Source: an uncultured Acidobacteriota bacterium (GTDB taxonomy: Bacteria; Acidobacteriota; UBA6911). Taken from it: 64,000 nucleotides of DNA. A program made the translations under genes and the position numbers. The number at the start of each line of letters is the position of its first letter. Position 1 is the stretch's first letter. The DNA is taken from positions 160,001 to 224,000 of the forward strand of contig CAWJKZ010000015.1 in NCBI GenBank assembly GCA_963843575.1, in the 5' to 3' direction. Positions 1-64,000 of the stretch are shown piece by piece. The notes beneath the pieces are model-generated. The model saw only the letters and a program-made list of their open reading frames with translations. It made no database searches and was not told the DNA's origin.

Positions 1-202
1 CGATGAGACCGGCGGTACGCAGCAGGGAGACGAACTGGTTAAAACCGCCGTGTATGTCGCCGACGGCAACGATCCGGCCGGTGGTCTCGAACTCGGACTG
101 AGCCCACGTGGAGCCGCCGGACAGCAGCGCCAGGACGAATGCAAAGACTGCGAATGTCCGCAGTTGCCGGCGGGTACGGCCTACATTTTCAGTCATAACC
201 AT
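1..202 (-). CDS. Secreted calcineurin-like metallophosphoesterase, N-terminal part (runs off the window edge)
   Basis: Manual translation from ATG at 202 (or 196) gives a signal-peptide-like segment, then TGRIVAVGDIHGGFNQFVSLLRTAGLI, containing the GDxHG metallophosphoesterase motif I. Not in the ORF track. Confidence 0.75.
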   Translation of the reverse strand, partial: MVMTENVGRTRRQLRTFAVFAFVLALLSGGSTWAQSEFETTGRIVAVGDIHGGFNQFVSLLRTAGLI

Positions 203-285
203 GGTCCAGTACAGCAAACTCTAATAAAACAATAGCTTACCTCACCGACACCCCGCCTTCCAGCCTCAACAGGAGAGCAACAATT

Positions 286-359
286 TGGCGCGGCGCCGAG
301 GCGCCGAGCGTTCCGGCCCTCGGACGTAGGGGAAAGCGGTGCCCAGGCGCCGCACTCCA
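286..359. repeat. REP-like palindrome, family B (GGAGTGCGGCG...CGCCGCACTCC)
   Basis: Ends in GGCGCCGCACTCCA, shared with copies at 3128-3232, 20615-20669 and 24797-24847. Confidence 0.6.
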
Positions 360-516
360 GAACGACGCCCTCGTCGATGTCCACCAGTGGCTGACCCGGG
401 ACCCCCGCATCCCTGACGCACGACTTGCCACCTTGCTGAAGAGACGCGATCGGCTGGTGAAGCTGTTCGAGCAGCACCTATCTGCCAACGGAGAAGCGAC
501 GGCCTATCCCTGAAGA

Positions 517-686
517 ACAAGTGGGTCCGGGCTTCAGCCCGGACGCCGTTTGCGGTTGCTATAACGTGCGCCCGTTGCCACATAGATCAGATCAAAAGAC
601 GTCCGGGCTTCAGCCCGGACCCACTTGTCTTACGGGCAGTCAACCGTTGGACGATCCCTTCAGCCCGGATGCAGCTTGCGGTCGCC
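517..686. repeat. REPIN-like element, family A (paired GTGGGTCCGGGCTTCAGCCCGGAC palindromes)
   Basis: ACAAGTGGGTCCGGGCTTCAGCCCGGAC at 517 and an inverted copy ending CCCACTTGT at 628, followed by a partial further unit. Confidence 0.85.
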
Positions 687-732
687 CTGCGGGGCGCCCG
701 TTGGGTAGCGTGACGTACACATGCTGCGCGTT

Positions 733-2782
733 TCAGACGGGTTTGTAGTCGAAGGGTTCCATGGAAAAGCTGCCGTGTCCCTGGGTGAGGGACCTTACCT
801 CGGTCGAGTAGCCGAACATGCCCGCTAACGGGACGAACGCCCGTATCACGGCGACCGGGCCAGCGATGCTGCTTTCGGTGATCTCGGCCCGGCGCGCGCC
901 CAGGTCGCGCACGATGGCGCCCAGAAACTCCTCCGGCACCCTGACTTCCAGCGTCATTACCGGCTCCAGCAGGATGGTGCCGGCGGCGGCGAAGGCGCGG
1001 CGCAACGCCAGTGTCAGGGAGGCGCGCAGGGGTATCAAGGGGTCCGGGCAATCGTTGTAGCGCGCCTCGAGCACCCGGATTTTCACGTCCACGACCGGGT
1101 AGCCGTTCGAGCCTCCTCCACTGCAGACGCCCGCCAGGATCTCGGTGGCCTCCGACTGCAGCTCGGCGGTGAGCGAGCGGGCGTGGCCTGCGAACTCCAT
1201 CTCCACGGGAGGCCAGCCCCTTTCCCCGGGCGGTCGCGGCCTCGGGTGCGCCTCCACGGCGGCGCGGCCGGAGACCATGGTGTCGCCGATTTTCTTGGCG
1301 AAGTCGCCCGCACCGGTTGCGGCGGTCGCCACGGTTTCGCGGTAGGTCACCCTGGGTCTGCCGAAGCGCGCGGCGACGTTGAACTGCCGCCGCATCCGGT
1401 TTTGCAGGATCTCGAGGTGGAGTTCACCCATGCCCGACAAGATCAGCTCCCCGGTCTCCTCGTCCGTGTGGTAGGAAAATGTCGGGTCTTCCCGGGTGAG
1501 CCGGCTCACGACCTCGAGCAGCCGGTCGCGGTCCGAAGAGGTCTGCGCTTCCACCGCGGCCGAGACGACGGGTTCGGGGAAGTGTACCGGCTCGAAGGTG
1601 ACCGGATGGGCGATGTCGCAAAGCGTATCCCCGGTCACAACAGTCCTCGGACCGGCCACCGCCACGATGTCCCCGCACTCGGCGCGCGCGACCGGCTCGG
1701 TGCGGTCTGCGAAGATGCGCAGGAATCGTCGAAGGCGGAGCTGGGCTCCGGTGCGCGGGTGCAGACAGCGGTCTTCCTCGGTCAGGGTACCGGAGTAGAC
1801 GCGCAACCAGAACAGGTCCGAGCTCGGCGCCGTCACCACCTTGAACACCAGGGCTGCGAACGGGCCCGAGCGGCTCGGCTCGGAGTTCCACCGGCATCCC
1901 GGTCCTGGGGACGTGTCCCCGGGCCGGAGGGCGCTCCTCGGGCGAGGGGAGATAGTCGCAGACCGCGTCCAGGATCGGCCTGATGCCGAGGTCGCGCAGG
2001 GCCGCACCGCAGAGCACGGGTACGAACCCCCGGGCGAGCGTCGCCTGACGGATGGCGCGCCGGAGCGTGTCGGCCGGGATGGTCGCGTCGCTGAGGTAAA
2101 GGTCCGCGAGCCAGTCGACGGCTTCCGCCGTGCGCTGAACCAGCCTGTCCCTGGCCGCTGCGGCGGCCGGGGCGGCTGCCACCGGAATCTCCCGGGTTTC
2201 CTGCTCACCGCCCCGGGTAGCCGGATCGAACACGACCCACTTCATCGCGAGCAGGTCGATCACGCCGTCGAGCCGGTCTTCCAGGCCGTGCGGCAGGTTT
2301 ATGAACGCGGCCCGGGCCCCGAGACGCTTCTCGATATCAGCGAGCACCCGCTCGGGTTCCGCCCCCGCCCGATCGAGCTTGTTGATGAAGGCGATGCGCG
2401 GCACGCCGTAGCGGTCCGCCTGATGCCACACGGTCTCGCTCTGCGGCTGCACACCTTCGACCCCGGAGAAGATCACGACCGCTCCGTCGAGCACCCTGAG
2501 GCTGCGCTCCACCTCGGCCGTGAAGTCGATGTGGCCGGGGGTGTCGATCAGGTTGATCTGGTGGTCGTTCCAGAGGAAGGTCGTCGCCGCCGCTGAAATC
2601 GTGATCCCGCGCTCACGCTCGTCCTCGCGGAAGTCCATGACGGTATCGCCGTCGTGGACTTCGCCGATCTTGTGTGTCAGGCCGGCATAAAAAAGGAAAC
2701 GCTCCGTCGCCGTCGTCTTCCCCGCGTCGATGTGCGCAATGATCCCGATGTTGCGTACTCTGCCAAGAGGTCTCAGAAGCAT
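733..2782 (-). CDS. fusA: Elongation factor G paralog (EF-G2-like), split by a 1-nt insertion near 1862
   Basis: The N-terminal ORF has [25 protein letters not shown] and NKLD. The second frame continues FAALVFK...EDPTF...GMGELHL...LLEPVM...[14 protein letters not shown]. Removing one base in GGGCCC joins the two frames. Confidence 0.88.
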
Positions 2783-2990
2783 GGTTCTTCCATCGCGCAG
2801 GCCAGGCCGCGATAAACCGTCCGTAACAAAAAAAGAGCATCATGCCACTTTCCGGACAAGCCACAAACCCGAAATTTTTCTCGTCGAAGGCATACATCGG
2901 ACCGAATATTGCTTTGGGACGACCACCCTCCCCCGGTATGGATTGGCAAATTGCGGCGGTGCGGTCCTTTGAACCGGCACTGCGGATTGT

Positions 2991-3119
2991 GAACCGACAC
3001 TGGAAAACGGCAAGGTTTCCCGCTTCTTCGAACAGCTCGGCCCCGGCCTGATCACCGGTGCGGCCGACGACGATCCTTCGGGGGTTTCCACGGACCTCGC
3101 GCTGCTCCTTCTGCTCTGA
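2991..3119 (+). pseudogene. Remnant of an Nramp/MntH-family metal transporter (TM1 region only)
   Basis: Translates VSRFFEQLGPGLITGAADDDPSGVST followed by an early stop. LGPGLITGAADDDPSG is the N-terminal signature of the Nramp-related family. No in-frame ATG/GTG/TTG start. Confidence 0.7.
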
Positions 3120-3127
3120 TTCCTGCC

Positions 3128-3232
3128 TGGAAGTGCGACGCCTCGGCGCCTTCCCGAATCGTACTCTGCCAGCTCGAAATGCGGCGGCGCCCAGGCGCCG
3201 CCCACAAAGCGGCGTTGAGCCGCCGCACTCCA
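3128..3232. repeat. REP-like palindrome, family B
   Basis: TGGAAGTGCGACG...AAAGCGGCGTTGAGCCGCCGCACTCCA; closely similar to 20615-20669. Confidence 0.65.
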
Positions 3233-3304
3233 TTGCTAAGAAAGGGCTGCTGTTTCGTCTATTAATAAACGTGATATGAGTGAACGGCTTCATTCGAGGA
3301 ACAA

Positions 3305-5251
3305 ATGCGAGCATTTTCGGTGTATGGGGCGGCCGTTGTGGGCGCCTTCATTTTTGCGGCAGTGCCTGCCGGCTTCGCTTCGAGTCAGCCGATGAGCCTC
3401 ACGGCGGCTGTGGTCAGCAACGGCTGGCCAATTAAGAGATTCGTTTTGAACGACACGGGCGCGGTGGTATTCGCGGGTGGCGACTTCCAGGGGAGCGCCG
3501 ACGGGATTGTCTTCTCCGCCCCGTCCCGCTTTTACCGGCTCGCGAACCTCGGGTACGAGCCTCCCGGGTCCCCCGGGATGGTCTTCGCCGGTTTCCCCGG
3601 GCGGTATTTCGGCGATCTGGCCCTGAATCGGGCTGGGGACGTCGTCTTTTCCGCAAGCATGGTTGCCTGTGCGAGCTACGACCTGGAGTCCTGCCTCAGA
3701 ACGAGTCCCCGATTGAACGGCCTGTTCAGGATCCACAACGACCAGGGGAGCCGGATCGTCGTCGAAGGGGACTCGGTTCCCGACCACCCCGGCTACCTGT
3801 TCCGCTCTTTCGACCGGATCTGGCTGAACACGGGGAGCGACATCGCCTTCCGGGGCCACGTCTACGATCCTGCAAAGCCGTCGGAGTCGGTGGCCGGTCT
3901 GTTCGTTTACAGCGCGGGCCGGCTCCAGACCGTGGCCCTCGTCGAGACGACGCCGCGGAGACCGAGGACGGATGTGAATTCCCCGGGGTTCGAGCTGACG
4001 ATCGACGACGAGGCCAACGTGGTCTTCTTCAGCCCCCTTGCCGGCGCGGTATGCCGCTACTCAGGCGGAGTACTCTCGACCGTCCTATCGGCCGGCGCCT
4101 CGCTCGGGCCGGCCGAGACACTCACGAGCCTTCACGAGGCGGTCCCCAACCGAAACGGCGATATTGCGTTCCACGCATCGTTCGGCCCGGAGCCGGCGCA
4201 GCAGGGAATTTACCTGATGCGCCGCGACGGTAGCATCGAGCGCCTCCTGGCGGACGGGGATGCCACCCCGGCGGGAGGCCGGTTTGCGCTCTGGCGGGAA
4301 GAGACAGACCGCTTCGGCTACAAGCATCAGGTCATGGTCGGCACCTCGCTGCAACTGAACGACTCCGGGATGGTCCTATTCGTCACGCCCGTGCGCGAGG
4401 GACCGACGTCGGCCGGTTTATTTTCGTACCGGAAAGGGGAAATCTCGACCGTGGCCGCCGACGGCGATCCGCGGCCGGATGACCCGCGGCAGCGCATCAG
4501 CTTCGGCTTTCAGGGTCAGGACATCTCGTTCCTGCTGAACAACAACGGGATGACGGCCTTCAATCCGGCCGGAGCCGGGATTTTCCTCGCCCTGGACGGG
4601 AAGCGTGCCGCGGTCGCCCTCAACGGAGGCCCGACCGGCCCCGTGGAGGGGACCGAATACTCGATTCGCGAACTCAGGTCCTTCTCCCTGAACGAGTCGG
4701 GTACGGTCGCGTTGCAGGCCCCGCTCTGCTGCGGTCCCTATGTCGAGGGGATCTTTCTGGCGCGCCTTCGCCCCCCCGCAATCCCGAACGGCGGTTTTGA
4801 AGGGCCCGGCGATTTCAGACTCCCCCAGGCGTGGACGACCTGGTGGACGAACTCCGGCACCGGCGACGCCAGCCAGTACGACAGCGGGGGCCACGACTCG
4901 TTCGATTGGTACTCGAGCCTGAGACTCCACGTCGGCCCGGGCGGCGGATCCGTATTCGTGCTTTCCGACCCCACCGCCGTGACTCCCGGGACAACCTACC
5001 TCCTCGAGAGCCGCATGCGGTTCTTTTTCGACGCCGCCGCAGATACGGCCTATTTCACCGTGATCCAGTTCGACAGCGCGGGGGGTGTGGTCGGAGAGGA
5101 CGAGGTGCTTGGGGTGGCGGGCGACAGCCTCTGGACCTGGGAACCGAAGCGGCTCCTGATCTACACCGCGCCCAATGCCGCGTTTGTGCGGTACCGCTTC
5201 GGCCTCATCTCTCCGCACGAGAAATACCTCGACGTCGATTACCTGCACTAG
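3305..5251 (+). CDS. Secreted NxxGxxAF-repeat beta-propeller protein with a C-terminal CBM4/9-like domain
   Basis: Signal peptide; repeats LNRAGDVVF, LNTGSDIAF, PNRNGDIAF, LNDSGMVLF, LNNNGMTAF, LNESGTVAL; C-terminal domain begins IPNGGFE. Confidence 0.7.
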   Translation: MRAFSVYGAAVVGAFIFAAVPAGFASSQPMSLTAAVVSNGWPIKRFVLNDTGAVVFAGGDFQGSADGIVFSAPSRFYRLANLGYEPPGSPGMVFAGFPGRYFGDLALNRAGDVVFSASMVACASYDLESCLRTSPRLNGLFRIHNDQGSRIVVEGDSVPDHPGYLFRSFDRIWLNTGSDIAFRGHVYDPAKPSESVAGLFVYSAGRLQTVALVETTPRRPRTDVNSPGFELTIDDEANVVFFSPLAGAVCRYSGGVLSTVLSAGASLGPAETLTSLHEAVPNRNGDIAFHASFGPEPAQQGIYLMRRDGSIERLLADGDATPAGGRFALWREETDRFGYKHQVMVGTSLQLNDSGMVLFVTPVREGPTSAGLFSYRKGEISTVAADGDPRPDDPRQRISFGFQGQDISFLLNNNGMTAFNPAGAGIFLALDGKRAAVALNGGPTGPVEGTEYSIRELRSFSLNESGTVALQAPLCCGPYVEGIFLARLRPPAIPNGGFEGPGDFRLPQAWTTWWTNSGTGDASQYDSGGHDSFDWYSSLRLHVGPGGGSVFVLSDPTAVTPGTTYLLESRMRFFFDAAADTAYFTVIQFDSAGGVVGEDEVLGVAGDSLWTWEPKRLLIYTAPNAAFVRYRFGLISPHEKYLDVDYLH

Positions 5252-5358
5252 GGAGCGCGGCGCCTGGGCGCCATGCCGAATTGCGAGACGTGGCAAAATC
5301 TCCGTGAATGTACGGAGTTCTGTGTAGAATCGTCCCGTACCTTCGAAAGGAGTACGGC

Positions 5359-7764
5359 ATGATCCGGTCCTCCGTCTGTCTCGCCACAGTACTCTGCGTG
5401 ACCGGATGCGGCTTTCGGCCTGTTTCAGACTACGCGGTCACAGACGTGCCGCTCACCGCCGTCCGGCTGACCGACGGTTTCTGGGCGCCCCGACAGCAGA
5501 CGGACGTCCGGGTGACGATTGCGCACCAGATCAGGCAGAGTGAAGAGACCGGCCGGATCAAGAATTTCGAGCTCGCCGCGGACGCGCTGAAGGGGGCGAC
5601 CGGCGCGAAATGCGCTACCCGTTACGCCTTCGACGATTCCGACGTCTACAAGCTGATCGAGGCCGCGTCCTACACCCTGGTGCTGCAGCCGAACCCGTCG
5701 CTGGATAAGGTGTTGGACGATTGGATCGGGAAGATCGCGGCCGCGCAGGAGCCGGACGGCTACCTGTACACCGCCCGCACGATCGACCCCAGGCATCCAC
5801 CCTCCATGTCCGGCCCCGAACGGTGGGTCAAGCTTCAGGACAGCCACGAATTGTACAACCTGGGCCACCTCTACGAGGCGGCCGTCGCCCACCGCCAGGC
5901 GACCGGCAAGCGCACGCTCCTCGAGGTCGCGCTCAGGAGCGCCGACTTTGTCGGCGAGACTTTCGGGCCCGCCAAAGGGCAATTGAAGCTCGTGCCGGGG
6001 CACGAGGAAATCGAGATCGGCTTGGTCAAGCTCTACCGTGAGACGGGGAAACGCCGGTACCTGGAGTTGGCGAAGTTCTTCGTGGACGAACGCGGCGACG
6101 CGGGAGGACACGAGCTCTACGGCGAATACAACCAGGACCACAAGCCGGTGCTCGAGCAGACCGAAGCCGTCGGCCATGCCGTCCGTGCAGCCTACCTGTA
6201 CTCGGGAGTGGCCGACGTCTCCGCCCTGACCGGCGACCCGCGCTACATGGCCGCCCTGAACCGGATCTGGCAAGACATCGTCTCCCGAAAACTCTACTTG
6301 ACCGGGGGGATTGGCGCCGCCGGCGGGATCGAAGGGTTCGGACCCCCGTACGACCTCCCGAACGAAACGGGCTATGCGGAAACCTGCGCCACCATCGCCT
6401 ATGCGCTGTGGAACTACCGCATGTTCCGCTATCACGGGGACGCCAGGTACATGGACCTGTTTGAGCGTGCGGCCTACAACGCTTTCCTGTCGGGCTCCGG
6501 GCTGAGCGGAGACCGCTATTTCTATCCCAATCCGCTGGCGTCGTTTGGCCAGCACGAGCGCAGCCCCTGGTTCACCTGCGCGTGCTGCCCGCCGAACGTC
6601 GCTCGGTTCATAGCCGCGATGGGCGGGTTCGCCTATGGTGTCCAAGGGAACAAGGTGTACGTGAACCTGTACGCCCAGGGAACGGCTACCATCACGACAG
6701 CCGATGGGAAGGTCCGCCTCGAACAGAGCACCGAGTATCCCTGGAGCGGGAACATCAGGATACGTCTTTCCCCCGACAAGCCCGGCCGGCTCATCCTGAT
6801 GCTGCGCATACCGGGGTGGGCTGTGGGCCGGCCGCTCCCGAGCGGCCTGTACAGGTATGCCGGCGCAAGTGCGGGGCAGCCGGTTGTCAAGGTCAACGGC
6901 AAAAACGTCTCCTACGGCCTCGACAAGGGCTATGCCCCGATCGATCGAACCTGGTTCCGGGACGACATCGTTGAGGTCTTCCTGCCCATGGAGATTCGCC
7001 GCGTGCTGGCCGATGAACGCGTCAAGGCGGATGCCGGCCGCGTCGCGGTGGAACGCGGCCCGCTCGTCTATTGCGCGGAGTGGCCGGACAACGGCGGAGC
7101 GGTGTCCAACCTGGTCCTGGAAGACTCCACACCGCTCACCGCGGAACTGCGTCCGGACATTGCCCAGGGTGTCACGGCCGTGACCGGGGAGGCGACCGCG
7201 TATCGGCTCGAGGGCGGCAAAACCGTGTCCGCGAAGCAGCGGCTCACCTTGATCCCCTACTACGCCTGGGCGTACCGCGGCAAAGGTGAGATGACCGTTT
7301 GGCTGGCCCGCGAGCCCGCAAAGGCGCGCCCCGTTCCGGAACCGACACTCGCTTCCACCGCGCACGTGAGCGCTTCCGAGGGGATCCGTGGGCTCGAAGG
7401 CATCCACAACCTGCGCGGCCCGGAGAGTTCGGCCGACCAGGCAACCGGCTACGCCCACTGGTGGCCCAGAAAGGGGACGACGGAGTGGGTGCAATACGAT
7501 TTTGCCAGTCCGGTTATGCTGTCGGAATCGTCCGTTTACTGGTTTGACGACGCTCAAGAGGGCGAGTGCCGGGTCCCCGTCTCCTGGAGGATCCTCTACC
7601 GCGACCGCGGTTGGCTCCCGGTCAAGGCGGCGGGGCCCTTCGGCACTGCAGAGGATAAGTTCAACACCGTGCGCTTCGCTCCCGTCCGCACGACGGCGGT
7701 GCGACTCGAATTGCAGGCGCCCGCTGCCTTCTCGACGGGCATCCAGGAGTGGAGGATAAAATAG
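5359..7764 (+). CDS. GH127 beta-L-arabinofuranosidase-like protein (DUF1680) with a C-terminal discoidin-like domain
   Basis: FDDSDVYK, HELYNLGHLYEA, GHAVRA, YAETCA and CACCPPN motifs; AAGGAG RBS before ATG 5359. Confidence 0.9.
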   Translation: MIRSSVCLATVLCVTGCGFRPVSDYAVTDVPLTAVRLTDGFWAPRQQTDVRVTIAHQIRQSEETGRIKNFELAADALKGATGAKCATRYAFDDSDVYKLIEAASYTLVLQPNPSLDKVLDDWIGKIAAAQEPDGYLYTARTIDPRHPPSMSGPERWVKLQDSHELYNLGHLYEAAVAHRQATGKRTLLEVALRSADFVGETFGPAKGQLKLVPGHEEIEIGLVKLYRETGKRRYLELAKFFVDERGDAGGHELYGEYNQDHKPVLEQTEAVGHAVRAAYLYSGVADVSALTGDPRYMAALNRIWQDIVSRKLYLTGGIGAAGGIEGFGPPYDLPNETGYAETCATIAYALWNYRMFRYHGDARYMDLFERAAYNAFLSGSGLSGDRYFYPNPLASFGQHERSPWFTCACCPPNVARFIAAMGGFAYGVQGNKVYVNLYAQGTATITTADGKVRLEQSTEYPWSGNIRIRLSPDKPGRLILMLRIPGWAVGRPLPSGLYRYAGASAGQPVVKVNGKNVSYGLDKGYAPIDRTWFRDDIVEVFLPMEIRRVLADERVKADAGRVAVERGPLVYCAEWPDNGGAVSNLVLEDSTPLTAELRPDIAQGVTAVTGEATAYRLEGGKTVSAKQRLTLIPYYAWAYRGKGEMTVWLAREPAKARPVPEPTLASTAHVSASEGIRGLEGIHNLRGPESSADQATGYAHWWPRKGTTEWVQYDFASPVMLSESSVYWFDDAQEGECRVPVSWRILYRDRGWLPVKAAGPFGTAEDKFNTVRFAPVRTTAVRLELQAPAAFSTGIQEWRIK

Positions 7765-7829
7765 GCCCGGACCCACTTGCTCTGCCTGCTGTGCGAAATG
7801 GGTATCGGCCAGTTTTCGGGAGGAACATC

Positions 7830-8594
7830 ATGAACAGGATCTGGATCCTATTGCTACTATCGGTGCTTCTCGGTTCATGCGGGTGCGGGACGGCCACTCA
7901 GGCCCCCGCGCCGGCGGCGGTCTCCGGTTGCCAGGGTGTCAACGTCCTCACCGATCAGGAGAAGGCCGCCGGGTGGGAACTGCTGTTCGACGGGCAGAGT
8001 TTCGCCGGATGGCACGGCTACAACGGCCAGAGCACCGCGGCCTGGAAAATCGAGGACTGCGCGCTGAAGACAACCGGCACCGAGGGGAACTACGGCAGCG
8101 ACACGCGCGCGGACCTCGTCAGCGACAAGGAGTACGAGAACTTCGAGATCAACATCGACTGGAAAGCGAGCAAGGGGGGCAACAGCGGGCTCATGTACGG
8201 CGTGGTGGAGGACCCGAAGTACAAGGCGCCCTGGATGACCGGGCCCGAGTACCAGTTCATCGACGACATCGGCTTCCCCGACAAGCTGGAAGAGTGGCAG
8301 AAGGCCGGGGCCGACTACGCGATGCACCTGCCGAACGATCAGAAGGAGCTGAAGGCCGTGGGCGAGTGGAACAACACCCGCATCGTGGTCAACGGCCCGC
8401 ACGTCGAGCACTGGCTCAACGGCAAGAAGATCCTGGAATTCGAACGCTGGAACGAGGATTGGAACAAGCTGCGCGATTCGGGGAAGTGGAAGGAAGCACC
8501 CGATTATGGTCTGGCGAAAACCGGCCGCATCGCGCTCCAGGACCACGGGAGCATCTTCTGGTTCCGGAACGTCAAGATCCGCCCGATTCGCTAG
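7830..8594 (+). CDS. DUF1080 / 3-keto-disaccharide hydrolase-family lipoprotein
   Basis: LLFDG...GW, GGNSG, GEWN and IALQDHG...FRNVKIR motifs; lipobox-like LGSC. Confidence 0.85.
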   Translation: MNRIWILLLLSVLLGSCGCGTATQAPAPAAVSGCQGVNVLTDQEKAAGWELLFDGQSFAGWHGYNGQSTAAWKIEDCALKTTGTEGNYGSDTRADLVSDKEYENFEINIDWKASKGGNSGLMYGVVEDPKYKAPWMTGPEYQFIDDIGFPDKLEEWQKAGADYAMHLPNDQKELKAVGEWNNTRIVVNGPHVEHWLNGKKILEFERWNEDWNKLRDSGKWKEAPDYGLAKTGRIALQDHGSIFWFRNVKIRPIR

Positions 8595-8673
8595 GCTACA
8601 AGCCAAAGCTCGCCACGGAAGACACGGAGGAAACACGGAAGGCTGGCATTAGGAATTCCGTGGATGCCGGTCG

Positions 8674-9021
8674 CTACTGGCCGGTCCGAATATCGATCCT
8701 GGCCGCGTTGATTTGATCCTTGAGGCCGACCTTTCCGAGCACGATGACACGGCGGGAGTCCTTCACCTCGTCGACCGTCGACGGCTCGTTGCGGTACGTG
8801 AACCTGGTTTCGGCCGAATAGACCACGGTCCAGACCGCGTTGGCGGTACCCCGCTGCCGAACCAGGATCGTGGACTTGTCCTTGTTCACTGCCTGTACCG
8901 TTCCCTCGATCCGGTCGAGTTTAGTCTGAGTGTCTTTGGTGGCCTGGGCATAGCTCGCGGACACCAGCCCGATGGAGCACACCAGCGCGAGCGCGAGCAT
9001 GCAGGCGACGCTGCGTTTCAT
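8674..9021 (-). CDS. Small secreted hypothetical protein (DUF5666/OB-fold-like)
   Basis: Signal peptide, IEGTVQAVN pattern and GGAGG RBS. Confidence 0.6.
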   Translation of the reverse strand: MKRSVACMLALALVCSIGLVSASYAQATKDTQTKLDRIEGTVQAVNKDKSTILVRQRGTANAVWTVVYSAETRFTYRNEPSTVDEVKDSRRVIVLGKVGLKDQINAARIDIRTGQ

Positions 9022-9173
9022 AGAGCCTCCCTTTCCGTTATGGGAATTTTCAAAAGTCTAATACTCTGGCTCCCGCAATGCAATCCGACCCGGAAGTGGA
9101 CAAGGGCGGCCCGATCTGCGCTGCCCCGGGGCGAGCCCCCTCCGCCTCATCCGGCTGTTCGTGAGGAGGACAG

Positions 9174-11066
9174 ATGAAGCAGCAAACCACGCGGCGCGAG
9201 TTCCTCGCGGTCGCGACGGCGCTGGTCTCCAAGCCCGCGCAGGACGCTTCGAAGGCTTCGAGACCCAACATTCTCTGGATTGTCAGCGAAGACAACTTCC
9301 CTTACATCGGCGCCTACGGCGATCCGGTCGCCCGCACTCCGGTCATCGATGCCCTGGCCAGGGACGGCATCCTCTACGAGCACTGTTTCTCGCAGGCGCC
9401 CGTCTGCGCCCCGTCTCGATTCACGTTGATCAGCGGCATGTACGCGACGAGCTGCGGGCCGGCGAGCCACATGCGTGCTTCCGGCAAAGGGCCCACCGCC
9501 TTGCGCGGTTTTCCCGCGTACCTGCGTGAGGCAGGCTACTACTGCAGCAACAACGCCAAGACCGACTACAACGCGTCCATCGATCTCAAAGACGCATGGG
9601 ACGAGTCGGGCAAGTCCGGGCACTGGCGCAAGCGCCCCGCGGGGAAGCCCTTCTTCGCCGTCTTCAACTACGAGGTCACCCACGAAAGCCAGATCTTTCC
9701 GGAGGCGCAGGCCCGGCAGACCCCGCTGGCGCGGCCGACGGATCCCGCCGGTGTGCGGCTTCCTGCCTACATTCCCGACGCCCCGGAGACGCGGCGAGAC
9801 CGAGCCCATTACTACGACCAGATGGCGCGCCTGGACGCCCTCATCGGGGAGAGGCTCAAGGAACTCGAGGCGGACGGACTCGCCGACGACACCATCGTGT
9901 TCTACTACAGCGACAACGGCGGAGTGCTCCCCCGCTCCAAGCGGTTCACCTACGACAGCGGCCTTCACGTGGCGCTGATCGTGCGGTTTCCACCGAAGTG
10001 GAAACACCTGGCCCCAGCTGCCGCGAGAACCCGGATCGCCGCTCCGGTTTCGTTCGTCGACTTCGCACCGACGGTCCTGTCGCTCGCGGGGGTCAACCCC
10101 CCGTCCTATTTCCAGGGGAGACCGTTTGCCGGCCCCGGCGCGGCCCCGCGCGAGTACGCCTTTTCGTTTCGCGACCGTATGGACGAGCGCTACGACATGT
10201 CGCGGACGGTGCGCGACCGGCGCTTCCGCTACATCCGGAACTACAAGCCGCACCTGATCTGGGGCCAGCACATCGAATACATGTGGCAGCAGGCCGGTGT
10301 GGCCCTCTGGGAGAGGCTCTACCGCGCGGGCAAACTGGATGCGACGCAGCGGCGGTTTTGGGAAGAGAAGCCCGAGGAAGAACTGTATGACCTGTCGGCC
10401 GACCCGGATGAGGTTCGCAACCTCGCGGGGGATCCCGCCCACCGGGACCGCGTGGCGCGCATGCGACGTGCGCTCGAGTCCCACATGCTGGAGATCCGCG
10501 ACAACGGGTTCGTCCCCGAAGGTTCACCACTCGAGGGTTACGAGCCGACCCGGGACCGCAGGGCTTATCCGCTGGAGGAGATCCTCGTCGTCGCAGACGC
10601 GGCCACGCGCCGCGACCCGGCCGGTATCCCCCGCCTGATCCGTTGGATGGGGCACGATCACGAGTGTGTTCGCTACTGGGCGGCGCTGGGTTGCGTCATG
10701 CTAAAAGACAACGCGGCCCAGGCGGCCGGTGAGCTGGCCCGCCTGCTGCGCGACCCTTCCCCGTCGGTGCGGGTTGCGTCGGCAGAGGCACTGTGCTACG
10801 CCGGACGCGCCGACGAAGGGGTCGCGGCCCTCAGGGAAGCGCTCGCGCACGACAACGGCAGTGTGAGGCTGCAGGCCGCCAATGCGTTGGAGAATATCGG
10901 GGACCGTGCTCTGCCGGCGCTGCCGGACCTCGAAAGGTCGCAATCCGACGCCGACAACTACGTCTGCCGGGCCGTAATCCACACCGTGTCGAAACTCAAG
11001 GCTCGACGCAGCAGCCCTTCGGCAAGCCCTCAAGTGGGTCAGGGCTTCAGCCCGGACGCTGTTTGA
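9174..11066 (+). CDS. Tat-exported sulfatase with C-terminal HEAT repeats
   Basis: TRREFL Tat motif; RPNILWI; CAPSR formylglycine motif; SDNG; HEAT-like VRYWAA/VRVASA/VRLQAA repeats. Confidence 0.9.
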   Translation: MKQQTTRREFLAVATALVSKPAQDASKASRPNILWIVSEDNFPYIGAYGDPVARTPVIDALARDGILYEHCFSQAPVCAPSRFTLISGMYATSCGPASHMRASGKGPTALRGFPAYLREAGYYCSNNAKTDYNASIDLKDAWDESGKSGHWRKRPAGKPFFAVFNYEVTHESQIFPEAQARQTPLARPTDPAGVRLPAYIPDAPETRRDRAHYYDQMARLDALIGERLKELEADGLADDTIVFYYSDNGGVLPRSKRFTYDSGLHVALIVRFPPKWKHLAPAAARTRIAAPVSFVDFAPTVLSLAGVNPPSYFQGRPFAGPGAAPREYAFSFRDRMDERYDMSRTVRDRRFRYIRNYKPHLIWGQHIEYMWQQAGVALWERLYRAGKLDATQRRFWEEKPEEELYDLSADPDEVRNLAGDPAHRDRVARMRRALESHMLEIRDNGFVPEGSPLEGYEPTRDRRAYPLEEILVVADAATRRDPAGIPRLIRWMGHDHECVRYWAALGCVMLKDNAAQAAGELARLLRDPSPSVRVASAEALCYAGRADEGVAALREALAHDNGSVRLQAANALENIGDRALPALPDLERSQSDADNYVCRAVIHTVSKLKARRSSPSASPQVGQGFSPDAV

Positions 11067-11139
11067 GGCGCCATGCGGTGCGCCGATTGCTATCTAGCAC
11101 AGACAAGAGACGTCCGGGCTAAAGCCCGGACCCACTTGT
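11031..11139. repeat. REPIN-like element, family A
   Basis: CAAGTGGGTCAGGGCTTCAGCCCGGAC...GTCCGGGCTAAAGCCCGGACCCACTTG between convergent genes. Confidence 0.85.
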
Positions 11140-11149
11140 TGTGCGTTTC

Positions 11150-12085
11150 CTAGCCCAGGTGTTTGAGGGTCAGGTCGAGCAGGGTGCGCGTGCCCGCGTA
11201 GGGTTCCCCGGCGCCTTCCCACTCCATCGAGTAGTAACCTCGGTACCCGCTGGCCTTGGCGATCTGGAAACAGCGGGTCACGTCGACGGTGAAGAGCTTG
11301 TCCTTGTCCCCCACCTCGGAGTCCTTCACGTGCGCGATGTTGTAGGCCCGCGTGAACAGGGCGCGTAGCGCGCGGTCGTTGAACTCCTGGTCGTGGGTCA
11401 GCATCGAGTTGCAGAAATCGGGCAGGGCCCGCAGGTAAGGGTTGTTCACCTTCTCGAGGACCTGCATGAGGAAGAACGGGTCCTCGGTGAAGTTGTCGTC
11501 GTTTTCCAGGTTGGCCACGACGTTGCGGGTGGCCGCATAGTCCGCGACCTGTCTCAAGCTCTGCACGGTCGGATCAACGGCGGGTTTCTCCCCCTTGGCG
11601 CCGGCGACGTGCAGCCGGAGCGACGGACACCCGAGGGCGACGGCGATATCGATCCACTTCCGGCTGTTCGCCACCGCCTTGTCGCGCTGCGCTGGGGCCG
11701 GATCGTAGTAACTCGCCCCGGGGTCGACCGGGAGGTTGATGATCCTGGCCCCGGCCTTCTCGGTGGCCGTCCGGAGCTCGCGCAGATAAGCGGCATCCGT
11801 GGAGCGGAAGTGCTGATCGAGAGGCTCGATGTTGTGGACGGAAAACCTGGAGACCACCATGGCGCCGAAATCCTTCAGGTCCATCCCGGGCAGTTTCGGG
11901 TTGCGCGCCCACTTGTTCCCGGGGGCCTCGATAAAGGCGCGGAACGGCCAGGACGCGACGGACAGCCGATCGCGGATTGCGGCCGGGAACTTCATGTCCG
12001 GCCCGGTGGCGGCCGACAGGACGCGGCCCGCTACGGCGGCGGCCGCGGATTGCTTCAGGAAGGTGCGACGGGAGAAGTGCGGCAT
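11150..12085 (-). CDS. Tat-exported sugar phosphate isomerase/epimerase (xylose-isomerase-like TIM barrel)
   Basis: MPHFSRRTFLK Tat motif; LEN, PDFCN, HVKD and SMEWE metal-ligand motifs. Confidence 0.8.
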   Translation of the reverse strand: MPHFSRRTFLKQSAAAAVAGRVLSAATGPDMKFPAAIRDRLSVASWPFRAFIEAPGNKWARNPKLPGMDLKDFGAMVVSRFSVHNIEPLDQHFRSTDAAYLRELRTATEKAGARIINLPVDPGASYYDPAPAQRDKAVANSRKWIDIAVALGCPSLRLHVAGAKGEKPAVDPTVQSLRQVADYAATRNVVANLENDDNFTEDPFFLMQVLEKVNNPYLRALPDFCNSMLTHDQEFNDRALRALFTRAYNIAHVKDSEVGDKDKLFTVDVTRCFQIAKASGYRGYYSMEWEGAGEPYAGTRTLLDLTLKHLG

Positions 12086-12134
12086 GTTTCGGGCTCCTTT
12101 CACGGTTGGAGTTCGTCCGTTGCGCGACATCCGG

Positions 12135-12968
12135 CTACTGGGCGGCCCTGTGCATGGCGCTCCACTTCTGCTGCCCGGAGCCGGTCGGCGGTCTGGTGAT
12201 GCCTTCGATCGAGTCGCCCACGACGCGCCCGTCATACTGGCGCGGGACGTTTCCGGCGACGAAACTGATGTGGTCCCCTTCCAGTTTCCCGTCCTTTATC
12301 GAAATCGCCTTGCCGTCGACCTTGAGGGTGCCGTCGATCTTCTGGAACGTCTGCCTGAGGGTCAGTTCGGCGTCCCCCGCCTCGGTGTGCCACGTCCAGG
12401 TGCCCTGGACTTTTGCGGGTACGACCCAGAAGTAGGCCGTGCGTCCCTCAACCTCGATGGTCTGGTCGGGTTCCCACTCCTCCATGGAGAAGGCGTGCGC
12501 GACCACCCTGGTGCCCGGCTTCATGTCGAGGATCTTCGGCCGCAGCCGCAGGTTGAGGTCAGGAAGCAGGTACATGGTGATGACGGTTGCCTTGCTGAAG
12601 TCGGCTTCGAAAATGTCCGCGCGCATGAAGTCCGCCTTCCCGGCGACGCCCTCTTTCTCCGCATTGTGCTTGGAAAGCTCGACCATGTCGGGGTTGTACT
12701 CGATGCCGAGGCCGCGGGTGCCGCGCTTGGCCGCCGCGATCACGATGCGCCCGTCCCCCGAACCGAGGTCGATCAGGTAGTCGCTCGGAGTCAGCTTCGC
12801 CATGTCCAGCATCGCGGACACGAGTTCCGGCGGGGTCGGGACCCAGATCACATCCTTGCCCTCCTGCCCCACGCTGGGCTGGTACTCCTGCGCGGCTGCG
12901 GGTTGGGGGAATGAAACGAGGAGCAGGGCCAGGGCGGCGACGACAATTGTTGAGGTCTTTTCTTGCAT
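12135..12968 (-). CDS. Class I SAM-dependent methyltransferase with a signal peptide
   Basis: VIWVPTP, DLGSGDGRI and ATVITMYL motifs. Confidence 0.85.
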   Translation of the reverse strand: MQEKTSTIVVAALALLLVSFPQPAAAQEYQPSVGQEGKDVIWVPTPPELVSAMLDMAKLTPSDYLIDLGSGDGRIVIAAAKRGTRGLGIEYNPDMVELSKHNAEKEGVAGKADFMRADIFEADFSKATVITMYLLPDLNLRLRPKILDMKPGTRVVAHAFSMEEWEPDQTIEVEGRTAYFWVVPAKVQGTWTWHTEAGDAELTLRQTFQKIDGTLKVDGKAISIKDGKLEGDHISFVAGNVPRQYDGRVVGDSIEGITRPPTGSGQQKWSAMHRAAQ

Positions 12969-13082
12969 GGTGGGTAGCTTCTCCCTTCAGAATATTGGCT
13001 CGCGACCGAAATTCTAGCACGAACGCGCCTTGGTCGGACGGCAGGCGCGTGCTTTTAAGGGGCTGCCGGCGTCCCGGTCGTC

Positions 13083-14411
13083 TCACCAGAACAGCGCCTG
13101 CATGCCGAGCACGATCAGGATGCCCACAAGCGACGTGACGACCTTCATGACCGTCCACGAGCGCAGGGTCTGGGGTACCGACATCCCGAAAGACTGGTTG
13201 ACGAGCCAGAATCCGGCGTCGTTCACGTGCGACAGCACGGTGCCGCCGCAGGAGAGGGCGAGGAGGATCATCTCCGGTGTGTATCCCTGGACGTCCTTCA
13301 CGAGCGGGGCGACGATCCCTGCGGCTGTGATGATCGCGACGGTGGCTGACCCTTGCGCTACGCGCATCGCCGCAGCCACGATGTAGGCGACGATGAGCGG
13401 GGAAATGGCGGAAGCCGCCAGCACCTGTCCGGCGTAGGGGCCCACGCCGCAGTCGATGATGACCTGCTTGAACGCTCCGCCTCCCCCCATGATCGCCAGC
13501 AGTGCGCCCATGGGGGCCAGCGACTCGGCGCTCAGGCGCGCCACGTCCGCGCGGCTCAGCCCGGCCTTGAATCCGAAGACGCACATGGCCGACAGGGCGG
13601 TCACGGTCAAGGCCGTGAACGGGTGGCCCAGGAACCCGAGCACCGTCCGCCCGGGACTGCCGCTGATTTCGGTGACCGTCGCCGCCAGGATGAGGAGCAC
13701 CGGCAGGACCAGGTGGAACACCACGGTGCCGACATGCGGTGCCGCTTCGTCGGGCGCTTTGTCCGGGGAGGCGTGCGCAGGGACCGGGATGAACAGTCTT
13801 TTCGCGATCCAGGTGCCGTAGAAGATCCCTCCGGCAATGGCCATCGGGATCGAAACGGCGATCCCATACAGGATTGCGCGGCCGAGATCCGCGCCCAGCA
13901 ATTGCGCCGCCGCCGCCGGAGCCGGGTGCGGGGGGACCATGGCGTGGGTGACGGTGAGCGCCGCCGCGATGGGCAAGCCATAATAGAGAAGCGACTTCTT
14001 CGATTCCCGGGCAAGGCTCCAGGCCAGCGGGACCAGGATCACGAAACCGACCTCGAAGAAGATGGGCAGCCCGACCAGGAACGCCGCGGTCAGCACCGCC
14101 CACACCGCATGCTCCCGGCCGAACCGCCGCAACAACCAGTCGGCCAGCACGCGTCCGCCGCCGGAGTGCTCCAGCATGCGCCCGACGATCGCGCCAAGCG
14201 CGACCACGACCGCGATGAAGCCGAGGGCATCGCCGAATCCCGCCTGGATCGATTTGAGCACCTTGGCCGGCGGCATCCCCGTGGCAAGCCCCAGCGCCAT
14301 GCTGGTCAGCAGGAGCGCGACGAATGCGTGCAGCTTCAGGTAGAGGATGAGGAACAGCAGCAGGACGATAGATCCCAGGGTGAGCAGTATCAGAACATTT
14401 CCAGCGGCCAT
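13083..14411 (-). CDS. gntP: GntP-family gluconate:H+ symporter
   Basis: Multiple TM segments; VPPHPAP, QGSATVA and SHVNDAGFW motifs. Confidence 0.9.
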   Translation of the reverse strand: MAAGNVLILLTLGSIVLLLFLILYLKLHAFVALLLTSMALGLATGMPPAKVLKSIQAGFGDALGFIAVVVALGAIVGRMLEHSGGGRVLADWLLRRFGREHAVWAVLTAAFLVGLPIFFEVGFVILVPLAWSLARESKKSLLYYGLPIAAALTVTHAMVPPHPAPAAAAQLLGADLGRAILYGIAVSIPMAIAGGIFYGTWIAKRLFIPVPAHASPDKAPDEAAPHVGTVVFHLVLPVLLILAATVTEISGSPGRTVLGFLGHPFTALTVTALSAMCVFGFKAGLSRADVARLSAESLAPMGALLAIMGGGGAFKQVIIDCGVGPYAGQVLAASAISPLIVAYIVAAAMRVAQGSATVAIITAAGIVAPLVKDVQGYTPEMILLALSCGGTVLSHVNDAGFWLVNQSFGMSVPQTLRSWTVMKVVTSLVGILIVLGMQALFW

Positions 14412-14477
14412 GGCCCCCTAATCTGCCACGTGATTGCCCACATCGCGAGGGAAATGTGGTGCCGGCACTGTGAAATG

Positions 14478-14926
14478 ACAAGTGGGTCCGGGCTTCAACC
14501 CGGACGCTGTTTGCGGTCGCTATAGCGTGCGCCCGTCGCTACATAGATTAAATTAAAAGACGTCCGGGCTGAAGCCCGGACCCACTTGTTTTGCGGCCAG
14601 GGCGGGCGGTTCGACCGTTGGACAGCCTCTTCAGCCCGGACGCTGTCTGCGGTCGCTATAGCGTGCGCCCGTCGCTACATAGATCAAATTAAAAGACGTC
14701 CGGGCTGAAGCCCGGCCCCACTTGTTTTGCGGCCAGGGCGGGCGGTTCGACCGTTGGACAGCCTCTTCAGCCCGGACACTGTTTGCGGTCGCTATAACGT
14801 GCGCCCGTCGCTACATAGATCAAATCAAAAGACGTCCGGGCTCAAGCCCGGACCCACTTGTTTTACGGGCAGGGCGGTTGGTTCGACCGTTGGACAGCCT
14901 CCTCAGCCCGGACGCCGTTTGCGGTC
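14478..14926. repeat. Tandem array (~3.2 x 136 bp) of the family A REPIN unit
   Basis: TATAGCGTGC/TATAACGTGC recurs at 14521, 14657 and 14793 (period 136); each unit carries GTCCGGGCTNAAGCCCGG. Confidence 0.9.
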
Positions 14927-15023
14927 ACTCCGCCATGTCTTGCGGAATCCGGGGGCTCAACTGTGATATCTTTCGTTCTCCAAATTTCAATGCGCGGCGA
15001 CGCGGATTCCGGTGGAGGATCCC

Positions 15024-15791
15024 GTGCGACACAACAGCACGAAAGAGAAGCTGAACAACGGCGAGACTGTCTATGGTGTTTTTGTGCGGTATCCGAACGC
15101 TACCCTGGTGGAGGTCCTGGGTTACTTCGGGTGGGACTACATCGTTTTCGACGGAGAGCACGGCACGATCGAGCCCGCGGATTGCGAACAGATGGTGCGC
15201 GCGGCCGAGCTGCAGGGCGTCACCCCCATCATCCGCGTTCCGGTCAATCAGCCGCACGTGATCCTCAGGTTCATGGACACCGGAGCCCACGGCCTGCACG
15301 TACCCATGGTCAAGTCGGCGGCCGACGCCGAGGCCGTCGTGCAGGCGGTGAAATACCAGCCGCGCGGGTCACGCGGGCTGGCGGCGATCCGTGCGGCGGA
15401 TTACGCTCAGCGGCTCCCGTTCGCCTTCGGCGAGTACATCGCGCGGGCCAATTCGGAGACCCTGGTCGTCGCCCACATCGAGACGGGCGACTCGGTCGCG
15501 CGCCTGCCCGAGATCCTCGCCGTCGAAGGGCTGGATGTCGCCTTCCTCGGCCCGACCGACCTCTCCAACTCGCTGGGGCACCCCGGGGAGGCGCAGCACC
15601 CGGAGGTGCAGGCGGCGTTCGAACGTTTCGCCGGCGCGCTGAAGGACTCCCGCGTGGCCTTGGGCGTGATGGTGCCGAACGTCGAGGCGGCTCGCCTCTG
15701 GAAGGCGCGCGGGGCCCGCTACATTTCGGTGGCCTTCGAGTCGGTGCTCGCACCGGCCTGCCGCAACTATCTGAAAGCCGCCCGCGCTTAG
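15024..15791 (+). CDS. HpcH/HpaI-family aldolase
   Basis: DGEHG, HIET and FLGPTDLS motifs; GGAGG RBS before GTG 15024. Confidence 0.88.
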   Translation: MRHNSTKEKLNNGETVYGVFVRYPNATLVEVLGYFGWDYIVFDGEHGTIEPADCEQMVRAAELQGVTPIIRVPVNQPHVILRFMDTGAHGLHVPMVKSAADAEAVVQAVKYQPRGSRGLAAIRAADYAQRLPFAFGEYIARANSETLVVAHIETGDSVARLPEILAVEGLDVAFLGPTDLSNSLGHPGEAQHPEVQAAFERFAGALKDSRVALGVMVPNVEAARLWKARGARYISVAFESVLAPACRNYLKAARA

Positions 15792-15840
15792 CGCCGACCG
15801 GCCTTCGCGGGCGCAATCATCCTGCTGAAAGGACTCTAAA

Positions 15841-16515
15841 ATGAGATTTCCGGTTTTCGCGATAACTGCGATTTTGCTCGCCGCCCTCGTCCTCGCCGCC
15901 GCCCCGGCCCAGCGGAAGGACCAGGACGGATTCATACCGCTCTTCAACGGTACGGACTTGAAGGGTTGGCAGCCGGCGACGAACTGGGCCGTCGAGGGCG
16001 GCCTGATCGTCCTCAAAGACCGCTCCGATCGCCAGGAACACAACGACAATTACCTCTGGACGCAACGGCAGTACGGCGACTTTGTCCTCGAACTCGACTT
16101 CCAGCCCAGCGAGGGCACCAACAGCGGCATATTCCTGCGCACATCGGACGTGAAGGACCCCGTCTACACGGGGATCGAGGTCCAGGTGGGCAGCCTCGTC
16201 GGCGCCCCGGCGAGAAAAAACCCGGTCGGGTCGATCTACGACCTCGTCCAACCCAAACCGGTCGACGTGAAGCCGGGCGAGTGGAGCCACTACGCCATCA
16301 CCTGCAAGGGAAGCAAAATCTCGGTCGTGCTGAACGGAACCCTGGTGAGCGAAATGGATCTGGACCAGTGGAGCGAGACGGCGAAGAACCCGGACGGCAC
16401 CCCGAACAAGTTCAAGAAGGCGCTGAAAGACTTTGCGCGCGTCGGGTACCTGGGGCTTCAGGACCACGGAACGCCGATCGCCTACCGCAATATTCGCATC
16501 AAGCCTCTGAAGTAA
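15841..16515 (+). CDS. DUF1080-family secreted protein
   Basis: LFNGTDLKGW, NSGIFLR and GLQDHG...YRNIRIK motifs. Confidence 0.85.
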   Translation: MRFPVFAITAILLAALVLAAAPAQRKDQDGFIPLFNGTDLKGWQPATNWAVEGGLIVLKDRSDRQEHNDNYLWTQRQYGDFVLELDFQPSEGTNSGIFLRTSDVKDPVYTGIEVQVGSLVGAPARKNPVGSIYDLVQPKPVDVKPGEWSHYAITCKGSKISVVLNGTLVSEMDLDQWSETAKNPDGTPNKFKKALKDFARVGYLGLQDHGTPIAYRNIRIKPLK

Positions 16516-16698
16516 TGGGAACGTGGGCGGGGGCGGCCCGCCCACGCCCGAATGAGCGAGAGCCGGGAAGGGGGCAGGACCCGGAGCGGACTTCCAGCAG
16601 AAGGGCCGCGCCGGGCCTTCGCAGCCTACCAGGATGTATGGGCTTGATTCTTCCGGCCGGTTTGGGCTGTTATAGAGTTAACTCAGAAAGGACTTCTT

Positions 16699-17331
16699 AT
16701 GGCGGATAATCCCGAAACCAAGAGCTGTCATTCCCAGCCGGGGCTGAGCCGCAGGGGCTTCCTGTCCTCGGTGGGGACAGGGGCTGTGGCGGTCTCGATC
16801 GGGGGTGCCGCGGCATCTCCCGCTCAGGAAATCGAAACGGTCAAGAACAGCGTCACCGTCAACCTGCGCATCAATGGGCTAGCGCGCAAGGTCGCGGTGG
16901 AGCCGCGGTGGTCCCTGCTGTTCGTGCTGCGCGAGATGCTCGGGCTCACCGGGACCAAGGTGGGCTGCGAACGCGGCGAATGCGGTGCCTGCACGGTGCT
17001 CATCGACGGGAAGCCCCGCTACGCCTGCGCGACGCTCGCGGTCGAGGCGGAAGGGCACGCGATCACCACCCTCGAGGGGCTGATGGACGGGGAGCAACTC
17101 GGACCGGTGCAACAGGCGTTTGCGGAAGAGGACGCCTTCCAGTGCGGATTCTGCACCCCTGGGCAGATCATGGCGGTCGAGGGCCTCCTGAGGCAGAAGC
17201 CCGACCCCACGGTCGAAGACATCCGGCTCGGCGTCAGCGGTAACCTGTGCCGCTGCGCCGCCTACAAGCACATCTTCAACGCCGGGCTGAAAGCGGCGCA
17301 ACTCCGCAAGGAGAAGGGAGGCCAGCTGTGA
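16699..17331 (+). CDS. Xanthine dehydrogenase-family 2Fe-2S subunit with Tat motif (PaoA/YagT-like)
   Basis: SRRGFL; GCERGECGAC; QCGFCTPG; NLCRC. Confidence 0.9.
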   Translation: MADNPETKSCHSQPGLSRRGFLSSVGTGAVAVSIGGAAASPAQEIETVKNSVTVNLRINGLARKVAVEPRWSLLFVLREMLGLTGTKVGCERGECGACTVLIDGKPRYACATLAVEAEGHAITTLEGLMDGEQLGPVQQAFAEEDAFQCGFCTPGQIMAVEGLLRQKPDPTVEDIRLGVSGNLCRCAAYKHIFNAGLKAAQLRKEKGGQL

Positions 17332-19636
17332 GCGACTTCTACGAAGATCTGGAAGAATCGTTGCGCCACGCCTATGAGCCTGCCACGCCAGCGCCCGACG
17401 ACAAGATCCAGCCGTGGGGCGAAACCCGGGTAGTCGGCAAGAGCCTGCCGCGCGTCGATGCCTACAATCGGGTCTCGGGAGCGGCCCAGTACACTCAGGA
17501 CGTGATCCTGCCCGACATGCTGTATGCGGCGGTCCTGCGCTGCCCTCACGCCAGCGCGTTGGTCAAGAGCGTCGACACGGCCGCCGCGGAGAAGATGCCG
17601 GGAGTGCTCGCCGTTCTGACGGGCAAGTCCCCGGGCACCGACATCCCGTGGTACGGGGCGAAGCCGCCGCAGAGCAAGCTTTTCGACCCCCGCTGCCGTT
17701 ACGAGGGGGAAGAAGTCGCGGCCGTCGCCGCGCAGACGCCCTACCAGGCCTGGGACGCGGTCAAGGCGATCAAGGTCGAGTACGAGCAGCTGCCGTTCGT
17801 GCTACGACGAGGCCAGCGCCCTCAAGCCGGGCGCCCCGAAGGTGCACGAGAGCGGCAACTCACTTGGCGAGCCGCGCGGGTTGAAACGGGGCGATGTCGA
17901 GAAGGGTTTCGCCGAGGCGGACGTCGTGCTCGAGGAGACGTTTTACACGAGCGTGCAGATCCACGTCCCGATGGAGACCCATTCTTCCGCGGTGAAGTGG
18001 GACGGCGACCAGCTCACCATCTGGGAGTCGTCGCAGGGCGTCTACGACGCGGTGCTTTTCCCGGCCGCGCGCGCCCTCGGGATGCCGTTCAACAAGGTCC
18101 GGGTGATCTGCAAGTACATGGGGGGCGGGTTTGGCTCGAAGCTGGAGCTTGGCAAGCACACCGTGATCGCCGCGCTCCTCTCGCGTAAGACCGGCCGGCC
18201 GGTGAAACTTGCGCTGACCCGCGAGGAGAGCCTGCTGTGTGTCGGCAACAGGCCCGACGCGAAAATGACGCTCAAGGCCGGGGTGAAGCAGGACGGCACC
18301 CTGACCGCGTTGAAGCTGACCAACCTGGGCACCCCGGGAGCCTACGCCGGCGGCACCAACGTCGGGTTCCAGGTTGGGGAACTCTACAAGTGCCCGAACG
18401 TCTCGATCAACGAGAGCTCGTTTTACATCAACGCCGGGCGCGGCCGTGCGTTCCGCGCTCCCGGGCTTCCCTCAGTGTTCCTGGGCGCTCGAACAGATGA
18501 TGGACATGCTCGCGGAAAAGATCGGCATGGACCCGGTGGCGTTCCGGCTCAAGAACTTCACCGACTTCAGCCAGACCCGCAACATGCCCTACACCAGCAC
18601 CGGGTTGCGGGAGTGTCTGACGGAGGGCTCCAGGGCGTTCGGCTGGCAGGAGGCCCGGGCGGCGCAGAAGAGCAGCGGGGCGGTCAAACGGGGTGTCGGC
18701 ATGGCGGCGGGCATGTGGCAGGGGGGCAACGGCAGCCCGCCATACACCGCCGAGGTGAAGATGTTCGCGGACGGCGGCGTGACCGTCAAGGTCGGGGCGA
18801 CCGACATCGGCACCGGCACCAAGAGCGCCTGCTGCATCGTGGCGGCCGAGGAACTGAACGTGCCGGTCGACAGCATCCGGATCGAGAACGCCGACACCGC
18901 GACGACGCCATACGGGCAGAACAGCGGCGGCAGCATGACGCTGCCGGGCGTCACCCCGGCGGTGCGCAAGGGTGCCTGGCTCGTCAAGCGCCAGGTGTTC
19001 GGTTGGGCGGCGGAAGCCCTCGGCGTCCCCGAGGACGACCTGGAACTGAAGGGGAACTCGATCTCCTCACGCAGCAACCCGGAAAAGAAGAAGACCGTCG
19101 AGGAAATCTTCCGCTCGAAGGGCGTGATGGACGTCATCGGCATCGGCAATCGCGACCCCAATCCGCCCAAGGCCACGATGCCGTTCGCCGCTCATTTCGC
19201 CGAGGTGGAGGTCAACACCAGGACCGGGGAGGTCAAGGTGTTGAGGCTGGTGGGGGCTAACGAGAGCGGCCGGGTCATCAACCGCAAGACCTTCGACAAT
19301 CAGGTTCTCGGCGGCATGGCCCAGGGTGTCGGGTTCGGACTGATGGAAAAGCGGGTCCTGGACCGGCAGACCGGGAAGATGTGCAACCTGAACATGCACG
19401 ACTACAAGGTGCCCACGGCGCTGGACGTGCCCGTGGATCACCGGGTTTTGGCGATCGATCCTAAGGACACAGAGTGCAACATCGTCGGGTGCAAGGGCTC
19501 CGGCGAGCCTGCGACGATCCCGACGGCCGCTGCGGTCGCCAACGCCATCTACAACGCCATCGGCGTCAGGCCGACGCACGGGCCGATCGATCCGAAGACG
19601 ATCCTTGATCTGCTCGGCAATCAGAAAAGAGGATGA
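17328..19636 (+). CDS. Xanthine dehydrogenase-family molybdopterin subunit, with two 1-nt insertions (~17805 and ~18463)
   Basis: Three consecutive frames give PRVDAY...VSG, GGGFGSK, AFRAPG/FPQ, DIGTG and KGSGE. Removing one base at each junction restores a single frame. Confidence 0.88.
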
Positions 19637-19639
19637 GCC

Positions 19640-20611
19640 ATGATGAATAACTTCTCTTACGTGAAGGCGGGCTCGGTTGCGGAGGCCATCAAGGCCCTCG
19701 GAACGAAGGGTGCCAGGATTCACGCGGGCGGGTCGGACCTGTTCGGCTGCATTCGCGACGGGGTGATGCCGGTCGAGAAGGTGGTGAGCATCAGCGCCAT
19801 CAAGGAACTGCAGGGCATCTCGACACGGCCCGACGGCGGAATCCGGATCGGAGCCCTGACCACCATCGCGGAGGTCGCTGCGCACCCGGGGCTCAGGCAG
19901 AAATTCACTGTCTTGGCGCAGGCCGCGGGCGACGTGGCCAGCCCCCAGTTGCGGAACCAGGGGACGATCGGCGGGAACATTTGCCAGCGGCCGCGCTGCT
20001 GGTATTTCCGCGGAGAGTTCCTGTGCGCCAGGAAGGGAGGCGACACCTGCTACGCCGTCCAGGGCGAGAACCAGTACCACGCCATCTTCGGCGGGGGCCC
20101 CTGTTTCTTCGTGCACCCGTCTGATACGGCCGTGGCGCTGGTGGCGCTCGGTGCCCAGTTGATGGTTGCCGGGCCGGCCGGGCCGCGGGCCGTGAGGATC
20201 TCCGAGTTCTTCGTCGGGCCCGACAAGAACATGGAAAAGGAAAACGTACTCGCCCCCAACGAGATCGTGACCGAGATCCATCTCCCGGCGCAGGCCGTTT
20301 CGGTGCGGAGCTCCTACCGCAAAGTGCGGGGCCGCGGTGCTTGGGACTTCGCGCTCACGAGCGTCGGACTCGTCCTTCAGGTCGAACAGGGGACCATCAG
20401 CCGGGCGCGGGTGGTCCTGGGCGGCGTCGGTCCGTTCCCGTGGCGCGCGCAGGCCGCGGAAAAGGCACTCGTCGGAAAGAAGCTGGATGCCGCGTCCGCC
20501 GCTGCCGCAGGGCAGGCGGCAGCCGAAGGCGCCACCCCCCTCGATCAAAACGCCTACAAGGTGCAGATGGTCAAAGGGGCGGTCGAGGAATCGCTTCTGG
20601 CGTTTGTGTGA
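19640..20611 (+). CDS. Xanthine dehydrogenase-family FAD subunit (PaoB/YagS-like)
   Basis: AGGSDL, SPQLRNQGTIGGNICQRPRCWYFR and HPSD motifs. Confidence 0.9.
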   Translation: MMNNFSYVKAGSVAEAIKALGTKGARIHAGGSDLFGCIRDGVMPVEKVVSISAIKELQGISTRPDGGIRIGALTTIAEVAAHPGLRQKFTVLAQAAGDVASPQLRNQGTIGGNICQRPRCWYFRGEFLCARKGGDTCYAVQGENQYHAIFGGGPCFFVHPSDTAVALVALGAQLMVAGPAGPRAVRISEFFVGPDKNMEKENVLAPNEIVTEIHLPAQAVSVRSSYRKVRGRGAWDFALTSVGLVLQVEQGTISRARVVLGGVGPFPWRAQAAEKALVGKKLDAASAAAAGQAAAEGATPLDQNAYKVQMVKGAVEESLLAFV

Positions 20612-20614
20612 TTT

Positions 20615-20669
20615 TGGAGTGCGGCGCCAAGGCGCCGCCTCGAAAGCGGCGTCGAGCCGCCGCACTCCA
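20615..20669. repeat. REP-like palindrome, family B
   Basis: TGGAGTGCGGCG...CGCCGCACTCCA, 12-bp inverted arms between convergent genes. Confidence 0.75.
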
Positions 20670-20671
20670 TA

Positions 20672-21790
20672 TTACCGGTTCAGGATGACGCGTGCGACGG
20701 CGAGGATGTCCGACACGATGTCCGCCGTGCGCGACGGGAACCGGCCCGAAGGGTATCGGGTCGACGCCGGCTCGCTCGGCGCCCGCCGTTCCGTCGTGGC
20801 CGGGCCCGCCTCGGGCGACCACAGATAGTCGACCGTGAGCCAGTCGTTGTCTCTCATCTTCAAGGCCCCGGTGAAAACGCCGTCCGCCAGATCTATCCCG
20901 GCCGGATTGGAGACGCGCCGGCCAAATCCGTCCCTCCCGCCGTTGTAGCCCTCCAGAAACGCCGCCTGGGCCTGGGGCACTCCCTGTGGCAGGTCGCGCC
21001 ACTGTTCCCGGCGTGCCGCGGGATTCCAGTGGTCGTCCCGGATATTCCAGGGGCCGACGTCCCAGACGGGCGCGACCACCGACGTGCCCTGATAGGTCAG
21101 CCTGACCTGGAACTCGCGTCCGCCGGCGCTCGAGAGGGCGCGGCGCGACGGCAGTGCGACAAACCGGTCGTTGCGCCTCACAACGTGACCGTTGGCGGTC
21201 GTGCGGCCGACCAGGCCCTCGCGCGTCGCGAAGATCCGGCTCCCATCGGAGGCCTCCCTGCGGCCCCCGCGGACCGGCGGGACCCGGAGTCGCCGTTCGT
21301 GCGCGTATCCGTAGGGTGCGCCCGCCTCGTCCCTGGAAAAAACCAGCCCCACACCGCTGCCGCGCGTCAAGGCAAAGCGGCATTCGAGGGCCATCACGGC
21401 GCCTGGCAGGACCGCCACCTGGTCGAAAACCTGAATCTTGTATCCGGGCGCGAATGCGACAACGGTGTACGGGCGGGACGGGTACGGGGTCGGCACCCGG
21501 TTGACGATGAATTCCCCACGAGCGTTCGACTCCGACCGCCGTACGCCGGCCGCCAGCAGCAGGTTGTGCAACTCCGACGTCCAGCCGCCACTTCCCCGCA
21601 GCGGCCAGGGTTTCTCGATGAGGATCACGGTCGCGCCGCGCAACCCCCGGCCGCTCTTGGAGTCGACCACCTTGCCGACCACGTTCCCCACGTAACGGCT
21701 CTGGTCAAATGAGGAGGGCCGACGGGCGGAGGCGCCGTATGCCACGGCCCAGACGGACAAAAGCAGTATGGCGAACAAGCAGCGCTTCAT
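20672..21790 (-). CDS. Secreted protein: carboxypeptidase-regulatory-like domain plus an ATREGLVG DPBB-like domain
   Basis: Signal peptide; GKVVDSKSGRGLRGATV; C-terminal FATREGLVGRTTANGH...FVALPS...VWDVGPWN...IDLADG. Confidence 0.6.
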   Translation of the reverse strand: MKRCLFAILLLSVWAVAYGASARRPSSFDQSRYVGNVVGKVVDSKSGRGLRGATVILIEKPWPLRGSGGWTSELHNLLLAAGVRRSESNARGEFIVNRVPTPYPSRPYTVVAFAPGYKIQVFDQVAVLPGAVMALECRFALTRGSGVGLVFSRDEAGAPYGYAHERRLRVPPVRGGRREASDGSRIFATREGLVGRTTANGHVVRRNDRFVALPSRRALSSAGGREFQVRLTYQGTSVVAPVWDVGPWNIRDDHWNPAARREQWRDLPQGVPQAQAAFLEGYNGGRDGFGRRVSNPAGIDLADGVFTGALKMRDNDWLTVDYLWSPEAGPATTERRAPSEPASTRYPSGRFPSRTADIVSDILAVARVILNR

Positions 21791-21796
21791 AGGACG

Positions 21797-22318
21797 CTAA
21801 CCGGCCGGACCGCGGACCTCGCCCGCGGCACAGCTGTAGAGGAAATACAGGTCCTCCGGACGCTCCAGCAGCGTGGCGCGGAGTCTCAGGGTTTCCTTGT
21901 CGACCCAACCCTCGAAGTAAGTGGAAAAGCGCTCGTTAGGGGGAGGCAGCTTCACCTCGCGGAGCGCGCCGGAGCCCGCTTCGACCACCCATACGTGCGT
22001 TGTGGTCATGGGGCTGTGCCCCTCCAGGTCGAACGACTCGAACGCCACCAGGCGCCCGTCTGGCGACCAGCTGACGTTGCGCGCGGTTTCCCCCTCGGAG
22101 AGGGTCGCGACCAGGCGCCGCAAATTTCCCGGATACGCTACGAGCCACAGCTCCGTTTTCCGCGATCCCTGCACGATCTCAATTCCACGATCGCCGGCCG
22201 GGGAAACGACGGCCGCGCCGTCCGGCGCGCCGCGACGGCCAAGCACGACCCACAGAGCTGCCGCCACGAGGAGCAGCAGAACGGCTCCGGCGGCCACTTT
22301 CGAGGTAAGGCGCTTCAT
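21797..22318 (-). CDS. Membrane-anchored hypothetical protein with a PD40/TolB-like repeat
   Basis: N-terminal TM segment; SWSPDGRLVAF. Confidence 0.55.
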   Translation of the reverse strand: MKRLTSKVAAGAVLLLLVAAALWVVLGRRGAPDGAAVVSPAGDRGIEIVQGSRKTELWLVAYPGNLRRLVATLSEGETARNVSWSPDGRLVAFESFDLEGHSPMTTTHVWVVEAGSGALREVKLPPPNERFSTYFEGWVDKETLRLRATLLERPEDLYFLYSCAAGEVRGPAG

Positions 22319-22377
22319 GTAGGATTAGACGCGCAGCGCGTGGATCGTTCTCAATCGAATCCGCATCCGAAAAAACC

Positions 22378-23502
22378 TTACGGGCGGAAGAAGCGGGCCG
22401 GGGCCAGCACGGGAGCGGCCGGGTGGCTGCTGTGGCCGTGGACGATGTGATCCGCGGCGATGGAGCCGACGGCCGCGGAGCAGGTGATCCCGTGTCCGCC
22501 CAGTCCGGCGACCCAGAAGAGCCCGGAGACCCGGGGATCGGGCCCGACGACGAAGTGCTGATCCGGGGAAAAGGTGCGCATCCCGGCCCAGAGGCGCGCT
22601 GCGCCCGCGTGGGCCAGGGTGGGAAGCCAGCGTGCCGCCTTGGAAGCGATCTGGCCGGCGACTTCCGGGTCCACGTTCTCCCCCTGCTCCGGCTTGACCC
22701 CTGCCGTGTCGCAGGACGAGAGGAGCAGGCCCCCGCTTTCGGGCCTGAAGTAGAATTCGTCTCCCATTATCCAAACGACAGGCCACGCGGGATCGACTTC
22801 CGTCAGCGGGCTGGTCACCATCAGGTGCCGGCGGCGCGGGGCCAGGGGGAGGGGATAGCCGGCAGCGGCCGCGAGCTCGTCGCCCCAGGCGCCTGCTGCC
22901 AGGACGACGCGCCCGGTCTCGAGTCTGCCCTCCGTGGTGTCGACTGCGGCGATCCGTCCATCCTCGGCATGGATTCGAAGCGCGCGGCAATTGAGTCGCA
23001 ACTCCGCCCCCGCGTTCCGGGCGGCCCTGAGGAACCCCTGGTGTAGAGCGTCGACGTCGACGACCCCTTCGTCGGCGCCGTAGAGCACGCGCGCTATTCC
23101 CGGGGCCAGGCACGGGATGCGGCTATACAGTTGCTCGGAGCCCGCTTCCTCGATGCCGTCGCCCCATTGCGCCGCCTCCGCCCATCCCTGCAGCACCTTC
23201 ACCTGGTCTTCCGGGGCCGCGATGTACAGACCGACGGTATTGACCAGCGGTGCTTCGGCGAACCCACGGGGTGGGCGGAGCAGGAAGCCCTTTGACTCGG
23301 AGGCCAGGGCATACAGCGCCCGGTCCGGGATCACCGATCGGAGGATGGCAGCGTTCCGGCCCGTGGAGTGCAGCCCGGCCACGGCCTCCTTCTCGAGGAG
23401 CAGGACGTTGCGGACTCCTTTACGGGTCAGGAAATATGCGGTCGCTGCGCCGGCGATCCCGGCGCCGACAATGATCACCGGCGAGTTCTTGCCTTCGTTC
23501 AT
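22378..23502 (-). CDS. FAD-dependent oxidoreductase (DAO / sarcosine-oxidase-beta-like)
   Basis: GAGIAG; HSTGRNAA; WAGMRTFSPD; GLGGHGI. Confidence 0.85.
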   Translation of the reverse strand: MNEGKNSPVIIVGAGIAGAATAYFLTRKGVRNVLLLEKEAVAGLHSTGRNAAILRSVIPDRALYALASESKGFLLRPPRGFAEAPLVNTVGLYIAAPEDQVKVLQGWAEAAQWGDGIEEAGSEQLYSRIPCLAPGIARVLYGADEGVVDVDALHQGFLRAARNAGAELRLNCRALRIHAEDGRIAAVDTTEGRLETGRVVLAAGAWGDELAAAAGYPLPLAPRRRHLMVTSPLTEVDPAWPVVWIMGDEFYFRPESGGLLLSSCDTAGVKPEQGENVDPEVAGQIASKAARWLPTLAHAGAARLWAGMRTFSPDQHFVVGPDPRVSGLFWVAGLGGHGITCSAAVGSIAADHIVHGHSSHPAAPVLAPARFFRP

Positions 23503-23558
23503 GGCTGAGTTGGTCCGTTCGGATTCGTGGGCCGTGGTTCCCGCGGGCCGCGCTCTCC

Positions 23559-24011
23559 CTATTGGGAACTCATGACGATCTGGATAAGGTCGTCCAGGAG
23601 GGTCACTTTCGGGTTTTCGACGATCCTGCCGATCTCCTTGCCGTCCCGGTAGACGATGAACGTCGGGACCCGCTCGACCTGCAGTTCTTCGACAAAGTAT
23701 TTGACGTCGTTTGAGGGTTTGCGCTCGACCGCGTAGTACCTGACGGCTGTCGTGGAGTTCAGGCTGTCGACTATCTTGAGGAAGGCGGGGATGTTGACGC
23801 GGGAGTCGGAGCACCAGAGCCCCAGGTACACGTCGATCCGCAAGTGCTCGTCTACCCTGGATTTGAGGAGGTCGAGCAGTTCCGGTTCCGCCTTGTACGC
23901 CTCGTAGTTTTCCCGCCATTCCTTTCCGTTTTCCAGAATCTTGTCGCGGGTGATCGCCTCGGGGCCCAGGAACGGCGTCATCAGGATGACCGCAGTCAGA
24001 ACGCTCAACAT
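23559..24011 (-). CDS. Thioredoxin-like protein (WCSDS)
   Basis: LGLWCSDS (CxxS) and VPTFI cis-Pro motif. Confidence 0.75.
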   Translation of the reverse strand: MLSVLTAVILMTPFLGPEAITRDKILENGKEWRENYEAYKAEPELLDLLKSRVDEHLRIDVYLGLWCSDSRVNIPAFLKIVDSLNSTTAVRYYAVERKPSNDVKYFVEELQVERVPTFIVYRDGKEIGRIVENPKVTLLDDLIQIVMSSQ

Positions 24012-24227
24012 CTCGTCCCCTCCATGCTCCCGGTTGTGCACGGTTCAATGAAGAGGTTATCCCGTTCCGGTCGTTTTTTCCAGAGGAGGGAGGGTTTCAG
24101 GGGGGGGGTGCGGTGGTGGGCCGCGGCGGCTCGCCGCGGCCCGGTGGATCTCGTTTGCGCAGTTCGGGTCCTGACATCGCGCAGTTGTAGCCTACTTGGG
24201 GCGGGGATCAGGCTGCCCCTGGGCTGC

Positions 24228-24659
24228 TTATCTGGCAGCCGCAATCACGACGCTCTTTCCGGGTTGGCTTGAGTACGCGAGCGCCATCTCGCGCTCGGCA
24301 GGGGTCTTGGCCACATCGGCTGCAACGCTGGTGTTCTGTAACTTCGAAAGGAAATAGGAGCTGCCGTAACGATTGAAGACCAGACAGGTCGCAGCGCGGG
24401 TGCTCGCACCAGGGATGGCGGTGAACAGGTGAACGACCCTTCCGTCCATGTTCCGGATAAGGACCGTCGATCCCGACGCCCGGCCAAGCGTTCCCTGCAG
24501 GTCGAAGACGTATACTCCGGCGGGAATCTGCTGGCTGCCGGCGAAAAACGAAAACGGAATGTCCGCCCGCAGCCGGTTTGCGCCGTCTGCGGATGCAGTC
24601 AAGGTCATGCCGAGAACGAGAACGCTCAATGCGACGATCGTGGTCAGAGTGTGTTTCAT
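24228..24659 (-). CDS. Secreted hypothetical protein of a family typical of Acidobacteria
   Basis: Signal peptide; ADIPFSFFAG...PAGVY and LVFNRYG..YFLS patterns. Confidence 0.6.
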   Translation of the reverse strand: MKHTLTTIVALSVLVLGMTLTASADGANRLRADIPFSFFAGSQQIPAGVYVFDLQGTLGRASGSTVLIRNMDGRVVHLFTAIPGASTRAATCLVFNRYGSSYFLSKLQNTSVAADVAKTPAEREMALAYSSQPGKSVVIAAAR

Positions 24660-24796
24660 AGGCCCTCCAGGTTCATCCCCACGCCCCCCGGTCCGACTTC
24701 GGGCGGGGGATCGTTTCTGTTTCGACGAGTTAGACGAACCAAGGCGCCGAGGCGACTACGAGGATTGGCCGAGGAATCTCTCAGGAATGAAGATCG

Positions 24797-24847
24797 TGGA
24801 GTGCGGCGGCCACCAAGGGGCCGAGGTCGCAGAGGCGCCGCACTCCA
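24797..24847. repeat. REP-like palindrome, family B
   Basis: TGGAGTGCGGCG...CGCCGCACTCCA. Confidence 0.7.
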
Positions 24848-24885
24848 GATTACTGCAGTTAAGCCTCTGAAGCGCGGACCCGCGG

Positions 24886-25257
24886 TCAGACGATGAACGG
24901 GAGGACGATGACGAGTTCGTCCTCCTCGGCGAACGGGGAACCGCAGTGCGCGCAGAAGCGGAAGCGGTACCGTCCGGGCTGCTGGTAATCCGACCCGCAG
25001 TTGCCGCACTGTATGTCGGTGAGCCGCTCCCATTCGTTTTCGATGATTCGTCTCGCCTCGTCGAACTCCGGTTCCATGCCGTTCAGGGAAAGGCAGCACC
25101 AGGGGCAGAAGCTGTACTCCTCGAATCGGTCCTCGGGCAGAGGCAGCAGGCAGCGAGGGCAGAAGCGGGTATCCTCGTGCTCCCTGTCGAGGTAGATCAT
25201 CATTTCGGCGCGCAAGGCGAGGAGGATGCGCCGTTTTTCGTCCCGGGAATAGCGCAT
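24886..25257 (-). CDS. Double zinc-ribbon protein
   Basis: CPRC, CPWC, CGNC and CAHC motifs. Confidence 0.65.
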   Translation of the reverse strand: MRYSRDEKRRILLALRAEMMIYLDREHEDTRFCPRCLLPLPEDRFEEYSFCPWCCLSLNGMEPEFDEARRIIENEWERLTDIQCGNCGSDYQQPGRYRFRFCAHCGSPFAEEDELVIVLPFIV

Positions 25258-25352
25258 TTCGCAGATTGTAGCATGCGGCCAAAGCGCCGGGAGCCGCGGG
25301 CGTGCTATCATCAGCTGCTGTCGCCATATACCATATTTAGGAGAGCACGGCT

Positions 25353-25781
25353 ATGTTGCGAAAATTTGGCGCTCTGATGTTCGTCGGGCTGCTCGCGGGG
25401 TGCTCCGCTCCCGGCGAGAGCAGCTTTGTCGCCACCCCGTCCGGTCTGAAGTACTACGACCATAGGAAGGGAGCAGGGGACGAAGCTGTGAAGGGTGCGA
25501 TGGTTTCCGTGCATTACACCGGGTGGCTGTACGAAAACGGCAAGCGCGGGGCGAAGTTCGACAGCTCGCGCGACGGGGCAGGCAAACCCTTCGGTTTTGA
25601 GCTCGGCCGGGGAGAGGTGATCGATGGCTGGGACGAGGGTGTTCAGGGCATGAAGGTCGGGGGCAAGCGGGAGTTGATCATTCCTCCCCAGCTGGGCTAT
25701 GGCGCCGCCGGGGCCCCGGGTTCGATTCCGGGCAACGCGACCCTGGACTTCGAGATCGAATTGCTGAGGGTCGCCAAGTGA
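25353..25781 (+). CDS. FKBP-type peptidyl-prolyl isomerase (lipoprotein)
   Basis: LAGC lipobox; VHYTGWL, FDSS, VIDGWDEG and IPPQLGYG motifs. Confidence 0.92.
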   Translation: MLRKFGALMFVGLLAGCSAPGESSFVATPSGLKYYDHRKGAGDEAVKGAMVSVHYTGWLYENGKRGAKFDSSRDGAGKPFGFELGRGEVIDGWDEGVQGMKVGGKRELIIPPQLGYGAAGAPGSIPGNATLDFEIELLRVAK

Positions 25782-25841
25782 TTCACCCCGGCGGGCGTGT
25801 CCCGGAGCGCACATCGGCGGCCGGGAGAGAGGAGGAGGACT

Positions 25842-27368
25842 TTGCTGCTGTACGACGTGATTCGACGGGGGGCGGAAGGGTATCCGGGCAGGGACGCGCT
25901 CCTGTACCGGGACAGGACAATCACCTATGGACAACTCGCGGCGGAGGTTAACCGAATCGCTGCAGGGTTGCGCGCCCACGGGATCGGACCGGGGGACGCG
26001 GTCGCCCTGTTGCTGCCGAATTGCCTCGAGTTTACCTTCGTCTATTATGCCGCGACCTCGATTGGCGCCCTCTGCGTCCCGGCCAACCCGCTCCTGAAGC
26101 CCGCGGAGCTCGAGTACATCTGGGGCGATTGCCGGTCCCGGATGGTCGTGACGGCACCGGGGCTCGTCCCGGGGGTCCTGGAGGCGGGGCGCAACCTGCC
26201 GCACCTGGGCTCGGTGCTGAGCATCGGCCCCGAACCCGCGCCAGCCGGCGCCCTGGCTCTCGAGGACATCCTTGCGGCGGCCCCCCCACCTGCCCTGGAA
26301 CTCCATGGTATTCAAGAAGATGATCCGGCTGTCTGCATTTACACCTCCGGCACGACCGGCCGGCCCAAGGGCGCCCTGCTGTCTCACAAGAACCTGCTCG
26401 CCAATTCCAGACAGGTCGCCGAGGCGTTCCAGTTCACCCGGGATGATACGGTGGTCTGCGTGCTCCCGTTGTTTCACTCGTTTGCCGCGACGGTGTGCCA
26501 GAACACCATCCTGAACTGCGGCGCACGCGTGGTGCTGCTGGAGCAGTTTCACCCGGCGCGGACTTTGGAAGCGATCGCCGCTTTTCGGGCAACCGTTTTC
26601 CCGGCGGTGCCGGCCATGTTCGCCGCCCTCCTGCAATTTGCCGGCGACCGCCCGGAAGCCTTCTCCACGGTGAGGGCCTGCGTGTCGGGCGGGGCGCCCA
26701 TGCCGGTTAACATCATGGAGGCATTCGAGAAGAAGTTCCGCACCAGGGTGCTGGAAGGGGACGGACCCACCGAATGCTCACCGGTGACGGCGGTGAATCC
26801 TCTCAACGGTCCACGCAAGGTAGGGAGCATCGGGCTCCCGATCCCCGGGGTGGAGATGTGCATTTTCGACGAGGATGACCGGGAGGTGCCACGCAACCAG
26901 GTCGGTGAAATCGTCGTGCGCGGCGAGAATGTGATGCTCGGGTATCTGAATCAGCCCCAGGCGACGGCCGAGGCGATGAGATCGGGCTGGTACCACACCG
27001 GAGACCTCGGGAAGCAGGACGAGGACGGGTATTTCTACATCGTCGACCGCAAGAAGGACATGCTGATCGTCGGCGGCATCAACGTCTATCCGCGGGAAGT
27101 CGAGGACGTGCTCGTCACCCACCCGGCGGTACTGGACGCCGCCGTTATCGGCGACGCCGATCCGCTGAAAGGCGAGGAGGTCCTGGCCATCGTGGTCCGG
27201 AAACCGGGAGCGGAAGTGGCGGAACCGGATCTGATCAAGCACTGCCGGTCGCGGCTCGCGAACTTCAAGGTGCCGCGCCGGATCATTTTCCGCGATACCC
27301 TCCCGTACAGCAACACGGGCAAAGTGCTGAAGCGCATGCTCCGCAAGGAGCTCGACCTCGGCGCCTGA
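25842..27368 (+). CDS. Long-chain-fatty-acid--CoA ligase
   Basis: YTSGTTGRPKG, GWYHTGDLG and DRKKD motifs; GGAGG RBS before TTG 25842. Confidence 0.88.
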   Translation: MLLYDVIRRGAEGYPGRDALLYRDRTITYGQLAAEVNRIAAGLRAHGIGPGDAVALLLPNCLEFTFVYYAATSIGALCVPANPLLKPAELEYIWGDCRSRMVVTAPGLVPGVLEAGRNLPHLGSVLSIGPEPAPAGALALEDILAAAPPPALELHGIQEDDPAVCIYTSGTTGRPKGALLSHKNLLANSRQVAEAFQFTRDDTVVCVLPLFHSFAATVCQNTILNCGARVVLLEQFHPARTLEAIAAFRATVFPAVPAMFAALLQFAGDRPEAFSTVRACVSGGAPMPVNIMEAFEKKFRTRVLEGDGPTECSPVTAVNPLNGPRKVGSIGLPIPGVEMCIFDEDDREVPRNQVGEIVVRGENVMLGYLNQPQATAEAMRSGWYHTGDLGKQDEDGYFYIVDRKKDMLIVGGINVYPREVEDVLVTHPAVLDAAVIGDADPLKGEEVLAIVVRKPGAEVAEPDLIKHCRSRLANFKVPRRIIFRDTLPYSNTGKVLKRMLRKELDLGA

Positions 27369-27443
27369 CCCGGGGTGGCCTGTCGGGCGAAACCCATCAC
27401 GAGAACAGACCGAAAGACCGAACGGAGGAAGAATCCGCGAACC

Positions 27444-28706
27444 ATGAAAACACTGATGCCGCTCCTGCTGGCTTTTTGCTCTTCCGCGCTTGCGCAAACC
27501 CCCGATGCGGTGGTGGCTCGCGTCCTCAGCGATCCGAAGTTCCGGGACGCTGCCGCCTACATCGAGAAGGACCACGAACGGATCGTGCAGGACATCGTCC
27601 GTCTGACGGAAATCCCGGCCCCGCCCTTCAAGGAAGGCCCCCGCGCGAAGGCGTTTCTGGCCATGCTGCGGCAGCACGGACTCAGCGACGTCGAGCGGGA
27701 CGCCGAAGGGAACGTCATGGGGTTGCGGCGCGGCAGCGGCGGAGGCCCTCTGCTCGCGATTGCGGCGCACCTCGACACCGTTTTCCCCGAGGGGACGAAC
27801 GTCAAGGTCAAGAGGGAGGGGACGATCCTGACTGCGCCGGGCGTCGGCGACGACTCGCGCAGCCTGGCCGTTCTGCTCGGCATCCTGCGGGCCCTGGACG
27901 CGTCAGCCATCCGAACCGCGAGCGACATCCTGTTTATCGGGAACGTCGGCGAGGAGGGACAGGGCGACCTCCGCGGCATGCGCTACATCTTCGGGTCGGG
28001 CCGCTACAAGGACCGCATCAAAGCCTTCATCTCGGTCGACGGCGCGGGAATGAACCGGATCACTAACGGTGCCCTGGGAAGCAAGAGGTACCGGGTCGTG
28101 TTTCGCGGGCCAGGCGGGCACAGCTATGGTTCCTTCGGCATTGTCAGCCCGGCGTTCGCCCTAGGCCAGGCGATCGACCATTTTTCCCGGCTCCGCGTGC
28201 CGGCGGATCCCAGGACCACCTTCAACGTCGGGGTGCTCGGCGGCGGTACTTCGGTCAATTCCATCCCCCATCAGGTCTGGATGGAAGTGGACATGAGATC
28301 GGAATCGCCGGAGGAGCTGAAGCGGGTCACGGGCGAGTTCCTGAAAATCGTCCAGGAAGCGGCCGATGCCGAGAACCGGACGCGTTCCACGCAGCAGGGA
28401 AGTGTCACGGTCGAATGCAAGTTGATCGGGGACCGGCCCTCCGGGCAAACCCCGTTGACCGCGCCGCTGGTTCAAGCGACCGCAGCCGTGTTGCGCAGCC
28501 AGGGGATGGAGCCCCGGTACGAAATCAGCAGCACCGATGCCAACATCCCGATCAGCCTCGGGATTCCGGCCATAACGATCGGTTCCGGTGGCCGCGGCGG
28601 CCGGGGCCATTCTCTCCAGGAGTGGATCGACGTTGAAAAGACCGTAAGCGTGCGCGGCATCACGGCCCTGATGGCCGTGCTCCTTTCGGCGGCGGGCGTG
28701 CAATAG
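27444..28706 (+). CDS. Secreted M20/M25/M40-family metallopeptidase
   Basis: AHLDTVF, GVGDD, GEEG, STDAN and HS..EW motifs. Confidence 0.85.
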   Translation: MKTLMPLLLAFCSSALAQTPDAVVARVLSDPKFRDAAAYIEKDHERIVQDIVRLTEIPAPPFKEGPRAKAFLAMLRQHGLSDVERDAEGNVMGLRRGSGGGPLLAIAAHLDTVFPEGTNVKVKREGTILTAPGVGDDSRSLAVLLGILRALDASAIRTASDILFIGNVGEEGQGDLRGMRYIFGSGRYKDRIKAFISVDGAGMNRITNGALGSKRYRVVFRGPGGHSYGSFGIVSPAFALGQAIDHFSRLRVPADPRTTFNVGVLGGGTSVNSIPHQVWMEVDMRSESPEELKRVTGEFLKIVQEAADAENRTRSTQQGSVTVECKLIGDRPSGQTPLTAPLVQATAAVLRSQGMEPRYEISSTDANIPISLGIPAITIGSGGRGGRGHSLQEWIDVEKTVSVRGITALMAVLLSAAGVQ

Positions 28707-28839
28707 TCGGGAGATGTGCCGCGGAGCCTGACTGCGCCCCAATCTTGTGTTTTTAAGATAGATAGCTTCGTGATTCTTTGCGGTCTTGAAGTCTTGGAGG
28801 TGTGTTCTGAAGCGCACCTCCAAGTCTTCGCTTCAAGAG

Positions 28840-31156
28840 TCAGGGGCGGGCGAAGAGGATGTAGGCTAGAAGGGCGACAACACAAATCAGTAACGCGACG
28901 CCCGCCAGTACGACGACCCGCAAGCCCCGTTCGCCAGCGCGCGGCGGCGCTGCGCCGAGGTTCAGGTTCGACAGCGGCTGCTGGCGGGGCACCGGGGCCG
29001 GAGGCTCCGCAGCTTCCCGGGCCGGTTCCGTGGGATTCGACCGGCGGGCCTCCCGGATTCTGGCTAGGAGCGTCAAGGCCTGCTCGTTGCGCGGCGCGAG
29101 TCCCAGGACGCGGTTTACCTGTTCTTCCGCGGCTTCGGGCGCGTCGGTGATGAAGAGCTGGCGCGCCTCGACGAGGCCCGCCTCGACTGCCGACTGCAGC
29201 TCCTGCTGGCGGATGCCGGCCTCGGCCTCGTCGATCCCCACACGGACGATTGGGTCATCCCCAAGCCACTCGGCCGCGCGGTGCAGGGCGGCGCGGCTCT
29301 CTCTGTACCTCCCTTCCCCCAGCAGCTTGAATCCCGCGACCTTCTCACGTTCTCCGGCGGTCCTGCGTTCGAGCTGCGCATGTTCGGCTTCGACGGCCGC
29401 CAGCGCCTGTTTTCGGAGTTCGGCCGCCTCCGTGCACGACGGGTCGAGGGCCAGTATCTCGTTGGCGATGCGGACGGCGTCCGTGTGAGCAGCGGTGGAG
29501 AGCGATTGGCGTGCCGAGTCGAGCAGGGACGAGACCCGTGCCCGACGCTCTTCCCGGAGACGCTCACGCTGCGCTGCCTCCTGTTCGGCGCGCTGAATCC
29601 GCGAGGTCAGCTCGGCCGCGGCGGTGCTCGTTCCGGCCAGTTCCAGCGCCCGCGCGACCTCGGTGCGCGCACCGGGGAGGTCTCCGGCTTCGAGCCGGCT
29701 GCGTGCCGCCGCGAGCGCTTCGAGGTTCCGGCTTTCGTTCAGCTCCGCCTGTTCTCTCAAGAGATCCCTGGTGCCGGCGAGCATCGCCAGGGCCCCGGCG
29801 TGCGCCGGATTGAGCCGGAGCGCCTGGTCCAACAGGCTTGCGCACGTCTGAAGGTCGCCTGAGGCCCCTGCTGCGGCGGCCTTCGTGAAGAGCTCCTGCG
29901 CCTGCTCAAGCCGCTGGCGCTCTTCCCTTGCACTTTCCAGCCGGGCATCCAGCTCGGACCGCAGGGAGGCGGCTTCGCTGTACGTCGGGTCGTCCCCGAC
30001 GACGTAGTTCAGCATCTGGAGGGCGTTTTCCAGCTGACCGGTCCGGTCCAGGTCCTGCACTTCCATCAGGAGGTAGGACGACCGTTTCCGTTTATCGAGC
30101 AAGGCGTTCACCCGGTCGCGCTCGCGCTCGATATGGGTGCGCTGCTTGGCCAGTGCCATGTATTCGAACTGCGACGTGCGTTTCCAGCCGGTGCCCCCGT
30201 CGGACCTGGTGCCGTCGCGGTTTTCGGGTGCCCGCTTCAATTCTTCCAGCCGAGGTGCACTCTCACCCAGTAGCCCGGGGTTGGCGCCGACGAGCCGTTC
30301 GAGCTCCGCGATGACGTCGAGATTTTCTTGCCGGAGCCTCTGTTTGCGGTCGTCGAGGGTCAGCCGGAAAATCTCCAGCTCGTTCAGCATGTCCTCGATG
30401 TTCTGATAGCGCGCGCCCGGGTCTTTTGCCAGCGCCTTTGCTATCACCGTCTCCAACTCCGGGGGGAGGTCGGGGACGACCTTGTCGATCGCCTCGGGCT
30501 CGCTTTGGAGGATCTTGTAGGTGATCGCGTATTCGGAGTCGGCGTAGAAAGGCTTGGTGTGGGTGAGAAGCTCGTAACAGACGACGCCAAACGAGAAGAT
30601 GTCGGACCGGTGGTCGGGCGCCTCGCCCTTCACCTTTTCGGGCGCCATGTACGAGGGGGTGCCGGCCAGGCTCCTGTGCGTCGGATCTGACCCGACCATC
30701 CGGGCGAGGCCGAAGTCGAGGACCTTCACCTGTCCGGCGCGGGTCAGGAATATGTTTCCCGGGCTTGATGTCGCCGTGGACCACCCCCATCGAATGCGCG
30801 TGGGCGAGCCCCTCGCAGACTTCCACCATGATCCGGAGCTTTTGTTCGAGCGACATCGGGGTGCGTTGTGCGATGTGTTCCTTGAGCTCGCTGCCATCCA
30901 GGAATTCCATCGCGATGAATGCGATGCCGTCGGCTTCGTCCATTTCGTAAATGGTGACGATGTTCTTGTGCGAGAGGGAACCGGCGGAGCGGGCCTCCAT
31001 CAAGAGGCGGTTGCGGAGTTCGGGATCCGGGTTGAGCTGTGCCGACAGGGTTTTTATAGCGACGGTGCGCCCGATGCGAGGGTCGAGCGCCTTGTAGACG
31101 ACCCCCATGCCCCCTTTCCCGACGGTATCGATGACCTGGTATTTGCCGATGTTCAC
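28840..31156 (-). CDS. Hanks-type Ser/Thr kinase with TPR-like helical region and a C-terminal TM segment, 1-nt insertion near 30756
   Basis: GKGGMGVVY, VAIK, HGDIKPG/NIF, DFGLA and GTPSYMAPE split over two frames; GGGAAAC minus one A restores KPGNIF. Confidence 0.85.
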
Positions 31157-31382
31157 AAGAGTAACGGAACGGTTAGGTTGTTGTCGGGCAAGATCATAGC
31201 ATTGACCCGAAGGAAAGGGAGGCCAGAATCTGGAGTGTGGCGCCCGTGCCCGCACCTGCACGCATCTTCGACGTGCGCGCACGAATACCCCGAAAACCAG
31301 AAACCCGCCATTTTCGTGGCAGGTAGTTACAGTTGCGAGCGAGCTGCTGACAAGGCGCTCTTGCCGGGGCTACACTAACGCT

Positions 31383-32348
31383 ATGCAGATCGCAAAACTC
31401 GCGATTCTCGCCCTGTTGGCTGTTGCACCGGCCGGTTGGCGGCAGGGCACGGCGCAGAAGGCGGCTCCGGCCGGGACGCCCGCGCAGAAGGCTGAGATAC
31501 GGCGCCTGGTCCTGAAGGACGGAACGTACGAAAACGTCAATCGATACGAAATCAAAGGGGACCGGGTGCGTTTTCTCAGCTCCGAACGGCGCGAGTGGGA
31601 AGAAATGCCCGCTTCCCTCATCGATTGGCCCGCCACGGAGAAATATGCCGCCGATGCGGCTGCGGAAAAACGGTCGCGGCTTCGCGACCTCGCCGAGAGC
31701 TCGGCCAGCGATCGCGCCGAAACAGAGTCGTCCACCCCCACCGTGGCCCCAGGGATACGGTTGCCCGACACGGGTGGCGTCTTCCTGCTGGACGTCTACC
31801 AGGGTAGGCAGGAGCTGACCCCAGTCCATCAGAACGGGGCCGATGTGAACAAAAACACCGGGGCCAACATACTCCGCGGCATCATCAACCCCGTGGCCGG
31901 CTCCAAACGAACGATCGAGTTGAAAGGTCCGCACGCGCCGGTCCAGTCTCATGTGACCGCGCCGGTCTTTTACGTGGCGATCGACCTGGAAGGCGACTAC
32001 TCGCCGCGCACGGCCCAGGAGCACTTTCGAATCGTCCGCTGCGAGAAGAAGAAGGGGAACCGGATCGTCGGGATGGTCAGCGTCGCCGTGTACGGCAGCG
32101 TGAAGCAGCAGGCAGGTTTTCTCGAGACCGCCGTGGTGCCCGTCGCCGGGCGCTGGGTCAAGGTGTCGCCGGCGGATTCCCTCGAGCCGGGTGAGTACGC
32201 CCTGGTCGAGTTGCTGGGAAAGAAGGGGATCAACACGTTCGTCTGGGACTTCGGCGTGGACCCGGAGGCACCACCCAACGCGGAGGCACAGCGGAGTGCG
32301 TCGGCCAAACCCAGCCAGGCCCCCGTGCTCCAGAAGCGCAAGAAGTGA
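31383..32348 (+). CDS. Secreted hypothetical protein
   Basis: Signal peptide; RLVLKDG and LEPGEYAL...WDFG patterns; long ORF. Confidence 0.6.
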   Translation: MQIAKLAILALLAVAPAGWRQGTAQKAAPAGTPAQKAEIRRLVLKDGTYENVNRYEIKGDRVRFLSSERREWEEMPASLIDWPATEKYAADAAAEKRSRLRDLAESSASDRAETESSTPTVAPGIRLPDTGGVFLLDVYQGRQELTPVHQNGADVNKNTGANILRGIINPVAGSKRTIELKGPHAPVQSHVTAPVFYVAIDLEGDYSPRTAQEHFRIVRCEKKKGNRIVGMVSVAVYGSVKQQAGFLETAVVPVAGRWVKVSPADSLEPGEYALVELLGKKGINTFVWDFGVDPEAPPNAEAQRSASAKPSQAPVLQKRKK

Positions 32349-32366
32349 CCCGGCCCAGCGTTTTAT

Positions 32367-32477
32367 CAAGTGGGTCCGGGCTTCAGCCCGGACGTCTTTT
32401 GATCTGATCTATGTGGCGACGGGCGCGCGTTATAGCGACCGCAAGACGGGTCCGGGCTGAAGCCCGGACCCACTTGT
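32367..32477. repeat. REPIN-like element, family A (reverse orientation)
   Basis: Same arms; the spacer is the reverse complement of that at 517-628. Confidence 0.85.
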
Positions 32478-32497
32478 TTCCTAGATGCACTCGGTCG

Positions 32498-32968
32498 CTA
32501 CTTCTGCGCAGCCATGGCGCTGATGCGCCGCTTCATCTCCTCCGGCGATACGTCTTCCTTGTGGGTGGCGATGGACCACTTGTGGCCATACGGGTCGAGG
32601 ATCACGCCGGAGCGGTCTCCGTAGAACTGATCCTTGACCGGTCTCTCCAGTTTTGAACCGAGGTCGACGGCCTTCCTGACGACTGCGTCGGCGTCTTCCA
32701 CGTAAAGCAGCAGGCTGACGGGCGTGCCCCCGAAGTGTTCGGGGCTGAGCGCCCCCATATCGGGGTGCTCGTCGGCCAGCATGATCGGGGCGCTGCCGAC
32801 CCTGATCTCGGCGTGGCCGATCTTCCCCCCGGGCCCCTCCATCCGCATCAATTCGGTGGCGCCGAATGCCTTCTTGTAGAATTCGATCGCTCGCGCCGCG
32901 TCCTTCACGATCAGATAGGGGGTCACGGCACCGTAGCCGTCCGGAATCGATTTTGTTTTTCCTGCCAT
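32498..32968 (-). CDS. VOC/glyoxalase (PhnB-like) protein
   Basis: VTPYL..AIEFYKKAFGA and DQFYGDR..DPYGHKW motifs. Confidence 0.88.
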   Translation of the reverse strand: MAGKTKSIPDGYGAVTPYLIVKDAARAIEFYKKAFGATELMRMEGPGGKIGHAEIRVGSAPIMLADEHPDMGALSPEHFGGTPVSLLLYVEDADAVVRKAVDLGSKLERPVKDQFYGDRSGVILDPYGHKWSIATHKEDVSPEEMKRRISAMAAQK

Positions 32969-33016
32969 ATCCTCCTCCGTGGTTAGCTTTCGCTGGTCCC
33001 AGGGGGGGTACTCGAA

Positions 33017-33664
33017 TCACAGGAATTCCTGCCTGCTGAGGAACGGATTACGCTGCCGCTCCTCCCCGATGGTCGTGAGCGGGCCGTGACCCGGGATCAC
33101 CCGGATGTCGTCGGGGAGTGGCATCAGCCGGTCGTGGAGCGACGCGATGATTTTTTCATACGACCCGCCGGGCAGATCGGTCCTGCCGATGCCACCGGCA
33201 AACAGGGTGTCGCCGGCGATCAGGAGCTTCTCGGCCCCGAGCAGTAGGCAGACGCTCCCCTCGGTGTGACCCGGCGTATGGATGACCTGCGCGGCAAGGT
33301 TACCCTCACCGACGCGGTCCCCGTCGTCCAGCGCGGCGTCCACGATCACCGGGTCGGGCAGCCGGACGCCGATCCAGGCGGCCTGCGTGCCGAGTTCCTG
33401 GAGGAGCCGTCGGTCGTGCGGATTCATGAGGATCGGCGCACCCGTGAGGGATTTGAGCTTCATCGCTCCCCCGACGTGGTCGATGTGGGCGTGCGTTATC
33501 ACGATGCGGTTCACCCTCAACCGGTGGGCCTGGACCACACTCACTATTCGATCGACGTCGTCTCCGGGGTCGATCACCATGGCATCGCCGGTCTGCGGAT
33601 CGCCCAGGATCGAGCAGTTGCACAGTAAAGCGCCAACGGGGAGGATTTCGTGAATGAGGCTCAT
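33017..33664 (-). CDS. MBL-fold metallo-hydrolase (glyoxalase II-like)
   Basis: THAHIDH, TPGHT, GDTLF and PGHG motifs. Confidence 0.88.
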   Translation of the reverse strand: MSLIHEILPVGALLCNCSILGDPQTGDAMVIDPGDDVDRIVSVVQAHRLRVNRIVITHAHIDHVGGAMKLKSLTGAPILMNPHDRRLLQELGTQAAWIGVRLPDPVIVDAALDDGDRVGEGNLAAQVIHTPGHTEGSVCLLLGAEKLLIAGDTLFAGGIGRTDLPGGSYEKIIASLHDRLMPLPDDIRVIPGHGPLTTIGEERQRNPFLSRQEFL

Positions 33665-33952
33665 TCTTTCGGGACCTCTGTCATGGATACTGGATATCAA
33701 TAATCGGGTCCGGTGACAATCCCCATTGTGCTCCGCGTGCGGCAGCAGGTCGCGCTCGGGTGCCTGTCGACAGGCGGCGTCGCTCCGTTGTCTTTCGAGC
33801 TGGTCATCCTCGGGATTCTCTGAGCTCTGGAAGCCGTGGAGGTGAGTTCCGGAGCCATACCCACTTGAGCTTCGCAACTGAGACCGGCTGGTGTTATCTT
33901 TGTGATCCTCAGCGTCTCAGCCGTGATGTTTTCACGTGTCGGGGGTACCCTC

Positions 33953-34639
33953 ATGACGTCGCCCTTTCCCGGTTTTCCGCCGGATGCGTTCCGCTTCCTA
34001 CGGGATCTGAAGCGGCACAACAACCGCGAGTGGTTTCTCCAGAACAAAGAGACCTACGAACAGAAGGTCAAGCAGCCGATGCTTGACCTGGTCGGGGAGC
34101 TCGGGAACCTGCTGCACGGGCTCGCCCCTGAGCTCAACACGGACCCGAAGCGGGCGATGTTCCGGATCTATCGGGACACGCGTTTCAGCGCGGACAAGAC
34201 GCCGTACAAGACCCAAGTGGCGGCCCACTTCTCGCCCCGGATCCCCGTCAAGCGCAACTACGCCGGCCTGTATTTCCAGATCGAGCCCCATGAGGTGCTG
34301 GTCGCGGGGGGAATCTACATGCCGGGGTCCGCGGAGCTCCGCCAGATCCGCGACCACTTGGCCGAGCACGGGGACCAGCTGCGCGCACTCCTGCTCGAGC
34401 CGCGGCTGAAGCGGTTCTACGGCGGGCTGCAGGGCGAGCAGACGACCCGGCCGCCTCGCGGGTACACCGCCGATCACCCGCAACTCGACCTGTTGCGCTA
34501 CAAACACTACATTGTCTGGGCCGAGCGGCCGGGTGCGCTCGCCCGTGGGCCGGAACTGTTCCGGTTTGTCGTCGAGGGCTTTGTCGCCGCCCTCCCGCTG
34601 GTGCGTTTTCTTAACGGACTCCTCGGGATTAGAGCCTAA
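33953..34639 (+). CDS. DUF2461-family protein
   Basis: NNREWF and FRIYRDTRFSADKTPYK motifs. Confidence 0.85.
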   Translation: MTSPFPGFPPDAFRFLRDLKRHNNREWFLQNKETYEQKVKQPMLDLVGELGNLLHGLAPELNTDPKRAMFRIYRDTRFSADKTPYKTQVAAHFSPRIPVKRNYAGLYFQIEPHEVLVAGGIYMPGSAELRQIRDHLAEHGDQLRALLLEPRLKRFYGGLQGEQTTRPPRGYTADHPQLDLLRYKHYIVWAERPGALARGPELFRFVVEGFVAALPLVRFLNGLLGIRA

Positions 34640-34732
34640 AATAGGCCCGGCCCGAGGTTCGTCGGACCTCGGCCGCGGATGCGCGCTGTCGCGGTGAGTT
34701 TCTTTGGATCGTTTTTATCCCATGGAAAAATT

Positions 34733-35212
34733 ATGGAAGAAACCATCTCATTCAAACTGAACAATCGTCCCGTGCAGTTGACCGTCGACGGCGAGCGCAG
34801 CCTCCTCTGGGTGCTGCGCACCGAGCTCGGCCTCACCGGCACGAAATACGGCTGCGGCCAGAGCCTGTGCGGGTCCTGCACCGTCGTGGTCGAGCGTGAG
34901 GCGGTCCGGTCGTGCCGGGTCGCGGTCAGGGAAGTGCGCGGCAAGTCGGTGACCACGGTCGAAGGCCTGTCGCCGGGCGGGAAGCTGCACCGGCTGCAGC
35001 AGGCATTCCTGGACGAAGGGGCGTACCAGTGCGGTTTCTGCACTCCTGGGATGCTCATGAACGCCTACGCGTTGCTCCTGAGGAAACCGAAACCGTCGAA
35101 GTCCGAGATTGTCGAGGCCATGGAGGGAAACCTGTGCCGGTGCGGTTCGTACGCGCGCATCGTCAAGGCGGTCCAGTCCGCGTCCCGCGGCACAAAAGGG
35201 GGTGAGGCATGA
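34733..35212 (+). CDS. 2Fe-2S subunit (IorA-like)
   Basis: GCGQSLCGSC, QCGFCTPG and NLCRC motifs. Confidence 0.88.
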   Translation: MEETISFKLNNRPVQLTVDGERSLLWVLRTELGLTGTKYGCGQSLCGSCTVVVEREAVRSCRVAVREVRGKSVTTVEGLSPGGKLHRLQQAFLDEGAYQCGFCTPGMLMNAYALLLRKPKPSKSEIVEAMEGNLCRCGSYARIVKAVQSASRGTKGGEA

Positions 35213-37311
35213 CCAATCCTGAAGAATTGAGAGAATGCGGGTCGCTGGAACGCCGGGAATTCCTGAAGCTCCTCGGCTCGGGCGTGTTCGTCTTCTTCTC
35301 GCTCGAGGAACCCTTCGCCCCCGGGCAGCAACGTGCCTACCCCGATGATTTCAACGCGTACCTTTTGATCGGCGAGAACGGGCGTGTCACCTGCTATTCC
35401 GGCAAGATCGAGCAGGGGCAGGGGAACACGACCGCCCTGGCCCAGATGCTGGCGGAGGAGCTCGAGGTGCCCTTTGCCGGGGTGGATATGATCATGGGGG
35501 ACACTCGCCTGTGTCCTTGGGACGGGGGCACCGTGGGGTCGCGCAGCATAAAGTACTTCGGCCCGGCGTTGCGCGCCGCGGCCGCCGAAGCCCGCGAGGT
35601 GCTCGTCCAGCTGGCGGCCGAGCAGCTGAAGGTTGCACCAACCAGGCTCGCGGCTAAGGATGGGTTCGTTTTCGACCGGGACAATCCCGGCAAACGCGTG
35701 TCCTACGGTTCGCTGGCCCGCGGGAAGAAAATCGAGAGACACCTCGAGAGGAAGCCTCCGCTGAAGGCTCCGGCGGAATTCAAGGTTTGCGGCAAGCCGC
35801 TGCCGCGCAAGGACGGGCTCGAGAAGGTGACCGGCGCGGCGAAATTCGCGGGCGACATCCGGTTGCCGGGGATGCTATACGCCAGGATCCTGAGGCCTCC
35901 GGCCCACGGGGCGCAGTTGAAGGACGTGGACGTCTCGGGCGCGGGAGCGGTCGAGGGTGCGCGGGTCGTACGCGACGGCGATCTGATCGCCGTGCTCCAC
36001 CCGACGCCCGATGGGGCGGAACGTGCGTTGAGCCTCCTGAAGGCGGAGTTCACCGTCCCGGAGAGCGCCGTCGACGACCGCAACATCCTCGATGTACTGA
36101 AGGCGGCGGCCTCGCCTGCCGAGCCGATCGAACAAAAGGGCGATCTGGCGGCCGGGCGCTCTCAGGCGTCGGTCCTGTTCGAGGAGACCTATTTCACACC
36201 GTACATCGCCCACGCGGCCACCGAGACACACACTGCCGTCGCCCGCGTCGAAAACGGCGAGGCCACCGTGTGGGCCTCCACCCAGCGCCCGTTCGGAGTA
36301 CAGGAGGAACTTGCCCGTACCCTGGGACTCCCCGTCGAAAAGGTGCGCGTCGTGACCCCGTACGTCGGAGGGGGGTTCGGCGGCAAGAGCCAGGCGCGCC
36401 AGGCGCTTGAGGCGGCCCGCCTCTCCAAGTCGGCGGGGGTGCCCGTCCACGTCGCCTGGACCCGCGAAGAGGAGTTCTTCTACGACACGTTCAGGCCGGC
36501 CGCCTTCACGAAGATCAGCTCCGGCCTCGACGGTTCAAACCGCATCGCGTTCTGGGACTATCAGGTGTACTTCGCCGGCGAACGAAGTTCCCAGATGATC
36601 TACGAAGTGCCCCACCTGCGCACGATTTCGGGCGGGGCAGCCCGGGGAACGCCGGGACCCAGCCCGCTGGCCACCGGCGCGTGGCGCGGGCCGGGGAGCA
36701 ACACCAACATATTTGCTCGCGAGTCCCACATCGACGTCATGGCTGCCAAGGCCGGCGTGGACCCCGTGGAATTCCGGCTGAAGAACCTGACGAACCCGAG
36801 GCTGATCCGCGTGCTGCGCGCCGCCGCAGACCAGTTCAAATACACCCCTGCCAAGGGCCCCAGCGGGCGCGGCTACGGCGTCGCCCTGCTGGACTATCTG
36901 AACACGGCCGTGGCCGCTTTCGCCGAAGTCGCCGTGGACAAGTCCAGCGGACGCATGACGGTCAAGCGAGTCACCGTGGCACAGGACCTCGGGCAGGTCA
37001 TCAACCCCGAAGGGACACGGATCCAAATGGAAGGGTGTGTTCAGATGGGGTTGTCTTCCGTGCTGACCGAGGAGATCCGGTTCAAGGGCGGCGACGTCAA
37101 GGACCGCAACTACGACACGTACGACATCACCCGGTTCTCGTGGGTGCCCGAGATAGAGACCGTACTTGTCGACAACCCGGAACTGGCCCCGCAGGGCTGC
37201 GGCGAGCCGACCATCACCTGCATGGCGGCTCTGCTCGCGAACGCTCTGTTCGATTTCACCGGCGTGAGGCTCTTCCGGCTGCCATTGACCCCCGGGAGGA
37301 TCAAGGCCTGA
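35209..37311 (+). CDS. Molybdopterin-binding subunit (isoquinoline 1-oxidoreductase beta / IorB-like)
   Basis: ERREFLK; EQGQG; GGGFGGK; AWRGPG; GCGEP; ATGA overlap with the upstream gene. Confidence 0.85.
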   Translation: MTNPEELRECGSLERREFLKLLGSGVFVFFSLEEPFAPGQQRAYPDDFNAYLLIGENGRVTCYSGKIEQGQGNTTALAQMLAEELEVPFAGVDMIMGDTRLCPWDGGTVGSRSIKYFGPALRAAAAEAREVLVQLAAEQLKVAPTRLAAKDGFVFDRDNPGKRVSYGSLARGKKIERHLERKPPLKAPAEFKVCGKPLPRKDGLEKVTGAAKFAGDIRLPGMLYARILRPPAHGAQLKDVDVSGAGAVEGARVVRDGDLIAVLHPTPDGAERALSLLKAEFTVPESAVDDRNILDVLKAAASPAEPIEQKGDLAAGRSQASVLFEETYFTPYIAHAATETHTAVARVENGEATVWASTQRPFGVQEELARTLGLPVEKVRVVTPYVGGGFGGKSQARQALEAARLSKSAGVPVHVAWTREEEFFYDTFRPAAFTKISSGLDGSNRIAFWDYQVYFAGERSSQMIYEVPHLRTISGGAARGTPGPSPLATGAWRGPGSNTNIFARESHIDVMAAKAGVDPVEFRLKNLTNPRLIRVLRAAADQFKYTPAKGPSGRGYGVALLDYLNTAVAAFAEVAVDKSSGRMTVKRVTVAQDLGQVINPEGTRIQMEGCVQMGLSSVLTEEIRFKGGDVKDRNYDTYDITRFSWVPEIETVLVDNPELAPQGCGEPTITCMAALLANALFDFTGVRLFRLPLTPGRIKA

Positions 37312-37324
37312 CCCTTAAGGCACT

Positions 37325-37495
37325 CAAGTGGGTCCGGGCCTCAGAGGCTGTCCAAAGGTTGAACTACCCGCCCTGCCCGTAAAACAAGTGGGTCCGGGCT
37401 TCAGCCCGGACGTTTTTTGATCTGATCTATGTGGCGACGGGCGCACGTTACAGCGACCGCAAGAAGTGTCCGGGCTGAAGCCCTGACCCACTTGT
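37325..37495. repeat. REPIN-like element, family A, with an extra arm
   Basis: Three GTGGGTC-palindrome arms using the same two spacers as the 14.5-kb array. Confidence 0.85.
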
Positions 37496-37524
37496 TTTTT
37501 TGTTCATTAGACTAGCCGTTCGGG

Positions 37525-39312
37525 TTGCCGCGATTGAAAAAAGCGAAGAAGGCTCGACCGGCACCGGCCGGAAAACTGTATTGGTGGTATGCGGCGCTGG
37601 CCGTGCTCGTCGTCGTTCTCAACGTAGGGTCCCTGACGAACGGCTTCACCCTGGACGATCGGACGCTGGTGTTGGAAGACCCCAGGGTGCGCGACCTCGG
37701 GCGTGTCCCCGAGTTGCTGCTCGGCGGGTACCGGCATGCGACGGAGAACAGCCTCTACCGCCCATTAACCAGCCTCAGTCTCGCGCTCAACTACGCCGCC
37801 ACGGGACCATCCGGCTGGGGTTACCACCTGGTCAACCTGGTGCTGCACCTCACGGCTTGCCTCCTGGCCTTCCGCCTGGGATCCGTGGTGCTTGGGCATG
37901 ACCCCCGCGCTTTCGTGGCGGCGCTGCTCTTCGCCGCACACCCGGTCCATGTTGAAGCGGTCGCCAATGTGGTGGGGAGGGCCGAGGTCCTGGCGTTCAT
38001 CTTCCTGGTCGGCAGCTTCCTGACGCTGCGGCGGTACGAAGCCGGAGGGACCCGACGGCTCGGCAGCCTCCTCCTCGGCGGGATGCTCTACCTCCTGGCG
38101 CTGCTCTCCAAGGAAAACGCGATCGTCGGCGTCGGCATCTGGGTGTTGATGCTCCTGTTCACCCCTGCTTCGAACTCTCCCTCTCGGAGGGTGCTGGCGT
38201 TGGCGCGGAATCGCGTCCTTTGGGTGCTGTTCTTCGTCTCGGCCGCCTACCTCGCCCTCCGCTACGCCGTGCTCGGTACGGTCGCGCCGGGCGTGCAGCC
38301 CGAAATCACCTTCGTGGAGAACCCGCTCGCGTTCGTCGACACGGGGACGAGGGTGTTGACCGCCGTGACCGTCCTGGTGCGCTACCTCGGGCTGCTCGCC
38401 TGGCCGTTCACGCTTTCCGCGGACTATTCCTATAACGCGGTCCCACTCGTGGGCAGTGCGCTCGATCCCCGGTTTGTCGTGTGCGCCGCAGTGCTGGCAG
38501 GCCTTGCAGCGGCGGCGGTCGCGGTCCGGGGGCGGCGGCCCGATTACCTGTTCGCGCTGCTTTTCTTTCTTGTGTCCATTTCGGTGGTGTCGAACGTCCC
38601 GGTGCCCATCGGGGCGACGATGGCCGAGAGGTTCCTCTATCTGCCGTCGATCGCGTTCTGCTGGGCCGCGGCCCGGCTGGGCGGCGACCTGGGAGGATAT
38701 CCGGACAGTCTGAACCGGCACGCCCTGCTGCGCAGCCCCGGGGTCGTCGGGCTCTGCCTCCTGCTCATTGTGCCCTGGAGCGTCCGGACGGTGCTGCGCA
38801 ACCGCGATTGGCGCGACGACGGCTCGATTTCGGAGGCCGCGGTCGTCGCGGTGCCTGGCAGCGCAAAAGCGCGGGTGCTCCTGGCCGACTACCACTTCGG
38901 CCGGGGCGACTACCGCGGTGCGGAGGAGGGCTACCGGCAGGCATTGGGGCTGTACCCCGAATATGCCGGGGCGGCGATCAACCTTGCGGCCAGCCTGGAT
39001 GCCCAGGCCAGGTTCGGGGAGGCACTGTCGCTGCTGGCCAGTTTCGCGGAGCGCAGCGGCAAGTTCGAGCCGGCCCGGTTGCGCGAAGTGGGCCGGGCTC
39101 ACATGGGCCTCGGAGCATGGGACCAGGCCGCGGCGGCTTACGAAGGAGCCCTGGCGCTCTTCGAGCCCGATCCTCTGGCCCACCGGAACCTCGGCGGCAT
39201 ATACATCCAGTTCCTGGGAAAGCGGGCCGAGGGGCAGGTCCACATACGGCGGAGCCTGGAGCTGGCGCCGGATCAGGACGGCGCCGCAACGATGCGCGAG
39301 GCGTTGCGTTAG
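37525..39312 (+). CDS. TMTC-like membrane GT-C protein with TPR repeats (DUF1736-like)
   Basis: FTLDD, YRPL, HPVHVEAVANVVGRAE, SKE, LSADYS, AERFLYLPS and RNRDW motifs; C-terminal TPRs. Confidence 0.8.
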   Translation: MPRLKKAKKARPAPAGKLYWWYAALAVLVVVLNVGSLTNGFTLDDRTLVLEDPRVRDLGRVPELLLGGYRHATENSLYRPLTSLSLALNYAATGPSGWGYHLVNLVLHLTACLLAFRLGSVVLGHDPRAFVAALLFAAHPVHVEAVANVVGRAEVLAFIFLVGSFLTLRRYEAGGTRRLGSLLLGGMLYLLALLSKENAIVGVGIWVLMLLFTPASNSPSRRVLALARNRVLWVLFFVSAAYLALRYAVLGTVAPGVQPEITFVENPLAFVDTGTRVLTAVTVLVRYLGLLAWPFTLSADYSYNAVPLVGSALDPRFVVCAAVLAGLAAAAVAVRGRRPDYLFALLFFLVSISVVSNVPVPIGATMAERFLYLPSIAFCWAAARLGGDLGGYPDSLNRHALLRSPGVVGLCLLLIVPWSVRTVLRNRDWRDDGSISEAAVVAVPGSAKARVLLADYHFGRGDYRGAEEGYRQALGLYPEYAGAAINLAASLDAQARFGEALSLLASFAERSGKFEPARLREVGRAHMGLGAWDQAAAAYEGALALFEPDPLAHRNLGGIYIQFLGKRAEGQVHIRRSLELAPDQDGAATMREALR

Positions 39313-39403
39313 TCGCTTTCTTCGAGATTCTTCGAGTTCCTGGAGTCTTGGAGGTCGGCGCCTTAACTGAACTAACCTCAACGGCCTGACGAGCTCCAGG
39401 AAT

Positions 39404-41647
39404 TCAAGGCCTAGGCTCGTCGCTCCCCAGGGTGTCGAGCAGCTCCTTCCAGTCGAACCACGTCTGCTTGCCCCGGACATATTTCTCGAACCAGTTGAAC
39501 TCGGTCACCATCTTTACGAGCTGGTTGCGCGCGTCGGGGATGCCGTGAGTGGTTCCGGGGTAGACGAGGAATTCCGTCGGGACGCCGAGCTGCCGGAGCG
39601 CCATGTGGAGTTCCTCACTCTGCGGTCGAGGGACACGCGGATCGCCGTCAACGACGTGGATCAGGGTCGGGGTCCGGGCGTTTTTGATGTACTTGAGAGG
39701 GGAGACGTCCCAGTAGTGTTCGAAACGGTCGTAGGGCTTCCCCAGGTAGTAATACTCCCGCTGACGCTGCGTGTCGCTCTGGGCATACATCGACGTCCAG
39801 TTCATCGCGCCGGCCCCCGAGGAAATGGCCTTGAACCGGTTGGTGTGGGTCAGGATCCAGTTCGACCAGTGTCCCCCGGCGCTCCAGCCCATGACACCCA
39901 GCTTCTCCCCGTCCGCCAGCCCGCAGGCGACGAGGGCGTCGACCCCCGTCATGATGTCCTCGTATCCGCGGTTGAAGTAGTCACCCGCGATTTCCATCTT
40001 GAATTTCTCGCCGTAGTTTGTCGAGCCCCGGTAGTTGGGGAGCAGGCAGGCGTAACCGGCCGCCGCGAACACGTGCGGGTAGTAGCTGTAGCTCGCGTTG
40101 AAGCCCAGGGTCACGGCCCCTGCGGGCCCGCCGTGAATCTGGACGATCAGCGGGTAGCGTTTGCCGGCTTCGTACCCTACCGGCTTGACGAGCACTCCTT
40201 CGACGGTCGTTCCGTCCGACGACCGCCACTGGACGGTTTCGGTCGCCCCCAGGGCCAGGTCGCGGACCCGCGGGTTTGTGTCGGTGAGTTGTTTCCACGC
40301 GCGGCGGTTGCCCACCTGCTCGGGCGAGGCCACGGCGTACAGGTTCGACGGCGTATTCGGGTCGGAGTACTGGATCAGCCAGATGCCCGACTCCTCCTGC
40401 CGGGACACGGAGACGGTGCCCTGTTCTTTCGAGACCTGCCGGACCTTCCCGGTCTCGGTGGAGAGCGCAAACACCTGGGATGTAGCGCGCAACCCCGCGT
40501 TGAAGTAGATCGTCTTGCCGTCGTCCGACCACGGGCCGATGGTCACGTCGCCGTCGAAATCGGAGCCAATGGGCTTCCTCGGTCCCTCTCCGGCCGTGGA
40601 TCCCAGGTAGACTCGGTTGTTGCGGAAAAATGCGAAATCCGCGGCAGCATGAAAGGCGATCGCCGCGCCGTCGGGCGAGAAGCTCAGCCTGCTTTCGCCG
40701 ATGTCGGCGTTGTCGGTCACGCGTTCGATACGTCCGCCCGGACCGAGCAGGTAGAGATCCGCGTAGTCGTTCGCTTCGGCGACGGTGCGGCGATAGCGGT
40801 CTTTCGGGGTGCCGCGGAACCCGATCCACCTGGCGTCCCTCGAGACGGTAACGTCGCCGACGCTGTATTCCGGGCTCGATGTCAGCCGCCTTTCCTCTTC
40901 GCCCTGCAGTTCCAGCGCCCAAAGGTGGTCGAGCGGACGCTCCGGGTTTCTCAGCTGGGCGTTGAATTTCTGCTCCATGCGTCGTTCGTCATCCTGATCC
41001 CGGCTGTCGGGAGCGACAAAGAGGATGCGCCTGCTATCGGGCGAGAACTGCCACGACTTCACGCCCGTGGCGTGATGCGTCAGCTGTCGGGGGGCTTCCT
41101 GGTCGAGCGCGCCGGCCGGGACGATCCAGATCTGCCGGGACTCGGCTTTGCCGGCGGCAAATGCGAGCCACCGGCCGTCCCGGCTGAAGGAAAACGACGC
41201 GACCCCGTCCTTCGCTTCGCTGATCCTGCGTGCCTCGCCGCCGTCGGGGCGCATCGCGTAAAGCTGGTCCTGGTCTTCCGCGCCCGGGGGTGCCTCCCGG
41301 TTGGACAGGAAACAGAAATAGCTCCCGTCGCGCGCCCACGCCGGAGAGGTCTCGTTCTTCGCTTTGGTGAATGTCATCTGCCCGGTGGAGGAGGCCCCCG
41401 CTTCGATCGAGACCAAATAGACATCCGTGAAACTCTTGCCCACCTTCCAGTCGGGAACCCGCAGGGTGTACAGGAGCCGTCGATCGTCCGGGCTGACGGC
41501 AGTGGATTCGACCGTGCGCAGCGAGAGTACGTCCATGAAGGACATCGTCTTCCTGCCGCCGGGTGTCTGCGCGGCGCAGAACAGGGGCAGAAGTGAGGCA
41601 ACCAGGAGTATGATCCGGGGGATCCGGTACGTGCCGGTGAGATTCAT
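39404..41647 (-). CDS. S9-family (acylaminoacyl) peptidase
   Basis: Propeller repeats; IHGGP, PNYRGS, GWSAGG nucleophile, DPRVP and HG. Confidence 0.9.
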   Translation of the reverse strand: MNLTGTYRIPRIILLVASLLPLFCAAQTPGGRKTMSFMDVLSLRTVESTAVSPDDRRLLYTLRVPDWKVGKSFTDVYLVSIEAGASSTGQMTFTKAKNETSPAWARDGSYFCFLSNREAPPGAEDQDQLYAMRPDGGEARRISEAKDGVASFSFSRDGRWLAFAAGKAESRQIWIVPAGALDQEAPRQLTHHATGVKSWQFSPDSRRILFVAPDSRDQDDERRMEQKFNAQLRNPERPLDHLWALELQGEEERRLTSSPEYSVGDVTVSRDARWIGFRGTPKDRYRRTVAEANDYADLYLLGPGGRIERVTDNADIGESRLSFSPDGAAIAFHAAADFAFFRNNRVYLGSTAGEGPRKPIGSDFDGDVTIGPWSDDGKTIYFNAGLRATSQVFALSTETGKVRQVSKEQGTVSVSRQEESGIWLIQYSDPNTPSNLYAVASPEQVGNRRAWKQLTDTNPRVRDLALGATETVQWRSSDGTTVEGVLVKPVGYEAGKRYPLIVQIHGGPAGAVTLGFNASYSYYPHVFAAAGYACLLPNYRGSTNYGEKFKMEIAGDYFNRGYEDIMTGVDALVACGLADGEKLGVMGWSAGGHWSNWILTHTNRFKAISSGAGAMNWTSMYAQSDTQRQREYYYLGKPYDRFEHYWDVSPLKYIKNARTPTLIHVVDGDPRVPRPQSEELHMALRQLGVPTEFLVYPGTTHGIPDARNQLVKMVTEFNWFEKYVRGKQTWFDWKELLDTLGSDEPRP

Positions 41648-41756
41648 CGAGCTCTCCAGGACGTGCTGTGGTTTGTGCGATTCGAATATTATTCAGTGTG
41701 CCGCCGGCGTCAAACGGAATCGCGCCCGGCACGTGGAGGCACCGGGGACAAGGACT

Positions 41757-42341
41757 ATGGCCGAGATAGCTACAGACCCGATTGCCGGATTTCTGCAGGC
41801 CGTGCAGAGGGCGCAGGACGCCGGCGTCGACACCGCGCCGGCGGCGCTGGGGACCGCGGACGTGCGCGGGCGGCCGTCCGTCCGGATGGTCCTGGTCCGC
41901 CACGCCGACGCGCGCGGCTTCGTCTTCTACACGAACCATCTGAGCCGGAAGGCGCGCGACCTCACGTCCAACCCGCAGGCGGCCTTGTGCTTTCACTGGC
42001 CTGCCCTCGAGCAACAGATCCGTGCGGAGGGGCGCGTCGAGCGCCTGGGCCCGAGGGAGTCGGATGCCTACTTCGCCACCCGGCCGCGCGGCAGCCAGCT
42101 TGGTGCATGGGCGTCCGAACAGAGCGCGCCCCTGCCCGCCCGGGAGTTGCTGGACGAGCGCTATCGCGAAGTGGAGAGGCGGTTCGGTGCCGGGGACGTG
42201 CCTCGTCCACCGTTCTGGGGAGGGTACCGCCTGATTCCCGACCAGGTCGAGTTCTGGTACGGCCGGCCGGACCGGCTTCACGACCGCATCCTCTTCACAC
42301 GCCACGAAGCGGCCTGGCGCAAAGAGCGCCTCTACCCGTAA
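41757..42341 (+). CDS. pdxH: Pyridoxamine 5'-phosphate oxidase
   Basis: PSVRMVL, FYTN..SRK, SQLGAWASEQS, WGGYR and RLHDR motifs. Confidence 0.92.
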   Translation: MAEIATDPIAGFLQAVQRAQDAGVDTAPAALGTADVRGRPSVRMVLVRHADARGFVFYTNHLSRKARDLTSNPQAALCFHWPALEQQIRAEGRVERLGPRESDAYFATRPRGSQLGAWASEQSAPLPARELLDERYREVERRFGAGDVPRPPFWGGYRLIPDQVEFWYGRPDRLHDRILFTRHEAAWRKERLYP

Positions 42342-42381
42342 GGAACTTCGAGGTTCTTCGAGGCCTTCGGGTTTTGGTCTT

Positions 42382-43185
42382 TCAGTGGCTAAGCAGCAGG
42401 AGGCTTACCGCCATCACGCCCATCCCTGCGATCAGGCCGTAGGCCGCGAGGTGATGTTCGCCGTACTCGCGTGCCGTGGGGAGCAGTTCGTCGAGCGAAA
42501 TGAACACCATGATGCCGGCGATTACCCCTAGAACCACGCCGCGGACGCCGTTGCCGAAGTAGCGCACAAAAAAGAAGTAGCCCAGGAGGGCCCCCAGCGG
42601 CTCGGCCATGCCGGACAGGAAGGAATAGAGGAATGCCTTCCTGCGGCTGTTGGTCGCGTAGAAGACCGGCACCGCGACCGCGATCCCCTCCGGGATGTTG
42701 TGCAGGCTGATGGCCACGGCGATCGAGACCCCCAGGGTCCTGTCGCTGAGGGCGGAGACGAAAGTCGCGAGCCCCTCGGGGAAGTTGTGTACCGCGATGG
42801 CTACAGCCGAAAATACCCCCATCCGCATCAGTTGGCGGTTTCTGCCGTTTTCGCGGTCGATTTCCTCCACCATCCGGGTTTCGTGGGGGTTTTCGTAAGA
42901 GGGAACCAGACGGTCGATGGCCGCCGTCAGGGCGATGCCCCCGAAGAAGGCCGCGACGGTGGCCCAGGCGCCCGGGCGCGCTCCGAACTCGAGGCCCAGA
43001 GCAACCCGCGCCTCGGCCAGAATCTCGACGAACGAGACGTAGATCATCACGCCCGCGGAGAAGCCGAGCGCGATGGAGAGAAACCGGGTGTTGGTTCGGT
43101 GCGTGAAGAAGGCGAGGCAACTGCCGATCCCGGTCGCCAACCCGGCGATGAACGTGAGCATAAACGCGAACGACACGTGATTCAT
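42382..43185 (-). CDS. zupT: ZIP-family zinc transporter
   Basis: SAGVMIYVSF, HNFPEG, HNIPEG and DELLP motifs. Confidence 0.92.
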   Translation of the reverse strand: MNHVSFAFMLTFIAGLATGIGSCLAFFTHRTNTRFLSIALGFSAGVMIYVSFVEILAEARVALGLEFGARPGAWATVAAFFGGIALTAAIDRLVPSYENPHETRMVEEIDRENGRNRQLMRMGVFSAVAIAVHNFPEGLATFVSALSDRTLGVSIAVAISLHNIPEGIAVAVPVFYATNSRRKAFLYSFLSGMAEPLGALLGYFFFVRYFGNGVRGVVLGVIAGIMVFISLDELLPTAREYGEHHLAAYGLIAGMGVMAVSLLLLSH

Positions 43186-43313
43186 GCAGCCGACTATCCT
43201 GGTGAAGATCCCATCATATCAGATCCGGTCGATGCGGTTCGCCGTCAAGCCTCCCGACGCGGGCGCCCCGCCCGGTGAGTCAAAACCGGGGGAGGCTCAT
43301 GCGGTTCCCCGAG

Positions 43314-44232
43314 TCAATCGGGGACCTTCATGCGAACCTTGGAGCCTTTCTTTTCGGCCCAGCCGTTGAACTCCTGCATCATCTCCCTTGTCCACCGGCT
43401 GTCGATCTGCCCGGGGGTGTACTTCCCCTCGCGCAGCATCTGATGCCCCCATTCGTCCCTGAGCTGGACTAGTTCGGACGAGTCGGCGACCTTCTCGGCG
43501 AGCTGGGCGGGGATGAATGTGAGTCCCTCGGGATCGCTCACGACGACATCGCCCGGCATGACGGTCACCTGCCCGATCCGGATCGGGACATTGATGCCCA
43601 TCAGGGTCGCGTCCCGGAGCGCGGAAGGATCGAAGCCCCGAACGAAGCAGCGGAATCCGGCGATCTCGGATATGCCGGAGACGTCGCGCACCGCCCCATC
43701 GACGATCAGGCCCGTGCCGGTCTTGGAAGAGATCGAGGTCGCGAGGTTGTCGCCGGCGAAGGTTCCGTCCTTGATTTTGCCGTACAGGTCCACCACGAGG
43801 ACGTCGTTGCGCACGAGCGTATCGATGACCCAGGAGTTCTGTCCTCCCGCCTGGTTTCTCCCCTCCTTCTTGCCGTAGTCGGCGATGACCGCGTTCACGT
43901 CGGGGCGCAGCGGCATGAAAGCGGCCGTCACGACGCGTCCGACCAGGCGTTCCCCGGGGTTGACGACTGTGCCATCCACCCTCGAACTGGTAACGATACC
44001 CCGCCCCTTGCAGTACCCCCCAGGCTTCTTCGGCGGTGACGTTTTTCAGGCGCGCGAGCAGTTCGTCCGGAACCTTCGGGCGCCCGTCGGGGAAGCGTTC
44101 CCCCTTCCATTCGCGGGTGAATTCCTTGCGCTGCTCGGCCGACCACATACCCAGCTGGGCCTGGGCGGAACTCGCGCAGAGGAAAACCAGGATCAAAACA
44201 GGAAGTGCGGAACGGCAGCCGGATGCTCTCAT
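43314..44232 (-). CDS. Secreted RraA/HMG-aldolase-family protein, 1-nt insertion near 43971
   Basis: GERFPDGRPKV in one frame and GDNLAT, DGAVRD, PGDVVVSD in the next; TGGCACAGTC minus one C restores WTVVNP. Confidence 0.8.
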
Positions 44233-44315
44233 AGGGTCCCCCATTTCACAAACGGAGCGCCCAAGAATAACCCAGCTCGGCCGCCGACCGACAGACATAC
44301 TTCATTCCCCGGTAA

Positions 44316-44486
44316 ACAAGTGGGTCCGGGCTTCAGCCCGGACGCTGTTTGCGGTCGCTATGCAGGGCAGGTGGAATTCTATGGAACGGATTTAAAGACG
44401 TCCGGGCTGAAGCCTGGATCCACTTGCTATACGGGCAGGGCGGGCAGACCAACCGTTGGACAGCCTATTAAGCCCGGACCCACTTG
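44316..44486. repeat. REPIN-like element, family A, three arms
   Basis: ACAAGTGGGTCCGGGCTTCAGCCCGGAC...AGCCCGGACCCACTTG. Confidence 0.85.
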
Positions 44487-44550
44487 GTAGCTGGTCGAGT
44501 TTCGCTTGGGATTAATTGAGCCGTGGAGGATCTCGAAGTGTGTTGCGGGC

Positions 44551-44790
44551 AAAAAAAATGGTCGCTGCGACCCCGTTCCCTTGACCCGACGCTTTCGGAA
44601 CCCTCTTTCCCGCTGCCCGGGATCGAGTATCGGTCGAAAGTAGCTGGCCGTCACCAGAGCTTTCTTCCGGTGACACCTGCCGGCTTCGACGCCGGCCGGC
44701 TTCGACCTCCTAGCGCAACGAACAAACCTGTTAAGCCCGTCCGTCGCCCATCTGCCGGTGTTCAAGGGCCGCGTAAATCACAGCGACCAC
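44551..44790 (-). ncRNA. Candidate structured non-coding RNA of unknown family
   Basis: 5' and 3' ends pair (UGGUCGCUGUGAUUU with GGGUCGCAGCGACCA; CCCUUGA with UCAAGGG). Internal hairpins contain many G-U pairs that work only on the minus strand. Ends in U8. Confidence 0.6.
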
Positions 44791-44794
44791 AATC

Positions 44795-44823
44795 AATTTC
44801 TCAAATTAGTTCGCGGCCGTCAA
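44795..44823 (-). promoter_or_regulatory. Putative sigma70-type promoter for the ncRNA candidate
   Basis: TTGACG-N17-GAAATT with an AT-rich upstream tract; the predicted start (~44789) coincides with the first base-paired nucleotide. Confidence 0.4.
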
Positions 44824-44937
44824 CCGCCTTTATTTGTGAAAAAGATTTCCACAGGATATCCAGCCGCGGCCGCGCGACATGCGGCCCGCGCACCTTTTTT
44901 GATAGTTTCCATCCATGGAAACTACATTCCGCGCGCC

Positions 44938-46377
44938 TCAATAGGCGCGGGCGAAGATGGCTTTTTCCCGGGAGGGTTGCCCGCAGTAGATGCACGTTCC
45001 CTCGGCTGGTTCCTGCTCGAGGGGGATGCAGCGCGTGGTCGCCCTGGTCTCCTGCTTGATGTGTTCCTCGCACTGCGGGTTTCCGCACCAGAACGCGGAG
45101 GCGAATCCCGTCTCCACTGCGGTTTTGAACTCTTCGTAGTCGCGCGGCTCGCCGGTCCGCGAGGTGCGGAAGGCGAGGGCTCGGTCATAGAGCGCCTGCT
45201 GGATTTCGGCCAACAGTTTCCGGGTCGTGTCGCACACGTTCTCCTGCGCTACGAATGACTTGCCCTCCTTGCCGGGCTTGTCGCGGCGGGCGAGCACCAG
45301 GGTCCCTTTGGCGACGTCGCGCGGGCCGATTTCGACGCGCAGCGGGACGCCGCGCATTTCCCAGTCGTTGAACTTGAAGCCGGGGCTGGTCCCTTCGCGG
45401 TCGTCGATGCGGGTTCGTATCCCGGCGGACTGGAGTGCACCGAGGATCTTGCGGCCGGCTTCGAGGACCAGGGACTTCTCGGCGTCGGTCTTGAAGATGG
45501 GCACCACGATGGCCTGGATAGGGGCGAGTCGGGGCGGGAAGATCAGGCCCTGGTCGTCGCCGTGGACCATGATAATCGCACCGATGAAGCGCGTCGACAG
45601 CCCCCAGGAGGTCGTCCAGCAGAACTGCAGTTCGCCCTGGCGGTCCAGGTATCGGATTTCGAAAGCCTTTGCGAAGTTCTGCCCGAGGTTGTGCGAGGTC
45701 CCGGCCTGCAGCGCCTTGCCGTCGCCCATCATCGCTTCGATGGAGTACGTCTGATCCGCGCCGGCGAAGCGCTCTGAGGCGGACTTGCGTCCCGGGATGA
45801 CTGGGACGGCAGCCTCGTTCCGGGCGAAGTCGACGTATATGTCGAGCATCTGGCGGGTTTCGGCCTCGGCCTCGTCGAAGGTGGCGTGGGCGGTGTGCCC
45901 TTCCTGCCAATAAAATTCCAGCGTGCGCAGGAACAGCTTGGTGCGCAGCTCCCAGCGCACGACGCTGTTCCACTGGTTGATCAGGACGGGCAGGTCGCGG
46001 TAGGACTGGATCCACTTCGAGTAGGCGTGCCCGATGATGGTCTCGGAGGTTGGGCGCACGACCAGCGGCTCCTGCAGTTCCTCCCCGCCGCCGATCGTGA
46101 CCACCGCCAGTTCCGGGGAGAAGCCTTCCACGTGGGAACGCTCTTTTTCGATGAAGCTGCGGGGGATCAGCAGCGGGAAGGCGGCGTTGGAGTGGCCGGT
46201 TTCCTTGAACCGGCGATCGAGCGCCTGCTGTATGTTCTCCCACAGGGCCCAGCCGTACGGGCGCACGATCATGCAGCCGCGGACCGGGGCGTAGTCGGCC
46301 AGCTCGGCGCGCAGCACCAGCTGGTTGTACCATTCGGAAAAATCTTCGGATCGGGACGGCAGTTTCAGATCGGACAT
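44938..46377 (-). CDS. proS: Proline--tRNA ligase (archaeal/eukaryote-like type)
   Basis: VRPTSETII, FLRTLEFYWQEGHT, QAGTSHNLGQNF, TTSWGLSTR; C-terminal ARAY. Confidence 0.96.
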   Translation of the reverse strand: MSDLKLPSRSEDFSEWYNQLVLRAELADYAPVRGCMIVRPYGWALWENIQQALDRRFKETGHSNAAFPLLIPRSFIEKERSHVEGFSPELAVVTIGGGEELQEPLVVRPTSETIIGHAYSKWIQSYRDLPVLINQWNSVVRWELRTKLFLRTLEFYWQEGHTAHATFDEAEAETRQMLDIYVDFARNEAAVPVIPGRKSASERFAGADQTYSIEAMMGDGKALQAGTSHNLGQNFAKAFEIRYLDRQGELQFCWTTSWGLSTRFIGAIIMVHGDDQGLIFPPRLAPIQAIVVPIFKTDAEKSLVLEAGRKILGALQSAGIRTRIDDREGTSPGFKFNDWEMRGVPLRVEIGPRDVAKGTLVLARRDKPGKEGKSFVAQENVCDTTRKLLAEIQQALYDRALAFRTSRTGEPRDYEEFKTAVETGFASAFWCGNPQCEEHIKQETRATTRCIPLEQEPAEGTCIYCGQPSREKAIFARAY

Positions 46378-46500
46378 AGCGAAGAACCCTAACGAAAGCC
46401 GACCCCCCTGTCAACAAAGAGTATGTGCAACGTGTTGCGCGGACAGCGCCGCGCCGTTATCCTGTGGGGTCGATATTTCCAGCCTTGGGGGTGAGCCGCG

Positions 46501-46768
46501 GGAACGCGGATCTTTCCGGATTTTACGGATTCACGCGGATCGGCCGCGCCCGGCATTCCTCCCCGAGGGCCGGCGCTTCGCGCCGATGCATCAAAGCCCG
46601 GCTCCCGCAGGAAAGCGCGCGGTTGGAAGGATGCCGCTCGATTCAAGGTCCACGCTTTTCTGCGGGAGCCGGGCTTTGATGCGAGCCAAAGGCAGCCCTC
46701 GGGGAGGAATGCCGGGCGCGGCCTGCCACCAGGTAGAAGTCCGCGTGCATCCGCGCAAATCCGCGTCC
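46501..46768. repeat. Nested inverted-repeat (MITE-like) element
   Basis: 29-bp perfect IR (46542-46570 / 46695-46723) enclosing a 23-bp perfect IR (46588-46610 / 46660-46682), with outer ACGCGGAT / ATCCGCGT motifs. Confidence 0.75.
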
Positions 46769-46844
46769 TGGAAACGTTAGTGTATTTCTAAACACGAGTA
46801 CTTAGGGGCCTCGACGAATCTCAAAGCCCGATAGGGGGGACTGG

Positions 46845-48386
46845 ATGGGTACGACGCCGGGCGATTCCAAAGCGCGAGAAACAGGTGTGCTGGCGGCCCT
46901 GGCGGTTATGAACGTCGGCATCCACGTGGCGGCCATCGGTCGGTACGGCTACCATCGCGACGAGCTGTACTTTCTCGACTGCGCCTCGCACCTCGACTTC
47001 GGCTACGTCGACCACCCCCCTTTTCTCGAGTTCCTCCTCGCGCCGACGCGCTGGCTCCTGGGGGACTCGCTGACCGCCATCCGGGTTCCCGCGGTGCTGG
47101 CCTCGACGGCCGTCGTCCTGCTCACCGCCCGAATGGCGCGCGAGCTCGGGGGCGGGCCATTTGCCCAGCTGCTCGCCGGGCTGGCCGCCCTGCTGGCGCC
47201 GGTCTACCTGGTGACGTCGGGCATGATTTCGGTCGAAGGGATCAACACGCTGTTCTGGGTCCTGGCGCTGTACCTTATGCTCCTGATCGTGAAGCTCCCC
47301 ACCGGGCGCCGTTGGCTCACCCTGGGCGCGGTCTTTGGTGCCGGGCTGTTGACCAAGTACGCCATGGCATTCCTCGGCGCCGGCCTGGGCGTCGGATTGC
47401 TGCTGACCCGCGAGCGCAGGCTGGCCGCAAGCCGGTGGCCATGGCTGGCGGCGCTCGTGGCGTTCCTGCTGTTCCTGCCCAACCTCGTCTGGCAACGGGC
47501 ACACCAGTGGCCGTTCGTCTCCTACGCTCAGAAGATCCACGAACACATGATGCAGTGGATCCCGGTGCACTTCTACGTGCTGGCGCAGGTGTTTTTCATC
47601 GGGGTGGCGGGTTTTGCGCTGTCGCTGGCCGGGTTTTTCTGCCTGCTGTTCGTGCCGGGATTACGGCGTTTCCGTATGTTCGCGCTTGCGTTTGCCGCGA
47701 TACTGATCCTCCTGATGGTCGTGGGATCGAAGCCCTACTACCCCGCGCCGGCCTACACGATACTGCTGGCGGCCGGTGCCGTCGGCGCGGAGCGGCTGGC
47801 GGCCCGTCCAGGCTGGCGCCTCACGAAGCCGGCCGCCGTCGCGGCGCTCGGGCTCGCCGGGCTTATTCTGCTGCCCTATGCGTTGCCCGTGCTCCCGGTG
47901 GAACGGTTCCTGGCCTATTCCAGGGTCGTCCATCTGGATGCGGCGTTCACGTTCGAGACGGGACGGAAGCTACCCCTGCCGCAGCATTTCGCCGACATGT
48001 TCGGGTGGGAAAACCAGGTCGAGACGGTCGCCCGCGTCTACCGCAGCCTCGGCGCCGCTGAGCGGGCCAAGACCGTCATATACGCCGACAACTACGGGGA
48101 AGCGGGCGCGGTGAATCTCTTCGGCCGGAAATACGGGTTGCCACGTGCCGTTTCGGGGCACTTCAACTACTACTACTGGGGCCCCGGCCCCGACGACACG
48201 AAGGTAGTCATCACGCTGGGTGAGACGGACAAGTCCGCTCTTGTGCGGGGTTTCGGGGATGTGCAGCAGGCGGCGCTCATCACGCACCCGTACGCGATCT
48301 TTTACGAGAACATGATCCCGGTGTTTGTGTGCCGCAACCCCAGGCTGCCGATTCAGGAGCTCTGGCACCGCACCAAGTCGTTTTAG
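46845..48386 (+). CDS. GT-C membrane glycosyltransferase (GT39/ArnT-like)
   Basis: YHRDELYF, GYVDHPP, GLLTKY and NYGEAGA motifs; multiple TM segments. Confidence 0.82.
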   Translation: MGTTPGDSKARETGVLAALAVMNVGIHVAAIGRYGYHRDELYFLDCASHLDFGYVDHPPFLEFLLAPTRWLLGDSLTAIRVPAVLASTAVVLLTARMARELGGGPFAQLLAGLAALLAPVYLVTSGMISVEGINTLFWVLALYLMLLIVKLPTGRRWLTLGAVFGAGLLTKYAMAFLGAGLGVGLLLTRERRLAASRWPWLAALVAFLLFLPNLVWQRAHQWPFVSYAQKIHEHMMQWIPVHFYVLAQVFFIGVAGFALSLAGFFCLLFVPGLRRFRMFALAFAAILILLMVVGSKPYYPAPAYTILLAAGAVGAERLAARPGWRLTKPAAVAALGLAGLILLPYALPVLPVERFLAYSRVVHLDAAFTFETGRKLPLPQHFADMFGWENQVETVARVYRSLGAAERAKTVIYADNYGEAGAVNLFGRKYGLPRAVSGHFNYYYWGPGPDDTKVVITLGETDKSALVRGFGDVQQAALITHPYAIFYENMIPVFVCRNPRLPIQELWHRTKSF

Positions 48387-48410
48387 ACGGTTCGAAACGG
48401 ACGACGCGAC

Positions 48411-49700
48411 ATGGCATTGACTGGGACTCGCACCTTTGTCGGATTCGGCTTCGGGGCCATCCAGGCCGGACTGTTCCTGCACGAAGCCTACCTCTCCGGG
48501 GCTTTCCGGAATCTCGTGATTGCGGAAGTCCTGCCAGACCTGGTCCGGGCCATCCGCGGGTCGGGAGGGTGGGTCTCGGTTAATATCGCTCACGGCGACG
48601 GGGTGCGGGTTTCCCGCATCGGCCCTGTCGAAATGCTCGACCCGGCCTGCCCGAACGACAGGCTCCGGTTGATCGAGGTGCTCGCTGCTGCACAGGAAAT
48701 CGCCACCGCCGTGCCAAGCGTGCGTTATTACAGATCGGGGTTGCCGGGAAGCATCGACCGCATGCTGGCCGAGGGTTTGCGCCGCAAAGCGGAGCAGGCT
48801 GGGCCGCGGGCGATCGTCTACACGGCCGAGAACCACAACCACGCCGCCGAACTCCTGGAAGAGTCCGTGTTCGACGGTATCCCTGCTGCCGAGCGCGACG
48901 CGGTCCGCCCCAGCGTCTGTTTCCTCAATACCGTGATCGGGAAAATGAGCGGGATGGTCGGGGCGGCGGATCCCGGTGACGCGCCGCTCGCCACCATCAC
49001 CCCCGGGGCAGGACGGGCATTCCTGGTGGAGGCGTTCAACCGGATACTGATCTCGCGCATCCGGTTCGACCCGGCGGGACACGGACCGGGATTCCGGCGC
49101 GGGATCGAGGTGTTCGAGGAGAAAGACGACCTCATTCCCTTCGAAGAGGCGAAGCTGTTCGGCCACAACGCTACCCATGCGCTCGCCGCGTATGTCGCCG
49201 CGGTGCGAGGTCTGCGGCGCATCGCCGACCTGACGGAGTTCCCCGGGATCCTCCGCTTCGTCGAGGCGGCGTTCCTCGAGGAATCGGGCGAGGGATTGAT
49301 CCGGACGCACGCGGGCGTTGACCCGCTGTTCACCCGGAAAGGGTACCGCGCCTACGCCGAAGACCTTCTGCAGCGTATGACAAACCCGTTTCTGCGCGAC
49401 ACCGTGGAGCGGGTCGGACGGGACGCCGAGCGAAAACTCGGCTGGGACGACCGGTTGGTCGGGACCATGAGGATGGCGTTGCGGCAGGGGTTGGTTCCTG
49501 TAAGATACGCTCTGGGCACGGCCGCGGCCCTGGACGCGGCGGGCTGCGGACCAGAAACGGGCGCGTTCCTGGACAAGCTGTGGGCCGGTGCTTCACCGGA
49601 CGGTGCAGAGCGCGCCGCGGTTCTGGCGCTGGTCGAAGAAGCCCGCCGCCGGCTGCGTGCCTGGCGCGATTCCGGCTTCCCTCCGCTCGAACAGCCATAA
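48411..49700 (+). CDS. Mannitol-1-phosphate dehydrogenase-like oxidoreductase
   Basis: GFGFGAI, TAEN, KLFGHNATH and NPFLRDTVERVGRD..RKL..DDRL motifs. Confidence 0.8.
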   Translation: MALTGTRTFVGFGFGAIQAGLFLHEAYLSGAFRNLVIAEVLPDLVRAIRGSGGWVSVNIAHGDGVRVSRIGPVEMLDPACPNDRLRLIEVLAAAQEIATAVPSVRYYRSGLPGSIDRMLAEGLRRKAEQAGPRAIVYTAENHNHAAELLEESVFDGIPAAERDAVRPSVCFLNTVIGKMSGMVGAADPGDAPLATITPGAGRAFLVEAFNRILISRIRFDPAGHGPGFRRGIEVFEEKDDLIPFEEAKLFGHNATHALAAYVAAVRGLRRIADLTEFPGILRFVEAAFLEESGEGLIRTHAGVDPLFTRKGYRAYAEDLLQRMTNPFLRDTVERVGRDAERKLGWDDRLVGTMRMALRQGLVPVRYALGTAAALDAAGCGPETGAFLDKLWAGASPDGAERAAVLALVEEARRRLRAWRDSGFPPLEQP

Positions 49701-49712
49701 TGCGAGGATCAC

Positions 49713-50012
49713 ATGTCTGAAGACGAACCGAAGAGTGCGTACGAGCTGGCGATGGAACGCCTGCGCAAGCAAGACACCGACCAGGGGGTCACCGAGCAGG
49801 CACTGACCGCAGCACAGAAACAGGCGATCGCCGAGGCGCAGCGCGCCTGCCAAGCCAAGCTGGCCGAGCTCGAAATCATGCACAAATCGAAGCTTGCCGG
49901 CGTCCAGGACGCGGAGGCGTTCGAGGCGTTGCAGCGGAATTACCGCCGGGACGTGGAGCGCGCCACCTCCGAGCGCGACCGCGCCATCGCAAAGATCCGC
50001 CGCGGTGACTAA
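49713..50012 (+). CDS. Small helical hypothetical protein
   Basis: KSAYELAMERL N-terminus; GAGG RBS; coiled-coil character. Confidence 0.65.
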   Translation: MSEDEPKSAYELAMERLRKQDTDQGVTEQALTAAQKQAIAEAQRACQAKLAELEIMHKSKLAGVQDAEAFEALQRNYRRDVERATSERDRAIAKIRRGD

Positions 50013-50014
50013 TA

Positions 50015-50450
50015 GTGGGCCGCGTCGGCCCGACGCGGCACGGGAAGCGAGGGCACGGCACCGACCAGACCCCAGCCACAGGCCACCTCGCCGGAGAAGT
50101 CCCCCAGAGCGCCGGGACCCCGTTCCACGACTCTGCCACGACGCCGTCGCCGCAGAGGGAGTTTTCGTCCCCCGAGGCAGGGCCCGGATCGGGATCCGCG
50201 GCGGTGCCACGATCAGGATCGCGGCCGCGACGGCCGTGACTTGCGCAATGCGCCGCCGGTGGGCCAGCAGACGTTCCGGAAGCGCGCGGCGTCTTCCGCC
50301 GTGCGAACCAGCACGCGGCCCCAAAGGCCGCCGAGATCCGCGGGTATCAGCGCGACCGCACCTGCCAGAAGATTGGCGAACAGGGCATCCGGCAAGGAAT
50401 ATCCCGGCATTCCGGCAGCTCCGGGGCCGCGTCGGGCCGGCGCGGCCCAC
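50015..50450. repeat. 436-bp segment bounded by 25-bp inverted REP-like arms (family C)
   Basis: GTGGGCCGCGTCGGCCCGACGCGGC at 50015 and its reverse complement (1 mismatch) at 50426-50450; similar single arms at 24116 and 51982. Confidence 0.65.
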
Positions 50451-50462
50451 CCGATCAAGCGC

Positions 50463-51941
50463 TCAGCGCGGCGGGGGGACCAGGCGATAGCTGACGAAAG
50501 CCACACGGCGGCTGTCGGGGGACCATGACGGCACGTTGATCGTACCCTGGCCGCCGAACAAGGTTGCTATGGTGCGCGGCACGCCCCCCTCGGCGGGCAC
50601 ACGCTGAAGGGTCACGTCCTTGTTGGCCGGGTGCCCTTTTACCGACGGGTCGTAGGACAGGTACACGATCCACTTGCCGTCCGGGGAGGGATGGGCAAAC
50701 CAGTCGGCCGAATCGGGTCCGCGCGAAAACATCTCCTGCGCGCTGCCGTCGGACCGCATCCGCCAGATGCGCATGAGCCCGCTGCGCTCGGAGTTGAAAT
50801 AGATGAACGCACCGTCGGGCGAATATTCCGGCCCGTCGTCGAGCCCCGGAGCCGTGGTAAGCCGGGTTTCCTGCCCACCTTCCGCAGGAACGGTGTAGAT
50901 GTCGTACTCGTCCTTGCGGCTGGCGCAATACGCGAGCACCTTACCGTCGGGGGACCAGCCGTGCCAGTAGCTTGGCGTGTTGGGGGTGACGAGCCGAGGG
51001 GTGCCCCCCAGCGCCGGCAGCACGTAGATCTGCGATTCTCCCTTGCCGATGCGGCCGCTGATGGCCAGCAGCTTCCCGTCGGGGGAGAGGCCGTGGTCGT
51101 TGTTCACGATCACGTCGCCGGTCGGTACGATCTCCGGCGTGCCGCCCGCGGCAGGCACGCGGTACAGCTTGCCGCCTCCATTGAAATAGAGGGTCTGCCC
51201 GTCCCGGGTCCAGTTCGGGGCCTCGAAGTGCTGGAGGGCGCGGTAAACGACCCGGCGAGCGCCGGTCTGGACGTCGACGGTCTCGAGCGTGCTCTCGACG
51301 ATGCGGGCCTTCGCCGGCACCGTCCCGCGCTCGTCGAGCCCGACTTGCTTAAACACGGCGGTCTGCCGGTCTGCGTCGTCGTGGGAACACACGGCCAGCC
51401 CCGCCTGGAGGTTCACCGGCAGCTGCACAGTAAGTGCGCCCATCGGCTGAAGGTCTTCATTCGCGGGTCCCGCCTCGAGCGAGACGACGTCCCCGTGGCG
51501 GGCGAGACGGACGCGCGCCGTCTTTGCCTTCAACGGCGCCCGGACCTCGAGCGTCGGCCCACCCTTCTCGCGCCGGTACTGCAGCGAGATGAGGCCGTCG
51601 GCGTGGAGCATCACGCTGGCGTGCGGGTCGTCGGGTCCGGTCCCCGCCCTGAGCATCAGGCCGGCTTTCTTGTGCTCGTTTCCCCCCGGGGTGGCCCAGT
51701 CGACGGTCGCGGTGAGCGTCACATCGCCGCGCACCTCCTTGCGCGCATAGTAAAACCCGTCAACCCTGTCCCAGATGTTCGCCCCGCTTGCCGTGATGCG
51801 GTAGGCGCCGGCGTCACGATCGTAAACCAGCGACCCGGGGGATCCGACCTTGCCGACGTCTCCGGAAGATGTGAACAGCATGACCGCGCCCTGCGACTGG
51901 GTGACGACGGCAAACAGGATGCACATCAGCAGTTTCTCCAT
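50463..51941 (-). CDS. Secreted TolB-like (PD40) propeller protein with an N-terminal ConA-like domain
   Basis: KAGLMLR; FEAPNW, NNDHGLSPDG, YWHGWSPDG and GTINVPSWSPD motifs. Confidence 0.82.
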   Translation of the reverse strand: MEKLLMCILFAVVTQSQGAVMLFTSSGDVGKVGSPGSLVYDRDAGAYRITASGANIWDRVDGFYYARKEVRGDVTLTATVDWATPGGNEHKKAGLMLRAGTGPDDPHASVMLHADGLISLQYRREKGGPTLEVRAPLKAKTARVRLARHGDVVSLEAGPANEDLQPMGALTVQLPVNLQAGLAVCSHDDADRQTAVFKQVGLDERGTVPAKARIVESTLETVDVQTGARRVVYRALQHFEAPNWTRDGQTLYFNGGGKLYRVPAAGGTPEIVPTGDVIVNNDHGLSPDGKLLAISGRIGKGESQIYVLPALGGTPRLVTPNTPSYWHGWSPDGKVLAYCASRKDEYDIYTVPAEGGQETRLTTAPGLDDGPEYSPDGAFIYFNSERSGLMRIWRMRSDGSAQEMFSRGPDSADWFAHPSPDGKWIVYLSYDPSVKGHPANKDVTLQRVPAEGGVPRTIATLFGGQGTINVPSWSPDSRRVAFVSYRLVPPPR

Positions 51942-52298
51942 CCGGGGCCCCCTGACGAAATGCTTTGGATTCTACCACCAAGTGGGCCGCGGCGGCTCGA
52001 CGCGGCCGTTTCTGTCGCAAGAATCGCGGCCGGGCCGCAGGGCGCAAACTGCCCGGGACCCCAACTGCGGGTGGGCTTCAGCCGGCCCCCGATGCGCGAA
52101 GGGACTCGCGCGTGACCCGGACAAGGCAAGATGCGCGAAACTTTGCAGCCTTTGGGCTCGTCCTGGAGTAACATCAGCTCGTCCGGACCCACTGCAGTTT
52201 CGAGATCATTCGCGGAAGTGGACTACTCGGATCAGAAATCCTGGCCTGAGCATGATGTCAATGCTGCCTAATTCACCTACTAACCAAGGAAAGTCACT

Positions 52299-53777
52299 AT
52301 GCAGGACAAAACCATCAAGAAGTCGCTACAGCGTCAGCTGACCCGACGCGAATTCGGCGGCGCCCTGGCCGCTGCCGGCGCGATCACCCACGCGCCGGCG
52401 TTTCTGAGGGGGCAGAACCTCAACAGCAAACTCAATATCGCGATGATTGCCTGCGGCGGTCGCGCGCTCGACAACATGAACGGCGACGGTGGAACCCGCC
52501 GTGGGCCCGGTGGCGCGGAGGCTGCTACCCCGCCCGGGCCGCCCAAGGGAATCCCGGCCGAGAACATCACGGTCCTCTGCGACGTCAACCAGGACGCCGT
52601 GGACGCCGCGGCCCTGAAATATCCGAATGCGAAAAAGTACAACGATTTCCGCAAGGTTTTCGACAGCCCGAACGACTTCGACGCCGTCATAATCAGCACG
52701 TGCGAGCACACCCATACCGTGGCAACGTACCTGGCATTGACGCACGGCAAGCACGTCTACTGCGAAAAGCCCCTCACTCACGACATCTGGGAAGCCAGGT
52801 TCATTCGTGAGACCGCCGCGAAATATCCGAAGCTCGCCACGCAGACGGGCAACGGCGGGCACGCATCGCCGAGCCGCCGGACGATGAAAGAAATAATCAT
52901 GTCCGGCGCCATCGGGCCGGTGCGCGAAGTGCACATCTGGGCGGGTCGCGCCTGGGGGCTGCAGAACGCCGAATCGGCCAAGAAGTACGACATGCCCCAC
53001 GGCTTCTACAACGGCATCCAGATAACCGAACGATTCAAGGAAGAGATGCCGGTGCCGCCGAACGTCCATTGGGACCTCTGGATCGGACCTGCGCCCATGC
53101 GGCCTTTCCACGCGACCTACCTGCCCGGACCGCGCTGGTACCGGTGGTGGGACTTCGGCAACGGCACCATGAGCGACCTCGGCGGGCACGACAACGACGT
53201 TGCCTTCCAGGTGCTGGACCTCACCCAGCCCCTGACGGTCGAGGCCGTGTCCCCGATCGGCAAGGCGCACCCGGAACTGGCGCCGGCGTCGCTGACCGTG
53301 ACCTACGAGTTCCCGGCCCGCGGCTCGGCCCCGCCGGTGAAGCTGGTCTGGTACCAGGGTGAAGGCCGGCCGCCTCAGTTCGACGCAAGCAAGATGAGTG
53401 AGCGCGCCCAGCTGTTCATCGGAGACAAGGGCATGCTTTACAGCGGTAGCCGCACCACCGGGCCCCAGTTGCTGCCCGAAGAGAACTTCAAGGGCTACCA
53501 GATGCCGCCGGAGACACTCCCCCGTTCGCCGGGTCACTACATCGAGTGGATCCAGGCGTGCAAGGGCCAGGGGCCTGCGGCTGGTTCTCATTTCGGGTAT
53601 TCCAGCTGGGTCACTCAGTCGAATCACCTCGGCAACGTGGCCTACCGGACCGGGAAGAAGCTCGAGTGGGATTTCAAAAACCTGCGTTGCCCCAACGCAC
53701 CGGAAGCCAGCCAATTCATCCGGCGTCCATACCGGAAGGAATGGGAAGGCATCCTGAAGGTACCGGCGGGAGCGTGA
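52299..53777 (+). CDS. Tat-exported Gfo/Idh/MocA oxidoreductase
   Basis: TRREF; HVYCEKPL; WDLWIGPAP; WWDFGNG. Confidence 0.88.
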   Translation: MQDKTIKKSLQRQLTRREFGGALAAAGAITHAPAFLRGQNLNSKLNIAMIACGGRALDNMNGDGGTRRGPGGAEAATPPGPPKGIPAENITVLCDVNQDAVDAAALKYPNAKKYNDFRKVFDSPNDFDAVIISTCEHTHTVATYLALTHGKHVYCEKPLTHDIWEARFIRETAAKYPKLATQTGNGGHASPSRRTMKEIIMSGAIGPVREVHIWAGRAWGLQNAESAKKYDMPHGFYNGIQITERFKEEMPVPPNVHWDLWIGPAPMRPFHATYLPGPRWYRWWDFGNGTMSDLGGHDNDVAFQVLDLTQPLTVEAVSPIGKAHPELAPASLTVTYEFPARGSAPPVKLVWYQGEGRPPQFDASKMSERAQLFIGDKGMLYSGSRTTGPQLLPEENFKGYQMPPETLPRSPGHYIEWIQACKGQGPAAGSHFGYSSWVTQSNHLGNVAYRTGKKLEWDFKNLRCPNAPEASQFIRRPYRKEWEGILKVPAGA

Positions 53778-54266
53778 AGCTCGCCGCTTGAGAAGTTCCA
53801 GGAGCCGGAGGTGGAAGGTGAGTACGTGCTCGCCTTCCGCCTCCGACCTCACGCTGGACGACTCAGCCGGGAAGGCGCGTCGGCACTACGCTCGCCGCCG
53901 ATCGATGCCCTCGATCAGCCTTTTCCTCCGCCCGACAGACGCGCATCGGCGAGCATCCTCTGCGAACGCTTGTGGTCTCGCAGATCGCCCCCCCGCCCGG
54001 AGAACCGATTCACGGCGTCCGCACCACAATCGATGGCTGCGTACGTCGGCGTTTTTCCGCGTCCAGAGATACGTTAGCGTAGTTTCGACCGGCACTGATA
54101 AGTCCGCGTGGCACTCACCCAGGCCTGGCTTACCTTCCGGTTTGTGCTCCGCGACTTCCCTCTGTGCTCCCGAATGCTCTCGACGTCAGACGCATAAGCC
54201 CTCCTGCGCGTCGATCGGCTTTTCAGAGCACGTCGGAACAAGATTGGATTCTGCATTACATTTAAC

Positions 54267-54295
54267 TTGCATACCGTGTGAGATGGTTCAATAAT
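54267..54295 (+). promoter_or_regulatory. Putative sigma70-type promoter of the radical SAM operon
   Basis: TTGCAT-N17-AATAAT in an AT-rich tract about 70 bp upstream of the first gene. Confidence 0.4.
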
Positions 54296-54362
54296 CGGCG
54301 CAGATTCGACCTCACAGAAGCAAGCTACGCCATGTGATTGAACAACAGCCTCGGTTGCGAGA

Positions 54363-55304
54363 ATGGTCGAGCGGCGGCGGGTTCTCGGACGGACAGGGTT
54401 ATCGGTTCTCGATGTCGGCTTTGGCGCCTGGGCCATTGGAGGGGATAGGTCCGGCTGGGGCTATGGCCCTACCGACGATCGAACATCTTTGAGGGCTGCC
54501 GAAGCAGCACTCGATCAGGGATGCAATTTTTTTGATACTGCCGACTGGTACGGGCACGGACACAGCGAGGTTTTGCTGGGGAAGGCGCTCAATTCCAGAC
54601 GCTCCGACGCGGTCATTGCCACCAAGGGGGGACTTGACTTCTACCACGGATCAGTGGGCGCAAATTTCCACCCCGCATACCTTCGCTTTGCACTCCACCA
54701 GAGCCTTCGACGCCTGCAGACCGACCATGTTGATGTTTATCAGCTTCATAATCCGCCGCCTGAGATAATCCACAGTTCGACGGTCGTCGACGAACTGAAA
54801 CGTTTGCAGAGCCAAGGCAAAATCCGCTGGCTCGGGATCTCGGCTGCTACAGTCCAAGACGGACTATCTGCCATCGACGCCCTTTGGCCGGACACCATTC
54901 AGATTGCGTATAACATGTTGGCTCCCCAGGCCGCAGCGACGCTTTTCCCCTTGGCCGATGCTCGCGGGGTTGGAGTGATCGCCAGGGAGCCACTGGCCAA
55001 CGGCTTTCTATCGGGGAAATACGGAGTGAACGCGTCTTTCCCGCCGAGCGACATCCGCAGCCATTGGCCTCCCGAGGTCCTCTGGGATGTCGTGAATCGG
55101 GTGCAGATGCTTGCGCCCTATTGCCGGCCGGGAGAAACGATGGCTCAACTGGCCATCCGTTTTGCGCTCGAACCACGTGCTGTGTCCGTGGTGGTCTGTG
55201 GCTGCAAGACTCCTGAGCATGTTGCAGAAAACTTTCGTCAAACCTCAGTCCATACTCAAGCCACTATGAAATCTACGCTGATGAACCGGGAGGTACCGTT
55301 ATGA
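54363..55304 (+). CDS. Aldo/keto reductase
   Basis: LGRTGLSV, FFDTADWYGHGHSE, ATK, SLRRLQTDHVDVYQLH and PLANGFLSGK motifs; stop overlaps the next start (ATGA). Confidence 0.9.
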   Translation: MVERRRVLGRTGLSVLDVGFGAWAIGGDRSGWGYGPTDDRTSLRAAEAALDQGCNFFDTADWYGHGHSEVLLGKALNSRRSDAVIATKGGLDFYHGSVGANFHPAYLRFALHQSLRRLQTDHVDVYQLHNPPPEIIHSSTVVDELKRLQSQGKIRWLGISAATVQDGLSAIDALWPDTIQIAYNMLAPQAAATLFPLADARGVGVIAREPLANGFLSGKYGVNASFPPSDIRSHWPPEVLWDVVNRVQMLAPYCRPGETMAQLAIRFALEPRAVSVVVCGCKTPEHVAENFRQTSVHTQATMKSTLMNREVPL

Positions 55305-55738
55305 ACGAAACTACGGCCCAACAATCGGCTGGAACATGGGGAAGCCCTGGGGCGTCGCCACAAATGGCGAGCCCGTGCAACATTGCCTCCCTCGCGCCGT
55401 TTCCCCCAATGCTGCAGGAGGCGGTCATGCAAACGGTCCTGGAGGCCAAGTGCGAAAGGGCCACTGATATCTGGTACGACGACGAGGCCAACAAGTCCCT
55501 CGTTGTCATGCGTCTCGGCGTCCAATGGCAGTTGAACGAGACGGCGAGGGCGCTCTGGCTCCGTCTCGGGAAGCGCGTGGGAGAAATCGTCGATGAATTA
55601 AGTAAGGAATACCCCGGCACGGATTCTCAGCAGATCAAATATCTCACCGTTGAGTTCGTTCTGAACGCGACCTCGCACGGGATTGTTGATCTTGTCTCGG
55701 AGCCGCCTGGAGAAAAGGCCAAGAAGAAGCAGTCTTAG
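55301..55738 (+). CDS. Stand-alone PqqD-family RiPP recognition element (RRE)
   Basis: Three beta-strand-like segments, then LNETARALW..L...VGEIVDELSKEY...VEFV......GIV, matching the PqqD winged-helix pattern; GGAGG RBS. Confidence 0.78.
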   Translation: MNETTAQQSAGTWGSPGASPQMASPCNIASLAPFPPMLQEAVMQTVLEAKCERATDIWYDDEANKSLVVMRLGVQWQLNETARALWLRLGKRVGEIVDELSKEYPGTDSQQIKYLTVEFVLNATSHGIVDLVSEPPGEKAKKKQS

Positions 55739-55842
55739 GCGCAACTCGGTTCGTGAACTGTCCGGATCCCCCCCCGCCCCCCCCATGAAGGAACCGTTTC
55801 ATCCCGTGGTTCTCTTCACGTCCGTGGCTATCAGGAATCAAC

Positions 55843-57330
55843 ATGCAACGACACACGATCGACCAGTCCACGTGTTTTGTCCCGTGGCCAACGAACGGGC
55901 GAACAGCCGGGAATGGCGCGATCAGAATCCGGTTGTTTCAACGCGTGGTTGCTCCGTGGACTCAGCCCACCGCCGTCTGGGAGTTCGGACCGCTCACCGG
56001 CTCCGTGGAGGGATTGGATATCTCCTTATGGCGATTCGACCTCCGTTCGATGCGTCTGCGCAGCAGTCAAGGCACGTGCCTGGCTCATACGTTTAGCGAG
56101 GCGAAAAATCTCGATTTTTCGGAACGTATGGTGCTTGAAGTATCGTCATCGACGGTCGGGGGGGCGGGATGGTCTCAATTCGAGGTGGATCTGTTTGTGC
56201 CGCCGGACGAGCTTGATGGGATGAAACGCCGGCTCCGGCTCAGCCGGGTCCCCCCGATCGAATGGTTTTTTGTTGAGCTGACCAACCGATGCAATTTCCG
56301 GTGTGCCTGGTGTCCCAGCGTAAAGATGGCGCGGGGACGCGGCGCCATGCCGCTGGCTCGAGCCAAGGTCTTAATGGAGGAGATCGCCGCCTATCGACGG
56401 CGCCATCCTCTGTTCTCCCTATACGCACAGATCCAGAATCCGGTGTTCCTGCACGTCATGGGCGAGCCTCTCCTGCACCCCGATTTTTTTGAAATCGTCC
56501 GACACGGCCAGGATCTCGGACTGAACTTCTGCCTGGTCACCAATGCGAGCCTCATCAAAGGGGAGATGGTTCGCCGGCTGCTGGAAAGCAACTTGAATTC
56601 GATCGTCCTGAGCCTCAACGCTCCGGACGAGGCCTCCTTCTCTCAAGCGCGTGCCCCCCTTTCGTACGGCCGTCTGGTTGCACAGGTTCAGGAGCTTGTG
56701 CGGGAGCGGTATCGGCGCGGCAGCACGCTTCCGCGCCTGGAGCTTCAACTCATCAATTCCAAACGGGTCCGCTGGTCGGCCTTCCCCCTGGTGGACGAAC
56801 CTGAGCAGGTGGCGCGGCAACTCGTGTTCTGGTCGGATTTCGTGCAGTCGCTGGAGAAAGCGAGCGGTGTCATCTCCTGTGGGCTCGAACCCGCCGAGGC
56901 AGCGCGCTGGCAGACCGTCCTGGAGCGCGAGACCAACGATCGGGGCATCTACTTCGAACTGGGACTGAACCTGTCGCTGACTTTCAAGCTGGCCTGCAAC
57001 TTCGGCAACGAGCTGTTGCCGGACCACCTGAAGGTGCTTGAGACCTCCAGCGGGGTCTGCCACTTCAGGAACGCCTATCGGACGTTTTGCGTGTTCTGGG
57101 ACGGCTCTTGTACTTTTTGTTCGCTTGATTACGACAACGAAGTCAATCTGGGCAATGTCTTTGAACAAGGCATCGATGCGATCTGGACAGGTGAGAGTCT
57201 CACCCGAATCCGCGGTCTGGCCGAACACGGCGTTCTGGCCGAACCGCTGTGTCGCCGTTGCATGGGCACCCTGGTGCCGAGCCGAGTCGCTCGAGAGCCA
57301 TCCGTCCCGAAGGGAGACATCCATGGCTGA
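55843..57330 (+). CDS. Radical SAM enzyme with a Twitch/SPASM-type C-terminus and a ~135-aa N-terminal extension
   Basis: ELTNRCNFRCAWC (CX3CX2C); MGEPLLHP; C-terminal C...WDGSCTFC..D....LGN...CRRC. Confidence 0.9.
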   Translation: MQRHTIDQSTCFVPWPTNGRTAGNGAIRIRLFQRVVAPWTQPTAVWEFGPLTGSVEGLDISLWRFDLRSMRLRSSQGTCLAHTFSEAKNLDFSERMVLEVSSSTVGGAGWSQFEVDLFVPPDELDGMKRRLRLSRVPPIEWFFVELTNRCNFRCAWCPSVKMARGRGAMPLARAKVLMEEIAAYRRRHPLFSLYAQIQNPVFLHVMGEPLLHPDFFEIVRHGQDLGLNFCLVTNASLIKGEMVRRLLESNLNSIVLSLNAPDEASFSQARAPLSYGRLVAQVQELVRERYRRGSTLPRLELQLINSKRVRWSAFPLVDEPEQVARQLVFWSDFVQSLEKASGVISCGLEPAEAARWQTVLERETNDRGIYFELGLNLSLTFKLACNFGNELLPDHLKVLETSSGVCHFRNAYRTFCVFWDGSCTFCSLDYDNEVNLGNVFEQGIDAIWTGESLTRIRGLAEHGVLAEPLCRRCMGTLVPSRVAREPSVPKGDIHG

Positions 57331-58606
57331 AGTGCTGCTGATCAATCCACCGATGTGGTCCCCAAAAGCCCACAGCTCTTTCACGGGGCTGTGCCCGCCC
57401 TTGGGTCTCGGGTATCTCGCCGCCTGCCTCCAACGGGAGGGCATCGGCGTCGATATTCTGGATTTGGACGTCAGTCCGGATCCTGATGCGGAACTGCGAC
57501 AGGCGTTTGCCCATCGGGCGCCTCGCTTGGTGGGCATTACCAGCCTTACGCAGAACCACTTCCTCGCCTTGCATGTGGCGCGGGCCGTAAAGGCCATGAA
57601 CAGCAAGACCCTGGTCGCCATCGGCGGTCCCCACGTTTCCTACCGTTGGGACGAGGCATTGGCACAACCCGCCATCGACGTCGTCGTGCTCTTTGAGGGT
57701 GAACGCACAATTGTCGAACTCTACCGGCAGGCGCAGCAGGAACAACCGGATTGGAGCGGCATTGCCGGCATCGCCTACCGGAATGGGGGGCATAATGAGC
57801 TGACTTCTCCCAGACCCCGCGAGCAAGAACTGGACCGCATCCCGCATCCGGCGCGCCATCTGCTGCCGATGGGCCGTTACGGAAGGCCCGGCACGATCAT
57901 GACCAGCCGCGGCTGTCCGATGAAGTGCATTTTCTGCATCTCCAGTACCTACGAGGGATGCTACCGCCCGCGCAGCGCGGATGACGTCGTCGAAGAACTC
58001 ACAGTGCTCCGGCACACCTGGGGCCTGCGGGAAGTCTACCTGTTGGACAATGTCTTCACAGTCGACAGTGCCCGGGTACAGAGCATCTGTGCGCAGATTA
58101 TCGAACGGAAACTCGGCATCCGGTTTCACTGTGTGTCACGGGCGGATTACATGACCGAGGAGCTCGCTCGCTGCCTCAAGGCCGCCGGATGCGAACGCAT
58201 CGAGATCGGTGTGGAATCGGGGTCGCAGGAAATCATCGAGGCTTTGAAAAAGCACATTACCCTGGAGCAGGTGTTTCGAGCCGCAGACCTCGTCCTGGGC
58301 GCGGGCATGCAGCCCATGTTCACCTTTCAGATCGGTTCTCCCTTCGAGACCGCCGCCTCACTGGAAAAGACCCATCAGCTCGCGGCTGACTTGCGCTCCA
58401 AAGGGGCCATCACCTTCTTCTCAGTCATGACCCCTTATCCGGGAACGCCCTTCGCTGAACGTGCGGAGGAACTCGGGGTCGTGATCCGAGCGAAGGACTG
58501 GCGGGAGTTCCGGACATCCAACCCTATATGCGACATGCGCTATCTGAATTGCAACAGTTTGCGTCAGGCTTTATACAGGGAATTTCCCCTGCTGCAAGAC
58601 CGCTAG
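57323..58606 (+). CDS. Cobalamin-dependent (class B) radical SAM enzyme, probable methyltransferase
   Basis: VLLINPP, PPLGLGYLAA and GGPH (B12-binding domain); TSRGCPMKCIFC; GVESGS; PYPGT. Start overlaps the upstream gene end; GGAG RBS. Confidence 0.9.
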   Translation: MAEVLLINPPMWSPKAHSSFTGLCPPLGLGYLAACLQREGIGVDILDLDVSPDPDAELRQAFAHRAPRLVGITSLTQNHFLALHVARAVKAMNSKTLVAIGGPHVSYRWDEALAQPAIDVVVLFEGERTIVELYRQAQQEQPDWSGIAGIAYRNGGHNELTSPRPREQELDRIPHPARHLLPMGRYGRPGTIMTSRGCPMKCIFCISSTYEGCYRPRSADDVVEELTVLRHTWGLREVYLLDNVFTVDSARVQSICAQIIERKLGIRFHCVSRADYMTEELARCLKAAGCERIEIGVESGSQEIIEALKKHITLEQVFRAADLVLGAGMQPMFTFQIGSPFETAASLEKTHQLAADLRSKGAITFFSVMTPYPGTPFAERAEELGVVIRAKDWREFRTSNPICDMRYLNCNSLRQALYREFPLLQDR

Positions 58607-59704
58607 ATGCGGTCAATACCGCGAGGCACACCCACCGTGACCGGGCCAAGACAGGGCGAAGCCCCGGGATCTCCAGACCACCTTTACCTCGAGATCACGG
58701 ATCGCTGTAATCTCGGGTGCAAGCACTGCTATCTGGGGGCGCACCCCGGCGGCAGGCACATGATGCAGGGCCGGGCTGTGCGCGCAGCGCTGTCGGACTT
58801 TGCCGCCATGGGCGGTCGCACCGTTTCGTTCAGCGGTGGTGAACCGCTGTTGCATCCCGAGTGGAAATCGTTGCTGGCACACGCGGCTCGGCTCGGCCTC
58901 GGGTGCACGTTGATCACGAACGGCACCATGCTCGACAAGGAGGCGATTGACGCCTCGGTGCGTCTGGGCGCGAGGATTGCGCTAAGTATCGACGGGAGTC
59001 AGGCCGCGACCCACGACGCGATTCGGGGCCGCGGGAACTTCGCGCGGGTCCAGACGGCTCTGAAGAATCTCGGGGCGATTGGAGCACAAGGGCAGGTGAT
59101 TGTCTGCTTCACACCCATGAGACGGAATCTGAACGATTTAATTCCTTTGGCCAAAGCGCTCCACCGGGACGGATTTCATCAGCTCTACGTGTCCCTCCTG
59201 GAAGATCGTGGCCGGAAACGAGCCCACGATCGGGAGCTGTCGCTGGACACTGGGGAGCGGGTTCGTTTGTTGACCCAGTTGGTCCTCTTGCTCACCGACC
59301 CGAGCCTGGCAATGCACGTGGATACAGGCCATCTGACGTATTTTTTTGAGCGCCTCCTGGGAAAACCGGATGGGCTCGGCGACCCGATTGAGGGAACCTT
59401 GCGTGTGGCCCCTACGGGCCAAGTCTACCTGAGCGCGTATGTGGATGATGAGGCATTCCGTTTGGGAAGTCTGCAGGAAGCAAACCTGCGGGAGTGCTTC
59501 CTGTCGGAGCGCGTCCGTGTCCTTTATGCGCAAGCCAGAGAACGGCAGGACGGTCTGCCGGCATGTCGCGATTGCCCGCACTGGATCGTGTGTGGTGGTG
59601 GCAGCCCCGCTCGCGCGTATGCGAACAACGGCTGTTTGTCCACCCCGGACGAATTCTGCGAGGCTAAACGTATCTTTCTGGAGCGATGGTACCGTGCAGT
59701 GTGA
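58607..59704 (+). CDS. Radical SAM / SPASM peptide maturase-like enzyme
   Basis: EITDRCNLGCKHC; SGGEPLLH; SIDG...HDAIRG.GNF; C-terminal CRDCPHWIVC...C; directly abuts the upstream stop (TAGATG). Confidence 0.9.
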   Translation: MRSIPRGTPTVTGPRQGEAPGSPDHLYLEITDRCNLGCKHCYLGAHPGGRHMMQGRAVRAALSDFAAMGGRTVSFSGGEPLLHPEWKSLLAHAARLGLGCTLITNGTMLDKEAIDASVRLGARIALSIDGSQAATHDAIRGRGNFARVQTALKNLGAIGAQGQVIVCFTPMRRNLNDLIPLAKALHRDGFHQLYVSLLEDRGRKRAHDRELSLDTGERVRLLTQLVLLLTDPSLAMHVDTGHLTYFFERLLGKPDGLGDPIEGTLRVAPTGQVYLSAYVDDEAFRLGSLQEANLRECFLSERVRVLYAQARERQDGLPACRDCPHWIVCGGGSPARAYANNGCLSTPDEFCEAKRIFLERWYRAV

Positions 59705-59869
59705 AAGCTGCAGGTACCGCGCCCGGTAAGTTGCTTTAAAAAGTTCAGGGATGCCCATGCGTGCTGTGCACCCCGTGTCTGAGGCAGCCTCCCGGAGGGA
59801 GCATTTATTTCCAATACAAGTCGGAGGCGGCCGGTATCTCCAAACCATAACCGAGGAGAGGAGTTTGTC

Positions 59870-60859
59870 ATGACCGACGAACAACGGATATTCGTACCAC
59901 CGAGTGCCACGGGTTTGACCGCAATGAATCCGGCAGGCGGTGTCCGCATGGGCTACGCCATGGGCGGGGCTCAGAGGATGGCACCCATGATGGGTGGCGT
60001 CCGCATGGGCTACCCCATGGGCGGAACTCAAATGATGTCCCCTATGATGGGTGGTGTGCGCATGGGCTACCCGGCCGTCATGGGATACGTAATGGACGTG
60101 TCGGGCGGTGCGGGCATGATGCCGCGCATGGGAGGAGTCCGCATGGGCTACCCGATGGGCGGTACTCAGATGATGTCCCCCATGATGGGAGGAGTCCGCA
60201 TGGGCTATCCCATGGGCGGTGCTCAGATGATGTCCCCCATGATGGGTGGTGTGCGTATGGGCTACCCATCCGTCATGGGATATGGCGCCGGTGCCGACGT
60301 GACAGGCGGCGCGCGCATGGGAGGAGTCCGCATGGGCTATCCCATGGGCGGTACTCAGATGATGTCCCCCACAATGGGGGGAGTCCGCATGGGCTATCCC
60401 ATGGGCGGTTCTCAAATGATGGCGCCCTCGATGGGTGGCGTGCGCATGGGATACCCTGCCGTCATGGGATATGGCGCCGGCGCGGACGTGACGGGCGGCG
60501 CGCGCATGGGAGGAGTCCGCATGGGCTACCCCACCATGGGCGGTACTCAGATGATGTCCCCCACCATGGGAGGAGTCCGCATGGGCTACCCCATGGGCGG
60601 TTCTCAAATGATGGCGCCCTCGATGGGTGGCGTGCGCATGGGATACCCTGCCGTCATGGGATATGGCGCCGACGTGAACGTGGCGGGCGGCGCGGGCATG
60701 GGAGGAGGCGGTTCTCAGATGATGTCACCCATGATGGGAGGAGTCCGCATGGGCTACCCCATGGGCGGTTCTCAGATGATGTCACCCATGATGGGAGGAG
60801 TCCGCATGGGCTACCCCATGGGCACGCAGCAAATGGGTAGTTTCCGAATGGGAATGTAG
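59870..60859 (+). CDS. Putative multi-core RiPP precursor / Met-Gly-rich repeat protein (14 x GGVRMGY)
   Basis: Strong GAGGAG RBS; 22-aa non-repetitive leader; repeats invariant in protein but varying at synonymous codon positions; lies downstream of an RRE and three radical SAM genes. Confidence 0.82.
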   Translation: MTDEQRIFVPPSATGLTAMNPAGGVRMGYAMGGAQRMAPMMGGVRMGYPMGGTQMMSPMMGGVRMGYPAVMGYVMDVSGGAGMMPRMGGVRMGYPMGGTQMMSPMMGGVRMGYPMGGAQMMSPMMGGVRMGYPSVMGYGAGADVTGGARMGGVRMGYPMGGTQMMSPTMGGVRMGYPMGGSQMMAPSMGGVRMGYPAVMGYGAGADVTGGARMGGVRMGYPTMGGTQMMSPTMGGVRMGYPMGGSQMMAPSMGGVRMGYPAVMGYGADVNVAGGAGMGGGGSQMMSPMMGGVRMGYPMGGSQMMSPMMGGVRMGYPMGTQQMGSFRMGM

Positions 60860-60865
60860 CAACCA

Positions 60866-60893
60866 CTCACCCTCTCCTTCGGGAGAGGGTGAG
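60866..60893 (+). terminator. Perfect 12-bp hairpin with a UUCG tetraloop after the precursor gene
   Basis: CTCACCCTCTCC-TTCG-GGAGAGGGTGAG starting 7 nt after the stop. No U-tract follows, so it may be a stabiliser rather than a terminator. Confidence 0.6.
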
Positions 60894-61029
60894 ATTCTCA
60901 CATGGCACATCGCAGTGTCGCACCATCGCGTTTCGTCGGCATGAAACCTCGAGGTAACTCCTCAGGCGTATCGAGTGTTGGGTTAGAGAACCAAGGTGCC
61001 TCACCCGGGAACAAGCGAGGCGCAATTCC

Positions 61030-61815
61030 ATGACGACCCTGTGCCTCCATTCAAAGCCTGAAATGGAGGCCTTTCTCCGCCACAATACCTACTTGCATCT
61101 TTATGAGATCGGTGACCTGGACGACTTCTTCTGGCCGCGGACCCTATGGTATGGCCTGAAGGACAGAGGCCAGATTACCCAACTCGTCTTACTTTACACT
61201 GGAGCATCTCCTCCCGCCTTGCTTGGTTTCACCGAGGGGCCCATAGAGGAAATGGCAGAGTTGCTGCGATCTATCATCCCTCTTCTCCCCAAACGTTTTC
61301 TTGCTCATCTCAGTCTGAATCTGGCGGCGGTATTTGCAGACGACTACCAAATCCAATCGCACGGCACGTTCCATAAGATGGCGCTGACCCGCCCCTCATG
61401 CCTGGAAGGAGTGGACACGTCTGCAGTCGACTCTATGACGCTGTCCGACATCGATGATCTACAAAGGCTCTACCGCGCAAGCTATCCGGGGAATTGGTTC
61501 GATCCGCGGATGGTCGGGACTGGCTACTTCTATGGCATACACCGCGATACCGAGCTTGTGAGCGTCGCCGGGGTGCATGTATACTCCGCACATTACAGAA
61601 TCGCCGCGTTAGGCAGCGTAACAACACACCCGAACTATTGCAAACAGGGCTTGGCAACTGCAGTTTGTGCCAAACTCACCAAGTCGTTGATGGGGAGTGT
61701 GGAACATATCGGGCTGAACGTGGAAGCCGGCAACGCGAGCGCCATACGTTTGTATGAGAAACTCGGATTTGAAGGTGTCGCTGCGTATGGAGAGTATGCC
61801 TTCGAGTGGAAGTGA
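61030..61815 (+). CDS. GNAT-family N-acetyltransferase (C-terminal FR47-like domain)
   Basis: LGSVTTHPNYCKQGLAT (acetyl-CoA motif A) and LNVEAGNASAIRLYEKLGF. Confidence 0.85.
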   Translation: MTTLCLHSKPEMEAFLRHNTYLHLYEIGDLDDFFWPRTLWYGLKDRGQITQLVLLYTGASPPALLGFTEGPIEEMAELLRSIIPLLPKRFLAHLSLNLAAVFADDYQIQSHGTFHKMALTRPSCLEGVDTSAVDSMTLSDIDDLQRLYRASYPGNWFDPRMVGTGYFYGIHRDTELVSVAGVHVYSAHYRIAALGSVTTHPNYCKQGLATAVCAKLTKSLMGSVEHIGLNVEAGNASAIRLYEKLGFEGVAAYGEYAFEWK

Positions 61816-62420
61816 ATGACCCGACGGCGGCAATTACGAAATCGATTCAGACCACGGCTGTGACCGTGGTCGGAGGGGAATCTTGGAAACACGGCCTGGC
61901 GGCGAGCCCGGAGCAGCGGCGAGCAGCTGGCGCAAGGACGGATTGAGCTGTTGCTCGCGACCCGAGCCACCACAAGTGCGGCGGTACGCATTTTCCTCGG
62001 GAATGGCGGTGCGCCGGATTTACGAACGGCTAACCGCGCCATGATCCTCGACTGGGCGAAGACAAACGGAGTCGAGCATGAGGAATTGAGCGCCAATTAA
62101 AACGGCAAAGAGCATTGGTCGTGCCTGATCGTGGAATCGATTATCGGATGTTTTCTAGCATCCTCAGATCGGTGCCTCCAGTATCAAGCTGCGAATACAG
62201 AAGGGTGCCTCAGGCGAGGCAGAAAGCCCGTACTGGGAATACCTCGGGAGGGGAGCGACAGTCTTCACCTTTCCGGTCGAGACACGGGCGTGCAGGCGGA
62301 GTTGTCACGAGAACTTAAGGCCGCGATCATCTCCTGCGGAGATGGAAGATCGGCATGCGCTCGCCGAACTGAAAGAGTCGCCGGGAGGTTCGGCTACCAT
62401 GATAGTGGTGCAGGGAAATC

Positions 62421-63254
62421 TCACTCCTGACGCCTCGAGGCAATAGCGTAGAGGGTTGCCTTCAGCTCAAAGGGGGTCAGATAGGGGTGCTTGGAGAGAA
62501 CCAGCGACACAATGCCTGAGATGTGCGGTGCGGCGAAGCTGGTGCCGGTAACCGTCTTATAACCGCCGCCCGCCCAGGGCGCACGAATATTGGTGCCGGG
62601 AGCGGCTAACTCGATTCGATTCCCGTAACGATAGGCGAAGGTGAACGAGTCGCCCCCCTGCAAGTTTCCGACCGAGATCAGAGACGAGAAGATGGATGGG
62701 AAACTCGGAGGGGGGACGTTGTTGGCCGCCGCCACGAGAATTGAGCGGCCGAAATAGGCAAGATCCGTCAGCTCATGCAACTGGGAGAAGTACTCCTCCC
62801 TCGTTGTGCCCAAGCTGAGGTTGACCACGTCCATTCTGTTCTCAATGGCCCAACGAAGGCCCAGGAGAAAAGCCTCACCGGTTCCGCCGCAGGACGGGCC
62901 GAGGACTTTGACGCTGAACAGTTCCACGTCAGGCGCGATGCCCTTGATGATGCCGGCACACGCCGTGCCGTGCCCAAAAGCATCGGTAAAACTGCAGGGA
63001 AGCAGTTGGGGCCCCGACGGAGTCATCCACACATCTACGCCCCCCTTCACGCTGCCCGTGATGTCCGGATGGGAGGCGTCGATGCCGCTGTCGACAACCG
63101 CCACTCTGATACCTCTTCCCGTGGAGTCTCCCCAGGCATTCTCAGGAGCCGCGAGTCGGGAAATGGGCCCATCGAGCCTCGAGTACACACTGCCCGAGTT
63201 CGCCGGCTGATGTCCCTGAAACCTCTGATTGCCTGTTGTGCCTCTGAGGGGCAT
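62421..63254 (-). CDS. Minimal cytoplasmic S8 (subtilisin-like) serine protease
   Basis: Catalytic triad motifs VVDSG, HGTAC and GTSFAAP; no signal peptide and only a short N-terminal segment. Confidence 0.9.
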   Translation of the reverse strand: MPLRGTTGNQRFQGHQPANSGSVYSRLDGPISRLAAPENAWGDSTGRGIRVAVVDSGIDASHPDITGSVKGGVDVWMTPSGPQLLPCSFTDAFGHGTACAGIIKGIAPDVELFSVKVLGPSCGGTGEAFLLGLRWAIENRMDVVNLSLGTTREEYFSQLHELTDLAYFGRSILVAAANNVPPPSFPSIFSSLISVGNLQGGDSFTFAYRYGNRIELAAPGTNIRAPWAGGGYKTVTGTSFAAPHISGIVSLVLSKHPYLTPFELKATLYAIASRRQE

Positions 63255-63266
63255 GGGTTGGGCTTT

Positions 63267-63998
63267 CTACCTTCTCAATGAGCCGCCGAGACTCAGGGGG
63301 CGGAACTCCAATCGCGCGTGAACCGCATTCAGGATGTCGAGGCACAGCTGCGCATCTTGCGGCCTTCGTGTGACAATGCTGACGATCCTGGTCGCAATCT
63401 CTAACGCCATCCTGTACTCGTGTGAGGCGCTAGCCCTTTCGAGACCTGAAGCCATCGCCGCCACCACCTCCCGTGAGCCGGGGACGATATCCGTTGCCCC
63501 CAACCTCTCCTTGGCCGCTGCCAGCAACGACTGCCCTAGCAAGAACATATGGCGCTTCTCCACAGCCGCTCCCACGATCGTGGCGAACTGTGTGAGAAGC
63601 TCCATATCCTGCTCGGAAAAACCCCCTCCACCGACTTTGTTCACAGTCTCCAGGACGCCTAACACGCTGGATCCGGAAACTATCGGCACAGCAAGGATGG
63701 AGTGGGTTGCAAACTGAATGGCCTCGGAAATGGACCGGTTCCACTGTGCGTTTTCCGCCAGATCTTGCACGTTCAGTGGCTGGCCGCTGGCCACCACAAA
63801 GCCAGCGATGCCCTGGCCAATCGCCACTTTGAAGTGTTTTAATTCATCCGCCTTCTCTCCATGAACGGCAGAGAAGACAAGTTGGGTCCCGGTTTCGTCG
63901 AGGAGGAGGATCGATCCGCCCTCCGCCTCGACGGAGACCGTGGCCACGCTGATAATGGTATCCAGAAGTTCCTCTGATTCCGGGGATGGCTTGAGCAT
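63267..63998 (-). CDS. GAF-domain protein (N-terminus may lie beyond the window)
   Basis: SILLLD, GQGIAGFV, SILAVPI, GVLETVNK...FSEQD (NKFDE-like GAF signature). Confidence 0.82.
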   Translation of the reverse strand: MLKPSPESEELLDTIISVATVSVEAEGGSILLLDETGTQLVFSAVHGEKADELKHFKVAIGQGIAGFVVASGQPLNVQDLAENAQWNRSISEAIQFATHSILAVPIVSGSSVLGVLETVNKVGGGGFSEQDMELLTQFATIVGAAVEKRHMFLLGQSLLAAAKERLGATDIVPGSREVVAAMASGLERASASHEYRMALEIATRIVSIVTRRPQDAQLCLDILNAVHARLEFRPLSLGGSLRR

Positions 63999-64000
63999 TC

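Follow-up and report, generated by a model that had tools for sequence, protein, structure and literature searches.

Gene organization of the locus

The analysed window is a 64,000-nt stretch of DNA from an uncultured Acidobacteriota bacterium (GCA_963843575.1, CAWJKZ010000015.1:160001-224000). Seven co-oriented ORFs occupy positions 54363-61815 of its + strand and encode, in this order, an AKR, a PqqD-type RRE, a radical SAM enzyme (rSAM1), a B12-binding radical SAM enzyme (B12-rSAM), a further radical SAM enzyme (rSAM3), a repeat protein and a GNAT. All seven ORFs were found at the coordinates and on the strand given in an initial annotation of this DNA. Pfam matches of the cluster enzymes were all over gathering scores. 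The genes and adjacent features are the following:

54363-55304, + strand: AKR, operon gene 1 (PF00248, 186.5 bits)
55301-55738, + strand: stand-alone PqqD-type RRE, 145 aa (PF05402)
55843-57330, + strand: rSAM1, with SPASM domain and all-beta N-terminal domain (PF04055 + PF13186)
57323-58606, + strand: B12-binding radical SAM enzyme (PF02310 + PF04055)
58607-59704, + strand: rSAM3, with four-Cys C-terminal auxiliary-cluster domain (PF04055)
59870-60859, + strand: likely multi-core precursor, 329 aa (leader of ~22 aa, 14 GGVRMGY(P) cores, Met-rich spacers)
60866-60893, + strand: GC-rich 12-bp hairpin with UUCG loop, directly 3′ of the precursor stop codon
61030-61815, + strand: GNAT acetyltransferase, accessory (PF00583 and related families)
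62421-63254, − strand: S8 subtilisin-like protease (PF00082, 130.4 bits), last gene of a convergent export/processing operon
63267-64000, − strand: GAF-domain protein (GAF_2, 69.3 bits), its N-terminal part past the window's end

The AKR and RRE genes are translationally coupled by an ATGA at 55301-55304. The ATG of the B12-rSAM gene (57323) sits 8 nt within the rSAM1 gene, which ends at 57330, and the TAGATG at 58604-58609, joining the B12-rSAM stop to the rSAM3 start, couples these two genes; each of these couplings, noted in the initial annotation, was confirmed in the sequence. The first gene identities also stood for the AKR, the RRE, the B12-rSAM, the repeat protein and the GNAT, but the assignment of SPASM and Twitch types had to be revised (see below).

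The repeat protein

The repeat protein contains exactly 14 copies of GGVRMGY and consists to 26% of Gly (87/329) and to 23% of Met (75/329). Its ATG is preceded by a GAGGAG-rich ribosome-binding site; the leader of ~22 aa carries the sequence F-V-P-P-S-A-T-G and is unlike a classical double-glycine or NHLP leader. Searches of Pfam and NCBIfam assigned the protein to no family, and a near-length search of a 5.8-billion-protein collection gave no homologue of the whole repeat protein.

TRF detected periods of 57 nt and 189 nt in the repeat gene. Across the whole 6.68-Mb genome the core DNA motif occurred 13 times in forward orientation (0 reverse, 0 for the control), every time within the repeat gene. 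Comparison of the 14 core copies shows variation at 8 of the 24 nucleotide sites, and seven of these eight are third-codon positions synonymous in the + frame. The array goes beyond slippage or chance; purifying selection acts on the peptide.

The region 60850-60930 folds at −35.2 kcal/mol (z −4.59), a stability equalled by 0 of 200 shuffles. The hairpin at 60866-60893 has no U tract 3′ of its stem and may stabilise the mRNA or act in attenuation.

Occurrence of the cluster in other loci

Thirteen loci, drawn from MAGs and metagenomes and spanning several phyla, repeat the order AKR-RRE-rSAM-B12 rSAM-rSAM. The closest named homologues are from Desulfococcus and Dissulfurirhabdus. All eight fetched loci long enough to show the three radical SAM genes (L026, L027, L028, L042, L048, L049, L050 and L051) have rSAM1, B12-rSAM and rSAM3 in that order. 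As in the window, an AKR gene (34-60% identity) lies directly 5′ of the RRE gene in 4/4 fetched loci whose sequence extends 0.9 kb or more in that direction (L042, L043, L046 and L027).

GGVRMGY-type repeat ORFs, proposed in the initial annotation as the thing to look for beside such radical SAM genes, were indeed present in the close branch: a repeat peptide comes next after rSAM3 in both loci that reach that far. These two precursors (L051, with seven cores, and L048, with at least three before the contig end) each have their own ribosome-binding site and share with the window the core G[AG]VRMGYP and the leader F-x-P-P-x-A-x-G. The GGVRMGYP-type peptide recurs in other loci with different codons. 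The leader motif was found in six of seven separate precursors (the one lacking it is P0094), and F8, P10, P11, A13 and G15 of the leader are invariant among five sequences. Spacers vary between precursors while the core is constant: the Met-rich ones are peculiar to the window's genome, and the number of cores lies anywhere between about 1 and 19 or more with core sequence unchanged.

A distant branch presents another arrangement. Here the RRE is extended in frame at its N terminus by tandem SPRGPFAV cores, in all five loci with an RRE gene; the fusion was also seen among database proteins, including one of Rhodospirillum rubrum. The leader motif is absent from the RRE-fused precursors (0/8). 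Variable sites of the fused cores fall at third positions in 8/8 (L027), 5/5 (L049), 3/3 (L026) and 7/9 (L047) cases. The spacing R-x-x-aromatic is identical in both core types. We did not find a tandem core-RRE fusion architecture described in the literature.

The cluster is very rare and patchily distributed: the family was absent from 60 relatives (0/60), from 300 other genomes of one order (0/300) and from 82 genomes of one family (0/82). The string VRMGYP is also found away from the cassette, in repeat ORFs that are unrelated (L199 of Prevotella, P0131 and P0182).

The RRE and the enzymes

The RRE matches PqqD (PF05402) with 34.8 bits against a cut-off of 23.4. Its long start (145 aa) is supported because homologues with 64-76% identity have 144 aa. 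In the AF2 model (pLDDT 79) strands at residues 50-78 are followed by three helices at 80-125, and Foldseek ranks PqqD (5sxy) and TbiB1 (5v1v) highest, with TM-target values of 0.66 and 0.79, E 0.05-0.08 and probability 1.00; the model thus predicts a PqqD-like winged-helix fold. The predicted complex of the RRE with the leader scored 0.39 (best of three controls, 0.00). Of 80 solved complexes 58 pass the mark, as do 2 of 110 mismatched pairs; the passes at scores ≤0.60 comprise only 7 of the 80 solved complexes and both of those mismatches. The runs share at least 76% of contacts, with partner pLDDT of at least 45. This prediction weakly suggests binding of the leader by the RRE.

The initial annotation had labelled the first radical SAM enzyme as Twitch and the third as SPASM; these labels were swapped. 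It is rSAM1 that has the PF13186 match and up to seven conserved C-terminal Cys (385, 406, 416, 423, 426, 470 and 473), along with CX3CX2C at residue 150 and an all-beta N-terminal domain at residues 1-118 (AF2 pLDDT 87). Its nearest folds are SuiB, BtrN, DesII and SkfB (TM about 0.4), and 29 homologues were found at E ≤ 5e-62. The SPASM label on rSAM3 does not hold: Radical_SAM (PF04055) is its sole Pfam match, and it has four conserved C-terminal Cys (320, 323, 329 and 351, in 7/7 sequences). The best NCBIfam matches of rSAM3 are StsB and MftC (101 bits against cut-offs of 625 and 265).

Copies of the B12-rSAM with 41-65% identity are present in 10 fetched loci. Its best NCBIfam matches are BchE (152 against a cut-off of 481) and, second-best among curated models, ApyD, with 149.9 bits over residues 19-383; orthology to ApyD was rejected given the NF050148 cut-off of 750. 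No NCBIfam model's cut-off was reached by any cluster enzyme.

The AKR translation shows D-x-A-x-x-Y, K and H, which we take to be the AKR tetrad residues; we found no precedent for the role of an AKR in such a pathway. The GNAT gene, listed at first as one of the cluster's genes, is present but is not a constant member. Among seven loci extending 0.8 kb beyond rSAM3 it occurs in two, the window and L028 (33% identity, E 1e-34, 3′ of rSAM3), and it was not found in L026, L027, L049, L050 and L051; we regard it as accessory.

Export and processing genes

The cluster lies inside an island of ~28 kb that is missing from one same-genus genome. The same island carries a convergent operon with an NHLP-type C39 peptidase/ABC exporter, HlyD, TolC and the S8 protease. 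This operon begins past the window's end, with the transporter from ~2.7 kb beyond it; the initial statement that no transporter is visible is therefore true of the window but not of its surroundings. Matches of the exporter operon exceed the NCBIfam cut-offs of TIGR03796 (C39-ABC; 1057.8 against 853.3), TIGR03797 (918.9 against 709.4) and TIGR03794 (324.6 against 156.2), and the C39 domain has ECGA and HF motifs.

The S8 protease gene, which is inside the window, was missing from the earlier gene list. Its translation displays the D, H and S motifs; the best NCBIfam matches, mycosin and QhpE, are both under cut-offs. The continuation of the adjacent GAF protein (L216:2-604) has zf-HC2 and is anti-sigma-like.

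The exporter was seen only in the window's genome, the close-branch contigs being too short to show one, and no PCAT was found near the three distant loci whose flanks are long (L026, L027 and L050). In the window's organism the C39 exporter/S8 operon may serve the repeat precursor. The locus has the general marks of a RiPP gene cluster, namely a leader and cores beside enzymes, an RRE and a peptidase/exporter, with the link between exporter and precursor a putative one.

Proposed pathway and alternative explanations

We consider it likely that the cluster makes a radical-SAM-modified RiPP of a family not yet described, with the 329-aa repeat protein as precursor. The initial annotation had already proposed the repeat protein as the substrate and recognised no described class. 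The former idea gains from the conserved gene order, the recurring core and leader and the RRE-fused cores, and on this sequence evidence the protein is very probably the substrate of the three radical SAM enzymes, the RRE and the reductase. The latter agrees with the NCBIfam scores of the cluster enzymes, all short of cut-offs, and with our literature search, in which neither the core motifs nor the cluster were found described.

The course of the pathway could be as follows. The leader F-x-P-P-x-A-x-G would be bound by the stand-alone PqqD-type RRE, which would offer the 14 identical G-G-V-R-M-G-Y-P cores in turn to the three radical SAM enzymes. The B12-rSAM would methylate an unactivated carbon; candidates are the Val and, by analogy with ApyD, the aromatic residue at its C-beta. 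The two SPASM/twitch enzymes may introduce one or two cross-links or dehydrogenations per core, most plausibly in the R-x-x-aromatic segment, given its constant spacing. The AKR might reduce a carbonyl or related intermediate, and in the window's organism the GNAT may acetylate the product. Cutting at G-G or G-A before each Val by the exporter C39 domain, the S8 protease or both would free the units, which would leave through the HlyD/TolC system.

Alternatively, the same machinery and substrate could yield a small peptide-derived, cofactor-like molecule that stays inside the cell, comparable to PQQ or mycofactocin, with the cores serving only to multiply copies and the AKR acting on the excised molecule; we think this unlikely. 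The combination of a stand-alone PqqD-type RRE, SPASM-type rSAMs and a short peptide substrate with reactive Val/Tyr (or Glu/Tyr) recalls MftB/MftC and PqqD/PqqE, and MftC and PqqE are among the remote matches of the cluster enzymes. The most constant partner, the AKR, is an oxidoreductase, core number varies (about 1 to 19) under a constant core sequence, and the long-flank distant loci have no exporter, with a Cys-less HesB/IscA-like gene (PF01521) 3′ of rSAM3 in three of five distant loci. However, the cut-offs are missed widely, both for MftC (TIGR03962; rSAM3 101.2 bits and rSAM1 34.9 against 265) and for PqqE (TIGR02109; rSAM1 31.8 against 381.35, PqqE not being among the 25 best NCBIfam matches listed for rSAM3). 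The window cluster has three radical SAM enzymes, one of them B12-dependent, and no MftD/E/F- or PqqB/C-type family match among its seven genes. The mycofactocin precursor ends in a C-terminal Val-Tyr; here up to 14-19 cores are internal, against one C-terminal core in those systems, and the window protein ends in ...RMGM. A RiPP-type peptidase/exporter operon with S8 protease converges on the cluster within the same island, and a secondary metabolite is favoured over a cofactor because the cluster family is rare and patchy.

Much less probable is a chance neighbourhood, in which the repeat protein would be a Met/Gly-rich protein with no tie to the cassette, for instance Cu(I)-binding or oxidant-scavenging, and the cassette would act on another peptide or on a non-peptide substrate, for example a lipid or tetrapyrrole. 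Almost a quarter of the protein is Met, and Met-rich motifs are known to bind Cu(I); its whole-length search gave no homologue, and BchE and HpnJ, both with non-peptide substrates, are among the best curated matches of the B12-rSAM. Yet it is the core and leader that recur next to this cassette in other loci, while the Met-rich spacers are genome-specific; the distant branch has its cores in one polypeptide with the RRE, and to our knowledge the RRE has no role outside peptide pathways.

That the repeat ORF is not a gene, but a non-coding tandem repeat or the complement of the longer (489 aa) antisense ORF 59138-60607, is refuted for practical purposes, even though the + strand protein is absent from the 5.8-billion-protein collection: the antisense ORF, which extends 567 nt into the rSAM3 gene, is spurious because seven of the eight variable core sites are synonymous in the + frame, and the + strand ORF has a ribosome-binding site and ATG and encodes a peptide that recurs in other loci with other codons.

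Comparison with known RiPP systems

Proteusin systems resemble the radical-SAM-modified RiPP proposed here in combining a B12-rSAM with NHLP-type two-ABC/HlyD export and a C39 peptidase over curated cut-offs. They differ in that the window precursor has no NHLP or Nif11 leader by Pfam and NCBIfam, the RiPP C-methyltransferase model TIGR03975 is not reached (103.4 against 281.85), no epimerase was recognised in the window system and the repeat architecture is another.

Precursors built of short repeats, in which a Val or Ile is conserved and an rSAM/SPASM enzyme processes each copy, with a second rSAM in the cluster, are described for TvgA/TvgB and TigB/TigE in PMC10878394, where a GYW motif is given as the mark of cyclopropyl synthases. 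These poly-cyclopropylglycine RiPPs share with our cluster a short-motif repeat precursor, the conserved Val and more than one radical SAM enzyme. The GYW motif is absent from rSAM1, rSAM3 and the B12-rSAM, and the window cluster differs in its motifs and in having a B12 enzyme, an RRE and an AKR.

In aminopyruvatide biosynthesis, ApyD methylates the C-beta of a Tyr preceded by Gly in a RiPP, according to PMC10635010. An aromatic residue is likewise conserved in both our core types; however, ApyD bears its own RRE whereas the window RRE is separate, and the window cluster has neither MNIO nor P450.

For triceptides (three-residue cyclophanes), the equivalog cut-offs of YhhB and AmcB were missed (NF041707, 65.6 against 445; NF041718, 57.8 against 425). 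Spliceotides have an X-Y-G motif in the core. The conserved core here has G-Y-P rather than Y-G, which occurs only in three long precursor spacers, and no enzyme matched a splicease model among the NCBIfam matches listed.

The two branches together allow a broader, tentative reading, which we put forward as possible: a new class of RiPP that can be built in either of two interchangeable ways, as a free multi-core precursor with leader and stand-alone RRE or as 1 to 19 or more identical cores of 8 residues fused to the RRE with no leader. Three radical SAM enzymes and an AKR would serve both, making from each R-x-x-aromatic/Val core a small unit that is methylated and cross-linked by new chemistry. 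If so, the RRE would carry its own substrate in the fused form, and many copies of the unit would be freed per chain. In borosins, the core is fused to its own modifying enzyme, an N-methyltransferase. The distant-branch cores similarly share a polypeptide with a component of the machinery, which would allow recognition in cis, but the fusion partner is the non-catalytic RRE, the cores are N-terminal and the enzymes are radical SAM enzymes; the window's own cluster is the unfused form.

The gene cluster and its enzymes

Seven ORFs share one orientation in the cluster at 54363-61815:

54363-55304, + strand: AKR (aldo-keto reductase)
55301-55738, + strand: RRE, PqqD-type
55843-57330, + strand: rSAM1, Radical_SAM + SPASM
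57323-58606, + strand: B12 rSAM, B12-binding + Radical_SAM
58607-59704, + strand: rSAM3, Radical_SAM
59870-60859, + strand: repeat protein (probable precursor), no Pfam family
61030-61815, + strand: GNAT

All Pfam matches exceed the gathering score. The initial annotation had described seven co-oriented genes around a repeat protein, which the ORFs and Pfam matches confirm, and three translationally coupled junctions, which are borne out in the sequence: ATGA at 55301-55304, an 8-nt overlap at 57323-57330 and TAGATG at 58604-58609. Comparison of related sequences gives good support to its reading of the cluster as an undescribed multi-core radical-SAM RiPP system; an RRE-fused form of the precursor, a leader motif and an export/processing operon just beyond the window are additions to it. 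The SPASM and Twitch labels, on the other hand, had been reversed. The conserved cysteines of rSAM1 (385, 406, 416, 423, 426, 470 and 473) point to a full SPASM domain, and those of rSAM3 (320, 323, 329 and 351) to a single auxiliary cluster.

NCBIfam gave many remote matches, yet all three radical SAM enzymes fell far short of every curated cut-off. The best matches were a tungsten-enzyme maturase for rSAM1 (77 bits versus a cut-off of 380), BchE (152 versus 481) and ApyD (149.9 versus 750) for the B12 enzyme, and StsB (101.2 versus 625) and MftC (101.2 versus 265) for rSAM3. Sequence searches of the three against solved structures likewise produced remote matches only. In the model of rSAM1 (pLDDT 87) the N-terminal domain (residues 1-118) is all-beta and is not an RRE; the nearest solved folds found by Foldseek (SuiB, BtrN, DesII, SkfB and CteB, TM about 0.4) are generic SPASM/twitch enzymes.

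Two known chemistries were considered and dropped. A splicease pathway seems a poor fit to a core that reads G-Y-P and not Y-G. Cyclopropylglycine synthases carry a GYW mark, as given in PMC10878394, whereas the three radical SAM enzymes of this cluster lack it. ApyD is described as making beta-methyltyrosine in a RiPP (PMC10635010); the likeness of the B12 enzyme to it might serve as a lead pointing to the aromatic residue of the core.

Radical-SAM RiPP pathways are a main source of new peptide chemistry, and three different rSAMs plus a reductase, all directed at a single 8-residue motif, would promise at least one unprecedented reaction. A search of the main texts of open-access papers returned no description of the enzyme combination or of a repeat-RRE fusion, in Desulfococcus or elsewhere. 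The strings VRMGYP, SPRGPF, RMGYP and PRGPFAV were found nowhere in these texts; the supplementary SSN/BGC tables of PMC10878394, PMC10288494 and PMC12710340 could name the family. The last of these, a recent RRE survey, reports many RRE-enzyme fusions and, in its main text, no precursor fusion.

Conservation of the cassette in other genomes

rSAM1 has no orthologue in any of 60 relatives, among them a genome of the same genus and one unpublished genome (G046); the best match (E 9e-16) is confined to the rSAM core. A collection of 5.8 billion proteins contains 29 homologues that are full-length or nearly so (E <= 5e-62, 30-60% identity), carried by Desulfococcus multivorans, Dissulfurirhabdus thermomarina and MAGs of Acidobacteriota and Pseudomonadota, among others. 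A locus search with rSAM1 alone yielded 13 loci, all of them remote rSAM-core matches. A profile built from 28 of the 29 homologues retrieved three clear loci from species-representative genomes (L026, a Rhodospirillales MAG; L027, an Acidobacteriaceae MAG; L028, an FCB-group MAG) and ten from metagenomes (L042-L051). No locus came from a scan with the Desulfococcus protein P0007.

Window proteins were compared by BLASTP with six-frame ORFs of the 13 profile-derived loci. The order rSAM1, B12 rSAM, rSAM3 is kept in all eight loci long enough to hold the three genes. An RRE gene immediately precedes rSAM1 in nine of the ten loci covering that position (L028 is the exception), and AKR immediately precedes the RRE wherever at least 0.9 kb of upstream sequence is present (4/4). 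The loci fall into a close branch (L042-L046, L048 and L051; rSAM1 43-57% identical to that of the window) and a distant branch (L026-L028, L047, L049 and L050; about 31-36%).

A GNAT 33% identical to that of the window follows rSAM3 in L028; none was found in L026, L027, L049, L050 or L051. Three distant loci have a HesB/IscA-like gene (PF01521) without the usual cysteines after the last rSAM (L026, frame 4043-5032; L027:13991-14287; L050:4558-4866). L027 and L049 each have a second B12 rSAM. L028 has neither RRE nor AKR; a 768-aa protein of no family (1763-4069) precedes its short rSAM1 and an APH-type kinase (8457-9563) lies downstream of its GNAT; this locus may represent a third variant of the system. 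In metagenome contigs the rSAM1 gene of L042 and the rSAM3 genes of L042 and L051 are broken up among two or three reading frames, which may reflect sequencing error or decaying copies.

The probable precursor gene

The 329-aa protein encoded at 59870-60859 contains exactly 14 copies of GGVRMGY; Gly makes up 26% of its residues and Met 23%. Throughout the 6.68-Mb assembly the core DNA motif occurs 13 times on the forward strand, always within this gene, and never on the reverse strand or in the reversed control. Eight of 24 nucleotide sites vary among the 14 copies; seven are third-codon positions synonymous in the + frame, and the eighth replaces the final Pro of copy 1 by Ala, a pattern that shows purifying selection on the + frame peptide. 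An antisense ORF (59138-60607, - strand, 489 aa) that covers the precursor also overruns the rSAM3 gene and was rejected as spurious. The precursor ATG is preceded by a purine-rich ribosome-binding site and the stop codon is directly followed by a 12-bp GC hairpin (-35.2 kcal/mol, z -4.6); a scan of promoters and terminators gave counts not above those in shuffled sequences.

A search of the protein collection with the repeat protein for homologues of near-equal length found nothing at E <= 0.001, not even the protein itself, and the ESM Atlas held no usable match. The window precursor is missing from the collection, the window RRE is recorded as a fragment of 103 aa, and a protein of L027 in which repeats and RRE are fused appears as an entry of 119 aa that lacks the 19 repeats (records P0215, P0208). 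As these records show, gene callers miss or truncate precursors of this kind.

Free probable precursors in the close branch

Both of the close loci that extend past rSAM3 encode a repeat peptide in the ORF after it, each preceded by a ribosome-binding site. There are seven G-A-[VL]-R-M-G-Y-P cores in L051 and three in L048, where the contig then ends. An exhaustive phmmer search with the L051 peptide against 1.84 billion representatives returned 171 proteins at E <= 0.001, mostly unrelated repeat proteins; four clear precursors of the family (P0059, P0061, P0071 and P0094) were among the 150 matches listed.

In the aligned precursors the cores follow a leader with invariant F8, P10, P11, A13 and G15. 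The motif F-x-P-P-x-A-x-G is present in six of seven separate precursors, P0094 being the one without it. Spacers between cores are entirely different from precursor to precursor. Only those of the window are very Met-rich, with runs such as M-M-S-P-M-M; in other proteins, motifs rich in Met serve as Cu(I) ligands.

At the DNA level, a loose one-core pattern gave at least 120 single chance matches in genome contigs, with no true precursor among the matches listed. A tandem two-core pattern, whose gap range does not include the 43-nt spacing of the window itself, gave 27 stretches, none a precursor of the family type and none beside the cassette; thus no other species-representative genome shows the VRMGYP type with this pattern. 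Unrelated ORFs with G-K-V-R-M-G-Y-P repeats exist in Prevotella pectinovora (L199:5176-5447, no cassette in the 8 kb of the locus) and in P0096, P0131 and P0182. They probably represent a repeated DNA element, so that the core string by itself is not diagnostic. A run of A-R-M-G-Y-P / V-R-M-G-H-P hexamers was also seen in a Terracidiphilus MAG (L198:2612-2902), in an 8-kb locus without cassette genes.

Cores fused to the RRE in the distant branch

No VRMGYP ORF was found in distant-branch loci. In all five with an RRE gene (L026, L027, L047, L049 and L050) the PqqD-domain ORF itself starts with tandem repeats, either 8-mers S-P-R-G-P-F-[AG]-V or longer units of 14 to 16 residues that include it, in frame with the PqqD domain and with no stop between. 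None of five close-branch RRE genes, including that of the window, has such repeats. Variable nucleotide sites of the fused units fall at third positions in L027 (8/8), L049 (5/5), L026 (3/3) and L047 (7/9).

A profile search with the RRE alignment detected further fused proteins (P0207, P0212, P0213, P0214 and P0216), along with close unfused RREs of 144 aa. The number of units ranges from a single one in P0213 to 19 in L027. Two strains of Rhodospirillum rubrum have fused proteins with 11 and 5 units (P0227 and P0228); repeat copy number varies within a species. Given that records of R. rubrum and Desulfococcus multivorans carry the family, the system is testable in cultured bacteria that are not pathogens.

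As we read the sequences, the two core types have in common an Ala/Gly-Val pair, a Pro and an Arg three residues ahead of an aromatic residue (R-M-G-Y, R-G-P-F). The leader motif F-x-P-P-x-A-x-G is present in none of eight fused proteins versus six of the seven separate precursors; it therefore goes with a separate RRE and is missing where the substrate is tethered to the RRE. The fusion, if real, would be a new solution to substrate recognition and would offer a new search handle, repeats on PqqD-domain proteins.

RRE fold and possible leader recognition

In the AF2 model of the window RRE (pLDDT 79), strands spanning 50-78 lead into three helices. Foldseek matched it best to PqqD (5sxy) and to TbiB1, a lasso-peptide RRE in its leader-bound form (5v1v); TM on target was 0.66 and 0.79, with rmsd 2.4-2.6 A, E 0.05-0.08 and a probability of 1.00. 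When the RRE was modelled together with precursor residues 1-49, the predicted complex scored 0.39 (best of three controls 0.00). Of 80 solved complexes 58 reach the mark, as do 2 of 110 mismatches; just 7 of the 80, and both passing mismatches, do so with a score of 0.60 or less. Contacts agreed between runs by at least 76%, with partner pLDDT of at least 45. The model thus gives a slight hint that the RRE binds the leader.

A genomic island with an exporter operon

GC content is lower in the cluster (0.56-0.62) than upstream of it (0.64-0.70). Synteny with the genome of the same genus (G001, 82-91% identity) stops at 53760, right after a GFO/IDH/MocA gene, and picks up again about 27.8 kb later, outside the window, at L216:17585 (about 81585; L216 is the DNA continuing past the window's end). 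An island of roughly 28 kb, with GC below that of its flanks, thus occupies the place where G001 has some 26 kb of other sequence. Within it, an operon on the - strand converges on GNAT.

Genes of the island operon, in order
1, - strand: TolC-like protein
2, - strand: HlyD (TIGR03794, 324.6 vs 156.2)
3, - strand: C39-peptidase ABC exporter (TIGR03796, 1057.8 vs 853.3)
4, - strand: second ABC subunit (TIGR03797, 918.9 vs 709.4)
5, - strand: cNMP-binding protein
6, - strand: protein of no assigned identity
7, - strand: zf-HC2/GAF protein
8, 62421-63254, - strand: S8 protease

Cys and His motifs are both intact in the C39 domain. C39 peptidases cut after G-G or G-A; the core is preceded by G-G in every window copy and by G-A in the other precursors, and cleavage would occur at this pair before each core. 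Inspection by eye of the small ORFs elsewhere in the island showed no other candidate precursor. No comparable exporter is seen in the distant loci whose flanks are long.

Near the island end a tRNA-Arg(CCT) gene (L216:14725-14801) lies beside an integrase-like remnant and a Phd/Doc-like pair. A gene for the same tRNA species is found in the unrelated Acidobacteriaceae locus (L027:14635-14711), about 350 nt past the last cluster gene, and may present a shared integration site. The pair, located within the island at L216:13956-14632, comprises a small AbrB/MazE-like ORF and, after it, a Fic/DOC-domain gene, and is likely a toxin-antitoxin pair of the Phd/Doc type.

Follow-up and report, generated by a model that had tools for sequence, protein, structure and literature searches.

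Gene content and operon order at the locus

The window, i.e., the whole stretch of 64,000 nucleotides that was analyzed, carries a six-gene operon on the forward strand in the order aldo/keto reductase, PqqD-family protein, Twitch-type radical SAM enzyme (rSAM-A), B12-binding radical SAM enzyme (B12-rSAM), a further radical SAM enzyme as the fifth gene (rSAM-C), and a Met/Gly-rich repeat protein. This operon is kept gene for gene in the unrelated genome G475, with identities between 44 and 59%. The first conserved gene encodes an aldo/keto reductase of 313 aa (54363..55304; PF00248, E 7e-55), which shares 59% identity with the gene that opens the G475 operon and whose stop overlaps the start of the following gene by 4 nt. 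That gene (55301..55738) encodes a stand-alone PqqD-family protein of 145 aa that scored 34.8 bits against PF05402 at a cut-off of 23.4, and its G475 orthologue, 44% identical, matches PF05402 as well. It is likely the peptide-recognition element of the system. BLASTP of this PqqD against the N-termini of the sister proteins P0034 and P0040 returned no similarity, and no Rosetta-stone argument is therefore drawn.

The rSAM-A gene (55843..57330) encodes 495 aa with matches to PF04055 and PF13186; a Twitch-like domain makes up its C-terminal part and an unassigned domain of 140 aa its N-terminal part. Its cysteines C406, C426, C470, and C473 are conserved, the protein stops 10-25 residues past the CxxC, and BtrN was the best PDB match (E 5.5e-15), the alignment pairing both the hairpin Cys and the CxxC. 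The single-cluster, Twitch-like ligand set that the first-pass annotation had ascribed to this neighbour was thereby supported. B12-rSAM (57320..58606, 428 aa; PF02310 and PF04055) shares its first 11 nt with the end of rSAM-A, and rSAM-C starts directly after its stop. B12-rSAM is 56% identical to its G475 orthologue, and its best NCBIfam matches, BchE and ApyD, scored far under their cut-offs; no NCBIfam model reached its cut-off for the proteins of this operon. A GNAT acetyltransferase of 261 aa (61030..61815; Pfam GNAT matches) follows on the same strand and is missing from the G475 locus, and it is uncertain whether it is part of the system. Promoter and terminator scans gave no excess of sites over shuffled sequence.

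Auxiliary cluster ligands of rSAM-C

rSAM-C (58607..59704, forward strand) is a protein of 365 aa that was delineated from its open reading frame, PF04055, an AF2 model, and Foldseek as a full SPASM fold without AuxI ligands. Its score of 83 bits against PF04055, with a gathering cut-off of 29.5, places it in the radical SAM superfamily, and the radical SAM cluster site CX3CX2C (C34, C38, and C41) lies at 58706..58729. The region of the beta-hairpin in which AuxI ligands are replaced spans 59381..59434. By alignment, the position of the pre-hairpin Cys is occupied by D259 (codon 59381-59383) and that of the hairpin Cys by S276 (codon 59432-59434), the hairpin itself reading TGQVYLS, and the segment upstream of it, GLGDPIEGTLRV, contains no Cys. 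Further downstream, 59564..59605 reads C320-R-D-C323-P-H-W-I-V-C329-G-G-G-S333, that is, three AuxII ligands in the spacing C-x2-C-x5-C followed after x3 by a Ser at the position of the fourth, AuxI-ligating Cys. Another 17 residues separate this motif from C351 (59657..59659), the fourth AuxII ligand, which is preceded by the invariant D348. The motif as first read, CRDC-PHWIV-C-GGG-S-X17-C, matches the DNA exactly, as do TGQVYLS and the Cys-free stretch before it. The two other C-terminal cysteines named in the first-pass annotation are present as C297 (in LRECF) and C343 (in NNGC).

The canonical seven-cysteine SPASM motif was taken as CX9-15GX4C-gap-CX2CX5CX3C-gap-C, following the description in PMC6231123, and four of the motif cysteines are found in rSAM-C. 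Neither rSAM-C nor its G475 orthologue matched the SPASM model PF13186 at E<=0.01, and a precomputed or weak PF13186 match is present in some members of the same AuxI-less clade. Like the Twitch enzymes BtrN, SkfB, and MoaA, rSAM-C would hold a single auxiliary cluster instead of two; unlike them, its domain is full-length and untruncated, and the ligands kept are those of the opposite cluster, AuxII. As modelled, rSAM-C is SPASM in the structural sense, with a full-length C-terminal fold whose hairpin and helices carry the AuxII site.

The AF2 model covers the full length with a pLDDT of 93.1 and a pTM of 0.90, placing strands at 264-267 and 272-275 with helices after them. Its best Foldseek matches were anSME, CteB (5WHY), ChlB, SkfB, SuiB, and PqqE, and the comparison with anSME 4K37 gave an E-value of 3.5e-18 and a TM-score of 0.74 (0.73-0.75 over 367-378 aligned columns). 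Sequence identity to the anSME and CteB structures is 17-24%. The AuxI ligands of anSME are given as C255, C261, C276, and C330 in PMC6231123, where AuxI is also described as the cluster that lies nearest the active site and as ligating a substrate Cys in CteB. In the profile alignment, which pairs rSAM-C with residues 12-359 of anSMEcpe (4K37), C255 stands opposite Asp259, C276 opposite Ser/Thr276, and C330 opposite S333, and C261 falls in a loop that is deleted in the rSAM-C clade. The AuxII ligands C317, C320, C326, and C348 of anSME pair with C320, C323, C329, and C351. The CteB cysteines of GCG and YPC likewise stand opposite Leu/Gly-Asp and Ser of rSAM-C. rSAM-C resembles anSMEcpe (4K37) and CteB (5WGG/5WHY) in its full-length fold, the four AuxII cysteines, and the SPASM beta-hairpin and helices, but unlike these canonical enzymes it has lost every AuxI ligand. 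The profile and clade alignments bear out the earlier claim that all AuxI ligands are absent and the AuxII set is complete.

Conservation and origin of the AuxI-less state

Conservation was assessed in an alignment of 42 sequences (A1) and in one of 32 sequences of the AuxI-less clade with identities of 33-76% (A2). The radical SAM cysteines were kept in 42/42 and 32/32 sequences, respectively, C351 was invariant in both alignments, and the SGGEP motif was invariant across the clade, in which all four AuxII cysteines were also kept in 32/32. At the replaced positions, residue 259 was Asp in 28, Glu in three, and Gln in one sequence, residue 276 was Thr in 26 and Ser in six, and residue 333 was Ser in 28, Asn in two, Val in one, and Cys in one. 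The hairpin and pre-hairpin cysteines were absent from all 32 members and the fourth motif Cys from 31, with P0028 as the sole member keeping it. Because the pattern is shared by the 32 sequences of A2, a chance feature of a single sequence is ruled out.

The alternative cysteines in LRECF and NGCL, by which AuxI might have been bound, are not conserved: C297 is Cys in 18 and C343 in four of the 32 sequences, and P0013, P0016, and P0019 contain just four cysteines beyond residue 240. Close homologues did not retain the canonical AuxI cysteines either, except for the fourth in P0028, so that the proposed loss stands on both counts. A role in donating an H atom, like that seen in epimerases, was considered for C167, which is otherwise invariant in the clade; the idea was weakened and dropped since the G475 orthologue carries Ala at this position.

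The AuxI-less proteins were monophyletic in the tree of 32 clade rows (SH-aLRT 97). A wider tree again contained one AuxI-less clade (SH-aLRT 95), which included the G475 orthologue and eight N-terminally extended members, and three of these eight carry a PqqD above the Pfam cut-off. Two labels in this tree are unreliable, those of the fragment P0212 and of P0059, which the MAFFT alignment shows to be canonical, and both proteins were left uncounted. In the canonical sister clade of PqqD-fused relatives, all three alignable AuxI positions (WCP / YPC) were Cys in 20/20 sequences. Monophyly, conserved replacements, intact radical SAM motifs, and the confident full-length model support the view that the AuxI loss is a derived character, conserved and fixed in a monophyletic clade, and does not reflect decay, in line with the earlier description of the pattern as selected rather than decayed.

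A search of 40 relatives and 400 same-phylum genomes recovered no AuxI-less member besides the protein of the window. Seven of nine same-phylum matches, those to which the reading of the SPASM part extended, were canonical PqqD-fused forms, and the other two (L128 and L130) were long fusion frames. The relatives obtained in the genome-contig search with the single protein were no more than 44% identical, matched along short N-terminal segments, and included no member of the clade. One close locus (L042, 59%) was found in the metagenome scan, where the rSAM-C gene is broken off at residue 68 and adjoined by a GNAT-like gene on the opposite strand, and this locus is uninformative as to gene context.

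Candidate substrate and proposed role

The sixth gene (59870..60859, forward strand) encodes a Met/Gly-rich protein of 329 aa with 14 GGVRMGY units, 13 of which read GGVRMGYP, and without any Cys, Trp, His, or Lys. Its G475 orthologue contains 23 copies of GGVRMGYP and occupies the same place after rSAM-C. Codons vary between repeat copies and the encoded peptide stays constant; the motif-coding pattern is confined to the repeat gene in both genomes, with 0 matches in the reversed control. When the repeat protein served as query in a word-based search at E<=0.001, nothing was returned, itself included; this is probably due to a composition filter and is hence uninformative. The motif GGVRMGYP had no match in the searchable literature. 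This likely substrate gene (59870-60859) did not appear in the first-pass annotation.

As a candidate RiPP maturase, rSAM-C shares a conserved operon with genes for a PqqD and a repeat protein, and PqqD is fused in basal members of its clade. From its sequence and position, the repeat protein is likely the multi-core substrate of rSAM-C, a tie drawn from two full loci (the window and G475). According to PMC9062424, the TvgA/TvgB poly-cyclopropylglycine system likewise has an rSAM-SPASM enzyme acting on a short-repeat precursor, with TVGG instead of the GGVRMGYP found here, and the tvg operon, with one radical SAM enzyme, a dioxygenase, and transporters, differs from that of rSAM-C as the motif does. 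The rSAM-C loci, unlike tvg, carry 14-23 repeats in a protein of 243-329 aa. TigE (8VPO), which is related to the Tvg system, was a distant match at Foldseek rank 28 for the rSAM-C model.

The reading favoured here, with a probability of roughly 70%, is that rSAM-C is an intact enzyme that binds just two clusters of the [4Fe-4S] type, at the SAM site and at the distal AuxII site, and would act as the maturase of the repeat protein in a conserved operon. The proximal AuxI site would have been replaced by the conserved set Asp/Glu - Thr/Ser - Ser within a RiPP-maturase-like clade that has basal members with fused PqqD and a canonical sister clade with all AuxI cysteines. If the substrate is the cysteine-free protein in which GGVRMGY(P) occurs 14 times, the anchoring role of AuxI may have become dispensable because there would be no thiol to anchor. 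Most likely, the step performed would then be one for which a cluster next to the substrate radical is not required, such as a redox-neutral abstraction and return of an H-atom or a radical step in which the electron leaves by another route. An oxidative step may be carried out by the Twitch enzyme rSAM-A with its AuxI-type cluster. AuxII may be kept because it helps the C-terminal domain to fold and/or passes electrons to and from partners outside. In PapB, intermolecular electron transfer is the role proposed in PMC10470005 for the second auxiliary cluster. Removal of AuxI cysteines destabilized AhbD according to PMC10452713, so that a loss of AuxI is not trivially tolerated.

Alternatively, in keeping with an inference of the first-pass annotation, rSAM-C and rSAM-A may form a heteromer in which the AuxI-type cluster of the Twitch enzyme and AuxII rebuild the relay of a two-cluster SPASM enzyme. 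The two genes are found together both in the window and in G475 and encode complementary cysteine sets, and seven further pairs of rSAM-A and rSAM-C homologues come with longest contigs of identical size. Such co-occurrence is, however, expected equally for two enzymes acting in turn on one substrate, and each of the two has a complete SAM site. The longest-contig sizes of the deeper AuxI-less members P0027-P0033 and P0185-P0213 match no rSAM-A homologue, and some deeper members carry a fused PqqD and seem self-sufficient. We are not aware of any earlier case in which two radical SAM enzymes form a heteromer, and we regard this arrangement as unlikely. A complex prediction of rSAM-C with rSAM-A gave a score of 0.00, which, the controls not having been run, weighs neither way.

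It is improbable that rSAM-C is a non-catalytic relic or scaffold, acting, for example, as peptide chaperone to the two other radical SAM enzymes. While AuxI is regarded as the catalytically relevant auxiliary cluster and is lost, CX3CX2C and SGGEP are invariant in 32 sequences down to 33% identity, which would be unexpected if SAM chemistry had been lost. There is an even slighter chance that metal is still bound at the AuxI site, as a cluster with the oxygen ligands Asp259, Ser/Thr276, and Ser333 or as a single metal ion. The three replacements are conserved and non-random, yet Asn and Val also occur at position 333 and Gln at position 259, and we know of no [4Fe-4S] cluster with three oxygen ligands and no Cys. 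Single Asp or Ser ligands of Fe-S clusters do exist, e.g., Asp on AuxII of PqqE and Ser in LipA, as mentioned in PMC6231123, but the model given in PMC10452713 for the parallel case in AhbD is a simple network of hydrogen bonds.

The best full-length NCBIfam alignments of rSAM-C were those to MftC (TIGR03962, residues 25-351) and StsB (NF045574, residues 25-342), with E-values of about 6e-29 and scores of 101.2 bits at a cut-off of 265 and about 101 bits at a cut-off of 625, respectively. MftC and StsB are, like rSAM-C, SPASM enzymes that have a PqqD-type partner or domain and modify peptides, and unlike rSAM-C they are canonical enzymes with two auxiliary clusters. Scores against AhbD (TIGR04545) and TIGR04053 were 90.8 and 95.1 bits at cut-offs of 500 and 395. 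That rSAM-C is a small-molecule enzyme of the AhbD/NirJ kind acting on a tetrapyrrole-type substrate is very improbable: N-terminal halves do score against AhbD, NirJ, and TIGR04053, P0024 and P0098 bear the name 'Fe-coproporphyrin III synthase' in one source, and AuxII-only forms are reported among AhbD (PMC10452713), but all such scores are far under the curated cut-offs, the best full-length matches are peptide maturases, and PqqD occurs in the operon beside the repeat protein and fused in basal clade members.

In its predicted cluster content, the closest precedent of rSAM-C is the uncharacterised, AuxII-only archaeal group of AhbD described in PMC10452713. Only the AuxII cysteines are conserved in the SPASM domain of AhbD from non-methanogenic archaea, two Ser and one Glu at the AuxI positions are modelled there as a hydrogen-bonded set, and none of these AuxII-only members is reported there to have been studied biochemically. 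The substrate of AhbD is a tetrapyrrole, whereas the rSAM-C clade is PqqD-associated and found beside a repeat protein. A TIGR04053-like pair, P0108 and P0115, also has Ser at the hairpin and fourth-motif positions; it stands beside the canonical P0061 and apart from the rSAM-C clade in both trees, and its AuxI loss is independent. Going by its conserved ligands, rSAM-C is a predicted AuxII-only SPASM enzyme, a state with a precedent in AhbD.

The roles of the two SPASM auxiliary clusters are described as open in PMC10452713, PMC10114670, and PMC10470005, with AuxI as substrate anchor or proximal oxidant and AuxII as enigmatic, and mutants in which AuxI is removed are noted in PMC10452713 as prone to aggregate. 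A natural clade without AuxI but always with AuxII may offer stable proteins for probing AuxII alone. The operon points to an undescribed ribosomal product with up to 23 identical peptide units and three radical SAM enzymes. More tentatively, the AuxI-less clade could form a distinct class of peptide-modifying SPASM enzymes that perform radical chemistry without a cluster on the side of the active site, with rSAM-C, the Twitch enzyme, and B12-rSAM modifying every GGVRMGYP unit of a protein with 14 to 23 repeats. If true, the poly-modified ribosomal products would make up a new family, and the roles of AuxI and AuxII could be told apart in a natural system. The rSAM-A of G475 is P0146, whose source name is Desulfococcus multivorans, and one clade member thus apparently comes from a cultured organism.

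Cysteine pattern and fold of rSAM-C

The ORF at 58607-59704 (+) encodes the 365 residues of the radical SAM enzyme rSAM-C. As read from the DNA, its radical SAM motif is C34-x3-C38-x2-C41, its hairpin region is GLGD259PIEGTLRVAPTGQVYLS276, and its C-terminal motif is C320RDC323PHWIVC329GGGS333, followed by 17 residues and C351. Two additional cysteines, C297 (LRECF) and C343 (NNGC), occur in the C-terminal part. The first-pass annotation had described the motif, the hairpin and both extra cysteines exactly, and had proposed that the ligands of AuxI, the SPASM cluster next to the active site, are gone and those of the distal cluster AuxII intact. This was borne out by aligning the clade profile with anSMEcpe (4K37). 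According to the Fig. 6 legend of PMC6231123, the AuxI ligands of anSME are C255, C261, C276 and C330. C255 aligned with Asp259, C276 and C330 with positions 276 and 333, respectively, and C261 fell in a four-residue loop missing from the rSAM-C clade. C317, C320, C326 and C348 of anSME aligned with C320, C323, C329 and C351. A single-sequence alignment with CteB gave identical equivalences, and the AhbD paper, where it treats the C-terminal motif, assigns cysteines 1-3 to AuxII and the fourth to AuxI (PMC10452713). Judged by both alignments and these published assignments, rSAM-C lacks every AuxI ligand and holds every AuxII ligand.

A word-based search with rSAM-C returned 132 proteins at E<=1e-10, the best 120 of which were listed. 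Alignment A1 comprises the window protein and 41 of those listed, with the 285-aa fragment P0026 left out. AlphaFold2 on A1 gave a mean pLDDT of 93.1 and a pTM of 0.90, with disorder confined to residues 1-17, and hairpin strands 264-267 and 272-275, followed by helices, are present in the model. The top Foldseek match in the PDB was anSMEcpe (E 3.5e-18, TM 0.74, about 373 aligned columns), followed by CteB, ChlB, SkfB, SuiB and PqqE. The modelled protein is a radical SAM enzyme with a SPASM domain by fold, distinct from a Twitch domain. It fails the defining seven-cysteine SPASM motif and the Pfam SPASM model, and NCBIfam gave no family at its cut-off for rSAM-C or ten other AuxI-less proteins. 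The SAM site is intact and the SPASM fold full, with ligands for one auxiliary cluster only, the distal one.

Conservation and origin of the AuxI-less state

Conservation was followed in A2, an alignment of the window protein and 31 relatives with 33-76% identity (n=32). C34, C38, C41, C320, C323, C329 and C351 are cysteine in 32/32. Position 259 is Asp in 28, Glu in 3 and Gln in 1 sequence, position 276 is Thr in 26 and Ser in 6, and position 333 is Ser in 28, Asn in 2, Val in 1 and Cys in 1 (P0028). Around the AuxI pocket T264, R266, A277 and Y278 are clade-specific and invariant. The extra cysteines, conceivable as alternative AuxI ligands, are not conserved (C297 in 18/32, C343 in 4/32), all remaining columns hold fewer than 8 cysteines apart from C100 (8) and C167 (32), and P0013, P0016 and P0019 have only four cysteines beyond residue 240. 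No A2 relative other than P0028 keeps the canonical fourth Cys. The next group of matches (24-32% identity, 413-506 aa), most of them carrying PF05402 PqqD, shows Cys at the three alignable AuxI positions in 20/20. The observation on rSAM-C is confirmed and the core of its earlier interpretation, a loss other than by decay, is supported, as the AuxI-less state is common to the clade, the replacement residues are conserved, and the AuxII and SAM cysteines are kept in all 32. AuxI has undergone a clade-wide, conserved replacement in a peptide-maturase-like SPASM enzyme.

The invariant C167 (59105-59107) lies in core strand beta-5 (VCFTP). This position varies across the sister clade, and the orthologue of G475, an unrelated genome with the same six-gene operon, has Ala there.

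A first tree of 66 rows, with the three trait columns removed beforehand, recovered the 32 AuxI-less proteins as monophyletic (SH-aLRT 97). Two state changes are needed across it, the second in the pair P0108/P0115 beside the canonical P0061. P0115 is named by its source as a TIGR04053 family protein of Haloarchaeobius, and by sequence the pair is the group of the AhbD paper or one like it, having lost AuxI independently of the rSAM-C clade. In the literature searched, one description of a natural AuxII-only SPASM domain was found, in the closing discussion of that 2023 paper, according to which none of these natural proteins has been studied biochemically (PMC10452713). Archaeal AhbDs are described there with Glu and two Ser at the former AuxI positions, where the rSAM-C clade has conserved Asp/Glu, Thr/Ser and Ser, and in the AhbD model the carboxylate forms hydrogen bonds with both hydroxyls (PMC10452713).

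When all 1.84 billion representatives were scanned by HMMER with the A2 profile, 2,988 proteins reached E<=1e-30. Among the best 150 of these, 125 cover all six key positions: 95 are canonical, 18 lack both the hairpin Cys and the fourth-motif Cys with AuxII intact, 8 lack the hairpin Cys only, and in 4 AuxII is incomplete. Of the 18, eight measure 438-470 aa, with PqqD above the Pfam cut-off in three (P0193, P0195, P0213) and below it in P0190. A second tree of 82 rows unites all 18, the G475 orthologue and the window protein in a single clade (SH-aLRT 95), from which the long forms diverge early. The trait labels of two rows are unreliable in this tree: P0212 is a fragment, and P0059 is canonical when aligned with MAFFT. 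The simplest reading is that AuxI was lost once in a PqqD-fused ancestor, which then diversified, and that the fused PqqD was lost in the branch of the window protein. P0028, keeping the fourth Cys alone, suggests that the hairpin ligands were lost first.

The eight proteins lacking the hairpin Cys alone (P0202, P0209, P0218, P0222, P0229, P0249, P0278, P0309) have Q, S, T, A, N or D there, and keep the fourth-motif Cys and AuxII. In the 82-row tree six of them fall into two small groups within one branch that also contains canonical proteins, and P0278 and P0309 are placed elsewhere among canonical rows. These proteins may hold a three-ligand AuxI with an open site.

Operon, partner enzyme and distribution

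The conserved operon around the AuxI-replaced SPASM enzyme also encodes a Twitch radical SAM enzyme, a B12-rSAM and a protein with 14 to 23 repeats. Seven consecutive plus-strand genes in the window overlap or are separated by short gaps: aldo/keto reductase (54363-55304), PqqD (55301-55738), rSAM-A (55843-57330), B12-rSAM (57320-58606), rSAM-C (58607-59704), the 329-aa repeat protein (59870-60859) and a GNAT acetyltransferase (61030-61815). An rSAM-A profile search of 401 genomes from the order of G425, the genome holding locus L004, gave a single match, in G475. The 19.5 kb around it (L134) hold the first six of these genes in unchanged order, with 59, 44, 49, 56, 51 and 49% identity to the window proteins. 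The rSAM-C orthologue there reads GDLGDPIEG...IFLTAY...CNSCPYWIICGGGS...PDEFC and is therefore also AuxI-less.

The neighbouring rSAM-A (495 aa) matches PF04055 and PF13186. Alignment A3 comprises 28 sequences, the window rSAM-A and 27 of 45 matches. Two fragments (P0160, P0166) and the short, distant P0170-P0184 were left out. C406 and C426 occur in every sequence, conservation of C385, C470 and C473 is 90% or higher, and the proteins stop 10-25 residues past the C470-x2-C473 pair. Among solved structures, BtrN, a Twitch enzyme, is the best match (E 5.5e-15), and its hairpin Cys aligned with C426 and its CKNC motif with C470/C473. The Twitch-like single-cluster set that the first-pass annotation had assigned to rSAM-A thus holds at sequence level. 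Residues 1-140 (55843-56260) form an N-terminal domain of about 140 residues that is common to relatives and has no Pfam match, with a conserved W-E-F and an L-D-x-x-S-V-R-L stretch. It could be the enzyme's own peptide-binding module.

The rSAM-A of G475 is identical letter for letter to P0146, named by one source as a Desulfococcus multivorans protein, and other relatives are named as Acidobacteria, Pseudomonadota or Dissulfurirhabdus. Seven more rSAM-C/rSAM-A homologue pairs have equal longest contigs (5167, 5825, 5873, 5829, 5984, 20595 and 21897 bp) and overlapping sources, an indirect sign that their members share contigs. No such pairing was seen for deeper clade members. With the rSAM-C query, the system was not found in 40 relatives, including a same-genus genome 81% complete, and among 400 sampled genomes of the same phylum seven of nine matches were canonical PqqD-fused forms and two (L128, L130) long fusion frames. 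The distribution of the system is sporadic.

Just downstream of the window operon, on the opposite strand, lie a subtilase (PF00082, 62421-63254), which shows no obvious signal peptide, and a GAF-domain protein (63267-63998). As neither was found at the G475 locus, a leader peptidase role for the subtilase is only a guess. On metagenome contig L042 (4046-5469), a near-copy of P0009 begins at the equivalent of residue 68, without the CX3CX2C part, and directly adjoins a GNAT-like gene on the other strand, which reflects either a rearrangement or an assembly chimera. In three same-phylum genomes, the canonical PqqD-fused sister enzymes have a nearby gene whose product is 914-1005 aa long and has a signal-like N-terminus (L141 3242-5986 (-), L143 2678-5695 (-), L142 8833-11688 (+)), a hint that the sister clade is part of another conserved system.

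Repeat protein and proposed reaction steps

The repeat protein gene (59870-60859) is preceded by the ribosome-binding stretch GAGGAGAGGAG. Its 329-aa product is 26% Gly and 23% Met, contains no Cys, Trp, His or Lys, and holds 14 GGVRMGY units, 13 of them with Pro next, in a higher-order 189-nt period. The G475 counterpart (243 aa, L134 11216-11947 (+)) starts behind AAAGGAGG and carries GGVRMGYP 23 times and GGVRMESL once. Searched with a degenerate DNA pattern that encodes the repeat motif, the window's genome gave 13 matches and G475 gave 23, always inside the two repeat genes, with 0 matches for the reversed control. The window copies encode the same peptide with different synonymous codons (for example, the first position uses four Gly codons, and both GTC/GTG and TAC/TAT alternate), which points to selection acting on the motif as translated. 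The protein matched no Pfam or NCBIfam family, VRMGYP had no match in the literature searched, beyond which papers and supplements could hold more, and no paper in it combined Desulfococcus multivorans, radical SAM and precursor peptide. The protein is probably a multi-core precursor or is modified in place. Repeated-motif precursors of rSAM-SPASM enzymes have a precedent in TvgA/TvgB, as described in PMC9062424.

The repeat protein would be the substrate, presented by the PqqD protein, and each GGVRMGYP unit would undergo three or more radical steps, one of them performed by rSAM-C. AuxI is described as anchoring thiols in CteB and ranthipeptide or sactipeptide synthases (PMC6231123; PMC10452713), a role that would be dispensable with a substrate free of cysteine. 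An oxidative step would be harder to finish within rSAM-C, as no cluster would lie beside the substrate radical. The rSAM-C step is therefore tentatively read as redox-neutral or quenched from outside, with the oxidative step left to the Twitch enzyme. AuxII may be kept as an organiser of the C-terminal domain. It may also act as a contact point for intermolecular electron transfer, a role that PMC10470005 proposes for PapB and its second auxiliary cluster.

Antisense to the repeat gene, a His/Ala/Gly-rich open frame of 489 aa spans 59138-60607 (-), with matching antisense frames in G475 (L134 11228-11965 and 11239-11928). These frames look like a side effect of the repeat rather than genes.

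Follow-up and report, generated by a model that had tools for sequence, protein, structure and literature searches.

The open reading frame at 59870-60859 (+ strand, 329 aa) of the window, the whole 64,000-nucleotide stretch analysed, is probably the multi-core precursor peptide of an as yet uncharacterised RiPP pathway of the radical SAM (rSAM) type, judging from its sequence and its neighbours. It is most likely an rSAM substrate because it is a real gene, encodes 14 identical units and lies just after three rSAM genes. The initial annotation had suggested a multi-core precursor acted on by rSAM enzymes, and cores that vary only synonymously, the operon, a homologue (P0123) in another assembly, and an island with export and protease genes support this.

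Architecture of the precursor

The ORF has two parts:
59870..59935, + strand: leader of 22 aa containing FVPPSA, with A-G-G at its end (FVPPSA.G is common to P0123)
59936..60859, + strand: 14 GGVRMGY(P) units and Met-rich spacers, arranged as a higher-order repeat of 189 nt, stop codon included

The ATG lies 8 nt downstream of a Shine-Dalgarno-like stretch (GGAGAGGAG), a start context that the precursor shares with P0123. A script reproduced the hand counts of the initial annotation: a 22-aa leader, 14 copies of GGVRMGY (exact in 14/14 units), with Pro next in 13 and Ala after the first, and 75 Met (23%). Gly is also abundant (87 residues, 26%), Cys, Trp, Lys and His number zero each, as had been reported, and there are five Asp, one in the leader and four in the "B" units. 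Every third unit is a B unit and carries an extra VMGY motif (four in all). The other units are 19 aa (eight units), 20 aa (one) or, for the last, 21 aa long, and three of the B units are 25-27 aa; the fourth, of 37 aa, contains a degenerate extra spacer. The previously proposed (A-A-B)x4 + A-A order is a fair description of these lengths and of the four VMGY- and Asp-bearing B units.

The precursor lacks a signal peptide, and neither Pfam nor NCBIfam gave a match to it. A chain of 329 aa with 23% Met greatly exceeds typical RiPP precursors in size, which speaks against the precursor reading. Its core number had been called unusual, which is reasonable, although it is not unique: a distant rSAM locus (L011) includes an ORF with about 11 Cys-containing repeats.

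Tandem Repeats Finder gave a period of 189 nt with 4.0 copies, 87% matches and a score of 1048. No exact internal repeat exceeds 82 nt, and the higher-order copies are 83-95% identical, so the array could have collapsed or expanded only between the last two of them (95% identity). The copy number is accordingly quoted as 14 as assembled, from one assembly. Two soil DNA runs from one study contained 6% of the locus words and gave no contig across the repeat; their only three locus contigs (151-214 nt) span 58688-59640. The sequencing-run search listed no RNA run with the locus.

Selection on the repeat

The 21-nt core has six variable sites, and these are exactly its six degenerate third positions, while 0/15 of the other sites vary; by our own count the chance of that arrangement is 1 in 54,264. 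The claim that core codons vary only synonymously therefore holds for all core DNA differences. The dN/dS comparison that the initial annotation had proposed gave Nei-Gojobori values of pS 0.468 and pN 0.000 for the 14 cores, pS 0.331 and pN 0.063 (ratio 0.19) for the eight 19-aa A units, and pS 0.367 and pN 0.095 for the spacer alone; these values are descriptive and carry no formal test, because unit pairs are non-independent and gene conversion is possible. The data show a translated-looking gene under peptide-level selection.

The operon and its enzymes

The precursor belongs to a tightly packed operon in the order aldo-keto reductase, PqqD-type protein, rSAM/SPASM enzyme, B12-rSAM, second rSAM, precursor and GNAT:
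54363..55304, + strand: aldo/keto reductase, first gene of the island (Pfam Aldo_ket_red, E 7.4e-55)
55301..55738, + strand: PqqD-type protein, candidate RiPP recognition element (Pfam PqqD, 34.8 bits against a cut-off of 23.4, residues 68-128)
55843..57330, + strand: rSAM 1, Radical SAM/SPASM (Pfam Radical_SAM 7.1e-14, SPASM 1.7e-10)
57323..58606, + strand: B12-binding radical SAM enzyme (Pfam B12-binding 2.7e-25, Radical_SAM 1.8e-22)
58607..59704, + strand: rSAM 2, with a reduced SPASM/twitch-like C-terminus (Pfam Radical_SAM 3.5e-23)
61030..61815, + strand: GNAT acyltransferase with an N-terminal extension (Pfam Acetyltransf_1 1.2e-10)

The stop of the aldo/keto reductase gene overlaps the start of the PqqD-type gene by 4 nt, the PqqD-type and rSAM genes overlap or abut (the B12-rSAM start overlaps the rSAM 1 stop), and the precursor begins 165 nt after rSAM 2. 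Here the precursor gene shares an operon with the maturase genes and with a candidate recognition element of the PqqD type, which is the generic layout around a RiPP precursor. The PqqD-type protein has no NCBIfam match; its true start may be Met43, and the alternative starts carry Shine-Dalgarno-like sequences.

No enzyme of the operon scores above any curated NCBIfam cut-off. rSAM 1 has the cluster motif CNFRCAWC and a Cys-rich C-terminus, a best NCBIfam score of 77 bits (cut-off 380) and only weak PDB relatives. The B12-rSAM scores best against BchE (152 bits, cut-off 481) and ApyD (149.9, cut-off 750), and its best PDB match is AprD4 (4e-21). The database form of rSAM 2 begins at 58637. 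Its C-terminus carries CX2CX5C and one later Cys, and invariant Cys residues were identified for the enzyme. StsB and MftC are its best NCBIfam matches at 101.2 bits each (cut-offs 625 and 265), and PqqE is among the PDB matches. No epimerase family is among the NCBIfam matches listed for rSAM 1 and rSAM 2. Thioether maturase scores are below cut-off (StsB 101.2 against 625, PapB 56.5 against 340), and the sactipeptide and ranthipeptide classes are excluded because the precursor has no Cys, as the initial annotation had argued. The GNAT shares 29% identity over 224 aa (E 9e-26) with a GNAT that abuts an rSAM 2 orthologue on another locus (L084).

Relatives of the precursor and of rSAM 2

The sole true precursor homologue found among the inspected hits is P0123 (MCU0286875.1), a peptide of 86 aa encoded in a MAG that is labelled Acidobacteria. 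It has the FVPPSA leader followed by five G-A-VRMGYP units and lacks the Met-rich spacer; its own spacer has only Pro and Gly positions in common with that of the precursor. The Val is invariant in 14/14 precursor units, and P0123 has it in all five of its complete VRMGYP units; for the family members known so far, these two, the unit consensus is P-x-x-G-[G/A]-V-R-M-G-Y-P. Relative to this one homologue, the leader and core layout (FVPPSA.G, G-[G/A]-VRMGYP) is conserved.

HMMER matched the precursor to 11 of 1.84 billion representatives. Six were inspected (P0122, P0123, P0126, P0127, P0128 and P0131), and P0121, P0124, P0125, P0129 and P0130 (566-2339 aa) were left out of inspection. Of the six, P0123 alone has a leader that matches; P0122, P0126, P0127, P0128 and P0131 were rejected as unrelated low-complexity repeats. 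There were no homologues of 180-576 aa at E <= 0.001 among 8000 scored candidates, none among 5 candidates when shorter proteins were searched with residues 1-70, and no VRMGY-type motif array in 161 foreign loci. The core DNA pattern matched 16 viral contigs once each, with zero arrays, which is the chance level.

rSAM 2 has 24 full-length relatives with 45-76% identity, all from metagenomes or MAGs, drawn from 8000 scored candidates in 5.8 billion protein clusters. Its orthologue was not found in 937 searched genomes: the counts were 0/400 genomes of a sample of the window's phylum, 0/136 of the class and 0/401 in the phylum of an Acidobacteriota MAG, where for the phylum samples scoring covered the five best candidates of each genome. 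Among 40 related genomes there was likewise no orthologue (0/40), only one non-orthologue with 27% identity. An rSAM 2 alignment scan of genome contigs and metagenome contigs with generic rSAM patterns returned relatives in at least 301 of 600 and at least 528 of 595 stretches, respectively. The only rSAM 2 orthologue among the matches listed is on L084 (59% identity, partial); it is N-terminally truncated, the locus extends beyond its contig, and no precursor was seen there. By these database counts the family is very rare, with 24 full-length enzyme relatives (8000 scored candidates, 5.8 billion clusters) and one precursor relative (1.84 billion representatives). A keyword search of the literature found no description of the family, which supplements, the six cyclopropyl-synthase motif classes and large rSAM-RiPP compendia could contain, and searches with motif strings gave nothing relevant.

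Protease, exporter and genomic island

Two genes follow the operon on the opposite strand within the window:
62421..63254, - strand: small S8 peptidase of the subtilisin type (277 aa), transcribed convergently to the operon (Pfam Peptidase_S8 1.1e-37)
63267..64000, - strand: C-terminal part of a 449-aa zf-HC2 (anti-sigma-type) and GAF protein that runs off the window (L165:1270-2616)

The S8 peptidase is below cut-off for both mycosin (116.3, cut-off 278.75) and QhpE (85, cut-off 165). Just past the window there is a sigma/anti-sigma pair, followed up by a full set of genes for an NHLP-type peptidase-ABC export system that lies 3-13 kb from the precursor. These export genes are contiguous on the minus strand (L165:4710-11242) and score above the cut-offs of TIGR03796 (1057.8, cut-off 853.3), TIGR03797 (918.9, cut-off 709.4) and TIGR03794 (324.6, cut-off 156.2); an OEP protein is also present. 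This is the one TIGR03796 match above cut-off in the genome. The C39 domain of the exporter retains the motifs Q...ECG...NHF...D, which we take to be the catalytic residues.

Synteny with a genome of the same genus ends at 53759 and restarts about 28 kb later, and nothing between the breaks matches that genome (G001). A tRNA-Arg(CCT) about 25 kb into the island is the edge of the block described here. The GC content of the island is 59.6% against 64.1% for the genome, within the lowest 3.6% of 25-kb windows, and operon and export block have similar values (59.5% and 59.3%). Operon, protease, regulators and exporter share one ~25-kb horizontally variable island. Such a location is consistent with a specialised-metabolite cluster that soil bacteria trade horizontally. 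The link between exporter and precursor is one of proximity and a shared island only, because an NHLP exporter is also present in 4/40 relatives that have no rSAM 2 orthologue, and here it lies on the strand opposite to the operon with regulators between.

The NHLP (TIGR03793) and Nif11 (TIGR03798) leader models had no match in six frames of the genome, and the 22-aa leader is much shorter than the models; in control genomes the NHLP model matched none and the Nif11 model matched one, below cut-off. According to the available excerpts of one report, substrates of peptidase-containing exporters (PCATs) end in GG, GA or GS, commonly have Ala at -3, and have hydrophobic residues at -4, -7 and -12 (PMC6363468). 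The Gly-Gly sites here are the A-G-G of the leader and those of the repeats, which have Met at -4 and -7. The stretch that precedes each GG has Pro at -5, with Gly at both -11 and -12, and is a poor fit to the helical C39 recognition segment as those excerpts describe it.

Proposed maturation

We predict that the FVPPSA leader is recognised by the PqqD-type protein, which hands the chain to the enzymes, and that the two SPASM/twitch-type rSAMs abstract hydrogen and modify each VRMGY unit. The likeliest modification would be a Tyr-centred C-C or C-O link to an Arg, Val or Met side chain, giving a small cyclophane, with epimerisation as the alternative. The B12-rSAM could carry out methyl transfer or another cobalamin-dependent step. 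The chemistry named here is guesswork, because no operon enzyme scores above an NCBIfam cut-off. Cleavage after Gly-Gly would then fall to the C39 peptidase-ABC transporter, the S8 protease or both, releasing as many as 14 short, near-identical peptides from each chain for export. The putative cut sites are A-G-G/V at the leader end, M-G-G/V at each core and G-A/V in P0123.

A fully specified version of this scheme is a tentative possibility: a polyprotein strategy in which 14 V-R-M-G-Y modules would receive a new cross-link from Tyr to an aliphatic side chain (Arg, Val or Met) and a cobalamin-dependent modification, the former by a new reduced-SPASM clade, and C39 cleavage at each Gly-Gly would give 14 identical macrocycles. 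If true, it would mean new enzyme chemistry and an internal, repeated double-glycine export signal.

Comparison with known systems and alternative explanations

The closest parallels are the repeat-motif rSAM substrates TvgA and TigB (PMC9062424; PMC10878394). As far as the excerpts of these reports describe them, the poly-cyclopropylglycine RiPP systems TvgA/TvgB and TigB/TigE combine a precursor built of head-to-tail copies of a short motif, in which Gly has an invariant Val or Ile beside it, with an rSAM/SPASM enzyme acting on each repeat; the motif arrangement is shared here and the modification is proposed. The same excerpts describe two rSAMs in the tig cluster, with five identical products proposed there, and synthetic TvgA substrates of 4-6 repeats (PMC9062424; PMC10878394). 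The precursor has the repeating core with a conserved Val that is typical of cyclopropyl-type substrates. Its unit is longer than those of TvgA and TigB and contains Tyr, Arg and Met, there are 14 copies as against up to 5 in TigB, and a B12-rSAM, a PqqD protein and an NHLP exporter set the locus apart from the systems in those excerpts. GYW is described there as strictly conserved in TvgB/TigE-type rSAM/SPASM enzymes (PMC10878394). It is absent from rSAM 1, the B12-rSAM and rSAM 2, and membership of the cyclopropyl synthases was rejected for lack of GYW in any of the three.

Modification on every repeat of a single chain, as TvgA and TigB undergo in those excerpts (PMC9062424; PMC10878394), is also what would be expected if only the 22-aa leader were removed and the product were one long, repeatedly modified Gly/Met-rich polypeptide, perhaps with epimerised or C-methylated residues as in proteusins or poly-modified like TvgA. 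The Pro and Gly before the internal GG sites, which look poor for C39 recognition, and the constraint on the spacers (pN 0.095 against pS 0.367) would agree with an uncut chain. A B12-rSAM, further rSAMs and NHLP-type export, all found here, are the proteusin tool-kit. Against this, the B12-rSAM scores 103.4 in the RiPP C-methyltransferase (proteusin-type) family TIGR03975 (cut-off 281.85), and no match of the leader to the NHLP or Nif11 model was found. P0123, moreover, replaces or drops the spacer yet keeps G-[G/A]-VRMGYP, as expected for an excised cassette. We regard an uncut product as unlikely.

The available text on other NHLP/Nif11 RiPPs (prochlorosins, proteusins and selidamides) shows a full export set, an A-G-G leader end, a GNAT and a B12-rSAM in common with this locus, and GNATs are common in such clusters (PMC6363468; PMC8784127). 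Unlike those described there, the chain here has GG sites that recur within it, and there is no lanthionine synthetase.

Close models for a cross-linked core are the cyclophane rSAM systems (WprA/B/C, RrrA/B and triceptides), which in the excerpts available join an aromatic residue and an sp3 carbon that lie in one motif of 3-5 residues; such motifs can repeat and are then each modified independently (PMC11851443; PMC9389541). WprA/B/C is described as pairing a twitch-type rSAM with a discrete recognition protein, and RrrB as forming an Arg-Tyr link (PMC11851443; PMC9389541). By analogy with WprB, a twitch-domain enzyme (single auxiliary cluster) that depends on a small, separate recognition protein, rSAM 2 and the PqqD protein may work alike, and R-M-G-Y supplies an Arg-Tyr pair comparable to that of RrrA/B. 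The VRMGY motif is not Aro-X-X3, unlike those of the cyclophane systems in these excerpts, and rSAM 2 is below the cut-off of each cyclophane model (YhhB 65.6/445, AmcB 57.8/425, WgkB 73/650, DynA 66.2/450).

PqqD-type chaperones working with an rSAM/SPASM enzyme on a Tyr-containing peptide, as is proposed here, are also found in PQQ (PqqA/D/E) and mycofactocin (MftA/B/C) synthesis, where the pair performs the opening step. Those peptides have one core each, with the motif Glu...Tyr or a C-terminal Val-Tyr, and the V-x-x-x-Y spacing of the unit equals that of the Glu-x3-Tyr pair of PqqA. The ORF could accordingly be a poly-precursor of a small Tyr-derived redox cofactor or signal, in which every VRMGY unit would undergo cross-linking and then trimming to just a few atoms, with the reductase and the GNAT acting on the excised product; MftC as joint-best NCBIfam match of rSAM 2, PqqE among the PDB matches and the translational coupling of the aldo/keto reductase to the PqqD gene agree with this. 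We nevertheless consider it improbable. The maturase models fail (TIGR03962, MftC, 101.2 against 265 for rSAM 2; TIGR02109, PqqE, 31.8 against 381.35 for rSAM 1), the Tyr of the 14 cores is internal and next to Pro rather than C-terminal, no PqqB/C-type or MftD/E/F-type genes of the downstream pathways were seen in the island, and a dedicated peptide exporter favours a secreted peptide.

An ordinary disordered protein that binds metal or scavenges oxidants, and neighbours the rSAM genes by chance, would account for 23% Met and 26% Gly, and Met-rich repeats in other proteins bind Cu(I). We think this very improbable: P0123 keeps the leader and VRMGYP without the Met-rich spacer, the gene sits tightly in an operon behind a PqqD-type gene and is confined to a RiPP-like island, and the protein has no signal peptide, His, Cys or Pfam/NCBIfam match. 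The metagenome-like source assembly (27 contigs, 88% complete), zero independent reads over the repeat and the 95% identity of the last two copies would favour an array that is an assembly artefact or not a gene. We consider this next to negligible, given synonymous-only core variation, which neither mis-assembly nor non-coding DNA can produce, an independent homologue in another assembly, a longest exact repeat of only 82 nt, and an antisense ORF that merely mirrors the repeat.

If the precursor reading holds, the locus represents an undescribed RiPP family, with a VRMGYP core for which no curated precursor model gives a match. Because all three rSAMs are below every curated family cut-off, the pathway would then be likely to include one or more new peptide modifications. 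With Gly-Gly before each core, the 14-fold repeat would be a natural system for studying leader-guided enzyme action along many cores, and for asking whether a peptidase-ABC exporter could process internal sites.

Other features of the locus

The antisense 489-aa ORF was rejected as a gene, as it has no family match and is a mirror of the repeat. Rfam gave no match at E <= 0.1 in 53000-64000, the promoter/terminator scan gave a site count not above that of shuffles, and the 146-nt intergenic stretch upstream of the precursor folds no better than shuffles. One structured element follows the precursor:
60866..60893, + strand: hairpin with a perfect 12-bp stem and a UUCG loop, 7 nt past the stop, with no U-tract

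This hairpin was not called by the terminator scan. It folds at -25.7 kcal/mol (z -4.73), 0/200 shuffles fold as well, and it is possibly a transcript-stabilising or attenuating stem.

The probable precursor gene and its operon

The gene encoding the GGVRMGY repeats is the sixth in a compact plus-strand set, followed by a hairpin and a GNAT gene:

54363-55304 (+), aldo/keto reductase, which opens the set
55301-55738 (+), PqqD-type protein, overlapping the reductase gene by 4 nt (Pfam 34.8 bits, curated cut-off 23.4)
55843-57330 (+), radical SAM/SPASM protein (rSAM 1)
57323-58606 (+), B12-binding radical SAM protein, its start overlapping rSAM 1
58607-59704 (+), second radical SAM enzyme (rSAM 2), adjoining the stop of the B12-binding rSAM gene
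59870-60859 (+), precursor, 165 nt beyond rSAM 2
60866-60893, hairpin just 3' of the precursor stop, with a perfect 12-bp stem and UUCG loop (-25.7 kcal/mol, z -4.7), lacking a U-tract
61030-61815 (+), GNAT protein

On the minus strand, convergent with the operon, are genes for an S8 peptidase of 277 aa and for a zf-HC2/GAF protein. Upstream of 53777 lie housekeeping or sugar-oxidoreductase genes unrelated to the operon. None of the seven proteins scanned reached an NCBIfam cut-off, no NCBIfam model matched the precursor or the PqqD-type protein, and the PDB relatives of the rSAM enzymes are remote.

The precursor ORF comprises 329 codons, and its ATG lies 8 nt downstream of GGAGAGGAG. All counts in the initial annotation were recovered by script: a 22-aa leader, exact GGVRMGY in 14 units of the assembled sequence (Pro next in 13 of 14), one extra VMGY and one Asp in every third unit (four of each in total), 75 Met residues, and no Cys, Trp, Lys or His. 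Gly accounts for 87 residues. Tandem Repeats Finder places a 57-nt unit within a 189-nt higher-order repeat (4.0 copies, 87% matches); identity between the higher-order copies is 83-95%, and the longest exact repeat inside the array is 82 nt. Two soil runs yielded no contigs over the repeat and just three tiny ones, all upstream. An antisense ORF at 59138-60607 (-; 489 aa, His/Ala/Gly-rich) has no family match and was rejected as a mirror artefact of the precursor repeat; a gene caller could mis-annotate it.

Signs of selection on the core

At the DNA level, the eight-codon core (GGVRMGY plus the following residue) exists in nine versions across its 14 copies. Of the 21 nt that encode GGVRMGY, six vary, and these coincide exactly with the six degenerate third positions; the remaining 15 are invariant. 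By the Nei-Gojobori method, for which pairs of repeat units are mutually dependent and gene conversion may act, the synonymous and nonsynonymous proportions (pS, pN) are 0.468 and 0.000 for the 14 cores, 0.331 and 0.063 for the eight 19-aa A units, and 0.367 and 0.095 for the spacer alone. Silent-only drift among the core DNA repeats is the pattern that selection on the peptide produces, and this descriptive dN/dS-type check fits the earlier claim of such selection.

Relatives of the precursor and of rSAM 2

A HMMER search of 1.84 billion representatives, with six of 11 matches inspected, identified a single precursor relative, P0123 (MCU0286875.1), an 86-aa protein on a 9,020-bp contig of a MAG labelled Acidobacteria. 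Its N-terminus carries the precursor's FVPPSA.G leader, followed by five G-A-VRMGYP units. The long P0123 spacers align with the precursor spacer solely at one Pro and the pre-core Gly, and the short units have almost no spacer. The alignment thus defines a conserved module, P-x-x-G-[G/A]-V-R-M-G-Y-P, and Met-richness is a local feature of the window's gene. A 604-aa, apparently eukaryote-like protein with a signal peptide (P0128) has many N-[MT]-GYPAGG repeats resembling the precursor's MGYPMGG; with an E-value of just 5.7e-4, this is probably convergent low complexity.

For rSAM 2, we identified 24 full-length relatives sharing 45-76% identity with it, along with seven others in the 33-41% range; every one comes from metagenomes or MAGs, and none has a specific name. 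A CX2CX5C motif and one later Cys are kept across the 31 aligned relatives. Orthologues were not found in 40 relatives examined, in the 136 other genomes of the window's class or, scoring the best five candidates per genome, in 400 genomes of its phylum and 401 from the phylum to which an Acidobacteriota MAG belongs. The genomes of this last sample differ from those sampled for the window's phylum, which suggests that the two members of the precursor family belong to different phyla. Among the loci listed, only L084 (4046-5469) has an orthologue, with 59% identity, but its N-terminal cluster motif is missing. It adjoins an opposite-strand GNAT gene, whose product and the window's GNAT share 29% identity over 224 aa. 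Either decay of a cluster or a chimeric contig could account for this locus.

A variable island with an export system

Synteny with a same-genus genome (G001, 81% complete) holds at 82-85% nucleotide identity up to 53759, the end of the GFO/IDH/MocA gene preceding the reductase. There were no matches in G001 from 53760 to the window end or from the export block beyond it. On the window's contig (C15), a tRNA-Arg(CCT) at 238725-238801 matches G001, and full synteny is back from 241585. The island between the GFO/IDH/MocA gene and this tRNA is thus about 25 kb (53760 to about 78720; C15:213760-238720). Its GC content is 59.6% versus 64.1% for the genome, within the lowest 3.6% of 25-kb windows, and no integrase was seen in it. 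At its far end lie Fic/DOC, SGL-like and URO-D-like genes. Short stretches (27-80 nt) at about 50014-50055, 50416-50457, 51973-52009 and 54022-54110 have many scattered G001 matches at 77-100% identity and look like dispersed REP-like intergenic elements; one is intergenic at the island's left edge.

Past the window end, the minus-strand set continues with an ECF-sigma-like protein and a cNMP-binding 'bacteriocin-type transport-associated'-like protein (the latter below cut-off), which, with the zf-HC2/GAF protein, precede the export genes. The export block (L165:4710-13001; window coordinates 66710-75001, minus strand) encodes a complete NHLP bacteriocin export system, all three models scoring above cut-off:

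permease/ATPase, TIGR03797, 918.9 bits (cut-off 709.4)
C39 peptidase/permease/ATPase, TIGR03796, 1057.8 bits (cut-off 853.3)
HlyD-type adaptor, TIGR03794, 324.6 bits (cut-off 156.2)
outer-membrane efflux protein (OEP/TolC-like), in the same set

The C39 domain retains Gln/Cys/His/Asp motifs, which we take to be the catalytic residues, and is part of the genome's one above-cut-off TIGR03796 match. No NHLP or Nif11 leader was identified across the genome, using models whose controls were weak. The rSAM operon, at 59.5% GC, nearly equals the export block, at 59.3%. From this and their common absence from G001, we conclude that the biosynthetic and export halves are one block that travels together in this genome. 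Four of the 40 relatives have the exporter without an rSAM 2 orthologue; thus, it is not exclusive to the precursor pathway.

Predicted pathway and novelty

The genomic context and one informative homologue, P0123, support the earlier interpretation of the gene as a RiPP precursor. We consider it probable that its product is a radical SAM RiPP substrate, and a radical SAM RiPP system is very likely when the variant with a single long product is included. We predict that the PqqD-type protein binds the leader, that modification of each VRMGY module falls to the two SPASM/twitch-type rSAMs, and that the B12-binding enzyme methylates or carries out another cobalamin-dependent step. A cut after Gly-Gly would free products for export by the ABC/HlyD/OEP system.

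Judging by published precedents, the favoured chemistry is a Tyr cross-link inside a motif of 3-5 residues, such as the Arg-Tyr link described for RrrB; WprB is described as combining a twitch domain with a discrete recognition protein (PMC9389541, PMC11851443). TvgB/TigE are described as modifying an invariant Val (PMC9062424, PMC10878394), but their family-defining GYW motif is missing from the window's rSAM enzymes. Epimerisation is a possible alternative to the cross-link.

Substrates of C39 peptidase-containing ABC transporters (PCATs), as described in PMC6363468, end in Gly-Gly, Gly-Ala or Gly-Ser, with Ala common at -3 and hydrophobic residues at -4, -7 and -12. The leader end (A-G-G|V), every repeat (M-G-G|V; positions -4 and -7 are Met) and P0123 (G-A|V) resemble these, whereas a Pro at -5 and Gly residues at -11 and -12 make the repeats ill-suited to a helical recognition segment. 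Thus, internal Gly-Gly cuts may be made by the S8 protease, or may not occur at all.

The system would work in like manner to repeat-motif rSAM RiPPs and PCAT-exported RiPPs, and its logic (leader, recognition protein, rSAMs, GG exporter) is familiar. Its enzymes fall within no enzyme family examined, and its leader matched neither the NHLP nor the Nif11 model, whose controls were weak. Literature, motif-string and keyword searches returned no description of this family, although supplementary tables could contain one. Novelty lies in the core motif and the enzyme clades. The number of cores had been called unusually high; 14-fold repetition is indeed exceptional, but a parallel exists in a Marinilabiliaceae MAG (JABUTU010000076.1). 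There, a 225-aa ORF (L011:4329-5003, +) with about 11 Cys-containing CGTSYDCSGGGG-type repeats precedes, by ~290 nt, an rSAM/SPASM gene only distantly related to rSAM 2 (25% identity). This ORF is a candidate for another many-repeat rSAM substrate, and its repeats recall the Asp-Cys repeat peptides described in PMC9062424.
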